Assembly: GCA_002269645.1 (NCBI GenBank)
Contig: NIVC01000013.1
Location: 186,001 to 250,000, forward strand
Length of the DNA stretch: 64,000 nt
Source of the DNA: Macrostomum lignano
Lineage: Eukaryota
Direction of reading: 5' to 3'
The notes beneath the pieces are model-generated. The model saw only the letters and a program-made list of their open reading frames with translations. It did no database searches and was not told the DNA's origin. A program made the position numbers and the translations under genes. Positions 1-64,000 of the stretch are shown here, piece after piece; within the stretch, counting starts at the first letter, position 1; each line of letters starts with the position of its first letter.

Positions 1-877
1 CTTTCATCTAATATTTTATCTACTCTTTCCTTTTCTCTATTCCCTTTCATTTAGCCATTTCATCCTGTCTATGAAACAGATATCATCAAAATCCTCTCCG
101 TTAAACTGCAATCCAGCGTGTATCATCTCCTTCAAGCTACAATCCATCAATTTAAAAAATATTATCTTTATCGAATTTCAGTCAATCAAGACTATGACAC
201 TGAAGTCTATAAAAATATGCTTTTTACTTGTTTGAGTATACGTCAAAAAATCTTTAAAATCCTCCATAAAACCTCTGAAATATCATAGCATGTTTTCTGT
301 TTGCAAAAACTGACTGCCATGGTCCAGACTGAGACTCTCTCCTGTCTCCTCTCTCCTCTTTGCTCCTTTATCTAATCTCTTCTCTCTGCTCTCATCTCCT
401 CTCTCATCTCTACTCTTACTTTCTTATCAATCATCTCCCATCTCTCAACTCTCCTCTCTGCGCTCTCATCTCAGTTTTGCATGCATCTCTAGTATGCAAA
501 ATTTCATAGTATTAACAGCTATAACAATTAATAATATTAGCAATACAAAAACTGGCAAAATCCTCTATTTATTTTTACGGGAATAACTGGGAAGATTGCA
601 GCCTAATGAGCGATATGGCAAGCATGCCGAAGCACCATTCAATATAGTTAGGAAAGTGCAAAACACAAAGGCCTGACAGGTACAACAAAAAACTGATATA
701 ATTACTAAAAGTTGCGTACCCTATTGTCCCGTGCATATTGGCAGTGTTGGGCACTGTAGTCTTATAATAAGCAGTGATTGCCAATCTAGCCTCACTAGCC
801 AGCAAAACCAGCCTAAGCAACAGAGCCAAACAAATCAATCTAGCTCTAATCAACCTAGCCTACCAAATTCCGCAACT

Positions 878-2128
878 ATGAACTACCAACCAAAAACTAA
901 TAACAACTCTAAATCGGCTCCAGTCATTTTCGAAATTGCACAAGAAGGAAAAGATTCTATTAAATTTGAATGGTTCCTAAAATTAAACTTCCCAGCAGTA
1001 AGAATTAGGTCAGTTAAGGACCTCTACCATAGCTCAGGCTATGTAGTAACGCCGGATCATCCTAAGGACTTTAATACAATACTATGTGCTAATCTTAAAA
1101 CTAACAAAATAAATAACTGCAAAATCACAAGGCGAACGGCAGCTAAAAGGCCAATTAGACAAGGGGATGACCAGGTGCGTGCACCACTCAAGTCACTGAC
1201 ATCTTACTCATTTATTGTCAAGCATGTACTTATCACCGTTGACGCACACGAATTAGCAAAACATCTAGCTGATTCAGAACAACAATTGCCGATCGATAGC
1301 GCTGTGCGCATCGTTTCAAGGGCAACAAGTGCACCGACTCCACATATCCGCCTCTTCACTAAGTGCAAGGGTGCGATGAAGCGGTGCATCCAGGATGGCG
1401 TCTATCTCGGATACAGCAAATTCAGGTGCGAAGAATCAATCAATCTTGCACCAGTAAAAGCAGTCCAGTGCAAAAAGTGCCAAAGACTGGGGCACCATGA
1501 AAGCAAATGCGCAGCATCAAATCAGTGCAACAAATGCACAGGAGAACATTTTTCCGCTGACTGTCCTAAAGACAGTAAGTTCAAATGTGCTAACTGCGGG
1601 GGCGAGCATCCAGCCTACTCAAACAGATGCAACAAAATCAAAGAAGCAAATGAAATTGCTACTAAAAAAGCTCACGAAAGAATCAGGGAACAAAAAGCAA
1701 AGCAAAATAACAACATTTTCGCTAGTCAGTCCCTGGGGGAGGCATTTGGTGTACCAGGTCCTCTCTCTTACGCCGACGCATCGCGACCCGGACTATCCAA
1801 ACCGATACTGGGGCCTATCCTGTATTCGAACCGCGCTGCCACTGCCGCTGCCGCTGCCGCTGCCGCCCCATCGGCCGAAGCGCCGGCGAGTCGACCGGCT
1901 CCGGCCAATCCGGCGGCAACGTCAATCTCCGCCAATCCGCCCACACTGCCGGCAGTTGTCTCCGACTCCGTCACTCCGGCCGTGCCCAAACTAGGAGTTG
2001 ACGTCACCGCTAACAAATGCAACTCAAGTGAGAGGGGTGTTATCTCCCGGATGGGGGTGCTCGAGGTGGTTCTTCAGGCACTCACTCGGCTCATGGGAGC
2101 TAATCCGGGGCAGATGCTTACCGAATAG
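878..2128 (+). CDS. LINE ORF1 (gag-like nucleic-acid-binding protein)
   Basis: Open frame from ATG 878; CKKCQRLGHHESKC, CNKCTGEHFSADC and CANCGGEHPAYSNRC zinc knuckles; Ala/Pro-rich tail. Confidence 0.9.
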   Translation: MNYQPKTNNNSKSAPVIFEIAQEGKDSIKFEWFLKLNFPAVRIRSVKDLYHSSGYVVTPDHPKDFNTILCANLKTNKINNCKITRRTAAKRPIRQGDDQVRAPLKSLTSYSFIVKHVLITVDAHELAKHLADSEQQLPIDSAVRIVSRATSAPTPHIRLFTKCKGAMKRCIQDGVYLGYSKFRCEESINLAPVKAVQCKKCQRLGHHESKCAASNQCNKCTGEHFSADCPKDSKFKCANCGGEHPAYSNRCNKIKEANEIATKKAHERIREQKAKQNNNIFASQSLGEAFGVPGPLSYADASRPGLSKPILGPILYSNRAATAAAAAAAAPSAEAPASRPAPANPAATSISANPPTLPAVVSDSVTPAVPKLGVDVTANKCNSSERGVISRMGVLEVVLQALTRLMGANPGQMLTE

Positions 2129-2350
2129 GAAGCGGGGCAACTCGCTATCCAGGCGGTAACTGAAGTCCTGGCGGCGCTCAGAAGTCGAAGAGGGCCTGAC
2201 TCTGGGACAGGGGACACTGAAGCCGCGCAAGCGGGCGGAGGTGAAACCTGAACCCGAAAATAATTCTGTAAGCGAAATAATTTAGCTTATAAATTCAAAG
2301 CACCCAAAAACTTCTAAAATAATGGGCAAGCTGGACAGTCTGTTGTGCGG

Positions 2351-4245
2351 GACTCCCTAAACATAGGGCATCTCAACTGTAATGGGCTAAGTAACAAATT
2401 TTACGAGATTTCGTCTTGGATTAAAAATGAAGACTTAGATATCGGGCTTTTCTCTGAAACATGTCTAGAGGAAAAAAAACAAATTTTACTTACCTGGGTA
2501 TGCCACGCTCCGGTTTGACGTCTCTTTGTTTGACGAACCTAAAAACTTTTGGATAGACATTAAGAAAATGACTGGGGAAGGCTATAAGACAGTCAATTAC
2601 CCGCTCCTTGTCTACAAAAACACACGCTGAAACTGAAGCAGAAAAATCCAAGCTCTTCAGCAACTTTCTAAAAGATCAAATGCAATGCCACCCCAAACAA
2701 GATTCTAAAATCTACAAAAGTCATAGAAACCAAAGATCATGAGATCTTCAAACCCCACAACAATATTAGCTGCTCTCTTCTACCACAAAGAGCATGCTAA
2801 CCCAGAAAATCCCGAAAATGAAGACATTGAAGGTGACATTCTCAATATTACTGACCAGGATGTTCTATGGGAAAGTAGGAAGCTCAAGTCAGGAGGAGCT
2901 CCTGGTCCTGACAGAATACCTAACCTAGTTCTAAAATATGGACTCAGCCCAGACTCCATCAGAGTGCTTGCAAAAATATTTAACTCGAGCTTCCTATTAG
3001 GTTACTTCCCCAAACAATGGAAAAAACGACCATTAAAATGATCCCAAAACCTAATAAACCAAAAAGATTAGTGAATAGCTACAGACATATCAGCCTAACC
3101 TCGTGCATTGGCAAATTGTATGAAAAAATCTTAGCTAGAAATTTTAGAATCATACTAGAAAACCTTGAAATTATCAACGACGAACAATGTGCTTATAGAT
3201 ACGATCATTGCACATATGACAATATAGTAAGACTCACCGACGATGAAGTGAAAATGCTTCAGTTGAGGCAGTACACGTTGGGAGTTTTCTTTGATGTTAA
3301 AGGAGCCTTTGATGGGGTCTGGCTGGACTTCCTTAAATATAAAAATCGGAAAAGTAAAGTCCCGCACAACATGACACGTATTCTAGCTAATTATCTAGAC
3401 GACAGAACTGTGGGGCTTGTGGTTGGCGGAGCCCGGGGCGGGGAATTCCAGCCAATGGCAGGCGTCCCGCAGGGTGGGGTCCTCTTGCCCCTGCTTTTCA
3501 TCATATTCGCCAGCTCTATTCCCAAGCCTACTGACAGCAAGGTTCAATTCAGTCAGTTTGCTGACGACCTAGCCGTATGGGCTTCAGCTAGAAAGTCCAC
3601 CATGTCAGCAAAAAGGCTGAACTCGTACTTTCTAGTCCTCAAAAATGGTTAGAAAATTTGGGCATTGTTATCAATCCCTCTAAAAGCAAAGCCATCTGTT
3701 TCTTTAAACCTAATGGGAATAAAACTGGTCCAGGCGATCCTCTAGTTAAACTTGGACAGGACAAAATCAAGTACTACGAATCCGTCACCTTCTTAGGGAT
3801 GGTCTTAGACAAGCAACTCAACTTTAGGGCCCATGTAGACAAGGTCATCGGGTCCTCCACGCTCAAGACTGCTGCGATTGCTAGAATGGCAAAAAACTCT
3901 AGGATATCACAATTGGCCCTTCGCCTAATCTACAGGTCTTACATTGAGAGTACCATGACCTATGGTGCTCCAGTACTCATTAACCTTCTTGATTCCCTAG
4001 TCAATTGGCTTCAAACCCTGCAAAATAAGGCACTGCGCATCTCGATCGACGCTCCGCCCTACACTAAGATCTCTTGCATCCACCAGGTCACCAAGATGCC
4101 TATGGTCAAAGAACGGTTGCTTACTCTTGCTAAAAATGGTACAAGAAAGCCCTGGAAAGCGATATCCATGGGTTCAAAAATGATACTAAAGAGTGTCTCA
4201 GACCCGGGTTCAGGGTCCCCTTTACCACTTAACTTAAACAACTAA
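2351..4245 (+). pseudogene. LINE ORF2 (APE endonuclease remnant plus reverse transcriptase), frameshifted and deleted
   Basis: SLNIGHLNCNGL...DIGLFSET (APE start), then a jump at ~2520 to the pre-RT linker; RT motifs APGPDRI, YRHISLTSCIGKLYEK, FFDVKGAFD, GVPQGGVL, FADDL; 1-nt frameshifts near 2480, 3025 and 3645. Confidence 0.9.
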
Positions 4246-7200
4246 TTAAATAATTACGCTTCCATTAAGAACCATTAAATTGGTCAATGCTAAATCTGCC
4301 CGAGCACCTCCCTCTGGGGACGGGAAAACTATAGAGGCTATGTGATACTGAGCAGAGAACTATTTACAGTATCAATTCCGTTTTACTCCCTTCTCTCAAT
4401 ATTAACAACCAAACCTCTTTATCTCTTCCAATTTTGTCTAATTATATCAATGTTTTACATTATACATTCTAACTGTAAGGCTGGTCTGTTAACAGTCTGA
4501 TCTATTAGGAAACAATGATAGAAGGTAGACCGGTGCGAACTCGTCCAATAGGAGGTGCTGATGTAGTCTGCTGGTAACAGAACGTTTATACAAAGGGCTC
4601 GCCCATAAGGGTCAGGTCCCTTGTATTTACCAAATTCTTTGACACACCATACTTAAACCTTCGTTATCGTAAAGGTGTTAGCAAATCAATAGCAGCCAGC
4701 CAACCTCAAGGGCGGATACATTCACTCACAGTAGTCAATAACAACTCAGCTCTAATTTTACACATAACGATCGAAATTTCTACAATCCTTTGTGCATCAT
4801 TTCATTTCACTGTATATAACTTTTACACTCTATATTTGTTTTTAATTTCAACCATTCACTACACTGTTTTACTCATCATTACTCAATCATTTGTTTTAAG
4901 TTTTAAATTTAATTGTGCAGATTCTTATAGTTTATCTTTAGTTTCAATACTGTATCGATTTAATTTGTTTTTACTTTTCCAAACTTGACCACTAAAATAT
5001 CATACAACTGGAAACAAAATACATCAATTGCGTAAGAGCCCCCCAGGGCTGAGGCGCAGGGCTTTCGTTTGCCCACTTATAAACTGAAAACTTGGAAAAG
5101 AATCCTTGCCTCGGTACTCTGACATTTAACTTGGATATTAATTTAGGATATAATTTAGGAACGCACAAGAAGAGTCTTGCCACTAAAAACTGATTGGGAG
5201 TATAACTAAATATAAACTAACAGGAATTAGGGAACTAATGTAAAAGCAACTTTTGTACGTTAACGTTTTATTCCTTTATTAAAACTTTATTAACCGTTAA
5301 AATTACTTCATTGATGTCCTGACTCTATTATTTAATCTAAGAAATCGAATTAGGGAAAAGCAGAAACCTGGTGGCAGCGAATCTACCAAACTCAACCAGT
5401 ATAACCAGTAAATCCACTAGAAAATCTTAACTGTAAAAACCAGTACGCCTAGACCGCAGGCCCACGACTTGTCCAATTGGTGGCAGCTTAGAGGATTAGA
5501 ATACCCGAGAAGCGCATATATATTAGACTGGGGCATAGAAAGGATTAGTGGATCAGTAAGGGATTAACGGATTAACTCCTATGTGCTGAAATTAGAACTA
5601 AAACTAACACAAATTTACTAATTAGGTTCTAAATTAGAGATTTAATGTACATGGTCAGTTGGTCTTGTCCAGTTTAAAAAAAATTACCGAAGTGTTAATG
5701 TTAGTCCTACTAGTACTAGTATATTAGAGTGAACTTATTTTCTTCTGCCTATAGACTTAAAAATTATCTCGTAAGTATACATGTAACAGTCCTATATTTT
5801 TATAGCATGCTAATCTCTTTTTAAGAATTCTTTGTGTATATATTAAATTCTTCATTAGTTTAGGGTTAGGGTTAAAAAGTAGGTTTTTTTGTTATTGAAA
5901 CCTTTTATATGAAAACCTATGCTTTGAAAATTTTCGTTATCAACCATGATCTGCGCATACAAATCCATAATAAAATCATTAGTACTTACCGCTTTTCGTT
6001 TCATTTTAACGCGTTGTTATCATTAGTAATCATCATTGTTATCATTAGTAATAATACGTCTATTAAATGATTATTTTATTAGCAACTTAATAATCTTGCC
6101 TTATATCTGTGATAATGCTTCTGTAACACAAAATATTTGCTTTAAATTGTCCGCTATCTTTAATAATTTGCTATAAATACAAGGCATGAAGTCTTCGTTC
6201 AACCCGACTTGTGCTGATTGCTATTATGCTTAGTGCTGAACATTTTGTTCTAAAAATAGCAATTGAGTCAGCCTCGTTCATTTAGAGACGTGCAGTCTCT
6301 TCCTTTCCTCTCCCCTTTCCTTTCGCAAGAGTGTACAGTGCCTCCCTTCCTCCAGGCGAATTGCCCGCCATCTCCTCTCCAATAAAACAGGCGTGCTGCC
6401 CTTCCTATCCCCAGACCTTCAGCCTGACCTGGCGTTCCGCCAACTCCCCCTCCAGACTTCCTATCCGATCAGGCTAATGCCTATCCCTCGCTTCTTAATT
6501 AGGCGTATTGCCTCTTCATCCCACTAGTCTTCTTGCCCACTTTTCCTATTAGGCATGCTGCCTCATATTCCCTCTCTTTATTAGGTATTTCACCCTCTAT
6601 GTAAGCATTCCCCGTTAGTTATTGAAATTCCCCCTTACTGCGCCCCGTTTCCCAGGCAACTCTGGTCCGCCGTGCAGCCTTCCCTCGGACTAAATTTAAC
6701 TATAATAGACATGTCTTGCCGCTCGGACACTACGCCACCAGGAGTTTCCTCAGGCTTACTCCTAGTAGTAGAATTTGGACATTTCTTTTATGTTTCCCTT
6801 GCTCGCAATTAGAGTAAACAACTCATCTCTCAAGCTTCTACTGATAAATTTATCACTTTTGTACATGTTGTATACTAACTACCCAGTCAATAAAAAAATA
6901 CATTCAAGATTTAGCTGAATGCTTTGTAACGCATGTGCAGTAAATTTTTGGATTACGATTGCTTCGTCCAAACTTTCACTTAATGTTACATATGGCTAGG
7001 CAGTAGGCTCTTCTTGGACCATTTAGTGGTTACTGAATGTTCTCTTTTTAAAGCTCCATTGGTAATTTTAAAAAGTACCAATTTGTGTAATTTGTGTAGG
7101 ACATCATCTTTTGCGTCACATTTAATTAATAAATTTTTGCTATAAAAAAGAGCTAGCTTATTTTATGTCGCAACAGAGGGAGGGACCCGCTTGTCAAAGA

Positions 7201-8229
7201 GGCCTACAATGCTATAGCTATCGAGCCAAATAAGCCCACTAGTATTAGCGTATATATTAATGGAAACTTTTACAACCCAGAGAAACAATTTTTCTACATC
7301 GGGTAATCATGTTTGTAAACTTACAACTGGCGATTTTTGCTCTATTCTTGAATTTTGACCCTCAAAACATGCTCGTGTGCGCATCTTGCATCCAATTGGT
7401 TCACTCTTAGATCAATTTAATGTGTACTACTGATTGAAATGATGAAGCATATTTATCTGAATGGCGTTCTACACTGCATTCAAAGTTTAATAAAGTTATC
7501 ATATATTAAGGTTGATGTGAATGCCAACAGTTATGAAATGTAATTTTTCTAAGCGAAATTTTGCGTCCCTGTATAGCTGTGCCAATCAAGCTGATTGATT
7601 CAAGTACATTTGTCTAATTCCCTTATGCAGCGAGTTTGAGCGCGACTGAATATAATAATTGCACCGATTTTCTGCTATGTTTTGTTCTTTTGCTTGCCAG
7701 GAAAACAGTTTAGCAGCTGTTATGCCATTTCAGGGCATTTTGAAATACTTTTTCATCGTATTTGCTATTTTAAGTGGTATTTGACATTCCCTTACAATTT
7801 TTACCGACGTAAGTAAACAACATGTATCCTCGATAAAATATACTAATCTCTATGCATCTGGACATTAGGAATTAAAAAATTCAGAACCTGTCGCACGTCC
7901 TAATCAAGCATGGCATTGAGTCTTGGACTTGGACCCCAAGTTTTTTTGGACTTAACCAGAGTATATTTAAAAGAAATAATCGATCGATGATATAGCTAGA
8001 GAGAGTTGCTAAAATGATTTTGTGTTGCAGTCATTAAGTGTACAATACAGTGCACATTGAGGTGCAGTCCATGAGGATTTATGCAAAGCATTGGTTCTAA
8101 TACACCATTGAAAAAGTTTAAAAACACTTCTGGAGCCCAATTGAGCTTAAGCATATATACAGTGGTCATTGTAATGACTTTTGCGCATACTCACGTGCCT
8201 ATATAGTAAAAGAGCATTATTATAGTACT

Positions 8230-10310
8230 ATCAATCTAATAATTCCGGAACAGAAGCTGCAACGTATAGCGCCTTCCGTGAAAGCACGAAAATAACGACC
8301 GAGGACGCAGTCTTCGATCATTTAAGGCACACACGCACTCGAGTCAGAAAGCAGAACGAAAAGTTGCTGTCTGGAAACCAGACTGGTGCCGCAGCTCCTG
8401 AGTCTTTGGCAAGTTTGAGTGGTTCTGGAGACGGTGATGCGGACACGGAGGAGGATGCGGATCTTCTATGTAAAATGGCTAGGTCACTTGAAAAACACAA
8501 AATCACAAAGTTGGCCATCAGCGTCTAAAAATCTTAAACAACGTTATTTTAACATCCAATAGCAACATTTTTCCAACCATTTAAAAGTCATTTTAATGTT
8601 AATGGCAGCCCGAAAAATAGCTTGTATTTTCTGATCGCGCTGTGAATCAGACAATGGACAGAGTGGAATTATGAGGTTAATGCAAGTACGTTTGCAACAG
8701 GTGCACAGTTTAGTACGAATCAAAGCTGTGAACGAATCAAACCCCCAGTTTTCTGAAAAAAAACTAAAAAAACAGGTGCAACAGCGCACCGTCATTGCCT
8801 TGTAGCAAAATTCATTATCAATGAGCTTTGGAATTGGCAAGAAGTGTGCGGCGCATGTCTTCAGAGGAAGCATTGTACCTTAATTTGTTTGCGCGGATTG
8901 TTGCAAGCACCATTTAGGGGAAAGTTCTGGCGAATCTTTATAACATTCTTCATCTTCTGTTCAATCGCGCTGCAAAGAAGGCCATGCTACCAGTCGAGGC
9001 ACTGATGATGGAGGCTTCCGATATTGGTGATAACGAGCTCATGCAAGGCGACGAAATGAACGCTCTGGAAGATATTGAGTCGGATAAAGATTCGCTTATC
9101 CTCCCGCTTTTACAGTGATGCGCAGCAGATCTTCGAGCGAGGCAATGCAGCTTGCTACCGATCGTGAAGCTCAATGCGCATCTTAATGAAAATCGGCTAA
9201 AAGGTCGTGAATTTTTACGCATAGTTTCTGTTCTGCCGTGGCCTCATGACTGACTAACAGCGATTCTTTAGTGGACAAAGCATAGTAAAAGACTGGCAAC
9301 AGCAAAAGATCTGTCGAAGTGTATCACATAACTGTGAAAAGAGATGTGATGTATGTCCGATCGCAACCGCATATTACTTTTAGAAGAGGAATTCAGAGGT
9401 CGCATGCAGCATCAGGTGACTGGTTCTGCAAAAATTTACAGCTCCTAAATGGCAAGCAAAAAGACTTGGATTCGGAAGTCGAAAATTCCGAGGAAGACTC
9501 CTTTCCATTGCAAAGCGGCAAGAAGCAAGCAACGTACAATCGAGTCGCCTATGCTAGAAGCAGCAGAAGGTACAGAGTAGTTGTCGCTGCTCTGTTGCGC
9601 ATTGCCTTTCCAAATGGAATAGAGATCTGCCAAATTAATTTGGTCATCCAGCCACCGAATTACAAAGTAAGTTCGTGGTATACCAGGATTTCACTTCCAG
9701 TGTTTTTTCGCTAGAAGCTGTTTCAAACTGTTGCCGACAAGTTGGTTCAAACTCTCGGATTGAAGCGTTGTCAACTCGTATTCGTGCTGCAGACATTTCA
9801 GCCGTGTCGCTCGACTACCTGCAGCATCTTTGACTTGAAAGTGAAATCTCCCACAATTGTTCCGCAGGTCTGCATAGGCGCCATGCCGGAATTGGCTTCA
9901 TTGTGGACACTGGTGCAATGTGACTACAATATGGACTCAGATAGCCAAATACCCTTAGTACTGCTAGATAGTTGCAGAAGCAACTTCCTGAACCCTGACT
10001 GCGTCGCCAGGAAAAGGTGAGTCGGAGATTGTGCCGCATATATATATTTATAGCAAATTCATGCTCTTATCGTAATGCTACTGCGCCGGGCTGTAGCTTG
10101 ATCTCACAACATTCTTTTATTCTGCAGGATCCAGTGATCCAGTGTCCACCGATCTTCTGTCTAAGCTCACCTCGCACGAAAACAAGATTGGTTTGATCTT
10201 CGGCCCCTCTGGTTCAGGCAAATAAACTTTCTCCCCATGCAAATCCTGTGCATGCGAACTATGTGTAGCACTTTGCTGCACCTTCGAGGTTGGGTTCGAG
10301 AATAATTAAA
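8230..10310 (+). pseudogene. Degraded coding remnants of unknown origin, including a Walker A-like exon
   Basis: Protein-like stretches broken by stops; after an acceptor-like ttctgcag near 10127 the frame reads KIGLIFGPSGSGK*T. Confidence 0.3.
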
Positions 10311-10324
10311 TCCGAACTAGCGGT

Positions 10325-10390
10325 AGCGATAGCGATAGCGATAGCAGAAGCGATAGCGATAGCGGAAGTGATAGCGGGAGCAACAGCGGG
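10325..10390. repeat. (AGCGAT)n hexamer microsatellite
   Basis: Direct inspection. Confidence 0.85.
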
Positions 10391-11167
10391 ATCTAAACCT
10401 TAAATTTTAGTTTACGCTCTTTTTAAGCATTGTTGAATTGTTGCAAGCTGTCCAGGTGTTTTTCTGTTTTCAATTGGCCGGAGACTGCTATTTTTCAATG
10501 TTTGCTTTTCTTACGTTTTTATACGCTCAGTGTTAACCTGTTGACTTGTGTTCCCGTTGTCAATTTCGCTGTTATCCTTATGCACTCGCTCACTATTTAC
10601 CACTCTATCACTCTATTATTACACAATTTTGTCTTTTTTCTCTATTTTTATCTACCTGCGAAAAAAACTGCGCTTTGTCTGCTCTGTGCAATTAATCACA
10701 AATAAGGTGCGCGCAATATTTGTAATTCAATTAGTTTGGTATTTAATTTCATTACTATTTAGAGAGTAGAGGACAGACGTAGAGTGCAAGCTCCAATTTT
10801 GATCCTTTGATTGAGAAATGGGATTTAAATGGAAGAGGCGAGTAGAGTAGAGTGAGCGAGAGCGAGAGGGTAGAGTAAGAGAGGGAGGGTGCAACGCGCA
10901 ACGTTTACCGCGCATGCAACGCGGCTGCAAATTTGAACAGTCTCTGTTCTCAATCCTTTATCTGCGCTTCATTGCGTACCGTGAAATGTTGAAAGAAGGC
11001 CCGTGGCGACTGCAACTATCGGTCCTGGATTTAGTGTCCATAGTAATGACTGTGGAATTCTCACCACGTTTGTCTGAATTCTATTTGGAGGAAACGCTGC
11101 CCAACGATTTTTATATCATCTCATTGAGTGACTATCGGCAATCATTGGAATGTCTACTCAACTTCCA

Positions 11168-11290
11168 GTAGAGTGAGGGGTAGAGTGAGGAGGAGGGCGT
11201 AGAGTGAGGAGGAGAGGGGTAGAGTGAGGAGGAGAAGGGTAGAGTTAGAAGGTGAGGGGTAGAGTGAGGAGAAGAGGGGTAGAGTGAGGA
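11168..11290. repeat. Purine-rich tandem repeat with GTAGAGTGAGG core
   Basis: About 6 imperfect copies. Confidence 0.8.
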
Positions 11291-11864
11291 CGATGAATGT
11301 ATACATATATACTTGGGCATGTATACTGGGAATTGGTAGAAACACTGTATTTGGCTCTATAAAGGTCTATGGCTTTCAACTGCCGGTAGTGTTTTAGAGT
11401 AAAAATGAAAGCCTGTTGTTCTTAGCATTGTTTATTTGTTTAGCATGTGGATGAACACATTAATTCCACTCTTCATTTTCGGCGACTCTTTGGCGGCGAC
11501 TCCGCGGACTCGAGTCTGATGCAGCAGTGGAGCTAGAGGAGCTAGAGGAGTGCGGCAACCACTATCTGGAAAAGTGCGTGCTCCTGGGGCAGTGCGGCAA
11601 AAGACACTAGATGGCCTCGGGAGAAAGTTCTGGCGATTTAAAGAAATATGTAACCTTTGACTTTGACAAAGTCAAAGGCTTGGGATTGTTCTATAGATTG
11701 CGGTTGGGTCTCTTCAGAGGTGTATTGGTGAGCTGACTTCACCTGACCAGGTGCAGTTATAGGATCAAAGTGAAGCCTGAGGTAGAAATTTTTAAAACTT
11801 AATTTTTTCACATGAAAAATAAATTTCGAAAATCACATTGCCCCACTAGATTTTGACTCGCTGT

Positions 11865-12190
11865 CACGCCAAGCCTGCAGACAAGCCTGCAGACATAATA
11901 GTGTCAATTTTAGTGTCAGACGTGCTTGCAGACGTCATAGTGTCAATTGCAATGTCAGACACGCTTGCAGACGTTATTGTGTTTTAGCAGTGTCGGACAC
12001 GCTTGCAGACGTAATAGTGTCTGTGGCAGATTCAGACAGGCCTGCAGACGTCATAGTGCTTATTGCAGTGTCACACACGCTTGCAGACGTAAAGAGTGTT
12101 TGTAGCAGTGTCGGACACGCCTGCTGACGTCATTATGCCAATAGAATTGTGACACCAATGCAGACTTTATAGTGTCAATATAGTGTCAAT
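11865..12190. repeat. Degenerate ~42-44 bp minisatellite
   Basis: Recurring cagacacgcttgcagacgt...atagtgtc motif, about 7 copies. Confidence 0.75.
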
Positions 12191-12412
12191 ATAGTGTCAA
12201 TCGATCTGATGATGATGGGGGTAAAGTGAAGGGGGAGAAGGGGATATAGGGGGCAAGCCAATAAAGGAAAAGACTCGAGACTTTTTTAATTGAGACTACA
12301 CTTCTTATTTAGTATTTCTTAATAATAGGAGCAAATAATAAACAGCTGTTTGCCTTGGCTTTCAATCATTTTTTTCTTTAAAGATCACAAGTTCTGTTCA
12401 TTTTCAGCACTG

Positions 12413-12867
12413 ATGCAGCGCATCTTTAAGAAAAGTCGGCCGGTGCCAGCTGCAGCCTCGCCACCTGTTGCAGACCCGGCACCGGCTGCATCTCCTGCAG
12501 CTCCTGCTGCAGCCCGGCCACCTGCTGCAGCCCGGCCGCCTGCTGTAGCCCAGCCACCTGCTGGAAGTCGGATGCTGACTACTAGCGTTCGTGCTTTTTT
12601 TCGTAAGTGCAGTACAGCCAGTGGTGGCAGAACCAGGCTATAGATTTCCAGCAGAGGCTGCAGGCAGAGAAGGCCGTGCGAGAGCACTGGGAGGCTAGAG
12701 CCCTCGCCGCAGAGAGTGCTCTCGCTGTTGCGACACCACTGCCAGCGCCTGCTGCACCGGTGGGTGCGCCAGCTGTGCCGCCGCGGCGCAAACCACCCGC
12801 AGTTGGTGTCTCTGAGCTGTCGAGTCAGGGGCTGTTTTCCGTGAAACTGACACTTATAGTGCCCTGA
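12413..12867 (+). CDS. Small orphan Pro/Ala-rich protein with a coiled-coil-like middle; probably two exons (intron 12567-12607)
   Basis: ATG 12413 follows an acceptor-like ttttcag; removing a 41-nt GT..AG intron joins PA repeats to QYSQWWQNQAIDFQQRLQAEKAVREHWEARALAAE in frame. Confidence 0.45.
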
Positions 12868-13214
12868 TCTCACTGCTCTATGACTAAAATTAAAGTACCT
12901 TCTTCAAGGCGATATCTTTTAACTCCGTCGTTGCCGGTCCGAAGCCCGGATGCAAAAGGAGGGAAAGAAAATACATGCACTATGTCTTTTCAGACTGCGG
13001 CCAGCTTAAAATTATCGTGGCATGTTCCAGTTAAAATGTTCGATTATGACTTTCTGTCTTTCTTGTTTTTCTTTTTTAAATTTTACTATCATAGTAGAAG
13101 CCAGTACAGGCACTATGCACACGCAGGTTCGAAAGCCTAGTTAAAGGAACAAATCGCAGATTTACACGATATACAGTATTATTGAATATATTTATACAGT
13201 CTTATTTATTAGCA

Positions 13215-13280
13215 ATAGAGCGTTTAGCGATTAGAGCGTTTAGCGATTAGAGCGTTTAGCGATAAAGCGTTTAGCGATAG
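13215..13280. repeat. 16-bp tandem repeat (TTAGAGCGTTTAGCGA) x4
   Basis: Direct inspection. Confidence 0.85.
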
Positions 13281-13287
13281 AAGTAGC

Positions 13288-13374
13288 AGTATGATATAAG
13301 GGGCTGCGCCACACTTATTGCTCGAGCGCATTGCGCGCCAGCTCGCTGGATGACTCAGCCCCTTATATCATACT
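13288..13374. other. 87-bp hairpin or micro-MITE with a perfect 19-bp inverted repeat
   Basis: AGTATGATATAAGGGGCTG at 13288-13306; its exact reverse complement at 13356-13374. Confidence 0.8.
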
Positions 13375-14405
13375 TGTGGCGGCCCAATCAGCATGCAGCC
13401 AGCGATTGCGAGTACATCTGCACTGAAACCCCCTGCCCGCCAGACAGACAGTCAGTATGCTAAGTCGGGGGGGGGGGGTTGGCCTTCAATCGTTCCACCT
13501 TTTTGGCGCACCTCCCCATGTGATCGCGTGCTTATTTATGCTTACCGCGTAAAGCAAATAAACTTTCACTTTTCTCGCTTGCAACTTACTTCGTTTTCGC
13601 AAGCCGCTAAATACTACTACTACCAGGAGGTCAGTGTTGCAAGGTGTGTGTGATAAGTATATATATATTTCTTATATATATCTATATATATCTTGTGTGA
13701 GGGTGTTGAGGGTGAGGGCATGTGGGGGCATTGGCATGTGAAATATTTCACAGAACACAGCTTTTTCAGACTCTTTATACTTTTAAAAAAGGAGGGTGCC
13801 CTCGCCCTCATGCCCTCATTCATTTTGAAAATCACTCAAAATAAGTAAAAATGACTGAAAACAGGTGAAAATGATCTGAAAACACCAATTTTTTGTGATT
13901 TTCAAAAATTTTGAAAATGTGCAATTTTCGTGATTCCAGCTCTAAAACCATGAGAAAAGTTGGATTCACGGGTCAATTCAATACAATTTTACAATAGTAA
14001 ATTATGTATATACAAAATGGCCTTCAAAAAACCATTATTTCTAGGAAATGCTTTAGATATTCAGTCAGCTATAACAAAACTAGCAACCATCTGGAAAATA
14101 CCCAGAACTTCATATACCCTCATAAAATTTCGCAGGTGAGCTCAGTAGGGAGGTAGCAAACAAACCAAACAATACAACACACAGTACCACTCTAAGCCCG
14201 CGCGCAGACTGCCACAATGAATCGAAATTTTAGACTGAGTGGAGTAGGTAGCACAATGCCGTTACTACACCCACACAAACCCTTTTTCAAGCTCACAAGC
14301 TGCAGCACGAATCTAACAATTAAAAGCATTACTATATAACCAGACGCAAAGCTGTTTTACTCGTCTTATCATTTCGCAAGATTAGACTGACACACTATAA
14401 TTTAG

Positions 14406-15220
14406 GATTATACTACAGAATTGATAACGCTATTGAAATTGCCAAATTATTTAGTGAAGTATCAAAACGAGACCAAAGATCTTTAACGATAGAACTTACT
14501 AAACTATCTGATGAGGAGCGCCGAGCTCTTTTGAAATCTTCTGAGAAACTAGATCGAGCCTTTAGTGAAAAGACGAAGAAAGCTAAGAAGAAAGAGAAAG
14601 AAATCGACAAGAATGAGGAAGTTCGCCGATTCCTTCAACGGCTACAAGCGAAAATAGAGGAGAATCTTCGCAATGTTGTTGTTGTTAAAACACGGTTCGA
14701 TGGACTTGAGGATCTTCGGCCGATTGATGACAGCGAGGATTTGGAAGATTCCGAGATTCAGACCCGGTTTAAGGATTTAGATATCAACAAATGTCTAGCC
14801 AACTTTGCCCAAGGACGTCTGATCATCTATCTACAACAAAAGAGAGGTCTGACTCTAGCCGCCATCGCTATCAAACTCAAGATAGCCATCAAGTACACCG
14901 AACGTCTAGCCAACTTTGCAAAGTTTGCATCGCGATATCGTGGTCTACTCTGCTCATCATACTCCATGGATACCATCATGAAATTCAAGTCGGCTATTGA
15001 GCGCCGTTGTGATGAGAACGCCAACTTTGCAAGCCTGCTTGAAGAAGATCCACTTCCAACATTTAGTGGAGGCTCTGGTGTGCAAGATGACGCTTCAACT
15101 TCACCAAGACGATCACATGTTGCAAGTGCTTCAGGACGATCTGACGTGACGGAAATGGAAGAGGATGATGATGAGCTTCTCAGCAATGACTTGCCGCTGT
15201 TTCGAAATTTTCGTTTTTGA
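14406..15220 (+). CDS. Orphan protein exon: Lys/Glu coiled-coil, possible HTH-like helical domain, acidic tail
   Basis: Frame open from the acceptor ctgacacactataatttag| at 14405 to the stop at 15220; helical segment LTLAAIAIKLKIAIKYTERLANFAKFASRYRGL. Confidence 0.6.
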
Positions 15221-15696
15221 ATAGAAGACTTTCCTGTATTGTCAGGAATTCCTGTAATGTCAGGAATTGTCAGGAATTCCTGTATTGTCAGGAATTAGCG
15301 CGAGCTTAAAAATATAAACCATCTCTTTGCGATTGTGCTCAAGCTGAGTCAGCCTTCTTTTGTGTCTGAGACTCTTTTGTTGTTCCAGTCTTACTCATTT
15401 TCTACCCCATAAAATAGAAGCTAAAAATGAATATAACAAAAATACAATGACAGACTTGGGTATAGATATGAAAATTATTCCGCACAAGAAGAAGGCTTTA
15501 CATCTTTGCTAGGCTCAGTAGGCAATTTATTTTTTTCAGAAAGATTTAAATTTATCTTTTACTAAATTGCCTACTCTGCCAAAGAACCACTCTGAGTCCT
15601 AATATAAGCAAAGAGGTCATGCAAGTTTCAAACAATTTAAAAAATAGTTTGTGAAATAAAAAATGAAAACTAGATGGCAAAAATTTTCCTAGAAAA

Positions 15697-16945
15697 ATGA
15701 AAGCTAATAACCCAAATGTTCAAAATACACTGCCACAAAAATATTATGATTCTATTATAAATCTCTCTCAAATAAAAACACCCACTTGAAAGGCTCGACT
15801 AATTCAAGAAATTGATAAAGCTTACGATGAATATAAAGCAGAAATATTAAAACACACCGATTGTAAATGCCCCCATATTTGTATTCATTTAGAGTATATC
15901 TTGCACATGTTGATAAATGGGCATTGATTTCGAGACAGCAAATAAGGAATGATGAATTTTTCGTCATGCTGAAATTGAACATTTTCAAACTCCCCATAAC
16001 CCTTGAGAAGTACATTGAAACCGATAAATTACACTATTAAATTATTTCGTAATAAAATAGAAATCAAAAATCAAAACGATTCAAGTGTCTCTCCTGTGAT
16101 CGTACAGGATCCGTTTCAAAACCATGATGCACCACCGCCAAGATTGACAAATTTAAAACAAACAAAATCGCACGATAAACTAATTAATCTCTATGGAGAA
16201 CGCAATTTTATATTCGTAAGCTGCAGTATAGCATGGAATAGTAGAACAAAGAAAAAATACCGTCAAGAATGCCAACCACAGAAGATAGGAATTCAACCAA
16301 TCCACCACTTCGACCAGAGGTAGATAACATGATTTGGATAGATAAGAATAACTCAAATATAACCGTAATCGATATTGATAATGCTGACCTATGCCCTGAG
16401 TTTAATGAACTGTGTATGACTCATTGTTATTGGATTGTTCAGACAAACAAGGGTCATCACTTTTACTTTAACAAGGTAGATAGATTAAAAGTAACGATTC
16501 AACAAAGTGTGGGTTTTCATATTCTGGCTTTAGTATTTGCTCCACCAGGTTTCTATTATGTCGATGGTGATATTAAGGAATACAAACATTTAAAGTGCGA
16601 TGCAATTATACACATACCAGATGTAATTCTTGAGGATATAAATAGATTAATTAAGCCACAGGATAAAAAAACCAAGAACCCGATAAACAGGTACTAAAAA
16701 GTACCGGTCCATCACCCTCAAATCCATCAAATCCATCAAAATGCGATTGTCACACTACAATTCTAATGCAATATTACAACGTAGCAAAATGTACTCACAT
16801 TCAATATGATTGTAGCCATAATGTCATATGTCGTGTCTTGACGTGTTCATGTTTAACCAGAAAATTGCATGAGCCATCCTTCAAGCCCTATAGCAAGTTT
16901 ATCTGCAAATTTAAAGAAGCAGATAGCAACTGCGTACGAAGATAA
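15697..16945 (+). pseudogene. Virus-type AEP primase-polymerase (Prim-Pol) gene, frameshifted; any downstream helicase part is absent
   Basis: Restoring single As in A runs at ~16255 and ~16667 gives NFIFVSCSIAWNSRTKKKIPSRMP...NITVIDID...VQTNKGHHFYF...LVFAPPG, then a Cys/His-rich segment; intronless and AT-rich. Confidence 0.7.
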
Positions 16946-16949
16946 ACCC

Positions 16950-19614
16950 CTCACTCCACCCTGTCAAGACGCCCGGAGACCACCGGTTGACTTCGAACAT
17001 GGCCGACTGCTGGAGCACCCCGGTTCTGCAGCCCGACCCGGTGATGACACCAGCCTGGAGCCGGACTTGGACACCACACGTGAGGCCACTGCGAGAGCAG
17101 CCCGCACGAAGAAGGTCCACACTCGCAACAAGGAGGCCGAAACTGCCCTGGCCGAAGACCTGGAGGCCACTGCGCAAGCAGCCCTTCAGCACGACGACCA
17201 TCGCTGCAGTCAACGCCTGGAGACCGGTTTGGACAACAACCCGGAGGCCACTGATACCTCAGCCCTCCGCAGCGACGCCCACGCCGACTGCCGTTACTTG
17301 GAGATTCGCCCGGACAAAACCTCGGAGGCCACTGCTGACGTAGACCTCCTTGATGATGTCCAAGACTGCGGGTCCCGGAACCTGGAGACGCCCATGGACC
17401 ACGACTCAGAGGCCACTAAACAAGCAGCCCTCCTGATGACAGCCCACAACGCGAATCCAGACCAGCAACGTAAGTCCAACTCCCCGGAGTTTTACGCTGA
17501 GAGTTCTCGCCGTGTTGACAGAGGACACTCTCGCGACGGCTGCAAAGTCAACGCTCTGTCCCCCGAGCCGACAGACAGCTGCTCATCGCCTGTGCGGAAA
17601 GTCGAGTCCCCCTTTGCGACACCGCCCAGTGCTGGAGAAGACTCACCCAATGACGACGATGATCGAGCCGACGGCTACGGCTGTCTGCGACGAGGCGTGC
17701 TTCACGTGTTGCGTCTCGCCCTACAGCCAAGAGTCGCCTGGGCTGTGCAGTGGAGGCAAGTGCACTGCTCCAGCTGCGGAAGTTCCTGTCAAGAGAGCAA
17801 TGATGAGAACTTCGAAACGAGATCAGCGATCGTACGCCGACGTCGTGAGACAAAGTCCCTCGGAGCGACCTAATCCCGACGCCGACAAGACGGAGTCGCG
17901 TGATCGACTGCGAGCCAAAGAAGCGGAGACTGCGGGAGTCATGAACCCGCAGCCATGCCGCGCAGTGCTCACTGATTTTCTGAAGTTGCCGATGACGCGG
18001 CAACAGTTTGTCGACGCGCAGCGCGCCGACCGAGCTATCAGCTACGTGTTCAACTTGGTCAAGAACATAGCCCTGAAGCCTGAGTTCGACGCCCGGTTGC
18101 GGCTGACGAAGGAGCAGCGGAATCTGCTCGGATATTACGATAATCTGCGAGAGGACAACGGCCTGCTGATGATCGATCTGACTGATGGCCAGTAGCCCCC
18201 GAAGGTTGTCCTGCCCGAAGCTCTAGATGCCCAGGTGCTCCAGGAGCTCCACAGTTCGCCACTGTGTGGACACCTCGGCCAGACGAAGACGTTGAAGCGG
18301 CTACGTGAACGATTCTGGAGGCCCGGATTAGCCCGTGTCACCGAGAACTTTATCAGTAAGTGCCGTGCCTGTCTTGAAAGCAAATCGCGAAGGCGAGATC
18401 GAGTGCCTGTACAGAGCTTCCCGGGGAAGAGTACATTGCGATGTAGTCGGCCCTATTGCCCAGAAGAGCAAGAGCGGGAACCGCTACATTTTGACGCTCT
18501 GCGACGCGACGTCGAAGTACCCGTTCGCCTATCCGATGAGGAACCAGAAAGCCAAGACGGTCATCAAGATCCTGCAGGAGCGCTTGATCCCTGAGTTTGG
18601 TGTACCATGCTGGATACACACTGATCAAGAAACCAATTTCACTGGCTCAGCCTTCAAGAAGTTCTGCGACCTGTTTGGAATCCGGCATACAACGACAACA
18701 CCGTACAATCCAGCTTCAAATGGGCAAGTCGAGAACCTCAACAAACAGCTAAAGAGTGTCCTCACCTGCCTCCTCGAGCGCAACCATAACGACTGGGACA
18801 CCTTTCTCCCAGCCTGTCTGATGGCTCTCCGCTCTAGTGTCCACCCGGTGACAGGTTTCACGCCTCACTACCTGGTGTTTGGTCGAGACTTCCGACTTCC
18901 AATCGACAACGCGATCAAGAAGCTGCCGGAGTATGCCGATCTGCCTGACTATGTCAAGGACTTCCAGCGCCGCTTAGACGAAGCGACCGAACCGGCCGTA
19001 CGCTCTCCATTGGGTGGCCGTCCGCGTTGCCCGGTTTCTGGGCGGCGGCGAAGAGGACCTGCCAGCGATCCTGGCGGCCCCGCGTATGAGCTACTTTGAT
19101 TAACTGACGAGCCTGCGCAAATGTTCGCCCTTGATGAGGAAGAAGTTGTACCCCCCTTTCGCGCACTCCCCCGGAGCCTCGCATGTGAATCCCGAGTCAT
19201 GACTTCCTGCTCCCTCTTGCCGCGCTAATCAAGTGCCCTTGGTGCAGAGGTCCCTGAGCCGTCTGGCTTGTTTATTCAGGTTAGCGCCCTGCTAGGCGCC
19301 GTTACGGTCCGAATACCCGCAATTTTGTGGGACTCGAAGCCTTGTTTAGGCGCCACTTCTATGGTGGGCCGGTGCACCCACGCAACACTTAGGCGCCATT
19401 TTTTTCGTGGGCTGGCGCCCCCATGTAATGATTAGGCGTACGCTATTAGCGGGCGGGTGCCCCCGCCGTATCCGGCCGCAATCTTTACGACCTGGCCAGT
19501 CGCGCAATTTCTGGAGCGCATTTGAATTTTGTCTTTACCAGTAAATGCATGTTTATTTTGTTTTAAATAAAGCGCGCGCCGCTTCACTCCGCCTCTTTAT
19601 TTGAACGGGGAGAG
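16950..19614 (+). mobile_element. Ty3/Gypsy internal remnant: repetitive linker plus integrase, disrupted
   Basis: H2C2 domain LHSSPLCGHLG...CRAC; integrase core CDVVGP...HTDQETNF...SNGQVENLN; stop at 18195 and a frameshift near 18420; no gag, PR or RT present. Confidence 0.85.
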
Positions 19615-20669
19615 TGTAGTGAGTCGCTAGTTTAGTTAGGCGCCGCACTAGTCAGCTGTTGCCCTCGCCCTCGCCCCGGGCTTCTGTCTGCCGCTGGGCA
19701 GTTGCCTGTCCCCCCCCCGCCTGTCCTCTGGCCTGTCCTCTGCCCGTTTGCCTGTCTGTCTGTTTGTCCTCGTTTGACCCTTTTGTCTCGTTTTCCCTTT
19801 TTGCAGTGCCAAGACAGCTTGGTCTGGCCTGCCTCTGTTTCGTTCTCTGTTTGGCATCTCCAAATTTGGAGTGCCATTCCGTTTTCCGGTCCCACGGTCA
19901 CGAGTGCCTTCACTTGTGGGCCTTTTCCCCTTGTCATGTGAGTCAGTCACATGGCAAGGCCTTCTTCCTTCTTTAGTCCAAAGTGCAATGATTTCATCAT
20001 TGTACGCTGGGCTCGTGTTTATGGGGAGATCACGTGCGCATAGACCCCCCTTGCCTCCTCTGAGGCAGGGCCCGCTTGTTTGTTGCTAAAAATAGCAACA
20101 GAGTCACTTATGAATCTCAGCGGGGGCCTTTCGTAATATGGTGCAATCGATCCTCCCTATAAATGCAGCCCCTCTCATGGCTTGGCTCAGACAACCCTTC
20201 CGTTTCAGTCTTTCCTTTCTGTGCCCGCGTTTCTCAGTATTCACTTCTCCTTTCCGCCGTTTCGCTCAGCGCGTGTGCTAAAGTTTAAACTCCAAGACTC
20301 CCGATTTTGCGCGTGACTGCCTCTGATTGTTCCTGCTATCAATTAGCAGGCCAGCTCGGATCGCCCGAAGCTAGCACTTTCGCTCTCACCCCGCACCAGC
20401 CCGGCAGGGACTGCTGACGGTGGGCACCTCTGCGCGAGAACTGCTAAATCTGCACGAAGTGCGAGTCTCTTTCTCTCGTCTTAGTTATTTGCTTCTACGA
20501 GCTCAGCACCTCACCGAAGGCTGCGACTCTGCGAAGCTGGTGGCAGCACTACCTACGCTACGAGAACTACTTTCTAAGAAACCGCCAACTGGAGGTCATC
20601 GACCGGGAGCCAGAAGATCTGCCAGGCCACCTCTAAACGCTATCGAGGAAAGTAGATAACAACACTTCA
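19615..20669 (+). mobile_element. LTR of about 1055 bp
   Basis: TGTAGTG...CACTTCA termini (6/7 inverted match); preceded by the purine tract AACGGGGAGAG and followed by the PBS-like TGGTGGCAGCG. Confidence 0.75.
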
Positions 20670-20670
20670 T

Positions 20671-20682
20671 TGGTGGCAGCGC
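20671..20682 (+). promoter_or_regulatory. Primer-binding site, tRNA-Leu type
   Basis: TGGTGGCAGCG one base after the LTR-terminal CA; complementary to the 3' end of tRNA-Leu. Confidence 0.65.
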
Positions 20683-20944
20683 TCCTATAGAAGGCCTCTA
20701 TACAACAGGCAGACAAATATACTTCACGCTTATTAAGAATCTTTGCTTCATCTCGTTTACAAATTCAAATGTCGTGTACCTCATTCCATATACATCTGGA
20801 TACTATCTCACTGGATCTCTATTATCTGCATTGCTGTACATATGTGTGTAAATAAACATGTAATTTTACAGTAAATCTTGCACATACAAATAAGTCGTGT
20901 ATACTTTCCAATTTCTCCAGCAAACCAGTCAGCCAGTTACGGGA

Positions 20945-21065
20945 CGACATGGTCGACTGGCGGAGGTGGCATGGCAGGGACGACTCTCGGAGGTGGCATG
21001 GCACGGACGACTCGCGGAGGTGGCATGGCACGGACGACTCGCGGAGGTGGCACAACGAGGACGAC
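20945..21065. repeat. 27-bp tandem repeat x4
   Basis: GGAGGTGGC recurs at 20962, 20989, 21016 and 21043. Confidence 0.8.
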
Positions 21066-21319
21066 TGACTGGCGCGCAGTGCAGGGCTTGACAGGGACGA
21101 TTGGCAGAGCTGGCATGACAGGGACAAAATGTGGACTAATTTTCGTGCTTTGTATTTACTTATACCGTACTGTCTTTGCTTGATGATACTCTAAAACATT
21201 TTTTACTTTACTCTTCTTTTCAATCATGGCTTTTCACACGTGTGCGACTTTTTACCGTACGGTTTTTCCCGCCATAAAAAACCGCATTGTAATGTACAAT
21301 ACATAACAACGCGGTTTTC

Positions 21320-21735
21320 AATGCGGGATTCGATGCGGGATTTCCCGACATTAATTTAATTTGATTTATTAAGCCCCATCGATGCGGTAATTGATGCGGG
21401 ATTTCCCGACATTAATTTAATTTGATTTATTGAGCCCCATCGATGCGGTAATTGATGCGGGATTTCCCGACATTAATTTAATTTGATTTATTAAGCCCCA
21501 TCGATGCGGTAATTGATGCGAGATTCGATGCGGGATTTTGACATTAATTTAATTTGATTTATTAAGCCCCATCGATGCGGTAATTGATGCGGGATTCGAT
21601 GCGGGATTTCCCGACATTAATTTAATTTGATTTATTAAGCCCCATTGATGCGGTAATTGATGCGGGATTCGATGCGGGATTTCCCGACATTAATTTAATT
21701 TGATTTATTAAGCCCCATTGATGCGGTAATTGATC
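21320..21735 (+). repeat. Tandem array of ~49-59 bp units, left arm of an inverted pair
   Basis: Unit gatgcggtaattgatgcgggattcgatgcgggatttcccgacattaatttaatttgatttattaagccccatc. Confidence 0.9.
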
Positions 21736-22229
21736 TCAATCAATGCATGGTTTACAAGGCATGCAAATATCAGAAGGTGTAGTTGTATAATACAGGCGCG
21801 CATGTATAATCAGATTATTAAAGCAGGCAAACGCCCAGGTGCAATTTCAACAGACGCATAAATAATGGCGCACCGACTAAAGAGTAAATATTGGTATGGC
21901 TAACCCGCAGGTGCATAAATATCATAGCGCAAAATATTAAACAAAAGCGGTTCGGGGAAATCCCAAAAGGGAGGTTTTAGCCGCCCGTTTTCGCCGCCCT
22001 AACCCTCTTATGGGTACAATTAGGTTGAAAGTATTTCAAGTCATTAGGTTGTAAGACCCTCCATATTTCAGGTGGGTGGACTCGAGCCCGGGGCCAGCCC
22101 ATTACAGTTTTTTGGGCCGGCCCCTCTGCCAATTTCCTCCCTAGGAGCGAGCTATCAGAATTGGTCTTTTAACCCCCGTGCATACACACATAGAGACCCC
22201 TCAGTTAGACCCCTCAGAGACCCCAAACT

Positions 22230-22900
22230 CTTCCCCAGGCCCCGCTGCAGCGCGTGCGGGGGGTTACACAGCTCAGCCAATTGCATTTCGGGACGCAATC
22301 TGGCGCTGGATTTTACGAGCTGTGTCTCGCACAATGACTGTGCCTGTGGGATGCGAGAGTTTGTATCTGTCGGGCCGCACTCTATCGATGCCTTTTACTG
22401 CTGGCTGACTAGTGTGTTCAAGCAGGGGGCAATTGCTATTGCGCACAATGGCTCTGCGTATGACGCATTCCTCCTGCTCGGCGCCCTACTCAACGGACTG
22501 GCCAAGAAGAAGCCGCAGGTGATCTTCCAGAACAGCCGCCTAATGTACATGAAGTGCGACAAGATCACGTTCAAGGACAGCCTCAACTTTATCCCTATTG
22601 GTCTGGCGCCATTCCCAAAGGCGCTTGGTTTGGGCACCCAACTGACCAAAGGAGATTTCCCGCACGTGTTCAATCAGCCACAAACTGGGGTTACGTAGGC
22701 CCCTACTGCTCAATTGATATGTACGGCGGGAAGAAGAATAAGCAGCACGACTCCATCGCCGACTGGCTGACCAAGCAGGAGGGTCAAGTGTTTAATTTTA
22801 ATAAGGAGTACCTGGACTATTGCCTGCAGGACACGCTAATTTTGCGGGAAGGCTGTCTAAAGTATGCCCGCATGATTAAGGACATTTGTGCTGGCAAATG
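22230..22900 (+). pseudogene. Polinton/Maverick (adintovirus-type) protein-primed DNA polymerase B fragment, exonuclease region
   Basis: CSACGGLH, AHNGSAYD (ExoII), FKDSLNF, KGDFPH and YCLQDTLIL (ExoIII); 1-nt frameshift at ~22684; polymerase palm absent. Confidence 0.85.
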
Positions 22901-23280
22901 TGCTGGAACAGCACAAATGATCGCGAAAGCCAGAAGGAAAAATACAACAAAATTAATTTCAGTAACTGTATTAAATTTTAATCACTTTAGGCCCTTTCCG
23001 TAAAAAGAAGAGAAGCTGAAGGTCAGAAACGTTAAAGGCAAAACGCAATTTAATTTTTAATAACATTATAAGTTATAATACACAAGGACAACTTAATGTA
23101 ACTTCAGTTGTCCTTGATAATACATCGCTCGTAATAAGTACCTGGCTTTACTCCACTCTACAGTCTGCTTTACTAGTCTTTTTATTTTCAATTATTTGAA
23201 ATTTTTTTCAATTTTTTCAATTATTTTTCAATTCATTAATATTAAATTATTGTGCAGTGCAGTGCAGTGCCAGTGGACTT

Positions 23281-23451
23281 TAGTGGTGTAGCCAGGGAGG
23301 CCGCCTTAACAATCGTTGGGCGGCAACTTCACCCCACCTGCAAGACACCCCACCAGGGGGGGGGTGGGGTTGGGCGTGGCGGGTGCATGAGGCATGGCCA
23401 GCCAGGCCAACCCCCCCCCCCAATTAAAATTCCTGGCTACGTCGATCACTG
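23281..23451. mobile_element. hAT-type MITE of about 170 bp
   Basis: Termini tagtggtgtagccagg ... cctggctacgtcgatcactg; flanks agtggactt / agtggattt resemble a TSD with one mismatch. Confidence 0.6.
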
Positions 23452-23699
23452 AGTGGATTTGTGGAGACTACAGATGAATTTCTTTCTTTGGTTGTTTGTT
23501 TCTAAGAACTAAACAAAATATTTTTATTAACTTAAAAACGAAAAGCAAAAATATTTTACCGAAAATAACAAAGTAAAAACATGTTTCAAGTATTTCTTTA
23601 TTAATTACAGCGTAATACTGTATGATATTATTCACTTAGTTTTGAATTTAAGAATGAAAAATGCTAAAAATGTGACAACTGGCGTAATAGCTAAGCATA

Positions 23700-23880
23700 T
23701 CAGTTTTAAATTTAAATATTGCGATTGTTGCAAAGTAACTGTAACGGACTTCCGAAATTTGAGTAACTTACCGTTACTCCGTTACCAAAATAGGAAAGTA
23801 ACTTGCGTAAGGAACGCTTTACGAAAAAGTAACTTGCGTTACCATTTACAAGTTACTCGGTAACGGAAGTGCCCAACACT
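23700..23880. mobile_element. hAT-like non-autonomous element end with GTAAC subterminal repeats
   Basis: Repeated gtaac/gttac motifs ending in gtaacggaagtgcccaacactg. Confidence 0.45.
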
Positions 23881-24649
23881 GCTTTTTACCACAGATCTTA
23901 TGGAAATTTTTCATATTCAATAACTTTCGCATTCATTGATGGTTTGCATCCATTGATGCCAGTCCTTTCCTTAGATCACTTAGACAATTCATTTAGATAT
24001 TTGTTCCTGATGGGTAGCTGCCTTGTGAAATGATCATAAATGCAAATAAAATTACCCATCACGAATGCCACTAAATGAATGCGCAAGTTAATAATATCCT
24101 ATATTATGGAGTGTGCTAAAAACGAATCCTTTGTGCTCTATAGCCAATCTGGCTTGTTTTAAGTTGCATTTTTCTTTTTCTTTTTTTATTTGATAGACGG
24201 TTGCTTGGCTTTTTAAAGTAACCTTTGCTGTTGCTAAAATTTTGACAATAAACTTCGTTCCTTTTATACAAAAAGTAAAAAATCTCTGAGTTTACCGGCT
24301 TAAGTATTTAAAATTAGATAAGATACAAGATAAGTAGAATATCAACCAGTCAACGTAGCAAAGAAGCTCAAAACATTTACTTCAAAACATTTACTTTGTT
24401 TTGTTTTGTTAAGATAATTGAAAAATTTACGGCCCGGCCTGGGCTGGACCAGGCCGGGCCACAAAATAGCAACACCCAGTTCAATCAACATGCAGCAGCA
24501 GGCTGGGCGAACAAGCTAGACAGACCCACGATTGTCAGGTCCATGTCTCCGTTGCCTCGCTGAAGCTGCAGTTGCTGCAGATTCACCAAGGTCACCACGT
24601 TGTTGCCAAGCTGATTGAACAGCTCGCCATTATTTGCTACCACCTATTG

Positions 24650-25060
24650 GGCTTAATAATTGAAATTAATTAAATGTCGGGATATCCCGCATCGAATCCC
24701 GCATCAATTACCGCATCGATTGGGCTTAATAAATCAAATTAAATTAATGTCGGGAAATCCCGCATCGAATCCTGCATTAATTACCGCATCGATAGGGCTT
24801 AATAAATCAAATTAAATTAATGTCGGGAAATACCGCATCGAATCCCGCATCAATTACTGCATCGATTGGGCTTAATAAATTAAATTAAATTAATGTCAGG
24901 AAATCCCACATCGAATCCCGCATCAATTACTGCATTGATGGGGCTTAATAAATCAAATTAAATTAATGTCGGGAAATCCCGCATCGAATCCCGTATCAAT
25001 TACTGCATCAATGGGGCTTAATAAATCAAATTAAATTAATGTCAGGAAATCCTGCATCAA
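24650..25060 (-). repeat. Tandem array, reverse complement of 21320-21735 (right arm)
   Basis: Unit taaattaatgtcgggaaatcccgcatcgaatcccgcatcaattaccgcatcgattgggcttaataaatcaaat. Confidence 0.9.
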
Positions 25061-28000
25061 ATCCGGTGCACACGGCGTACAAGGAAAAATTGGAAAAGCT
25101 CTGGCGGCGCACATGGCGCATAGCGCACAAGAAATTGGATAAACTCTAGCGGCGCACATGGCACATGGCACTGAAAAAATATATAGTTACTCTTCGTTAT
25201 AGTTATATTCGTTACTATACTATCAAAGAGTACTAAAATTATGTAAATCACAATATAAATTACGTAAATGAAATTCAAATTTGTCAACCGTAAATTCAAA
25301 TTTGTTTACCAATGAATTATTAATTAACCGGTAAAAAATAAATAATTAATTGATTAATTAGAACTTTATTTGACATTGACATTAACATTGTATTAATTGA
25401 TCATTGACATCAATTCATCAAATACTGAAATACATTGTCATCAATAGGAGATGGAGTCAAACCCTGAGTCTGAGTTGGAGTCAGAGTCAGACCCTCAGTC
25501 AGTCCAGGTTCAGGCTGAGCCTGCTAATTATAGTGCTATCCAACCTGCTAATTCTACTTCTACTGGATCAACAAATACAAAAGGTAAGAGCTATGCTATC
25601 TAGAGCAGTTTCTCTTCTTAAGTTTATTCACTTATTATCCATTGTTTGTGTGTCAGTAAAACTTATAAACTTATAAACTAATAAAAACTTGATGAAAATA
25701 AAATAAGATAATTCAATTCAATAGCTAGTTGATAATGATAGGTTAGATTGGCATAGTTAACTTATAGCCAATAAGCAAGACATTAGACATATACTAGACC
25801 TAGCACATAAGCACATAGCATTAGCACCTAGTCTAGTCCTAGCATTAATATAGGCATTATAGTACGCTTGTAGACCCTATAATAGGCCTAATATGATATT
25901 ATATTGGTATATTCAGATTGATTCAATTGAGTGATTGCTAATTATTACTACCTATAGGCCTACTATATATATAGTAGAATCTAAATGGATATTGGATATA
26001 TATATAGATTCTTATATATACTAATACCTATAGGTATATAGGCAGGCCTACTATACCTGTAAGCCTACTATATATAATCCAATATATATAGTAGATCCAG
26101 TATATATTGGATTAAATTAATTAAATTAAATTAAAATAAAATAAATTTATTAAGTGAAATTAGTTTGTTTTTTTAATTTATTAATTTGTTAATAAATTTT
26201 AATTGATAGATATATATATATTCATTTTTCCTTTTTTGTCAGCTATTCAGGATTGGTCATTTCTGACTAAATCAAAAGGCATTGGAAAGAGTCATGGCTG
26301 TAAACGTCCAGCAACATCATCAAGTGCATCTGAGCAACCTCCATCAAAGCAACAGTGCCATTCCATTGATGAACACTATTGTTTATCTTGTCTTGAAGAA
26401 GGCAAAGCCATTGCGAATTGCAAGATTTACCGAGGAAATCTTTCTTCCCAACAGCGACATGCCAAAAATCACCATGCTCAGAGCAAAAAGCCTACTAAGT
26501 TTGCTCGACCTGACAATCCTATTGTTCAGCAGCTTCTGAGGACTAGGCAGGCAGAAGCAGATGTATTGACAGAGCCATTAGCCACTGCTGCTGTTGCTTC
26601 TACTGTTGGCGCTACTAGTGCTATGGCTACTGCTACTGATATTTCTGGTGCTACCACCATTCTTCTATCAAGTGGGACTAGAGAAGATACTGAAGGTAGC
26701 CCTGGTATCAGCAGTGTTTCATTGGCAACTACCTCAGCCAGGACTACATTGCTCTGTCAAGTAAGTTATACTGTATGAAGTGTATTCTATAGGATATTAG
26801 AGTTTTATACTCAATATGTTATTCAATTCATAGAACCTTATTTGGCAATAGCAGTATGCATACACTTTATGGGGGAAAATTCAGGAGTTAATAAAAGCTA
26901 TATATTACTATCATACATTATAAGTTTATATTTTTGATGTTGAAGCACAGTTTTTATGTAAAGTTTATGTATTCCCAATTCCCATACAGCCACTAGGTGC
27001 ATCAGCATCATCTACTGGTCTGCTGGCTACTAGTTGTACATCAGCTTCTCCCTTGGTCATTCAGTTGTCAGATGCAGAAGTGTCATGTAAGTCATTAACT
27101 ATAGTGGCACCATAATGCATGGAGCCAGAAGTATTATCAGACTTCTTAAAGTTGCCTTTTATATAACATGCAGGTGCAGCTGCCATGCAGTCTACACCCG
27201 CCATCTCAGCACGACCTGTGATTCCACCTGCCTGTTGTCAAGCTGTTGCACCTCTGGCTGCCATTACTCAACAGCTAACAAGCCATTCAGATCAGCTCTG
27301 TACTATCGTAAAAGCTTTACAAGGTCTGAAGCTAGCTTCATCCGGCCATGCCCCTACAGAGCAAACGAAGTCACAGCTACCAACTGATTGTCTTCACGAT
27401 GCTATGTCTAAGGCCAGATCTGTGCCTGAGCTCCTAGAATCGCCACTCTTGGCTATAGCACCGTGTGGTGAAGATCACATAGTCTATTGTGTCCCATGTT
27501 TCGAGCGCACAAAAAAGATTCGTCTCTTGCCTTCGAGTTATTCTGTGGCCGATATCTTTCGTCATCTGTGAACTTCAATTGTACTATTATATTTATTAGC
27601 ATATGGTATGCTTTAACCTAACCTAAATAAGTTTTTTATGTAACAAGACGTCTTGTATTCCCACATATTTCAAGACAGCCAACAGCAACTGTTACTGAAG
27701 AGTCCACAATGGCCAAGAGCAAATTCAGCAGGAAAGGGTCACTTGCCACTGGCCTATTGGTAACTGCCTAAACAATGCAGAAATACTACGACAACCATGC
27801 GGAGTTCTGCAAATTTCGCTATACTGTTACCACTGGTCATCTTTCTGGAGCATCTGGTGTAGAGCACCGGAAGGCTATTGCTGAAAAGCAAGTGGACCAG
27901 AAGCGCCAGTGTCATAACGAGAAGGTTGTAAAAAATCTGCCTCGATCTGCTGCCTTTGTCATCGAGGCGGCCGCCGCTGGTGTCCATTACGAGAATTTAA

Positions 28001-30830
28001 TGGCCTTTCTAAGCGAATGTGACACCAACATTGGCAACATTGGTCATGGCGAGTGAGTTCCTATTTACTATAATATTGAACTTAGTCATGTGGTAACATA
28101 CTGCTATATAGGTACCTAGATTTGCTTAACATAACTGTAATATAACTTAACATCACCCATCACTTAGGCATATTGGAAAGGAGCTTTGGCAGCTTCTGCA
28201 ATTCTGCATCGACAGCGATGCACGAAAATTCTTTCGGCAGCCTCTTCCATCAACTGGTTTGCCACCACTTTTGACCATCACTTGCGACAAAAGTACGCCT
28301 TCGCATACAACCAACCAGGCGACTCTCATTCTGGCCAGAGATGAGTCGGGAGTAGCCTTGGCAATCCCTGCAGGTGCTCCGCCAGACTACGACGACCGCA
28401 TGGATGCTGGTGGCGAGGCATTGGCAAGCCTTGTTCTGACGACACTGCGAAACTTGGACCCACCAACACGAAACATTGTTGGCTTCGTTGCAGATGGGCA
28501 ATATGCACAAAATGAGCCGTTTATTTGGGGCATCCGGCAGGAGCTCAGCATCGCACCCAACGATGACGAACTCTTGCCAGTTTGCTGGGATGTGGCACAT
28601 TTTCTGAATTTGGCTGTTGAAGATGTACGCAATTGGCAGGAGCTGAAATTTTTTGCTCGCTTCATCAAGCGGGCAAACAGATTCCCGAAGCTTTTCAGCC
28701 GCGGCAAAGGCTTCGCCATTTTGGACACTGCAATGAAGGAACAGGGTGGCGCAAGATCAATTTCGGCATTCGCATCGCAGCGCTTCCTTAGCTCTGCCAT
28801 GCTAATGTGGGATGCGATTGAATCTGTGTACGGGGTAAGAAAGAAATTTTGTATACATGTATTCAGAACCATGTTGGCACCCAACCCAATAGTTCTTATC
28901 AAACTCTAACATCCTTAAATAGGAGCTTCACAGTGCATTTCGAGAGACGCATTCAGACTGCACAAGCAATGAGACATTGCAGTATGAGCTTTTCGGCTGC
29001 GACTTCGTCTTTGACCTGCTAGCCCTACTTGATCTTCTTGGGCCCATCCGACAGTTGATGGAAGTTGTGCAGGACCTCTAACAGCCATACTGGAAGCTTC
29101 ATCTGCTTTGGGCTAAAGTCGCTGACTTCCTGAACCGCCGTGCGACCGAATTCAATGTAAAGGACTACCCACGTCTGAAGAACTGTTATGAATCCATTGT
29201 TCCAGGCGGCTCATACCGAGGTGCGCGTCTGCTAGATGGATGGCTTGTGGACGACGAAGACGCAGCTAGTGACAAGGTTCGATGGATTGCTCGGGAGCGC
29301 TCAGACATCCAAGCAGACTTCATACGACTTGCAGCAGCACTCCATGATAGTCTCGCTGCCCGAGTTGCTAAGGCCACTAGACGCTCAGCTATTGCTGCTG
29401 GTGACGCGGCAGTCATGGATGTTGCTTCCATCATTTCTCTTCTGGCAGATGACGATGTTGAAGTCAGCATTGAGTGTTGGACCAACTCTAATGCAGTGCA
29501 TGCGTTTGTGGCTCAAGCATCGCGGCACAAGTTCCTTGGTGTCAATGCATTGTTGGCACGAAAGTATTTAGTGGACTATGTTGCTGCAATTCGTTGTGCT
29601 TTCATGACAGGCAAGGGTCGCGAAACTTGGCTGTCGCCTAGTGTTACTGGGCCAATCGTGCAATTTGCTGTAGCTGCTGAGACTGAATCCACCAGATGCA
29701 ACTTTTGTCTTCAACTTGACATCACTACTGAATCAGGCAATCACGTCAAGACATGCCTCAACGACGTCGCTATCTATACAGCGTTCTACAATGACCCACG
29801 GTTGTATTGAGTTGCTGGCCAGGAAGTGTGTCGGCTGCTGGATTTCGCTCTACACTGTGGCAGTACAGGTAATTACTTTGCACCTTGTGACCTTCATATA
29901 TTTGATTTTGGATAGATGTATCTAGTGACTAGTGTAGAATTTTGGTGAATACACATAATGCAGAAACGCTACCTTATTATTCTAGTTGTTATTAAAATTA
30001 TTAACATTCAACTTTCAGAGGCTGTCGTAGAAAGCTTCTATGCCGTAATGCATTCTCAACAGCAGCATGGAGGCCAGAGCAATTCGACCTTGGAGCTTCA
30101 GTCCAGGCTACATGCTTGGACGCAACCTTGGGATTCACTTGGCCATTTCTATTGGCAACACACACATGTATGTTGCTATTGGACAGAAAAGTAGTCACGT
30201 GACTGCTCTCAGCCAATAGCGACTTACATGTGTGTGTTGCCAATAGAAATGGCCGGGTGATTCCCAAGGTTGCGAACGTATACCAGGCTATGATGGATGA
30301 TGCCTCCAATCAGCTCACCGCAGTGTCAAAATCTTCTCTCGCAAGCCGCGCCTCTTTTCTTCAAGGGCAACGCCGAGCACAAGATCAGGCCTCACCGTGG
30401 CCCTTTCTTTCACAATCTGAGAAAAAGGGCAGCCAAAAAATATGGCGTCGGAAAGGTAGTCGACTGACTCACATCAAAGGCCCCACGACTGCCATTTATC
30501 GGTCGCTATATGGGCCATGTGGCAGAGCAGGAGCCCGAGGTCAACTACAATGATGCCTGTTCTGATGACAGCTCCAATGCCAGTGAAGAGTCCAGCGATT
30601 CGGACATTGACTAATGAGTATTACTCATCCATTGTGTATGACTTATGTAATGCCACTTTAACCTTACCTTATCTTACCTTACCTTAGACTTACCTTATCA
30701 TGGCATGCTGTGGCGCACAAAATCTTTTCTTCACGGCGCACGGCGCACAGTGCTCAAAAGCCATCAAAATAGTTCTGGTGCACACTGTGCCACCTTCTCG
30801 ACTATGGATCGGGATCGCATCCGACCCCTA
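25060..30830 (+). mobile_element. hAT-superfamily DNA transposon; boundaries approximate
   Basis: GGCGCACA/GGTGCACA subterminal motifs at both ends (25065-25170 and 30705-30795) around a spliced transposase. Confidence 0.7.
26240..30613 (+). pseudogene. Multi-exon hAT-like transposase (approx. exons 26240-26760, 26989-27087, 27178-27557, 27677-28052, 28170-28828, 28923-29868, 30019-30613)
   Basis: BED-like CLSC...H..NHH finger; TCDKST (D), VADGQY (D), WDVAH, STEAVVESFYAVM (E); in-frame stops near 29079 and 29808. Confidence 0.75.
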
Positions 30831-32094
30831 TAATACACTATAAAATTTAAGTTAAAATGTGGTTACTGTGCATGTAATTTAAACACTGGGTGGACAGCTG
30901 CCCTGCACACAAGCTCTCAGTTAAATTTTAGCTTAAGAAAGATTATAAATAATAAATAAAGCTAAGTAAGAGTTAGACTAAGATAAGTCTATACTCTCAA
31001 TAATTTTGAGTGCACAAAGGAATTTATCCTAGAACTAAATGTATACAATGCATGCTAAACCAAATGCATTTCAGAAAAATTTACATTGGCATAAACCACA
31101 TGACCCATGTTATGAATAATGAATGATAGGCTCAGCCTATGCATAATTCATTTTCATTGATATCTTTTTTGTCTCTATAATTAAATTAGTAATTCTAAAT
31201 ACAAACCAAGAAATATAAAGATGAAAAACTTGCTCTAGCAGGTACAAGTCAAGTCAAGTTAAGTTAGGCTAGGCCTAGTATAGTATAGATAGTAAGTCTA
31301 ATAAAGGAGTTAATGACATTAGAAAAATAAAAACTAATTTATACTGTACACTATAGGGAAAGGCATATGCATAGAAAACTTATGCACCTAAGGCTATATT
31401 ACATGTATTAGGCTTATTACATGCATTTTTTATTATTTTTTAATTTTTCATGGGCGTATAAGTAATAGCAAAAAATAGCTATAACTAGGGCCTAACTATA
31501 AATATAAGTATAACTAGGCCTATGTAACTTAATATTAAAATGTGTCAAACAGCTCGAAACTATTTGACACAATAAATAAGCAAACACAGGCACTCACAGT
31601 CATAAGAGCTGCAGGCTGCCGAGGGGGGGGGGGCAGAAAAATTCAGCATTGGGAGACCTTGTTGTCCGGTCGATCTGATTTCATCGCGAGCTCTGAATCG
31701 AGCGCGTAGCTTTTCGGCCGTTTAAAACAGTGCCGTTCCTGACGATTTAAACAAACTCGGGCAAAGATCTAGGATGCCGATAAAAGGGGAGCTCCGTCTG
31801 CTGAGTTCCTCAGGCTCAGGGGGAGGGTAGCTGTGGTCGCGGCTGAGCGGTCTAGTTTTTCCGTCAATCTGGCACCGATGAAATCGGGTGAAAAGGTACA
31901 ACTTTCTTACGATAAGATCGGACAGTATAGCATGTCGACTGCCATCACGACATGACTTTCTCTAGATTAAAAGTGGAATATATAGCTTCCTATAGGCCCT
32001 CTGAATGCAGAAATCGTCGCCGATACGGGGAGACAAAATAAACTAATTTATCGAATTTTTTACTGTGAATAGTAGTTTGCTGAAACCGTAACCC

Positions 32095-35000
32095 CCCAGT
32101 GAAAAATGATTCATGGATTCCACGTGGGTTCCACGTGGCCATGTGGAATTTAAATGTTTCTTTATTTTTTGCAAATTATTAACTTAAAGATGACATAATG
32201 GTATGCAAAGTATTTTTTATGCATTATTTTTTTATTTTTACTGTCCTAATGTTGATGTGGATTTTACAAGGAATTCATGAGAAATAAGCGTAAATTGATT
32301 CAACATGGAATCCACTTCGGTAAAAAACTGTGATACACCACATTCAGACATTTTTAGGAAATTACTATAATTAATTATTATATTTATATGTTAATTTTTA
32401 AGTAAAAATTAATGTCTTAAAGCTAAATTTTAATCGGCAAATAAGACACTGTTTGTTAAAATAGACAAAATAGAAGTGAACAATAAAAAACGCTTCGTGC
32501 TTTTTAAAATTAAATTTATTTTATTCGTCAATGTTTTGATTCAAGGCCTTGAAAGATAAATTGCCTTGTTTATGGCTATTTAAGCACCTTAAAAATTTTA
32601 GTAGACCTAGCCTATAGGCAATAACTTATCAGGCCATAGCCTCCATGAGATTAGAAATTAGATAAATCAGTATTTTATCATAGATTGGCCTAATACTTTT
32701 GGTAAAATCCATGATAAATTTATTTAGGCCTAGGCCTCCAATTTCTAGGAATCCCATGGCCATGTCCATAGATTGGCTACTCATTTTTTTAACTTAAATA
32801 GGCCTTTAGAAGTTCATAATTTCCTCTTAGTCCTACCTATTAGTCCTATCTATTTATATGTATGCTTAATAGGTGTATTTTAAGCTAGGCCTGCTATAAC
32901 TATCAATTTAGGTCCTTCTATTTTAATTAAGGTTAGGACTAGCTTGACTTTGTGAATTGTGACTAGTCAATCTAGTTAATATGTTAAAAATCAATTAATT
33001 TATGATTTTCTTCAAAAAAGTCTGTTAGCATCTTTTGGACTTGTTGCATTTTTAAAAACAATATTATTAATTATAATAAATAATTCTTTGCAATTACACT
33101 TGCAACTTGCTTTTAGCATAGCTAGCCTAGCAGATCCCTAAGGTTGCTAATAAAAATAAAGAATGATTATTATAAATTTGATCTGATTTAGGCCAAGTCC
33201 AGAATTTAATTTTAAGCCATAGGGCATAGCTATTTAGGCTTAGGTTAGGCCTAGGCCTAATGTTTAATTATACTATTTTTTTTATTAGAGGCAGGCGGGT
33301 TGTGTGCACCCTGGCGCACTTTAAGCGACATAGGCACACAACTGGCAAGAGGCATTGCTGCCCATTCCGCCGACTTCCCTGAGCAGGCACACAAGTATTT
33401 GGATATGTATGCAAGCACACTCACACAGGAATGTATAGCGGCCCTAGCTTTATTTATCGTTAGGCATGTATACTTCACTGTGCCTTGGGGGGTTGGCTCT
33501 CAAGGCCATTAATTGCATGAGCAGAGAGCCAAGCTGAGATTCCAATTCAGCCCCAAATTAATATGACTGCACTTGGATTCGAGCTTAGGTCGCTGGCACA
33601 CCAGAGCAGCTGCGCTACCACTTGGCTACGGCCCCCCTTTTAATCATACTAGGCCAGCAAATATAAAAAACATGCATTGCTTTGCCTAAATACTTTATAG
33701 TCTAAAATCAATTTTAAAATAAAAAATTAAATTTATAGAAACATGTATTAATTATTTTTATACTTATTATTTTAATTTTATTAATTTTATTTTATTGATT
33801 GACTTAGGTAGGGTTTTCTTTTTTGCTAGAGACAAGGTGCAAAATCATACCCTATGCTCACTTTTAAGGTTTTATGATTTTAAGGCTTAGAATGCAGTTT
33901 CTTTTTTTTCTTATATAAAGGCAATGCAAATAAGGCTTCAACATAAAAATAGGTAATGAGATTGCACCTAAACTGTATCAACTTTTTAATTTCAGTTTTC
34001 AAGGTACAATTTCAAGATTTAGGGTGCACTTGACTTACTTGACTTAGCTGCAGGGGGCTCTGTGCATCCGGAAACAGCGAGGAGGCATTGCTGCCCATTT
34101 TGCTAACCCCTGGCAAAGGCATATGCACACTTTGCGCTTAAAAAATAAACCTAGGACTTAGGCCTAGTTAATTTTAAAATAAACTTTATTAAGTATTCAT
34201 CCTTAAATTAGTTTTATGAATTATATCAATATTATCTATCAATCTTAATTGGCAACAATTATTTTTCTATTTCATTTCAGCCTAACATTACATGGCCCAT
34301 CCTCAAACTTGGATGTCACCTTGGTCTTGCCTTTGAAGAAGCATGCAAAGCTACTTGGAATTGGAATTTAATATCTCGAATGCTACCTTTTGTGAAGCAA
34401 TGGTAAGTTTTAGTTATAAACTGATTTTTTCTGTCATCAAAATCTGTTATAAGATCAAAATCTATCAAAATCTATTACAAAATCTATTATCAATCTGTTA
34501 TAAAATTCTGTAATTTAACCCCTTTCTTTTCTAAGGTTGCTCACCTGACCTGAAGAAGCAGCATTCTGGCAATTGGCAGCAGCATGTTTCTGACTGTTCT
34601 AATTCTGGTGCATTATATTATTGTTAATTAATTAATGCTATTGACAATGTCAATTTCAAATTATATATTATATCATATGCGCAGCGCAACTCTAAAGATA
34701 TCAATATCTACATCAGTGTGTTTATTCTTTGTGTGCTAGTGACTCACTACTGTACATAAATACACCTTACTTATTGATACATCCTTTTTGAATATATTTT
34801 TGTGCAGAAATATTTTTGGCTATAGCTAATGTTTTATCTGTGTTTCAGTTTCTTTTATATGGTATTGAGATCTGGGGTTTGTATGAAATTTTGAGATCTG
34901 GTATTATTTTGAGATTTAGGATGCAACAATTTATTATGGCAACCAGTATAATGGCTGCTTACTCAATGACAATGTGGATTCTATGTGAAATACATAATTA

Positions 35001-35123
35001 CTTCCATGTGGATCTTCCATGTGGAATCCATATCTTGATTCCACATGGATGGACGGAGACAAATGCACATATGGATTTCATATGAAAAATCCACATGGAA
35101 TCCATATCATTTTTTTCACTGGG
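32095..35123. mobile_element. Non-autonomous EnSpm/CACTA (CMC)-type element, 3.0 kb
   Basis: TIR CCCAGTGAAAAATGAT..ATGGATTCCA at 32095 with its inverse ending at 35123; 2-bp TSD CC; ccacgtgg/ccacatgg subterminal repeats. Confidence 0.8.
33450..33636 (-). mobile_element. tRNA-derived SINE; head at ~33570-33636, 3' end uncertain
   Basis: Minus strand GGGGCCGTAGCCAAGTGGT (A box) ... GCTCGAATCC (B box); no complete cloverleaf. Confidence 0.6.
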
Positions 35124-35232
35124 CCAGTAAAAAAGGGTTTTTGAATTCTTCAATTTTTCAATTTGAATTGAAGTTAGAATTGAATTCGATTGGAATCTGA
35201 TCAGAATTTAATCGGCAGTCGGCAGGCAGAAC

Positions 35233-35626
35233 GGTAACCGGTCGTTTCGCCCAAAAACCGTTTCGGCCATGGACATTTCGCCCCCAGACCATTTTGCCCA
35301 CAGACCGTTTCGCCCACAGACCGTTTCGGCCATGGACCGTTTTGCCTCCATGAGACTGGGGACAACCAACGATACGATTTATTATAAGCGAGGTTCAATA
35401 AGTAGCCACCCCCACTTCCAGGGCTAAAACACCAACAATCCGCATGACCTATACTCAATATTACAAATTAAAACTAAAAATTAGCATTGAAAAAATAAAG
35501 ATATATGTATTTCTGTCTCTAAAATACATAATGACCATTTTGGCCGAAACGCCTGCATTGCCAAACTGGTTTATGGGCGAAACAGATTATGGGCAAAATG
35601 GTCTAGGGGCGAAACAACCGGAATTC
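35233..35626. mobile_element. MULE-type MITE with ~15-bp subterminal repeats
   Basis: Left ccggtcgtttcgccc repeats; right inverted gggcgaaacaaccgg; same architecture as the MULE at 58.4-61.1 kb. Confidence 0.6.
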
Positions 35627-37289
35627 GGCCGAGATTCGACAGTGCGATTTTCCGGTTTAAGCGAGCAAACTCAACCCAGGCAGCAATTCCAAAGTTTCAA
35701 AACCACTTCCACATTGGTGTCAGCAACCGACGACAAAATCGTGTGTCCCAAATTGCCCCCACCTTCGATCATTCCGTTATCTTGGTGAAAGCGATAGCGT
35801 TAAAACAAAAAATCGTAACTTATTTTTAACTCTTAATTTTGTTAAGTTAATTAAAAATTAATTGATACATGTAATTGTTAATAAGCCTTAATTAGTCAGC
35901 GTTAACACAGAAAATACAGGAATTTTTGCCTTTCTCAGAAAACAGACTTCAAAATAATGCAGGTCTTTAAGGCTTTTCTATCTTTTCAGCCGACAAAGAT
36001 CAGGGTCATTCTAAGCCATTCAGCGATAAAAGAGTGAAAAATAATAAGTAAAAACTTGTATGCAAAAAATACTAACTGAATGTAAGCATAAGGTAAAAGA
36101 ATTAAGTAACTTATTTATTTGAAACTTGAAATAATGAATCAAAATACGACAGGAAGGTAAATGTACGTTGTTTCAAAGCAGCAGAAAGTTACGAGAGATT
36201 TAGAAAGAAGTGAACCAAAAGCGATGCTCACGTGGGAGCAATATTTAAAATTTATAATTTTATTAATAAGTAAGAAGTTGTTACATGTACACTTGTATCA
36301 TACATGTATTTATGATCTATCATTGTAAACAAAAAGATTAATCAGGTACTTTATACATACATAATGCAGGTAAGTAACTTTATTCAGACTAATTATGTAT
36401 TTTTCCCTTTCTTTTGATGGACTTTTTGGTCTCTCGTTGGCAGTCATTCTCGTAACGATTGTTTTTCGATAACCGACAAAATTGTTAAAGCAAATTTGTT
36501 AATCTTCCTTAAGCAAAAAAAATCTTAATAACGACAGTCACGATCCGTTCACGTTGATGAAAAATCTTAACGCTATATGATTTCTGGATATGATTATTAC
36601 TGTAATTAACGGATCACGCTGGTACCCAACAGGCCAACACTGCACGCATTATATCTATGAATTAACAATGGGGGCATCTGGTACATCGACGGGAATACAA
36701 AAATTTCTATACCCTCTCCAAACGTCTGTTTGAAATTGAACTGGGGTTTAAAATTCTGAAATGCATGTAATGGAGCATGCATGTAAATCAAGAACACATG
36801 ATGTGCACAATAAGAATTTAATTCCTGCGAGTCTTTTTACAATTTTTTATATTTTCCTGAGCTTGTGTACCTGCTGATTCGCCAGTGCTCCGGCTGCTCC
36901 ACTACAGCATTGTCCCACCATCAGAGATGGTCTGTCCTTGAGCTCATATCTCATGTCTGTCTGTCCGTCGCAGGAGCTGCGTGACGGAGCCCCGTGACAG
37001 GCTGTGCACTCGACGCTTGCATGTGTAATGGGCCTCAATAATTACTACAAAGTGTCTTAAAAAATTGCATTTTAAAAATACTACTGTTGTTATATTACGC
37101 GAATAATAAATTTCTGATATTCAATATATTCTGTATATTATGTATTTTCGTGTTTTGTTTTAAATAGTAGGAAAAATTTTACTAAAAAAGGAAGTCAGTT
37201 GAAGGCCAGGAAAAAAACCTTGTTTGAAACTTGTTCTAGTATACTATAGTTCAGCTTTTCAAAACTGAAAGATTGGGAGAATTCAATCC

Positions 37290-37990
37290 GTGTTTAGAGA
37301 ACGAGATATTCAGATTTAGAATCGGAAGAAATCGCCTTAGAAGGCAGAAATCCTACCACAGGGTAGAATGGCCCAGACTCAGGAGTCTGAGAAACCCGCC
37401 TCAGGGCAGAATACTCAGCAAGTAAGCTGTTACCCCTCTGATCCCGGGAACGCCCAGGACTGAGAGAAAAAAAATTAAATTTCTTAGAGGAGTCTAGGGA
37501 TAGAGTACACAGTGCCATCGGACCGCTCAGGCCATGCAGAAGTATAGTAGTACATACATACACGCTACCAGTAGATAAATTCATGCTCTACCAGTAACAT
37601 ATGCATATAGGAAATAATCAATAAAAGTAACAGCATGATAGGAACCATAGAAACAACTTTGGTGGCTAAACGGTGGGATTAAATAGAGAGAAGTTTAGCC
37701 CTCCAACAACTTAGTGGCAGCTTTAGGAAATTTACAGAGTAGGAATTAGAAAAAGTAGCCCTACAACCCATGCCTTGAGGTCTCTTGCCCTGCTGCCTCC
37801 ACGTGGACCATGTTGAAGGTCTTCAGGCTCATCAGGTTTCAGCTGGCGCGGAGACTTGAAAAAATCAGAGGAGACCAAGCGCATTTTCGCCGAAATACAG
37901 AGCAGAGCCACCCCTCCGCCTCCTCCTAGCGTCCTTGGGTCTTTACCCTCCAGAATCCACACCCCCTCAACAAATGTCTGGTTGCGCGAC
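37290..37990 (+). mobile_element. Degraded LTR/PBS/gag-like remnant
   Basis: TGGTGGCTAAACGGTGGGATT at 37660 resembles the tRNA-Leu PBS TGGTGGCAGCGGTGGGATT; a Pro-rich broken frame follows. Confidence 0.35.
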
Positions 37991-38189
37991 TGATTATATA
38001 ACCAGCATGAACAGTGTGCATTTCACTAAATTACAAATGATCATTACATATATTCGACCTACACCTATGAGCAACATCAGAAACACAAACTTTATCCACG
38101 GGTCTGTTATTACCCTTCTCCTTTATTCCCTCACATCTCCTTTCTCCTATCTCTCTTCCTGTCTTCTCTATACTCTCTCCATCAGGAGG

Positions 38190-38475
38190 GGTCGCCATCA
38201 CAAACCCGAAAAATCATAACTCCGAAAGCACTTCCCATCATAAACCCGAAATATCAAACCCGAAAAATCACAAACCCGAAATATCACAAACCCGAAATAT
38301 CATAACTCCGAAATCGACAGCAACGCACATCATCAACCCGAAGTATCACAAGCCCAAAATATCATAACTCCGAAAACCAAAATAGTGTTGGACATTGCTA
38401 GCAATTACGGAGTTATGATATTTCGGGTTTATGATAGAGAGCGCTTTTTGGAGTTGTGATTATTCGGGTTTGGAT
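38190..38475. mobile_element. MITE with ~15-bp subterminal repeats (atcataactccgaa / atcacaaacccgaa)
   Basis: About 9 left-facing copies and inverted copies at 38408-38472. Confidence 0.6.
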
Positions 38476-39056
38476 ACATAATTTGGAACTATAGCTACTG
38501 CCGTACACATATACTTGGCATCTGCATCTGGACCTAACAAGGTGCTAGTGTAATATCTCTGGTATATACATACAGGTACATATTATAGTCCCCCATTCCT
38601 CCTTTATATAATGCCTCGATACGTTTTGAAATAGAAACAATATATTTCGCACAAACATTTTTATAGTTTGAGTGCCACTGCTTCATTCTGGAAAGCTGGG
38701 GGGTGGGGGCAGGCTAGACTTAGAGTATCCGCTTCCTAGAAGCCGAGCAAACAAAGAGACTTCTCAATGATGATTTCTACGGCATACAGCGTACGCGCCT
38801 AAGAAAGCTTTCTGTCGCATGCTGGGGCACGAAAATGAATTCAAAGAAACACGCACAGAGAAAGCAGAAAGAGTGGAGAGGCTACACGAAGGAGAGATGT
38901 TAGCCAATTGGAACAAATCCTTGTTGCTAAAGTAAAATGCTATGAAGGATCTCCTGCACTGCATAAAAATGAGAATTTTATAAAAATTATGCTAATTTAT
39001 ACCGCTATGGTATTTCTCTGCTAGAGATATTGATAGTTTAAAACCAGGAAACCGCC

Positions 39057-39797
39057 ATGCAAATGTTGCTTAATCGTCGTTCATATCCGGTGTTGATAAC
39101 TCTAGTTGCATTCTCTCTATTCACGATACAGTGCAGTGCAGGTAAGTGGCAGTTTAAACTGTTTAAGTGTTTTTTACAATTACTAGTAGAATAATTTGAG
39201 AGTGAATTTTCGCGAATTTTTTTGACGAAAGAGAATACGGCGTTTGAAGGTGCTGGAAGTGTGACAGGGGTGCTGGAAGGGTGACAGGGGTGCTGGAAGG
39301 GTGACAGGGGTGCTGGAAGGGTGACAGGGGTGCTGGAAGGGTGACAGGGGTGCTGGAAGGGTGACAGGGGTGCTGGAAGGGTGACAGGGGTGCTGGAAGG
39401 GTGACAGGGGTGCTGGAAGGGTGACAGGGATGGAAGACATAACAATAAAGGACCTGAACGCAACTCATACACAGCGCCACTGACGAGGAGGTCTCCGGTG
39501 GAGCCGATAAGCGCGGAAGATGCGAACTGGGAATATTTTGGAAGGACTTCAACTGAAGTCTACGGAATACAATCGACCGAAAATCCTAAGCAGTTCATTC
39601 TGTACTTTAATTCAAGCTACCTCCGGCTGGCGGAGAATAATTCGGCCGCAAATACAGGCGGAGTCCTCCTTCTGGGCCCGTTCGACTCGGAGCATGGCAG
39701 AAGCTTTGCTTTGGCCATGGAGTTCTACGGTGAAGAGGTACAGTAGTGATTTGAATGCAAAAACCACAAGCGGTGAAAATTACCATGCTGACACAGG

Positions 39798-39875
<78 letters not shown>

Positions 39876-41588
39876 GTGAGAAACAGCTGATGAAGAGACT
39901 GTACATGTAACCCCATCGCACGCTGTACGCACGCTCAGGTGCAGTGCATTTCCAACGGCTCCTACTGCTTCTTGAACAAGACGCTGCCAGAACAGCAGTT
40001 TAATGAAGGCTGCAGAGAAATTGACGATGTCAAGTTTTTTGCTCTGGTGAGTGATTTTTTCAGCAATGAAAACTTAACCATTAACATGAAGCAGTATCAT
40101 CACTAAAGCTACTGTAAGTAATAAATTGAACTATCCTATATCTTAACAACGATTTCAATTTCAGATATACCGCAAATTCCACCCAGCGTCCGGTCGACGG
40201 TGCCGAAAGAACGAAGAAATCTGTCTGATAGGGGCAACTTCACTTAAATGCCGCGTGATCAGTGAGTCACACTTAATTCGTATCACAATTCACTGATTTA
40301 CAGTAAAAATGGTAACAGTAATTTGTTAACAGTTCTTTGTTAACAGTAAAAATGTCAATTAAACGGTCTGGTCTTTTTCGCTCTAATTAACTGTTGATTG
40401 CCTGCGCTCCTATTTACCCTCTCCCACTCACATTCACCCTCATGCCCCTCACATTTACCCTCTTCCCTTCCCATTAACCTTCTTTTCCCTCCAATTGATT
40501 CTCCTCCCCCTGTTTACCTTCTTTCCCCCCCATATTTACCCTCTTCCCCTCCCATTTACCCTCTTCCCCTTCCATTTACTTTCTTCCCCTCCCATTTGCC
40601 CTCTTTTCACTCCCATTCACCCTCCCCCCCCTATTTGCCCTCTTTTCACTCCCATTCACCCTCTTGCCCCTCACACTTACCCTCTTGCCCCTCACATTTA
40701 CCCTCTTCCCCTCCCATTTACCCTCTCCCCCCTATTTGCCCTCCCATTCACCCTCTTCTCCATTTACCCTCTTGCCCCTCACATTTACCCTCTTCCCTTC
40801 CCATTAACCTTCTTTTCCCTCCAATTTATTCTCCTCCCCCTGTTTACCTTCTTCCCCCCCATATTTACCCTCTTCCCCTCCCATTTACCCTCTTCCTCTT
40901 CCTTTTATCCTTTTCCCTCTTCCCTTAATATTCACACTCCTCCCCTCCCATTTTACTCCAATTTGGATTCTCACTCCCATTTCATCTCATTCTCATCCTC
41001 CCATTTACCCTCTTCCCCGCTCATACACAATCGAACGCCTTGTCCGGAAAAGCCAATCAAAACTCGCCCTCAAACTGGCACAAATGCCGCGCAGTGCAAA
41101 ACCCGAAGTGCCAGTCGCAGCGGAGGACCTGCCAGCTGCCAGACTTGCTCAGCTCGATTCTGCAGCCAAGAAGCGACGACAACGAAGTCGTCACCACGAA
41201 TACAAACTGGCCACCGGAGCCGCTGTCAACCGTTAAAGCTCCGACTCCAGAAATAAAACTGGACAAACAAAACAGCATTGAAGTAGCAGCTGGGGCCATC
41301 ACTCCTCTGGTTCTACTTCTAGTAGCAATCTCTGCAATAATGGGCATTAAAGCTTTGTACTACTACTACCGTAGAAAACCTTTTAATCCCATCACGATTC
41401 TTGTGCCAATCGGGGATCAGGATTTCCGGATTGAAGACGAATTAGCAGATCCGCTGCTGCCAAAGCGCGAAGATCTCGCCCAGCTTATAGCCAGGGTGCA
41501 GCAGTCGCAGCGGTTCAGCTTGAATCAAGTCAGCCGGTCAGTTCATCAGCCGCAGGCCATTCTTTCAAACAATAAAATTGTTTGCTAA
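39057..41588 (+). CDS. Orphan type I single-pass membrane protein; exons 39057-39141, 39475-39737, 39939-40046, 40165-40261, 41053-41588
   Basis: Kozak-like CCGCCATG; signal peptide PVLITLVAFSLFTIQCSA; GT-AG introns in consistent phase; Cys-containing ectodomain with N-x-S/T sites; TM AAGAITPLVLLLVAISAIMGIKALYYYY followed by RRK. The last acceptor is weak and an alternative exists. Confidence 0.75.
39247..39428. repeat. 20-bp minisatellite (GTGACAGGGGTGCTGGAAGG) x9, intronic
   Basis: Near-perfect period of 20. Confidence 0.95.
39797..39875. repeat. (AGAC)n microsatellite, intronic
   Basis: About 19 units. Confidence 0.95.
40400..41020. repeat. Pyrimidine-rich degenerate repeat (cccatttaccctcttcccct), intronic
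   Basis: Almost AG-free C/T tract upstream of the last exon. Confidence 0.85.
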
Positions 41589-41899
41589 CTTTGCACTATT
41601 CTGCTCAATATAATTCAAGCCAATAGTAGCCAGTTTAGCAAATTGTTTTCTTTTTCTGGTTGTACTTATGAGGAGCATTAAAAACGCAAAATATTTACAT
41701 ATTTATATTTGCCATTAATTTTGCTCTCTGATAAACAAATAAAATATTTACCGGATATAAACAAACGGCTATACAATTAACGTAGCAATGCTGAGAAATT
41801 ATTTAAACGGTTGAAAATGCAGTAAAGATTTGGCTTAATAAAATTCTAGCTAATAGTGCAGAGATTTTAGACAGCAGACAGGAGCCACACCTCTGAAGT

Positions 41900-42665
41900 G
41901 TCATGGTTCAGGGAGGGTGTAGAGAACACACACCTGAAGGAGCAATGGCTCAGGGAGGGTGTAGAAGACACACAACTGAATGAGTAATGGCTCAGGGAGG
42001 GTGTAGAAGACACACAACTGAATGAGCAATGGCTCAGGGAGGGTGTAGAAGACACACAACTGAATGAGCAATGGCTCAGGGAGGGTGTAGAAGACACACA
42101 CCTGAATGAGCAATGGCTCAGGGAGGGTGTAGAAGAGACACAACTGAATGAGCAATGGCTCAGGGAGGGTGTAGAAGACACACACCTGAAGGAGCAATGG
42201 CTCAGGGAGGGTGTAGAAGACACAACTGAATAAGCAATGGTTCAGGGAGGGTGTAGAAGACACACAACTGAATGAGCAATGGCTCAGGGAGGGTGTAGAA
42301 GACACAACTGAATGAGCAATGGCTCATGGAGGGTGTAGAAGACACACAACTGAATGAGCAATGGCTCAGGGAGGGTGTAGAAGACACACACCTGAAGGAG
42401 CAATGGCTCATGGAGGGTGTAGAAGACACACAACTGAATGAGCAATGGCTCAGGGAGGGTGTAGAAGACACACACCTGAAGGAGCAATGGCTCAGGGAGG
42501 GTGTAGAAGACACAACTGAATGAGCAATGGCTCAGGGAGGGTGTAGAAGACACACACCTGAAGGAGCAATGGCTCAGGGAGGGTGTAGAAGACACAACTG
42601 AATGAGCAATGGCTCAGGGAGGGTGTAGAAGACACACACCTGAATGAGCAATGGCTCAGGGAGGG
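41900..42665. repeat. 42-bp (some 40-bp) minisatellite, ~18 copies; probable intron 42682-41893 on the minus strand
   Basis: Unit gggagggtgtagaagacacacaactgaatgagcaatggctca; minus-strand CAG|GTCAG donor and CTTCAG| acceptor bound it. Confidence 0.9.
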
Positions 42666-42686
42666 CGGTCAGATGGGCTGACCTGA

Positions 42687-43121
42687 TCACAAAATCGAGC
42701 AACTCTCTTCAACTTCTGAATTCCACATATCTTCCAATAGTTCGCCGCCAAAGTCATTCAACACGGCCAATTTTACAACGTCAACTACAGCACTGTCGGG
42801 ATTGGCTGGGTCGGACAGAGAGTTGAAATCTCTAGGCAAAGAGGCCACAACTTGTACATAGTCGCCAGTCTGCAATGCTCGCTTATAGTGCAGCACATTG
42901 GGCAGCAGGGGCACTCTCAGCCTGCCAGTGCCATCGTCCAGTACGAACAGATCGTCAGCCAGCATAGCTGACACCCGGCCCTGCAGCCAGGCCATGCTGA
43001 ACTGCAACTCTCGGCCTTCGTGTCTGACGCACCAAGTCGATTCAGAGGCTCCATTGGATAGAGTGCAACCAGACAGCAGATGGGAAATCCACAGTTTACG
43101 GACTGGCAGCATTAGCGGCAT
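42687..43121 (-). CDS. RMI2: RecQ-mediated genome instability protein 2 (OB fold)
   Basis: PVRKL, AWLQGRV, LDDGTG, GDYVQVV and VKLAVL...EDMWNSEVEE match the pattern I recall for RMI2 (PLKV, VWMQGRV, LRDPSG, GKYVMV, VKMTDL, ESMWELEVED); ~144 aa from the first ATG at 43121. Confidence 0.85.
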   Translation of the reverse strand: MPLMLPVRKLWISHLLSGCTLSNGASESTWCVRHEGRELQFSMAWLQGRVSAMLADDLFVLDDGTGRLRVPLLPNVLHYKRALQTGDYVQVVASLPRDFNSLSDPANPDSAVVDVVKLAVLNDFGGELLEDMWNSEVEESCSIL

Positions 43122-43234
43122 GATGCGGATTGTTTTGGTTGAAGACGCCAATTATTTAGTATGAGGGAATCTGTAAAGTATAAATTGAAATTATCTTTGA
43201 AAAGGCTGAGTAGCTTAACTAAAACGGCTAGGAT

Positions 43235-44040
43235 TAACTTTTAATAAACCTTAGCGCTTCTAAAAATAAAACGGGTATGTTTTCCTTTTAATAAACCTCG
43301 GCGCTTCTAAAAATAAAACCGATAGGTTTCCCTTTTAATAAACCTCGGCGCTGCTAAAAAATAAAACGGGTGGGATTTCCTTCTAATAAACCTCGGCGCA
43401 GCTAAAAATAGAACGGATGGGATTCCCTTTTAATAAACCACGGCGAAGCTAAAAATAGAACGGATGGGATTCCCTTTGAGTAAACCTTGACGAAGCTAAA
43501 AATAAAACGGATGGGATTTCCTTTGAGTAAACCTCGACGAAGCTAAAAATAGAACGGATGGGATTCCCTTTGAGTAAACCTCGACGAAGCTAAAAATAGA
43601 ACGGATGGGATTTCCATCTTACAAACTTTGGAGCTAAAAATAGAGCGGATAGGGTTTCCATCTAGGAAAACTTGGCGCTGATAAAAATATAACGGATGGG
43701 ATTCCCTTCTATACTAATAAACCTCGAGGGAGCTAAAATTAAAACGGATAGGACTTCCTTCTATTAAACCTCGGCGCAATAAAAATAGAACGGATGAAAT
43801 TTTCTTCTAATAAACCTCAGTGAAGCCTAAAATAGAACGAATGGGATTCCCTTCTAAAACACCTCGATGCAGCTAAAAATAGAATGGATGGGATTTCATT
43901 AAAAAAACCGTGATGGAGCTAAAAGTTGAACGGATAGGATTTCCCTTCTTTTACACACCACAGAGCTAAAATAGAAAAAGTTGAACTGAGCGAAGTTCCC
44001 ACTAAAAACTCACGCCAGGCTAAAATAGAGAGGATGTAAA
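43235..44040. repeat. Degenerate ~42-43 bp tandem array
   Basis: Unit taataaacctcggcgc(a/t)gctaaaaatagaacggatgggattccctt, ~18 copies, increasingly diverged to the right. Confidence 0.85.
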
Positions 44041-44584
44041 TTTTAACTCGATTAACATTCTGCGAAGCCAGATTACTGATTTAAATTCCCCTCCATTACA
44101 CTGCATTCCGTAAAGCAAAAAATAGAATCTAAGGGAAATTCTCCTTTCAAGCATTCAAGACTTTTGAAACAGAAATAAAAATGATTTCTCAAAATATCTT
44201 TACATTAAAAGTCCAAAAAAGTATAAAAGAGTCCAAAAGTCAACTAGACAAAACCAGCCAAATTTTAACTAATTTAAAATATCTTGTTGACCCTAACAGT
44301 ATTAATAAAAAACGTTTTTTTCAACTGAATATAATTTTTGTACATAAGCAAATAGTACAAAGTGAAACTTACATGTACTTTGAAGAAAAGTCACGATTAT
44401 AAATAGAACTTTGCAGTCACTTTTTAAACAGATCTTTGCAGACCTAAAAAATTACAAATATAAAGACAGACACGCACACAAAACTGCTAGCACTTAACTA
44501 TATTGAATGTTTTTTAAACAAAAAATTAAAAAGTAAATAATTGTGAGAATGCCTTAGCAAAAAAAATATTTGGACAGCACTAAA

Positions 44585-45160
44585 TTGGCGCCTCAATATA
44601 ATCTTGGCGCCTCAATAATAATCTTGGCGCCTTATTAATTACCTTGGCACCTCAATAATAATCTTGGCGCCTCAATAATAATCTTGGCGCCCTATTAATT
44701 ACCTTGGCACCTCAATAATAATCTTGGCGCCTCAATAATAATCTTGGCGCCCTATTAATTACCTTGGCACCTCAATAATAATATTGGCGCCTTATTAATT
44801 ACCTTGGCACCTCAATAATAATCTTGGCGCCTCAATAATAATCTTGGCGCCTTATTAATTACCTTGGCACCTCTATAATAATCTTGGCGCCTCAATAATA
44901 ATCATGGCGCCTCATTAATTACCTTGGCGCCTCAAAAATAATCTTGGCACCTCAATAATAATCTTGGCGCCTCAATAATAATCATGGCGCCTCATTAATT
45001 ACCTTGGCGCCTCAAAAATAATCTTGGCGTCTCAATAATAACATCGGCGCTTCAATAACTAATCTTGGCGCCTCAATAACAAATCTGGCGCCTCATTAAC
45101 AATTCTGGCGCCTCATTAACAATATTAGCGCCTCATTAATAATCTATTGGCGCCTCAACT
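44585..45160. repeat. 20-21 bp tandem array (aatcttggcgcctcaataat and variants)
   Basis: Direct inspection. Confidence 0.9.
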
Positions 45161-45195
45161 CCATTTTGACGCTTCATAACAGCCAATTTGACAGC

Positions 45196-48100
45196 TCAGT
45201 CATCGGGCTCGCCATTAACCAGCTGCTCCAGTTTGGGCCGCAGCAGCTCATGTTGATGTTCAACCGACCAACCCTCCGGCAGGTACTTCGGTTTCATGCT
45301 AGTCAAAAAATGGTCTCTCCATCGCCGCTCCAGCTCCAACAGGCGACCGCTGTCCAGGCACTTCTGTACAACAATCCGAGCTAACTGGCTGGACTGTTGG
45401 GCAGGAGTTTTGGCTGCCGATGCCACTATAGCTTGCAGCTTTTTTATAGGGATCGAATTGATGGAATCCTCGTCTTCATCGTCAGAATCTTCTGCATCGG
45501 TGGTTAAGTCCGTAGCAATTATTTGTTTTAGCTCGCTGGAAATCTCTGTTAGTCTGGCCTCGGGAATATTGGCCTTGCCGCTAGCGTGGGCCAGCAATGC
45601 TTTGGCCAGGCTTTTGGCTCTCTGGTCTGCCGCCACCGTGTGCGATGCCTGGCGGTCAAGTGCGAGTTTAATGGGAATATACTGACATGATCCTCACTGT
45701 GACATGATCCTCACTGTGACATGATCCTCACTGTGACATGATCCTCACTGTGACATGATCCTCACTGTGACATGATCCTCACTGTGACATGATCCTCACT
45801 GTGACATGATCCTCACTGTGACATGATCCTCACTGTGACATGATCCTCACTGTGACATGATCCTCACTGTGACATGATCCTCACTGTGACATGATCCTCA
45901 CTGTGACATGATCCTCACTGTGACATGATCCTCACTGTGACATGATCCTCACTGTGACATGATCCTCACTGTGACATGATCCTCACTGTGACATGATCCT
46001 CACTGTGACATGATCCTCACTGTGACATGATCCTCACTGTGACATGATCCTCATGTGACATGATCCTCACTGTGACATGATCCTCACTGTGACATGATCC
46101 TCACTGTGACATAATCCTCAGTGACATGATCCTCACTGTGACATTATCCTCCCTGTGACATGATCCTCACTGTGACATGATCCTCACTGTGACATGATCC
46201 TCACTGTGACATGATCCTCACTGTGACATGATCCTCACTGTGACATGATCCTCACTGTGACATGATCCCCACTGTGACATGATCCTCACTGTGACATGAT
46301 CCCACTGTGACATGATCCTCACTGTGACACTGAGGGCGATTCTCATTTGTGACACTGTGGGCGATTCTCATTTGTGACACTGAGGGCGATTCTCATTTGT
46401 GACACTGAGGGCGATTCTCATTTGTGACACTGAGGGCGATTCTCATTTGTGACACTGAGGGCGATTCTCATTTGTGACACTGAGGGCGATTCTCATTTGT
46501 GACACTGAGGGCGATTCTCATTTGTGACACTGAGGGCGATTCTAACTAGAGTGACTCGAATGCAATTCAGAAACCGCAGAGCCATGCAACCCTACCGTCT
46601 CCAGCCCGAACTCGTGGATCAGCTCCTTCTTAAAGGCCTCAGTATGCCTCTCGCTAATCGCATGGCAGCGGCCGCATAGCAACAAAATATCGTGCGACTT
46701 GTGCGACTTCAACAGCTCAGGAAAGTGCCGCCTAAACTCCTCGGGAACAATTTTCTTTCGCTGAAGTCCCTGGACAGAGCCGCACACAACGCAACGGTTG
46801 TCGCGTTCGGCCAGGTAATAAGCTTGATCGCCTCGAGGCCGTCCGCTCGGTTCGAAATTTAACCGAATAATTAGTATCGGGTCTGTGGACACCACAGTTG
46901 CCAGGCCGCGCTCCGTGTACCAATCCGCTTTGCGTCTGAAGTTCGAAGTTGTGAGGGCGATTTTAGAGGCTGTTTGGGGGCGATTTCTCAAGGTTGTGAG
47001 GGCGATTTTAGAGACTGTTTGGGGGCGATTTCTCAAGGTGGTGAGGGCGATTTTAGAGGCGGTTTGGGGGCGATTTCTCAAGGTTGTGAGGGCGATTTTA
47101 GAAGCGGTTTGGGGGCGATTTCTCAAGGTTGTGAGGGCGATTTTAGAGGCTGTTTGGGGGCGATTTCTTAAGGTTGTGAGGGCGATGTTAGAGGCTGCTT
47201 GGGGGCGATTTCTTAAGGTTGTGAGGGCGATGTTAGAGGCTGCTTGGGGGCGATTTCTTAAGGTTGTGAGGGCGATGTTAGAGGCTGCTTGGGGGCGATT
47301 TCTTAAGGTTGTGAGGGCGATTTCTCAAGGTTGTGAGGGCGATTTCTCAAGGTTGTGAGGGCGATTTCTCAAGGTTGTGAGGGCGATTTCTCAAGGTTGT
47401 GAGGGCGATTCCTAGACCTATTGAGACCGATTTTAACACGAATTCAAGGATAAACTGAGATCAATAACTCACTTATCCAGAGTGCACATCAATTCATCGT
47501 CTGGCGCCAACATTTGGCAATTATGATACAGCGGATTTTGTCTGGCAAATTTTGGCAATTTTTTATTCAACTGTGTCGCAGTTGGGCCGGGAAAGTCTGT
47601 TTGACGTTGCTGTTGACCAGCTGGTCCAGTCGTGTGCTTGACGTCGATAAACTGTGTGCACAGATTCTCAACACTTTCCCCAATCAGTATGGACATTTCA
47701 ACAGCCAGCATAGCGCCAGTGATAGCGTCTAGCGCAGAGTAGAGAACTTGTTGCTTAGTTAGGCAAGGCAACTCCCAGTCTGTTCGAGCGACCCACTGCA
47801 GTTTGAAATAGTCTACGCTTAACATGTGGTTGGCTAGGGGCTTCAGGCCGCGACGGTGGCAGACCAAATCTGGCGGCAGACGGTCGGCCAGGTGACGGAG
47901 GTCCACCCAGCCGGAGAGGTCGCAGCCAAGATCGATGGCCTGCGGGGCGGTAGGGGATCAGAGGGGTGTCTGAGGCCATTGTAAGGGCTGGTGTCTGAGG
48001 CGATTACAAGGACTGGTGTCTGAGGCGATTGTAAGGTGTCTAAGGCGATTTTAAGGTGTCTGAGGGGATTGTAAGGTGTCTGAGGGAATTGTAAGATGTC

Positions 48101-51100
48101 TGAAGGGATTTTAAGGTATTTGAAAAAATAATAAGGTGTCTAAGGAGACTGTAAGGTGCCTGAGGCGATTGTAAGGTGTCTGAGGCAATTGTAAGGTGTC
48201 TGAGACGATTGTAGGGTGTCTGGGGTGTCTGAGGCGATTGTAGGGTGTCTGGGGTGTCTGAGGCGATTGTAGGGTGTCTGGGGTGTCTGAGACGATTGTA
48301 GGGTGTCTGGGGTGTCTGAGACGATTGTAGGGTGTCTGGGGTGTCTGAGGCGATTGTAAGGTGTCTGAGGCAATTGTAAGGTGTCTGAGGCGATTGAAAG
48401 GTGTCTGAGGAAACTGTAAGGTGTCTGAGGGAATTTTAAGATGTCTGAGGGGATTGTAAGGTATTTGAGAAGATAGTAAGGTGTCTGAGGAGACTGTAAG
48501 GTGTCTGAGGCAATTGTAAGGTGTCTGAGGCGATTGTAAGGTGTCTGAGGCGATTGTAAGGTGTCTAAGGCGATTGTAAGGTGTCTAAGGCGATTGTAAG
48601 GTGTCTGAGGGGATTGTAAGGTTTCTGAGGGGATTGTAAGGTGTCTGAGGCGATTTTAAGGTGTCTGAGGCAATTGTAAGGGCTGGTGTCTGAGGCGATT
48701 GTAAGGTGTCTTGAGGTGATTGTAAGGTGTCTGCGGGAATTGTAAGGTGTCTGAGGAGACTGTAAGGTGTCTGAGGCGATCGTAAGGTGTCTGAGGCGAT
48801 TGTATGGTGTCTGAGACGATTGTAGGGTGTCTGAGGCGATTGTAAGGTGTCTGAGACGATTGTAAGGTGTCTGGGACGATTGTAGGGTGTCTGGGGTGTC
48901 TGAGGCGATTGTAGGGTGTCTGGGGTGTCTGAGGCGATTGTAAGGTGTCTGAGGGGATTGTAAGGTGTCTGAGGAGACTGTAAGGCGTCTGAGGGAATTT
49001 TAAGATGTCTGAGGGGATTGTAAGGTATTTGAGAAGATAGTAAGGTGTCTGAGGAGACTCTAAGGTGTCTGAGGAGACTGTAAGGTGTCTGAGGGGATTG
49101 TAAGGTTTCTGAGGGGATTGTAAGGTGTCTGAGGCGATTGTAAGGTGTCTTGAGGTGATTGTAAGGTGTCTGCGGGAATTGTAAGGTGTCTGAGGGGATT
49201 GTAAGGTGTCTGAGGAGACTGTAAGGTGTCTGAGGAGACTGTAAGGTGTCTGAGGCGATCGTAAGGTGTCTGCGGGAATTGTAAGGTGTCTGAGGGGATT
49301 GTAAGGTGTCTGAGGCGATTGTAAGGTGTCTAAGGCGATTGTAAGGTGTCTAAGGCGATTGTAAGGTGTCTGAGGGGATTGTAAGGTTTCTGAGGGGATT
49401 GTAAGGTGTCTGAGGCGATTTTAAGGTGTCTGAGGCAATTGTAAGGGCTGGTGTCTGAGGCGATTGTAAGGTGTCTTGAGGTGATTGTAAGGTGTCTGCG
49501 GGAATTGTAAGGTGTCTGAGGGGATTGTAAGGTGTCTGAGGAGACTGTAAGGTGTCTGAGGAGACTGTAAGGTGTCTGAGGCGATCGTAAGGTGTCTGAG
49601 GCGATTGTAAGGTGTCTGAGACGATTGTAGGGTGTCTGAGGCGATTGTAAGGTGTCTGAGACGATTGTAAGGTGTCTGAGACGATTGTAGGGTGTCTGGG
49701 GTGTCTGAGGCGATTGTAGGGTGTCTGGGGTGTCTGAGGCGATTGTAGGGTGTCTGGGGTGTCTGGGGTGTCTGAGGCGATTGTAAGGTGTCTGAGGCAA
49801 TTGTAAGGTGTCTGAGGCGATTGAAAGGTGTCTGAGGAGACTGTAAGGCGTCTGAGGGAATTTTAAGATGTCTGAGGGGATTGTAAGGTATTTGAGAAGA
49901 TAGTAAGGTGTCTGAGGAGACTCTAAGGTGTCTGAGGAGACTGTAAGGTGTCTGAGGCGATTGTAAGGGCTGGTGTCTGAGGCGATTGTAAGGTGTCTGA
50001 GGCAATTGTAAGGTGTCTGAGGCGATTGTAAGGTGTCTGAGGCGATTGTAAGGTGTCTGAGGCGATTTTAAAGTGTCTGAGACGATTGTAAGGTATTTGA
50101 GAAGATAGTAAGGCGTCTGAGGAGACTGTAAGGTGTCTGAAGAGACTGTAAGGTGTCTGAGGCAATTGTAAGGGCTGGTGTCTGAGGCGATTGTAAGGTG
50201 TCTTGAGGTGATTGTAAGGTGTCTGCGGGAATTGTAAGGTGTCTGAGGGGATTGTAAGATGTCTGAGACGATTGTAAGGTGTCTGAGGAGACTGTAAGGT
50301 GTCTGAGGCGATCGTAAGGTGTCTGAGGCGATTGTATGGTGTCTGAGACGATTGTAGGGTGTCTGAGGCGATTGTAAGGTGTCTGAGACGATTGTAAGGT
50401 GTCTGAGACAATTGTAGGGTGTCTGGGGTGTCTGAGGCGATTGTAGGGTGTCTGGGGTGTCTGGGGTGTCTGAGGCGATTGCAAGGTGTCTGAGGCAATT
50501 GTAAGGTGTCTGAGGCGATTGTAAGGTGTCTGAGGCGATTGTAAGGTGTCTGAGGGGATTGTAAGGTGTCTGAGGCGACTGTAAGGTGTCTGAGGCGATT
50601 GTAAGGTTTCTGAGGCGATTTTAAGGTGTCTGAGACGATTGTAAGGTATTTGAGAAGATAGTAAGGCGTCTGAGGAGACTGTAAGGTGTCTGAAGAGACT
50701 GTAAGGTGTCTGAGGCAATTGTAAGGGCTGGTGTCTGAGGCGATTGTAAGGTGTTTGAGGTGATTGTAAGGTGTCTGCGGGAATTGTAAGGTGTCTGAGG
50801 GGATTGTAAGATGTCTGAGACGATTGTAAGGTGTCTGAGGAGACTGTAAGGTGTCTGAGGGGATTTTAAGGTGTCTGAAGAGATTGGAAGGTGTCTAAGA
50901 CGACTGAAGCGATTGAGTAGAATGCCTCACCAGCTTATTAGCATCCCCATCGATTCCAACGCCAAACTTAAACACAGTGCGATCCGCCAAGAAGGCCTCC
51001 AGCTGAGGCGGCACAACGGTGAGCCGCTGCACCCGAATGAGCAGAGCGCGCCCGTCATCAGTGGCCAGCTGCAGCAGTGCCAGCTGACCAACTTCCCCAA

Positions 51101-51242
51101 ATTCATTTTGCCAGCGCCATTCGCAGTCGAGGCCGCAGTAGCCCAATTGACGAGCGCGCGACTCGAACTCCGGCCAATGCTTCGCAAAGCTGGCATCGGA
51201 ATCGATAATGGTAGCACAGGGAGCCGACTGATCGGCAACTTT
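45196..51242 (-). CDS. EXD2: Exonuclease 3'-5' domain-containing protein 2; exons 51242-50931, 47939-47473, 46935-46596, 45648-45196
   Basis: GLDCEW (ExoI), GVGIDGD (ExoII), YSALDA (ExoIII), PLYHNCQMLAPD, KRKADWY, CVVCG...HDILLLCGRCH, LERRWRDHFLTSMKPKYLPEGWSVEH; all three introns are GT-AG and in phase; no ATG in the first visible exon. Confidence 0.93.
45683..46545. repeat. 17-bp satellite (GACATGATCCTCACTGT, ~38 copies) followed by a 25-bp satellite (GTGACACTGAGGGCGATTCTCATTT, ~9 copies); EXD2 intron
   Basis: Periods measured directly. Confidence 0.95.
46948..47410. repeat. 42-bp/21-bp satellite (GTTGTGAGGGCGATTT... core); EXD2 intron
   Basis: Direct inspection. Confidence 0.95.
47960..50915. 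repeat. ~20-bp satellite (GTGTCTGAGGCGATTGTAAG and variants), ~2.9 kb with higher-order blocks; EXD2 intron
   Basis: Direct inspection; variant runs such as gtatttgagaagatagtaag recur in blocks. Confidence 0.95.
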
Positions 51243-51707
51243 CTGCAATTATTATTATTAAGCTTGATTTTATTCCATTTTTACTATAAGTAGTGCAGTT
51301 GATACAATACAAAAATTGTTTATTCAAAATTTTCTATTTTACACTCCACAGTTCTCAGAGTTTCTTAGAAATCGATTTTTTTATTTAATGTCGCTAGCCG
51401 TACGGGCCAATTGTAATGCGTAAGCGCTGCAAATGCACTGCATATTTCTATTTTTAGATTGCATTGTCTACTTGGGGTGGAGTAGTTGAAGAATATCAAT
51501 CATAAAAAACTGACGCGTTGTTTGTGTGTATGTATATGTATGCAATGTAACTCCTCCTAGGCTACTTGCAACTCAGCGTTGAAATCAATCATAAAAATTA
51601 CCTAAACAGCCAAATTTTCATGCATGTACTTCAAAACTATAAATCTTCCATTTGACACTACTAGCCAAAATGCAATTGATGTTTCTTTTTATCGATTTGA
51701 GGATTTC

Positions 51708-52044
51708 AGATCCCAGCTCCTGAGGATCCCAGATCCTGAGAATCCCAGCTCCTGATGACCCCAGCTCCTGAGGATCCCAGACCCTGAGGATCATAGCTCC
51801 TGAGGATCATAGCTCCTTAGGATCCCAGCTCCTGATGACCCCAGCTCCTGAGGATCATAGCTCCTGGGGATCATAGCTCCTGAGGATCCCAGATCCTAAG
51901 AATCCCAGCTCCTGATGACCCCAGCTCCTGAGGATCATAGCTCCTGAGGATCCCAGCTCCTAATGATCCCAGCTCCTGAGGATCATAGCTCTTGAGGATC
52001 CCAGATCCTAAGAATCCCAGCTCCTGATGACCCCAGCTCCTGAG
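51708..52044. repeat. 16-bp tandem repeat (GATCCCAGCTCCTGAG variants)
   Basis: Period of 16; abuts the LTR start. Confidence 0.9.
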
Positions 52045-52269
52045 TGTAGGCACCTGCTGCCCAGTGCTTGCATAATAAGTGTTTTTAGTCCTGGTGTGCA
52101 TTTTCGATGTACATCCAATATTCTTGGCTTTCTGTTTTTAATGTACGCAGTCTCAACTGCAGGGTCGCTGCTAAATATATAAATCGATCGCACAGAGCGT
52201 ACAATGGATTGAGGCTTTATCGGCTGCACACAACACATAACTTTCTCTCTCTCGGCTTCGCTCTCTACA
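52045..52269 (+). mobile_element. 5' LTR (225 bp) of a Ty3/Gypsy element
   Basis: TGTAG...CTACA termini, followed by the PBS-like TGGCGTCGC at 52271 and the gag ATG at 52308. Confidence 0.8.
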
Positions 52270-52307
52270 GTGGCGTCGCAAGCCACCTACCGCGCGGTAA
52301 ACAAATC

Positions 52308-55300
52308 ATGGCAGCCAACTTTCTCTCACTGCCCCCACCTGAGCCATTTTCAGTATCAGCAGACCCACACAACGCGGGCAAGCGCTGGAGTCAATGGGCG
52401 GACCGCTTTGAAGACTTCATCGATGCATCAGGCATCACCAACGAGAAGCAAAAGTGCAAACTACTCAGCTACACAGCAGGCAAGGAAATCGCCGACATTA
52501 TCCGCGAGGAGGCCAAGCCTGCAGCGGCCACAGAGGACGGCCAAGTCACCCTCAAGCAGACGCTGGACGCTTTGAAGACATTCTTCAACGGAAGAAAGAA
52601 CATAGTATTCGCTAGATATCAGTTCCGCCTATGCACCCAGGCCACCGGAGAGTCCATCGAGTCCTGGTACGCCAGACTGCGCACTGCGGCAGAGCCGTGC
52701 GACTTCGAGCAGCTGAAGGACTCGCTCATCAGAGACCAGCTCGTGCAACCTGCAGCTCTGACAAGCTGCGCAGGCGGCTGCTTCAGGAGGCGAACATCAG
52801 CTTGGAAGAGGCATTGCGAAAGGCGAGGGCATTCGAGGCTGCAGAGGAACAAGCCACGGAGATGGAGAAGACAGACTCGCACGTGGCCAGCGTTGCCAAG
52901 GGCGACAAGGTGAGAACGAACAGGCGTGGCCCGGCTCAGACGACCAGCAGGCCCGGCGACCAGCAGCAGCGCACCTGCTACCGCTGCGGCGAGAAAGGCC
53001 ACGCTACCTGCGACGCTGCCAAGGGCAAGATCTGCCACAACTGCGGTAAGCCCAACCACCTCGCTCTTGCCTGCCGTCAGCCTCGGCAGTCAAACAGCTG
53101 CCGGATTCCACAGCAGCAAATCAGCACCAATGCTGTATTCACAGCTGCCGACGGCTCCGTCAACGAGGATGTGTTTGCGCTGTACAACCGCGACAAATAC
53201 CCATCCGACGTCTCACTGACTGTGCAGGTGGCAAACCGGCAGCTTCCCATGATGATTGACAGCGGAGCCAGCTGCAGTATCATGAGTCTCGGCACCTTCA
53301 GAGCGCTCAGCCTGCCAAGCCCACGCCCAACAAGAGCCGAAGTTCGCGCCTACGGGGTACCGACACCTCTCAGGATTGTGGGTACCGCCGATCTTGACAT
53401 CCAAGTGGGATCTGCCAGAACAACCGCGACCTTCCGCATCATGGACGGCGACGGCCTGACGATACTGGGGCGTCAGCCCGCATTCAAGCTAGGAGTGCTG
53501 AAGATCCAGCGACCTGAAGCTACCAAGCCGCAAAACATAAACGCCATCGCCGACACCACACCCTCCGAGCAGTGTAGCGACCCCCAGCTCAAGGCCATCC
53601 TGCAGAGGCACAAAGAAGTCTTCAACGGCATCGGCTGCATCAAGGGTGTAGAGGTCCAGATCCAGCTGTCCGATGACGCTGTTCCAGTCTGCCAGGCGCC
53701 CTCACGTGTGGCGGCGCACCTGAAAGAGGCCGTAGTTGACGAGCTCAAGGCTTTGGAGGAGCAGGGCATCATTGAGGCAGTCAAAGGTCCTAGCGCCTGG
53801 GTGTCACGCATGGTGGTGGTGCCCAAGGACGACGGTGGCGTTCGAATCTGCCAGGACCTCCGTGATCTCAACGCTTTCGTCATCCCAGAGAAGCAGCAAA
53901 TCCCCACGCTGGATGAAATCACCGAGGAAATGGCAGACGCCAAGCTGTTCAGCGAACTTGATATCCGGAAGGCTTTTTATCAGATCCCAGTCCACGAGAG
54001 CAGCCGTCACCTCTTCACCTTCAGCACGCCCCTCGGACTGATGCGGCTCAAGAGGCTCAGCATGGGGTTCACAAATGCCTCGGAAATCCTTCAACGAGTC
54101 ATGCTTGACATCCTCAGCGGCATCGACGGCGTCCGGTGGGCGCACGACGACGTGGTGGTATACGCCTCCGACCTGAAGCAGCACCATGAGAGGCTGGACG
54201 CCTGCCTTCAGCGCCTCCGAGAGTTCGGGATCACCCTCAATCAGGACAAGTGCAGGTTCGCCCGGACGACTGTCGAGTTTCTTGGGATGCGCCTGACCGC
54301 CCGGGGCATGCAACCGGCCACCGAGAAAATTGACGCCATGCAGAACTTTCGAGAGCCCTCCAACGTGGCCGACGTCCGCTCTTTCCTGGGAACCGCTAAC
54401 TTCCTGGCAAAGTTCATCCCGAACTTCGCTGACCTCGCGGCCCCACTCCGGCAGCTAACGAAGAAGGGCCAGGCCTGGGAGTGGACAGAAAAACACACAG
54501 CGGCGTTTAACGGCATCAAAAAGGCATTCTCAGACGTGGACACGCTGGCCTTTTTCGACCGCAGGCTGCACACGGAGCTCCTGGTGGACGCATCGCCGAT
54601 CGGCCTCGGCGCCATCCTCACGCAGCGGCAGCCAGACGGCAACAGCAGACCCGTCGCCTACGCCAGCAGAGCCCTCTCGCCGGTGGAGCAGCGGTACGCG
54701 CAGATCGAGCGGGAGGCGTTGGCCATCAAATTTGGGTGTCTCAAGTTTGAGCACTATCTGGCTGGCGACCCAGACTTCACCGTGGTGACGGACCACCGAC
54801 CGCTCGTGCCGCTTCTCAAGCCTGGCTCCCGTCCGCCACCGCGGATCGAGCGAATGGCACTGCGCATTCAGCATCTCCGCTTCAACCTGCTCTACCGGCC
54901 AGGCTCGACCAACCCGGCTGACCTGCTGAGTCGGCAGCCACTGCCAGAGCGGCGTCGGAATGTAGGTGAAGAGCTCGACGCCGCCTTCATCAACGCCGTG
55001 TCGACCGGGGCCGTGCCAAAGGGCTTCAGTCTCGACCAGGTTCGGGAAGCATCGCGCACCGACAGAGACGTCCAGGCGGCGCTGAACGCGATTCGAACCG
55101 GCCGCTGGGACATGCGAGCGGCAGCCCAGCGCTCCTTCAAGTCCATCAGCGGCGAACTGTCGGAAAGCGACGGAGTATTACTCCGCGGTGACCTCATCGT
55201 CATCCCCGAGTCGCTGCGCAGGCCGATCCTTCAACTGGCGCACACCGGTCATCTGGGCGCCGATCGCACCCTTAAACGCCTGCAGACGAAGGTGTGGTGG

Positions 55301-55519
55301 CCTCGGATGCGCAGCGACTGCGAGCTCTTCGTCCAGTGCTGCACACTGTGCCAGGCTGCGGCCACCGGATTGCGACAGACACCATTGAGGCCGACAGATA
55401 TTCCGGACGGTGCCTGGCTGCTACTAGGTATGGATTTCTACGGCCCAGTGCAGAGCCAGATGCTCCTGGTCACCACCGACTTGTATTCAAAATACCCAGA
55501 AGTTAATTTTCTCAACTCG
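52308..55519 (+). CDS. Gypsy gag-pol 5' part: gag with CCHC knuckles, protease, RT, RNase H, integrase N-terminus; one frameshift at ~52748
   Basis: CYRCGEKGH and CHNCGKPNHLALAC; MIDSGAS; LDIRKAFYQI...AHDDVVV; LLVDASPIGLGAIL...ADLLSR; AHTGHLG...CTLC; YGPV...TDLYSKYPEV. Confidence 0.95.
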
Positions 55520-55959
55520 CCCAGTGTAAAAGGTTGAGTCCGGCGGACCCTGATCGGACTCGGATTGGTCCCCCATGAGCTGATTTCCAAAAAAAAATTT
55601 TTTTGTCAATTAAGACTTTAAACCGACTGTTAATGTCTTTTTCGGTGTTTTTCGAGGATATTTTGTTCTATTTTCAGCGTAATTTTGGGGGGTCCGATTT
55701 CAGTCCTTTCTGTCCTGACTCATTTTGTGAGTCCGTAACAAGTCCTTTGACATCTGATTTAATTCAAACTAAAAACGGCGAATAAAAATTAAAGCATTCT
55801 TGATGTGCTACTGTCAGTAGACCGTTGAGGTAACACCAGTTCCAGTAGGAAAAATTATTTTAACCAGCCCAGACTACTCTTATTAGAGTATAAGAGTAGA
55901 GAGATTGAGTATGAGTTCCAGCAGAGGATATTCTGACAGTTCACGCAGCATCGATATCT

Positions 55960-56300
55960 CAGTCTCACCTTCATGTCTATCTCACAGTCTCACCCTCATC
56001 TATCTCACAGTCTCACCCTCATCTATCTCACAGTCTCACCCTCATCTATCTCACAGTCTCACCATCATCTATCTCACAGTCTCACCCTCATCTATCTCAC
56101 AGTCTCACCCTCATCTATCTCACAGTCTCACCCTCATCTATCTCACAGTCTCACCCTCATCTATCTCACAGTCTCATCATCATCTATCTCACAGTCTCAC
56201 CCTCATCTATCTCACAGTCTCACCCTCATCTATCTCACAGTCTCACCCTCATCTATCTCACAGTCTCACCCTCATCTATCTCACAGCCTCACCCTCATCT
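55960..56300. repeat. 23-bp minisatellite (CTCACAGTCTCACCCTCATCTAT), ~14 copies
   Basis: Period of 23; overlaps the transposase 3' end. Confidence 0.95.
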
Positions 56301-58173
56301 AGGGTGCGAGTTACTCGTAGTCGCTTTTTTAGGTGCGACAAATAGTTCTCAAAGGGGAAGGCGCAGAAATTGCTCAAGCTACCAAAGGAACGAACAAATT
56401 CCGGAAGGTGCAGCAGCACGTGAGTGTTGTGACTCATGACACTGTTTCCGTACAGCTTATGGGCGTCGCTGACAAACATGGTTAGGGCAGCTGCGGCGTA
56501 GCGAAAAATCTCGGGATGAGATAATAACTCTGGCGTCATGAACACATATATTGCAAAGTGTAGAAGCAGGAAATTTTTGTACAGGAGGACGGGAAGAAAT
56601 CGCCGAAAGATAACCGGGCCGAAATACAGAACAAAGTTTTTCAACTCTGACGCCTTAAAATGAGACAAGTCCCGATCAATCCGACGAGGTCGTCGTTGGA
56701 ATTCGGATGGTGTGAACGGAGCGACCTTTTGTACTTCGTCTGATAGTGCTGCTATGTCGCTGGGCCGAAGTTTGCAGTGGCGGCCGTCATCCGTAGCAAA
56801 CAGAAAGTGGAACAGCTTCCGCACTGTTCCTAGGCAGACCAGATGCATATAGTCCGGTGGAATGCACTGCGGAAACTCCAATCCCGGCAGTTGCATCAGG
56901 GGACTGGGCCCAGCGCGCTGGTTTGACTCACTGAAATGTAGAGGATTATGTGGAGATAGACGGAAGAAATGTGGAGATTATGGGCGATTCTCGCAGGGAG
57001 ATTACTTTTTTATTAACTAGCAAGTAATCTTCCTACCTTCCTGTGCGATAATCTTCAGCCGTGCGCGACTCTCCCGCTGTTGTCGGGTACACAACTCGTC
57101 TGTCGACGGTCTTTCCTATACTTCTACAATAGAAACAGCCGGCATGAGAATTGTGCCCCAGTGTCTTGCAGATGAATGAGCGAGCTGGCGCATCGCAGAT
57201 GAAGTCTAGTTTTCGGATCTTGATGTTCACTCCTTCAATCATCTTGAAGTCCGACATCAGTTCCGCAGCCTCCTTGCAAAATTCGGCTATGTAGTCTTCT
57301 AGAGGCGGCTTTCCTGAGATTCAAATAGGATAAAAATTTAAATTTCGAATTTTATTTACATAATTTTAATAAGTGTGAAAATATAATGAGTGTGGGATTT
57401 GGTAGGCGTGGGATTTAAATCGGATGTGGGATTTAAAGTGGGAAATATCGCTTAGTTTTTTCGTCACTCACCTATTCCAGCAAACAGCCCGATCGGGACG
57501 GGTCTGTCGAATCCAGAGATTAGCGCCAAGATGGGCCAGGCACTATAGTTCGATGCCCTGTAAACTGGCATCCCGTCAATGCCAATTTTGATGTCGACTT
57601 CGAACCCTTTAGAACCGTTCGGAAGAGTAGATGCTTGGCCCAATCTCAGTAGATTTTTGCTCAGGAGGTAGCCGATATTCGAGGCAATACCTAAGTATGC
57701 AAAGTCGCCTGTCCCCATTGGGTATTTAAGGACTTTCTTTTTCCCATCCTTCGTTGTTAATAAGTAAAGAGATTTGGAAACAGGCAATCCACGACTGTGA
57801 AGTGCATTTAAGAGGAACTGCATGGCCCTGTGAGACAGGTTGTGCAGCAAGAAAAGGACGAGCAGCTCGTCGTCTAGAGTGTCCATGCTGGGCTTCGCTG
57901 CCTCGTCTTCACTATCTTCATCATCAGAAGCTACTCTGGCTTCGTCATCTTCGTATTCGCTCGAAGAACCAAAGCATTCATGCACTGTGCGAGGAATCCT
58001 GAGTCGAATTCGAAATCGCGATCTGCAGGGTCGGTTTCAGCGCAAGCTGGGAAAATATTTGCATCGGCATGTAGATTTTCAATGGGTAGTGCAGACTTCC
58101 GGCTTTCAGATAGGAAGTTTTGAAACTGTCTGCTTGGATTCGTGTCGTCCTCGGTTTTTTTTTCCTTCGGCAT
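56276..58173 (-). CDS. EnSpm/CMC transposase; exons 58173-57472 (one internal frameshift), 57313-57037, 56930-~56290
   Basis: IGIDGMP...WPIL, ICDAPARSFI..GHNSHAGCFYC, PPDYMHLVCLG, FKASELKNFVLY, HNTHVLLHL, CAFPFENYL; in-phase GT-AG introns. Confidence 0.9.
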
Positions 58174-58442
58174 ATTTGTTTTGCAAATACAACTCAATTT
58201 TTTTTCATTTCGAATGATTTTTAATATTTTTCATTTTTTGAAGCTTGATTTAGGATCGAGGCCCGAGTGGGAAGGGGGAGGAAAGAATGGGGAGGAGGTC
58301 GAGTAATGGGTGAGGGTTGGTCAATACAGCTATAGCTGCGCTGATTGGATGAGGAATTTGATTTTCCTGCATCCCTTTCCCGCAACTATAGCTATATTCT
58401 CATGCCAACCTGCATAGAAGACAGTCAATCCAGTCTTTTTTC

Positions 58443-61087
58443 CGCTTCCGGACATTTGCCCTCCGGCACTTCCCCTCCGGCACTTGCCCTCCGGCACTTC
58501 CCCTCGGCGGCGTTTGCCCTCCGGACATTTGCCCTCCGGGACATTTCCCCTCCGGACATTTGCCCTCCGGGACATTTCCCCTCCGGACATTTGCCCTCCG
58601 GACATTTCCCCTCGGGGACATTTGCCCTCGGGGACATTTGCCCTCCGGACATTTGCCCTCCGGACATTTGCCCTCCGGACATTTCCCCTCCGCACATTTG
58701 CCCTCTGCAAATTTACCCCCTCGCACATTACTCACCTCACCTCCTCCTGTACCCACCCGTCGTTCCTCCAGCACCAACCTCATCCTCCCGCCTCTTGCAT
58801 CCATCAGGTTCTTCTCCAGCCAACAACTCATCCTTTTCTAGTAAGCAATATATACCCGCGCCCTACCCTATCCCCAGCCTTACCTGTACTGTCAACAGTC
58901 TATGGCCGAAAGTCTGACCATTTTACTATATAAGTGATTGATCTTGGCTCTTAAAGAATACAAGATTCCTCCGAAAGAAATCATGGCTTTTTACATTAAG
59001 AGCTCTAAAGGCAAAGATGTTTTGGTTGAAAATGGCCGCAGGTTTTACACCGACAAGCGAGTTACAGGCGAAGGCGAGTGGCGCTGGGTCTGCGAGTTGT
59101 ACAGAGGCGGCCGCTGCCGGGCCGCTGTGTATACGCTCTCTTTCCCGGACACGACGCAGCCAGCTGTCATTCGCCGGCGCCTAGGTGAACACACGCATGA
59201 AGGCGACGATGGTAAGATCGAGCGCCTGCAAGTTTACGACCGAATTAGGACACGTGCCGGTGAGACAGTGGAGACGACTGTGCAAGTGCTGCAGGAGGCA
59301 GCGGGTGGCATGTCCGAAGCTGCAGAGGCACTTTTCTCTGTTGAAAATGCCAAGCGGACTATCCGTCGCCAGCGCGAAGGCGAGCATCTGGTACAGCCAG
59401 CCAGCCGAGGCGAGATCGTCTTCCCAGAGCGCTTCACGGTGATGGAGCTGAATGGCCGGGCAGAAGATGTGCTCAAGTGGGACAGCATTCTAGAAGAGCC
59501 AGGCAATGAGCGCATCTTGATTTTTGCGACTGATCGCTCCATCCGTCTGCTGGGCCGAAGTGAGGAGTGGCAGGGTGATGGAACCTTTGACGCGGCGCCG
59601 GCGCTCTTCGCCCAGCTTTACAGCCTGCACGGCGACGTAAACGGGTCGCTTGAGCCGCTGGTGCTGGCGCTGCTGCCCGACAAGACGCAAGTCACGATGG
59701 AGCGGTTGTACCGCAAGGTGGGCAAGCTGGCGCAGTCAGAGGGTCCACAAAGGCTACTCACAGACTTTGAAATGGCAGCGATGAATGCAGCTCATGAGGT
59801 GTACCCCAATGTAGAGACTAGTGGGTGCTATTTTCACTTCAGCCAGGCCGTTTTCCGGCACATTCAGCAAGACCAGCGGGCGCTACAGCAGTACCAGGCC
59901 AGCCAAGACAACAGGGTGCTGGCTAAGATGCTCACAGCACTGGCTTATGTGCCCCTGCCCGACATCATTGCTGCATTTGAGCTGCTGGCACAATGGCTAG
60001 CCGACAATCACGACTGGCTTAGCGATTTAATTGATACCTACTTCGAGTCGACTTACATCGAAGCCCGGCCTCGCCGTCGTAATCAGCAGCGTCGCCCGCC
60101 ACGCTTTGGCCACGAGAAGTGGAATATGTATGAGCGCGTTATGGCCGTTCGTCCCCGCACCAATAACAAGGTCGAAGGCTTCCACCAGGGCATGTCGTCC
60201 TCGCTAGCCGCATCCAATCCAACCATCTGGCGCCACACCGATTGGATAAAAAAGCAGCTGGGCCTGACCAACACCTCAATTAATGGCCTGCTAGCCGGTG
60301 CTGCACCTACGCCCCAGCGCCAGGTATGGAAGGCGCGCGACCAGCGGCTGCAGCGATTGGCGGCGACGTACCAGCACGCCTGGCTGGAGGTGCCTGTCGA
60401 GCATGCGGACCATCCACTGCTGTGCTACCTAAGAGGCTTCGCTCACGCATATTGCACATAACTTGCATTTTTTTCAATCGTGATTTACTTTTATTTTTGC
60501 TGACCCGCTGACCTGTTATCACTTTCTCCCACCTCACTCACTCGCTGAACCTGCGCAATAATTATCAAGATAATACTTACTAGACGCGCTTGATAACAAA
60601 AACAATAATACTGTTCAAAAAAACTTAACCGTTTCCTAAAAACTCAAAATTTTGTTTTAAAACTTTGCTGTTAAAAAGTTGATGAAAACCGTTATATTAA
60701 TAAATAAAACAATAATACCGTTAAGAAAAACTTAAAAGTGTCTCAAAAGCTTAAGACTTTAGACTTTTCTCTCGTAATTCTTGTACATTTGTGTACATGT
60801 ACTTACTTGTTTGGACACACACTGAAGGGAAATTTTTTTGTTTCATGATTGTGGAGAAATTTCATTTCCAGAGGGGAAATGTCTTGAGGGCAAACGTCCG
60901 GAGGGCAAATGTCCGGAGGGCAAATGTCCCGAGGGCAAATGTCCCCGAGGGCAAATGTCCGGAGGGCAAATGTCCGGAGGGCAAATGTCCCCGAGGGCAA
61001 ATGTCCTCGAGGGCAAATGTCCGGAGGGGAAATGCCGGAGGGCAAATGTCCGGAGGGCAAATGCCGGAGGGCAAATGTCCGGTAGCC
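58443..61087 (+). mobile_element. MULE (Mutator-like) transposon nested in the EnSpm element
   Basis: Long TIRs built of ~15-bp GGACATTTGCCCTCC repeats (58444-58720 and 60870-61087); 8-9 bp TSD CTTTTTTC(C) at 58435 and 61088. Confidence 0.92.
58983..60461 (+). CDS. FLYWCH-MULE transposase, uninterrupted ORF
   Basis: WRWVCELYRGGRC...HTH (FLYWCH-like), WQGDGTFD, LTDFEMA, GCYFHFSQ, RTNNKVEGFH. Confidence 0.93.
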   Translation: MAFYIKSSKGKDVLVENGRRFYTDKRVTGEGEWRWVCELYRGGRCRAAVYTLSFPDTTQPAVIRRRLGEHTHEGDDGKIERLQVYDRIRTRAGETVETTVQVLQEAAGGMSEAAEALFSVENAKRTIRRQREGEHLVQPASRGEIVFPERFTVMELNGRAEDVLKWDSILEEPGNERILIFATDRSIRLLGRSEEWQGDGTFDAAPALFAQLYSLHGDVNGSLEPLVLALLPDKTQVTMERLYRKVGKLAQSEGPQRLLTDFEMAAMNAAHEVYPNVETSGCYFHFSQAVFRHIQQDQRALQQYQASQDNRVLAKMLTALAYVPLPDIIAAFELLAQWLADNHDWLSDLIDTYFESTYIEARPRRRNQQRRPPRFGHEKWNMYERVMAVRPRTNNKVEGFHQGMSSSLAASNPTIWRHTDWIKKQLGLTNTSINGLLAGAAPTPQRQVWKARDQRLQRLAATYQHAWLEVPVEHADHPLLCYLRGFAHAYCT

Positions 61088-61130
61088 CTTTTTTCCAGTT
61101 CCGATTCCCATCTAGATTTGACAGACAGCA

Positions 61131-63368
61131 ATGGAATCTGTCCGATTCATTGTTTATTTTGAGACCGACAAGCAGGTCATTGAGCTCATGTTCAGTGAGG
61201 TAGCTCTTGGTGAGTACCAAGAGTATACTGTGGAAGACTGGGAGAAGTTAGGCGCAGAAAATCGCTTTTATAAGAATCCAATTAGAGTAAGGGCCGACTT
61301 CGGCAATGAATGGTTTGACGCGTGCATAGTTCAAATTGTACTTGATGAGAACACGGAAACAGACCCGACTATAAAATTTATTCGGGATTTGATCAGCATT
61401 AAAAGAAAGAGTCTCGAAGGGATTCTGTGCGCCATTCCCAGGGTGAATGTCGGCCGGCGGAACCGATTCACGAACATGAGGGTAAGTGAAAATATTTTTA
61501 GTCAATTTCAAATTTAATTATCAATTTTCTCTAACCGTCATTCACTCGCACTTCTCAGCTTCTTTCACCCACTCTCATACCAAAGGACATTAGAACATCC
61601 GACGAAGAGAATGAGGCGCAGAGCGAAAACCGGATGAGGGAAAGCCAGGAAGGGGACGTTGCAGCTCTTGCTGCTCAACCAGAGCTGCCTGCCTTCAATC
61701 ACGCCCTTCTGCCTTCTCAACGGCACCCGCTGAACACACGTACGCCACCGTCGATGTCGGTGCCAGCCACGCCGCCGACAACAGTTCGGCGGGACAGCGT
61801 CGCGGCGACGTCTATGTCGGTGCCAGCCACGCCACCAACAACAGTTCGGCGGGACAGCGTCGCGGCGACGTCGATGTCGGTGCCAGCCACGCCACCGACA
61901 ACAGTTCGGCAGGACAGCGTCGCGGCGACGTCGATGTCGGTGCCAGCCACGCCGCCGACAACAGTTCGGCGGGACAGCGTAGCGGCGACGTCGATGTCGG
62001 TGCCAGCTACGCCGCCGACAACAGTTCGGCGGTATGTCGCCGATGACCCAGATTCTGACGCTGGGATCGACCAACTAAATCCAGCAGCGATGCACAACAT
62101 CAGGCAGTATCTCGCAGCAGAAGGAACAACGGCCGAATCGCTGAACGGAGTCGCCATACTAGCCATGCTGAGCGCACGCCGAAGCTGCGACGCTGTTAGA
62201 AGAATTAAGCAGCTGGAGCAAAAAGTGCTGCCGATTCTGGAGGGCATCGCTTCTTCCCTCGCGGACGCACGTCTCGGCTCCGGAACATCAGGACCAGCCC
62301 GCGGCAGTCGCCAATACTTTGAGCCCATCGACTCCTGGGAGAAGTATATTGACTTTCTCTCATCAACGCAGCTTCAGTCCAGCCTTGTAAGTATATCCGA
62401 AACACTGATAGGAAGAGAATCACAATCACTTAAAAAGAAGACAGCTCATTTTTTAGTTTGTTATCTTTGTGGATAAAGATAACCGAATGTGTAGTGTGGA
62501 AATGAAATAAGTGATTATGTATTTCTACTTAAAGTAGAGCGTGACACTTTTTGAGGATTTGTTTTTGAAAATTGAAAATTGAAAGTTTTCACAATTCACC
62601 GGATACTTTTTATGTCACAACTCAGATCGCAGGCCTGCGTGGTTGCCGGTGCAGCACCCTGCCGGATACGATCCGTCGAATGATGGACAAGTGTTTGTCG
62701 CCGAGGATGCTGTGTCTGGTCAATTGGAGCGGCAAAGGCTGTATTTCGCGCTGCCAAGAGGAATTTCCAGAGTGCGGCATCATCGACTATGAGCAGCTGG
62801 GATTCAAGAGAGTCAGAAAGTTGTTTATTGGTGAGTGCTTGTTGGAATTTATAGCTATTCGTTTGCTTCCAGTTCACCACTACTCACTATTCTATTGCAC
62901 TCCAGTTCACCACACCCAGAATCACTCGGGGTCGGGGATCACACTTTTTGATTTACAGTAAATCGGGCATATTATGTTAAAGTTTCATTTCTCTTTTTTA
63001 TTTCCGGTTGTTGCTACTGATAGTAGACATCTACAAGCGTGATCATTACAACATGAACTTGATAATTATTTTTTTCAGATGCCGTTCAGGACCTCTTTCC
63101 AAGGGACCCTAAAACGGGGGAACCTGTGCATAGCGACAAGAGCATTGAGAATGCTATCAAAGACGTCCTGAAGCACGCATTGGAAAGAGAGGTTGCGAGG
63201 CAGAAGCGACTTCAAGCAAAAGCTGCACGGGCCACCGATAATGCTGAAGCTGCCGCTGCTACAGCGACCAGAGGATTGAAGCGGGCTGCCACAGCCGATG
63301 ATTTATCAGCCAAAAAGCAGTGCAAAAGGGGCAGCCGGCCTACAGTCGTTGACTCAGATTCTGATTAA
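61131..63368 (+). CDS. EnSpm accessory protein with a DUF4806-like C-terminus; exons 61131-61481, 61559-62386, 62626-62830, 63079-63368
   Basis: In-phase GT-AG introns; five 20-aa repeats (60 bp); TIRRMM...VNWSGKG...IENAIKDVLKHA pattern; divergent from the transposase. Confidence 0.7.
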
Positions 63369-63746
63369 TATTTAATAACTGTCTATTTTAATTTTTGACT
63401 GGAAAAATGTACGGTATGGCTGGGTAATGAAACATTTAGTATAAAGAATTATAATTTGTCATTATAGGTACATTTATCATTGCTAATTAATTTATTGTAA
63501 TCTATTGTAATTATTATATACAAATAAACTTCAAAAACAAAAAAGTAAAACAACTCATTGCAATGCTTAAAAAGAAATAAAACAATTTTTAATTCTCTAT
63601 TTAAATCAAGCAAACTTCGCAATTAACACTACTGATAGTAGCCATAAATAGAGAGTCCAATAGCAGTCTTTCCAAAGTCTACAAGTCAGGGTCCGATCAG
63701 GGTCCGATCAGATAAGACATGGTCGTACTCGACTTTTTACACTGGG

Positions 63747-64000
63747 CGACGACGGCGGAGAGCGTGATCCCCCACCTGCGGAGGCTGTTCGGCAGATACG
63801 GCGTCCCGATTGAGGTGGTCACCGACAACGGCCCGCCATTCAGCTCGGCAGCTTTCCGCAGCTTCCCCGCTTCGTACGGCATTCACCACCGCCTCATCTG
63901 CCCGCTGCACCCAGAATCCAATGGAGCGACGGAGCGAGTCAACCGCAGCATCGGGAAAGTGATTCAGACGGCAGTGGCCGAAGGTCGTAACTGGCGGGAG
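63747..64000 (+). CDS. Gypsy integrase core, continuation; runs off the window
   Basis: LFGRYGVPIEVVTDNGPPF...SNGATERVNRSI. Confidence 0.95.

What the first reader, a model, noticed from the sequence alone, without database searches (positions are those of the whole stretch)
15697..16945. Virus-type Prim-Pol (AEP primase) gene hidden by homopolymer frameshifts in an animal genome
Seen: ORF-track pieces 16003-16323 and 16269-16697, plus an unlisted frame to 16945, join into one protein if one A is added to each of two A runs (~16255, ~16667). The joined protein reads LINLYGERNFIFVSCSIAWNSRTKKKIPSRMP...NITVIDID...VQTNKGHHFYF...LVFAPPG, then a Pro/Ser linker and a Cys/His-rich segment. A broken AT-rich frame from ATG 15697 may be its N-terminus. 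Known: DxD, TxxGxH and a downstream PP motif typify Prim-Pol family AEPs, found in D5-like primase-helicases of large DNA viruses, virophages and polinton-like viruses. These differ from the eukaryotic PriS and PrimPol genes. Inference: an endogenous viral gene whose helicase half was lost where Gypsy-derived sequence begins (~16950).
Basis: partly seen in the sequence, partly recalled or inferred. Interest (0 to 1): 0.75.

Follow-up and report, generated by a model that had tools for sequence, protein, structure and literature searches.

The report
Dead fragment of viral primase gene
A roughly 560-base stretch is a broken, truncated leftover of the primase domain of a virophage- or giant-virus-type primase-helicase gene, sitting among transposon debris in a eukaryotic genome; it is a real but non-functional viral fossil of a kind already known.

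Summary
The + strand at about 16135-16697 encodes the N-terminal archaeo-eukaryotic primase (Prim-Pol) domain of a D5-like primase-helicase.

- **Sequence evidence:** the largest piece, searched as it stands, finds 33 relatives among 1.84 billion proteins (best E 4e-18). The full-length relatives have the architecture Prim-Pol + PriCT-2 + D5_N + SF3 helicase.
- **Structure evidence:** an AlphaFold model (pLDDT 83) best matches the pRN1 prim-pol domain and giant-virus D5 primases.
- **Likely source:** the nearest relatives with genomic context lie on AT-rich freshwater contigs that carry Sputnik-type virophage capsid genes.

Only part of the proposed protein is supported.
- One frame change is backed by homology.
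- The Cys/His-rich third piece and the N-terminus from the ATG at 15697 have no support.

The copy is dead. It has one frameshift and has lost the conserved motif III acidic residue. About 80% of the gene is missing: no PriCT-2, D5_N or helicase sequence was found anywhere in the 64 kb. No other viral gene lies next to it.

The downstream GC-rich block carries a Ty3/Gypsy-type integrase remnant but no LTRs or RT. The host could not be identified, so "animal genome" is untested.

Verdict: a new member of a known kind (an endogenous viral gene fragment), of modest interest.

The parts
16135..16697 (+). Broken gene fragment: the N-terminal AEP (Prim-Pol) domain of a D5-like / virophage-type primase-helicase. 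It has one frameshift and no in-frame stop inside the homology-supported pieces. There is no Met in the first piece. The conserved motif III acidic residue is lost. The gene is truncated at its 3' side: the PriCT-2, D5_N and SF3 helicase parts are missing.
   Evidence: Exhaustive HMMER search, best E 4.3e-18. The relatives carry Prim-Pol + PriCT_2 + D5_N + DUF5906. Collinear matches of two frames. Motifs in alignment A1. AlphaFold pLDDT 82.9. Foldseek: pRN1 prim-pol prob 0.96, and Bodo saltans virus D5 E 1e-5.
16698..16945 (+). Whether it belongs to the gene is unproven. It would correspond in position to the unconserved linker that precedes PriCT-2 in the relatives.
   Evidence: No similarity to P0002, to Pfam, to NCBIfam or to 36 related loci. 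An open frame of this length is expected by chance in about 35% of simulated blocks.
15230..16134 (.). AT-rich block (about 32% GC) upstream of the supported fragment, including the ATG at 15697. It may be further decayed viral DNA, but nothing in it is recognisable.
   Evidence: Composition. Translation. No tblastx match to the related loci. A short palindromic tandem repeat lies at its left edge, 15220-15311.
16950..21200 (+). Neighbour: a GC-rich block (about 56% GC) that starts at the composition jump. It holds a 338-codon open frame with 81-nt repeats, and a Ty3/Gypsy-type integrase remnant at 18196-19096. The integrase's zinc-binding and core domains lie in two frames (one frameshift). 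No RT, RNase H or protease lies upstream, and there are no LTRs.
   Evidence: Integrase_H2C2 E 1.1e-16 and rve E 4.5e-16. The best relative carries the Tf2-type SH3 domain. No long direct repeats. Composition.

Best explanation
The locus is a non-functional relic of a viral replication gene. A piece of DNA from the virophage / polinton-like-virus / giant-virus gene pool, most likely a Sputnik-type virophage lineage or its giant-virus associates, became part of this eukaryotic chromosome.

Only the N-terminal primase-polymerase (AEP) domain of its primase-helicase gene is still recognisable. In the donor virus, this domain would make primers at the replication origin, and the fused SF3 helicase would unwind the DNA.

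Here the domain cannot do that:
- The reading frame is broken once.
- The acidic residue of catalytic motif III is lost.
- There is no start codon in the first piece.
- The PriCT-2, D5_N and helicase parts (about 80% of the gene) are gone.

Shown: the identity of the domain, its breaks, and the absence of the rest of the gene from the window. Inferred: the donor lineage, integration as the route, and loss of the remainder by rearrangement with neighbouring transposon sequence.
For: - **Sequence homology.** There are 33 relatives at E<=1e-3, best 4.3e-18. Full-length relatives are Prim-Pol + PriCT_2 + D5_N + DUF5906/P4-type helicase. Of the 34 rows of the family alignment, 23 match Pfam Prim-Pol, best 2e-11.
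- **Motifs.** Motif I (DxD), motif II (T..G.H) and the invariant Pro are kept. The motif III acidic residue, conserved in at least 90% of relatives, is not kept.
- **Fold.** The model has pLDDT 82.9. The top PDB matches are the pRN1 ORF904 prim-pol domain (prob 0.96). The top viral matches are the Bodo saltans virus D5 helicase-primase (E 1e-5) and the Harvfovirus primase.
- **Donor context.** The best-matching IMG/VR and metagenome contigs with context (L004/L040, L005-L007, L009, L013, L031) carry Sputnik-type major or minor capsid genes. Other relatives lie on dense 57-60 kb contigs of 23% GC. The window copy groups with P0001-P0004 and P0006, next to L009, in a neighbour-joining tree.
- **Decay and truncation.** Two frames match adjoining parts of the same relatives. 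No part of 40 relatives beyond the AEP domain matches anywhere in the 64 kb.
- **Foreign composition.** The block is 32-37% GC, against 44.7% for the window and 56% for the next block.
Against: - The direct Pfam match of the window piece is below the curated cut-off (16.5 against 22.8 bits).
- Identity to the nearest relative is only 36-39%, and that nearest clade sits on short contigs with no context. The donor lineage is therefore not pinned down.
- The tree rests on about 100 columns and has no support values.
- No second viral gene lies next to the fragment, so integration of a larger viral genome is inferred and not seen.
- The host is unidentified.
- Read support for the junctions and for the frame change could not be examined.
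Confidence: 0.78

Rival explanations
1. The fragment comes from a resident Maverick/Polinton-type element of the host itself, a 'group 2' element whose replication module is an AEP-SF3 helicase instead of pPolB. It would not then come from a virophage or a giant virus.
For: A 2026 preprint reports that group 2 Maverick-Polintons of animal genomes often replace pPolB with SF1/SF3 helicases fused to a polymerase or an AEP PrimPol (bioRxiv 10.64898/2026.06.19.733378, read). A Polinton-like pPolB remnant lies about 5 kb downstream, so such elements have been active at this site.
Against: The pPolB remnant is enclosed by its own inverted repeats at 21304-25137, and these exclude the primase fragment. 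The nearest relatives found in a library that also holds assemblies of public sequencing runs are environmental. Where their context is known, they sit beside Sputnik-type capsid genes. No capsid, ATPase or protease gene was detected near the fragment. No Maverick group 2 sequence was available for direct comparison, so this rival is weakened but not excluded.
Confidence: 0.15
2. The gene is intact in the organism, and the frame changes are homopolymer errors of the assembly. A working primase would then be hidden here.
For: The homology-backed frame change falls in a stretch that contains an A run. Neither supported piece contains an in-frame stop. An open frame of 150 codons in DNA of 34% GC suggests limited decay.
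Against: Without any frame change the product would still stop after the AEP domain. PriCT-2, D5_N and the helicase are not found anywhere in the window. The conserved motif III acidic residue is lost. The first piece has no Met, and the frame upstream of it crosses six stops. The second proposed join has no homology support.
Confidence: 0.03
3. The AT-rich block is not part of this genome. It would be a contaminant from a protist virus in the sample, joined to host sequence by an assembly error.
For: There is a sharp composition jump at about 16950. Relatives are known only from environmental contigs.
Against: A free viral genome would carry an intact gene, whereas this copy is broken and cut down to one domain. 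Its GC content (32-37%) is well above that of most free relatives (20-28%). The block is only about 1.7 kb and lies between eukaryotic transposon sequences on both sides.
Confidence: 0.04
4. It is an exon or pseudogene of a cellular AEP, either the eukaryotic primase small subunit or PrimPol.
For: The superfamily is the same.
Against: No Pfam match to the cellular families at E<=1. All relatives have the viral/plasmid architecture Prim-Pol + PriCT-2 + D5_N + SF3 or SF2 helicase. The structural matches are pRN1 and viral primases.
Confidence: 0.01

Closest known systems
Primase-helicases of Sputnik-type virophages, represented here by uncultured contigs L004/L040, L005-L007, L009 and L031 that carry Sputnik-type capsid genes
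   Same: An N-terminal AEP domain with DxD, T..G.H and the invariant Pro. Identity to the window copy is 32-36% over about 95-130 residues. The DNA is AT-rich.
   Different: These are complete genes of 770-830 aa with PriCT-2, D5_N and an SF3 helicase, lying next to capsid genes. The window copy is a single broken domain with no viral neighbour, inside chromosomal repeat DNA.
D5-family primase-helicases of giant viruses (Nucleocytoviricota), e.g. Bodo saltans virus A0A2H4UVF4 and Harvfovirus A0A3G5A2W8
   Same: Best structural matches of the model (Foldseek E 1e-5 and 5e-5, 23-25% identity). The closest full-length relative, P0002, has the same domain order.
   Different: The helicase half is absent from the window. 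The nearest sequence relatives are uncultured, so they cannot be assigned to a giant-virus family. NCLDV core genes are rare in animal genomes: 3 of 495 metazoan genomes were positive in PMC5294986.
Prim-Pol domain of ORF904 of the archaeal plasmid pRN1 (PDB 1rni, 9aam), a solved example of a Prim-Pol-type AEP domain
   Same: The same fold (TM 0.46-0.52 on the query, prob 0.96), and the same Pfam family through the relatives.
   Different: Only 11-12% identity. It comes from an archaeal plasmid. No match is detectable at the sequence level.
AEP-SF3 helicase replication modules of group 2 Maverick-Polinton elements in animal genomes (bioRxiv 10.64898/2026.06.19.733378)
   Same: An AEP primase-polymerase fused to an SF3 helicase, carried by virus-like elements integrated in animal genomes.
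   Different: No such sequence was at hand, so no comparison was made. No Maverick capsid, ATPase or protease gene lies beside the fragment.

Membership tests
Pfam Prim-Pol (PF09250), AEP superfamily | Profile match at or above the curated gathering score | tested here: not met
   The window piece scores 16.5 bits (E 0.012) against a cut-off of 22.8, on profile positions 55-112. The 150-aa version does not reach E 0.01. By transitivity, 23 of the 34 rows of the family alignment do match, best 2e-11.
Pfam Prim-Pol (PF09250), AEP superfamily | Catalytic motif I (DxD/E) and motif II (a conserved His that binds the nucleotide). These motifs are taken from established knowledge of AEPs. | tested here: met
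   Both Asp residues, and the Thr, Gly and His of motif II, occupy the columns that are at least 90% conserved in A1.
Pfam Prim-Pol (PF09250), AEP superfamily | Catalytic motif III acidic residue | tested here: not met
   The column is Asp in at least 90% of the 34 rows. The window copy does not keep it.
Pfam Prim-Pol (PF09250), AEP superfamily | AEP fold | tested here: met
   AlphaFold model with pLDDT 82.9 and pTM 0.76. Top PDB hits are pRN1 prim-pol (prob 0.96, E 0.07-0.1), with CAPP Prim-Pol further down the list. Fifteen viral primases match at E<=1e-3. The PDB E-values alone are weak.
D5-like / virophage-type primase-helicase (full gene) | PriCT-2 domain after the AEP domain | tested here: not met
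   tblastn of 40 relatives against the whole window gives no match outside the AEP domain at E<0.05. No Pfam hit in the downstream frames.
D5-like / virophage-type primase-helicase (full gene) | D5_N domain plus SF3 (P4-type) helicase | tested here: not met
   Absent from all 64 kb. Present in the relatives P0002, P0005, P0006, P0017 and L009.
Endogenous viral element (integrated viral genome) | Viral sequence contiguous with host chromosomal sequence on both sides | tested here: inconclusive
   Eukaryotic transposon genes flank it in the window: RVT_1, a Ty3/Gypsy integrase, a pPolB remnant, a Gypsy pol and a FLYWCH-MULE transposase. Read support and host identity could not be checked.
Endogenous viral element (integrated viral genome) | Further genes of the same virus nearby (capsid, packaging ATPase, protease) | tested here: not met
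   No window frame other than the two primase pieces matches any of the related loci. Virophage MCP and penton queries find nothing. The upstream 298-codon frame has no homologue.
Cellular eukaryotic AEPs (PriS, PrimPol) | Profile match to the cellular primase families | tested here: not met
   No such Pfam family at E<=1.
Ty3/Gypsy LTR retrotransposon (downstream block 16950-21200) | Integrase with an H2C2 zinc-binding domain and an rve core | tested here: met
   Integrase_H2C2 E 1.1e-16 and rve E 4.5e-16.
Ty3/Gypsy LTR retrotransposon (downstream block 16950-21200) | RT, RNase H and protease upstream of the integrase, and flanking LTRs | tested here: not met
   No Pfam hit in 16857-18192. 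No long direct repeats in 8000-34000.

The most novel reading that the evidence does not exclude
If the host is an animal, the fragment could be a trace of a Sputnik-type virophage, or of its giant-virus partner, in an animal germline. That would imply that cells of this lineage, or cells in intimate contact with its germline, once supported a giant virus and virophage system. Such systems are so far tied to protists.
Probability: 0.15. Interest if true: 0.6.

Novelty: new member of a known kind. Interest (0 to 1): 0.3.

Why it matters
Fragments of large-DNA-virus and virophage genes in eukaryotic genomes record past virus-host contact. D5-type primase-helicase is one of the marker genes used in such surveys (PMC5294986). 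This copy adds one divergent data point: 36-39% identity to anything on record.

The virus lineage is otherwise known only from short freshwater metagenome contigs. A single decayed domain says little on its own. Its value depends on whether longer copies exist elsewhere in the same genome and on what the host is.

For annotation, the locus should be labelled a pseudogene fragment and not a primase gene.

Tried and rejected
**Searches that returned nothing**
- Word-index homologue search with the 142-aa piece.
- Sequence search of the PDB with the single piece and with the profile: only noise.
- PHROGs: only noise.
- NCBIfam: nothing for the window pieces.
- tblastn against 50,697 phage records: no match, which argues against a phage or bacterial source.
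It was repeated with the 5 closest rows.

**Searches for more of the element in the window**
- The missing helicase half, other viral genes, or a second copy: none.
- Terminal repeats or duplications around the AT-rich block: nothing convincing.
- Similarity between the GC-rich block and the sequence upstream of the AT-rich block, to test for an insertion into a pre-existing element: none.
- Upstream 298-codon frame: no Pfam family and no homologue.

**Host identification**
- Exact look-up of window ORFs, Rfam and tRNA scans: nothing.

**Readings rejected**
- The Cys/His-rich tail as a zinc-binding part of the protein: no evidence.
- The ATG at 15697 as the start: six stops intervene.
- A cellular PriS or PrimPol origin.

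Full report
**1. What is in the sequence**

I kept the pieces separate throughout and searched each as it stands.

**2. Is it more than chance?**

Yes, for two of the three pieces.
- The largest piece (142 aa from its ATG, 150 codons stop to stop) gives only a sub-threshold Pfam match to Prim-Pol: PF09250, E 0.012, 16.5 bits against a cut-off of 22.8. The match does fall on the part of the profile that holds the catalytic motifs.
- A word-index search found nothing.
- An exhaustive HMMER search of 1.84 billion representative proteins found 33 relatives at E<=1e-3, three of them at E<=1e-10 and the best at 4.3e-18.
- The first piece on its own matches the stretch of P0002 and P0004 that lies immediately before the stretch matched by the largest piece (E 7e-7 and 3e-4, against 1e-26). 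The same collinear two-frame pattern is seen with P0006, P0024 and P0026. One frame change inside a once-continuous gene is therefore supported by homology.
- The third piece (the Pro/Ser and Cys/His-rich one) has no similarity to P0002, to Pfam, to NCBIfam or to 36 related loci.
- In simulated AT-rich blocks of the same size, about 35% contain at least one open frame of 90 or more codons. Its openness therefore proves nothing.
- The frame from the ATG at 15697 is the same phase as the first piece. It crosses six stop codons before reaching it and matches nothing.

**3. What the relatives are**

- The long relatives are primase-helicases. P0002 (966 aa) has PriCT_2, D5_N and a P4-type helicase C-terminal region.
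- P0005, P0006 and P0017 have Prim-Pol, PriCT_2, D5_N and DUF5906 in various combinations.
- A second group (P0011, P0013, P0018) joins the same N-terminal domain to an SF2 helicase.
- Of the 34 rows of the domain alignment A1, 23 match Pfam Prim-Pol, best 2e-11.
- In A1 the window copy keeps the two Asp of motif I, the Thr, Gly and His of motif II, and the invariant Pro. It does not keep the acidic residue of motif III, which is conserved in at least 90% of the rows.

**4. Structure**

- An AlphaFold2 model of the largest piece, built with A1 as its alignment, is confident: mean pLDDT 82.9, pTM 0.76.
- Against solved structures, the two best matches are the prim-pol domain of pRN1 ORF904 (9aam, 1rni; prob 0.96, TM 0.46-0.52). 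CRISPR-associated Prim-Pol appears lower down. The E-values are weak, at 0.07-0.1.
- Against predicted viral structures, 15 matches reach E<=1e-3. They are led by the D5 family helicase-primase of Bodo saltans virus (1e-5) and a Harvfovirus primase, followed by many phage Prim-Pol proteins.
- Sequence, motifs and fold agree: this is an AEP of the Prim-Pol type.

**5. Which viruses**

- Relatives come from environmental assemblies, mostly freshwater, and are AT-rich; most of the related loci have 20-28% GC.
- Where there is context, the best-matching contigs carry virophage capsid genes. L004, and its metagenome counterpart L040, encode a Sputnik-type major capsid protein (E 9e-77). L005-L007 and L042 encode the Sputnik V18/19-type minor capsid protein. 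L009, L013 and L031 carry one or both.
- The primase-helicase of L009 has all four domains.
- Other relatives (P0034) lie on dense 57-60 kb contigs of 23% GC that look like giant-virus genomes, with ceramidase, glycosyltransferase and DNA glycosylase genes.
- In a neighbour-joining tree of the domain, the window copy groups with P0001-P0004 and P0006, next to L009. The tree rests on about 100 columns and has no support values, so it is only indicative.
- That nearest clade is known only from contigs of 0.8-5.5 kb without informative neighbours.
- No phage record matches at the sequence level.

**6. State of the copy**

Counting breaks in the primase-helicase gene:
- One frameshift backed by homology.
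- No in-frame stop within the two supported pieces.
- No Met in the first piece.
- Loss of one conserved catalytic residue.
- Loss of everything after the AEP domain.

tblastn of all 40 relatives against the whole window finds no match to PriCT-2, D5_N or either kind of helicase anywhere in the 64 kb. About a fifth of a gene of P0002's length remains.

The supported frame change lies in a stretch containing an A run, so an assembly error there cannot be excluded. The other defects do not depend on it.

**7. Surroundings**

- The fragment sits in an AT-rich block at roughly 15230-16945 (32-37% GC). The window as a whole is 44.7% GC, and GC jumps to 58-66% at about 16950.
- Recognisable homology stops about 250 bases before that jump.
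- The GC-rich block (16950-21200) has a 338-codon open frame with 81-nt repeats and no known domain. It is followed by a Ty3/Gypsy-type integrase whose H2C2 and rve parts lie in two frames.
- That block has no RT, RNase H, protease or LTRs, so it is itself a fragment. The junction is not a clean retrotransposon insertion.
- Upstream, the 298-codon frame at 14324-15217 has no family and no homologue.
- No window frame other than the two primase pieces matches any related viral locus, and virophage capsid queries find nothing.
- The fragment has no second copy in the window and no terminal repeats.
- The rest of the window is transposon- and satellite-rich: an RVT_1 fragment, a Polinton-like pPolB remnant within its own inverted repeats, a near-intact Gypsy pol, a FLYWCH-MULE transposase and many minisatellites.
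- The host could not be identified. The transposon set is compatible with an animal but does not prove one.

**8. Explanation**

The best reading is a dead relic of the AEP domain of a virophage- or giant-virus-type primase-helicase. It was acquired by integration of viral DNA and then cut down by rearrangement among transposons (confidence about 0.78).

The main rival is descent from a resident group 2 Maverick-Polinton. These elements are reported to carry AEP-SF3 helicase modules in animal genomes (bioRxiv 10.64898/2026.06.19.733378). I could not compare such sequences, so this stays at about 0.15.

The remaining rivals are each unlikely, for the reasons listed under the rival explanations:
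- An intact gene masked by sequencing errors.
- An assembly chimera.
- A cellular primase.

**9. Comparison with what is known, and novelty**

Giant-virus core genes, including D5 primase-helicase, have been found integrated in many eukaryotic genomes. They were rare in animals: 3 of 495 metazoan genomes were positive in PMC5294986. Virophage and PLV integrations are common in protists (for example PMC10120064 and PMC8547959, listed).

This locus is a new, divergent and heavily decayed member of that known kind. Interest is modest (0.3). It would rise if the host proves to be an animal and longer virophage-type copies exist elsewhere in its genome.

Noticed in passing
window 21304-25137: A unit bounded by inverted arms (21304-21755 and 24641-25137, 89-96% complementary). 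The arms are themselves built of 61- and 73-nt tandem repeats. Inside it, open frames at 22048-23000 in two phases give a weak match to protein-primed DNA polymerase B (DNA_pol_B_2, E 3.6e-4). It looks like a shortened Polinton/Maverick-type remnant.
   Followed up: partly
window 52631-55537: A single 968-aa ORF with zinc knuckle, aspartyl protease, RT, RNase H and integrase zinc-binding domains. This is a near-intact Ty3/Gypsy pol, much better preserved than the integrase remnant next to the finding.
   Followed up: partly
window 58938-60461: A 507-aa ORF with a FLYWCH zinc finger and a MULE transposase domain.
   Followed up: no
window 16857-17870: A 338-codon open frame that starts in the AT-rich block and runs across the composition jump into GC-rich DNA. 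It has five 81-nt (27-aa) repeats at 17056-17433 and no known domain.
   Followed up: partly
window 39249-52000: A dense run of minisatellites, including about 144 copies of a 20-nt G-rich unit at 48015-50896. This array accounts for the GC skew of +0.63 there. A C-rich 21-nt array at 40407-40917 accounts for the skew of -0.33.
   Followed up: partly
window 15220-15311: A short palindromic tandem repeat (unit TTCCTGTAATGTCAGGAA, also seen with period 28) exactly at the left edge of the AT-rich block. It might mark an old transposon end or a junction.
   Followed up: no
window 14324-15217: A 298-codon open frame immediately upstream of the AT-rich block. It has no Pfam family, no homologue in the 5.8-billion-protein index and no match in the related viral loci.
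   Followed up: yes
L038 2039-2878 (JACCDR012014100.1): One of the closest contig relatives (39% identity) encodes a 279-aa ORF that ends just where the PriCT-2-like region begins in P0002. This lineage may therefore include other shortened or interrupted copies. A small Cys-rich ORF lies just upstream of it.
   Followed up: no
L002 / L003 (57-60 kb contigs, 23% GC): Contigs carrying the relative P0034 encode a ceramidase, a PAP2-type phosphatase, a glycosyltransferase, a dual-specificity phosphatase and a Fapy DNA glycosylase in a dense arrangement. They look like an uncultured giant virus with sphingolipid-related genes.
   Followed up: no
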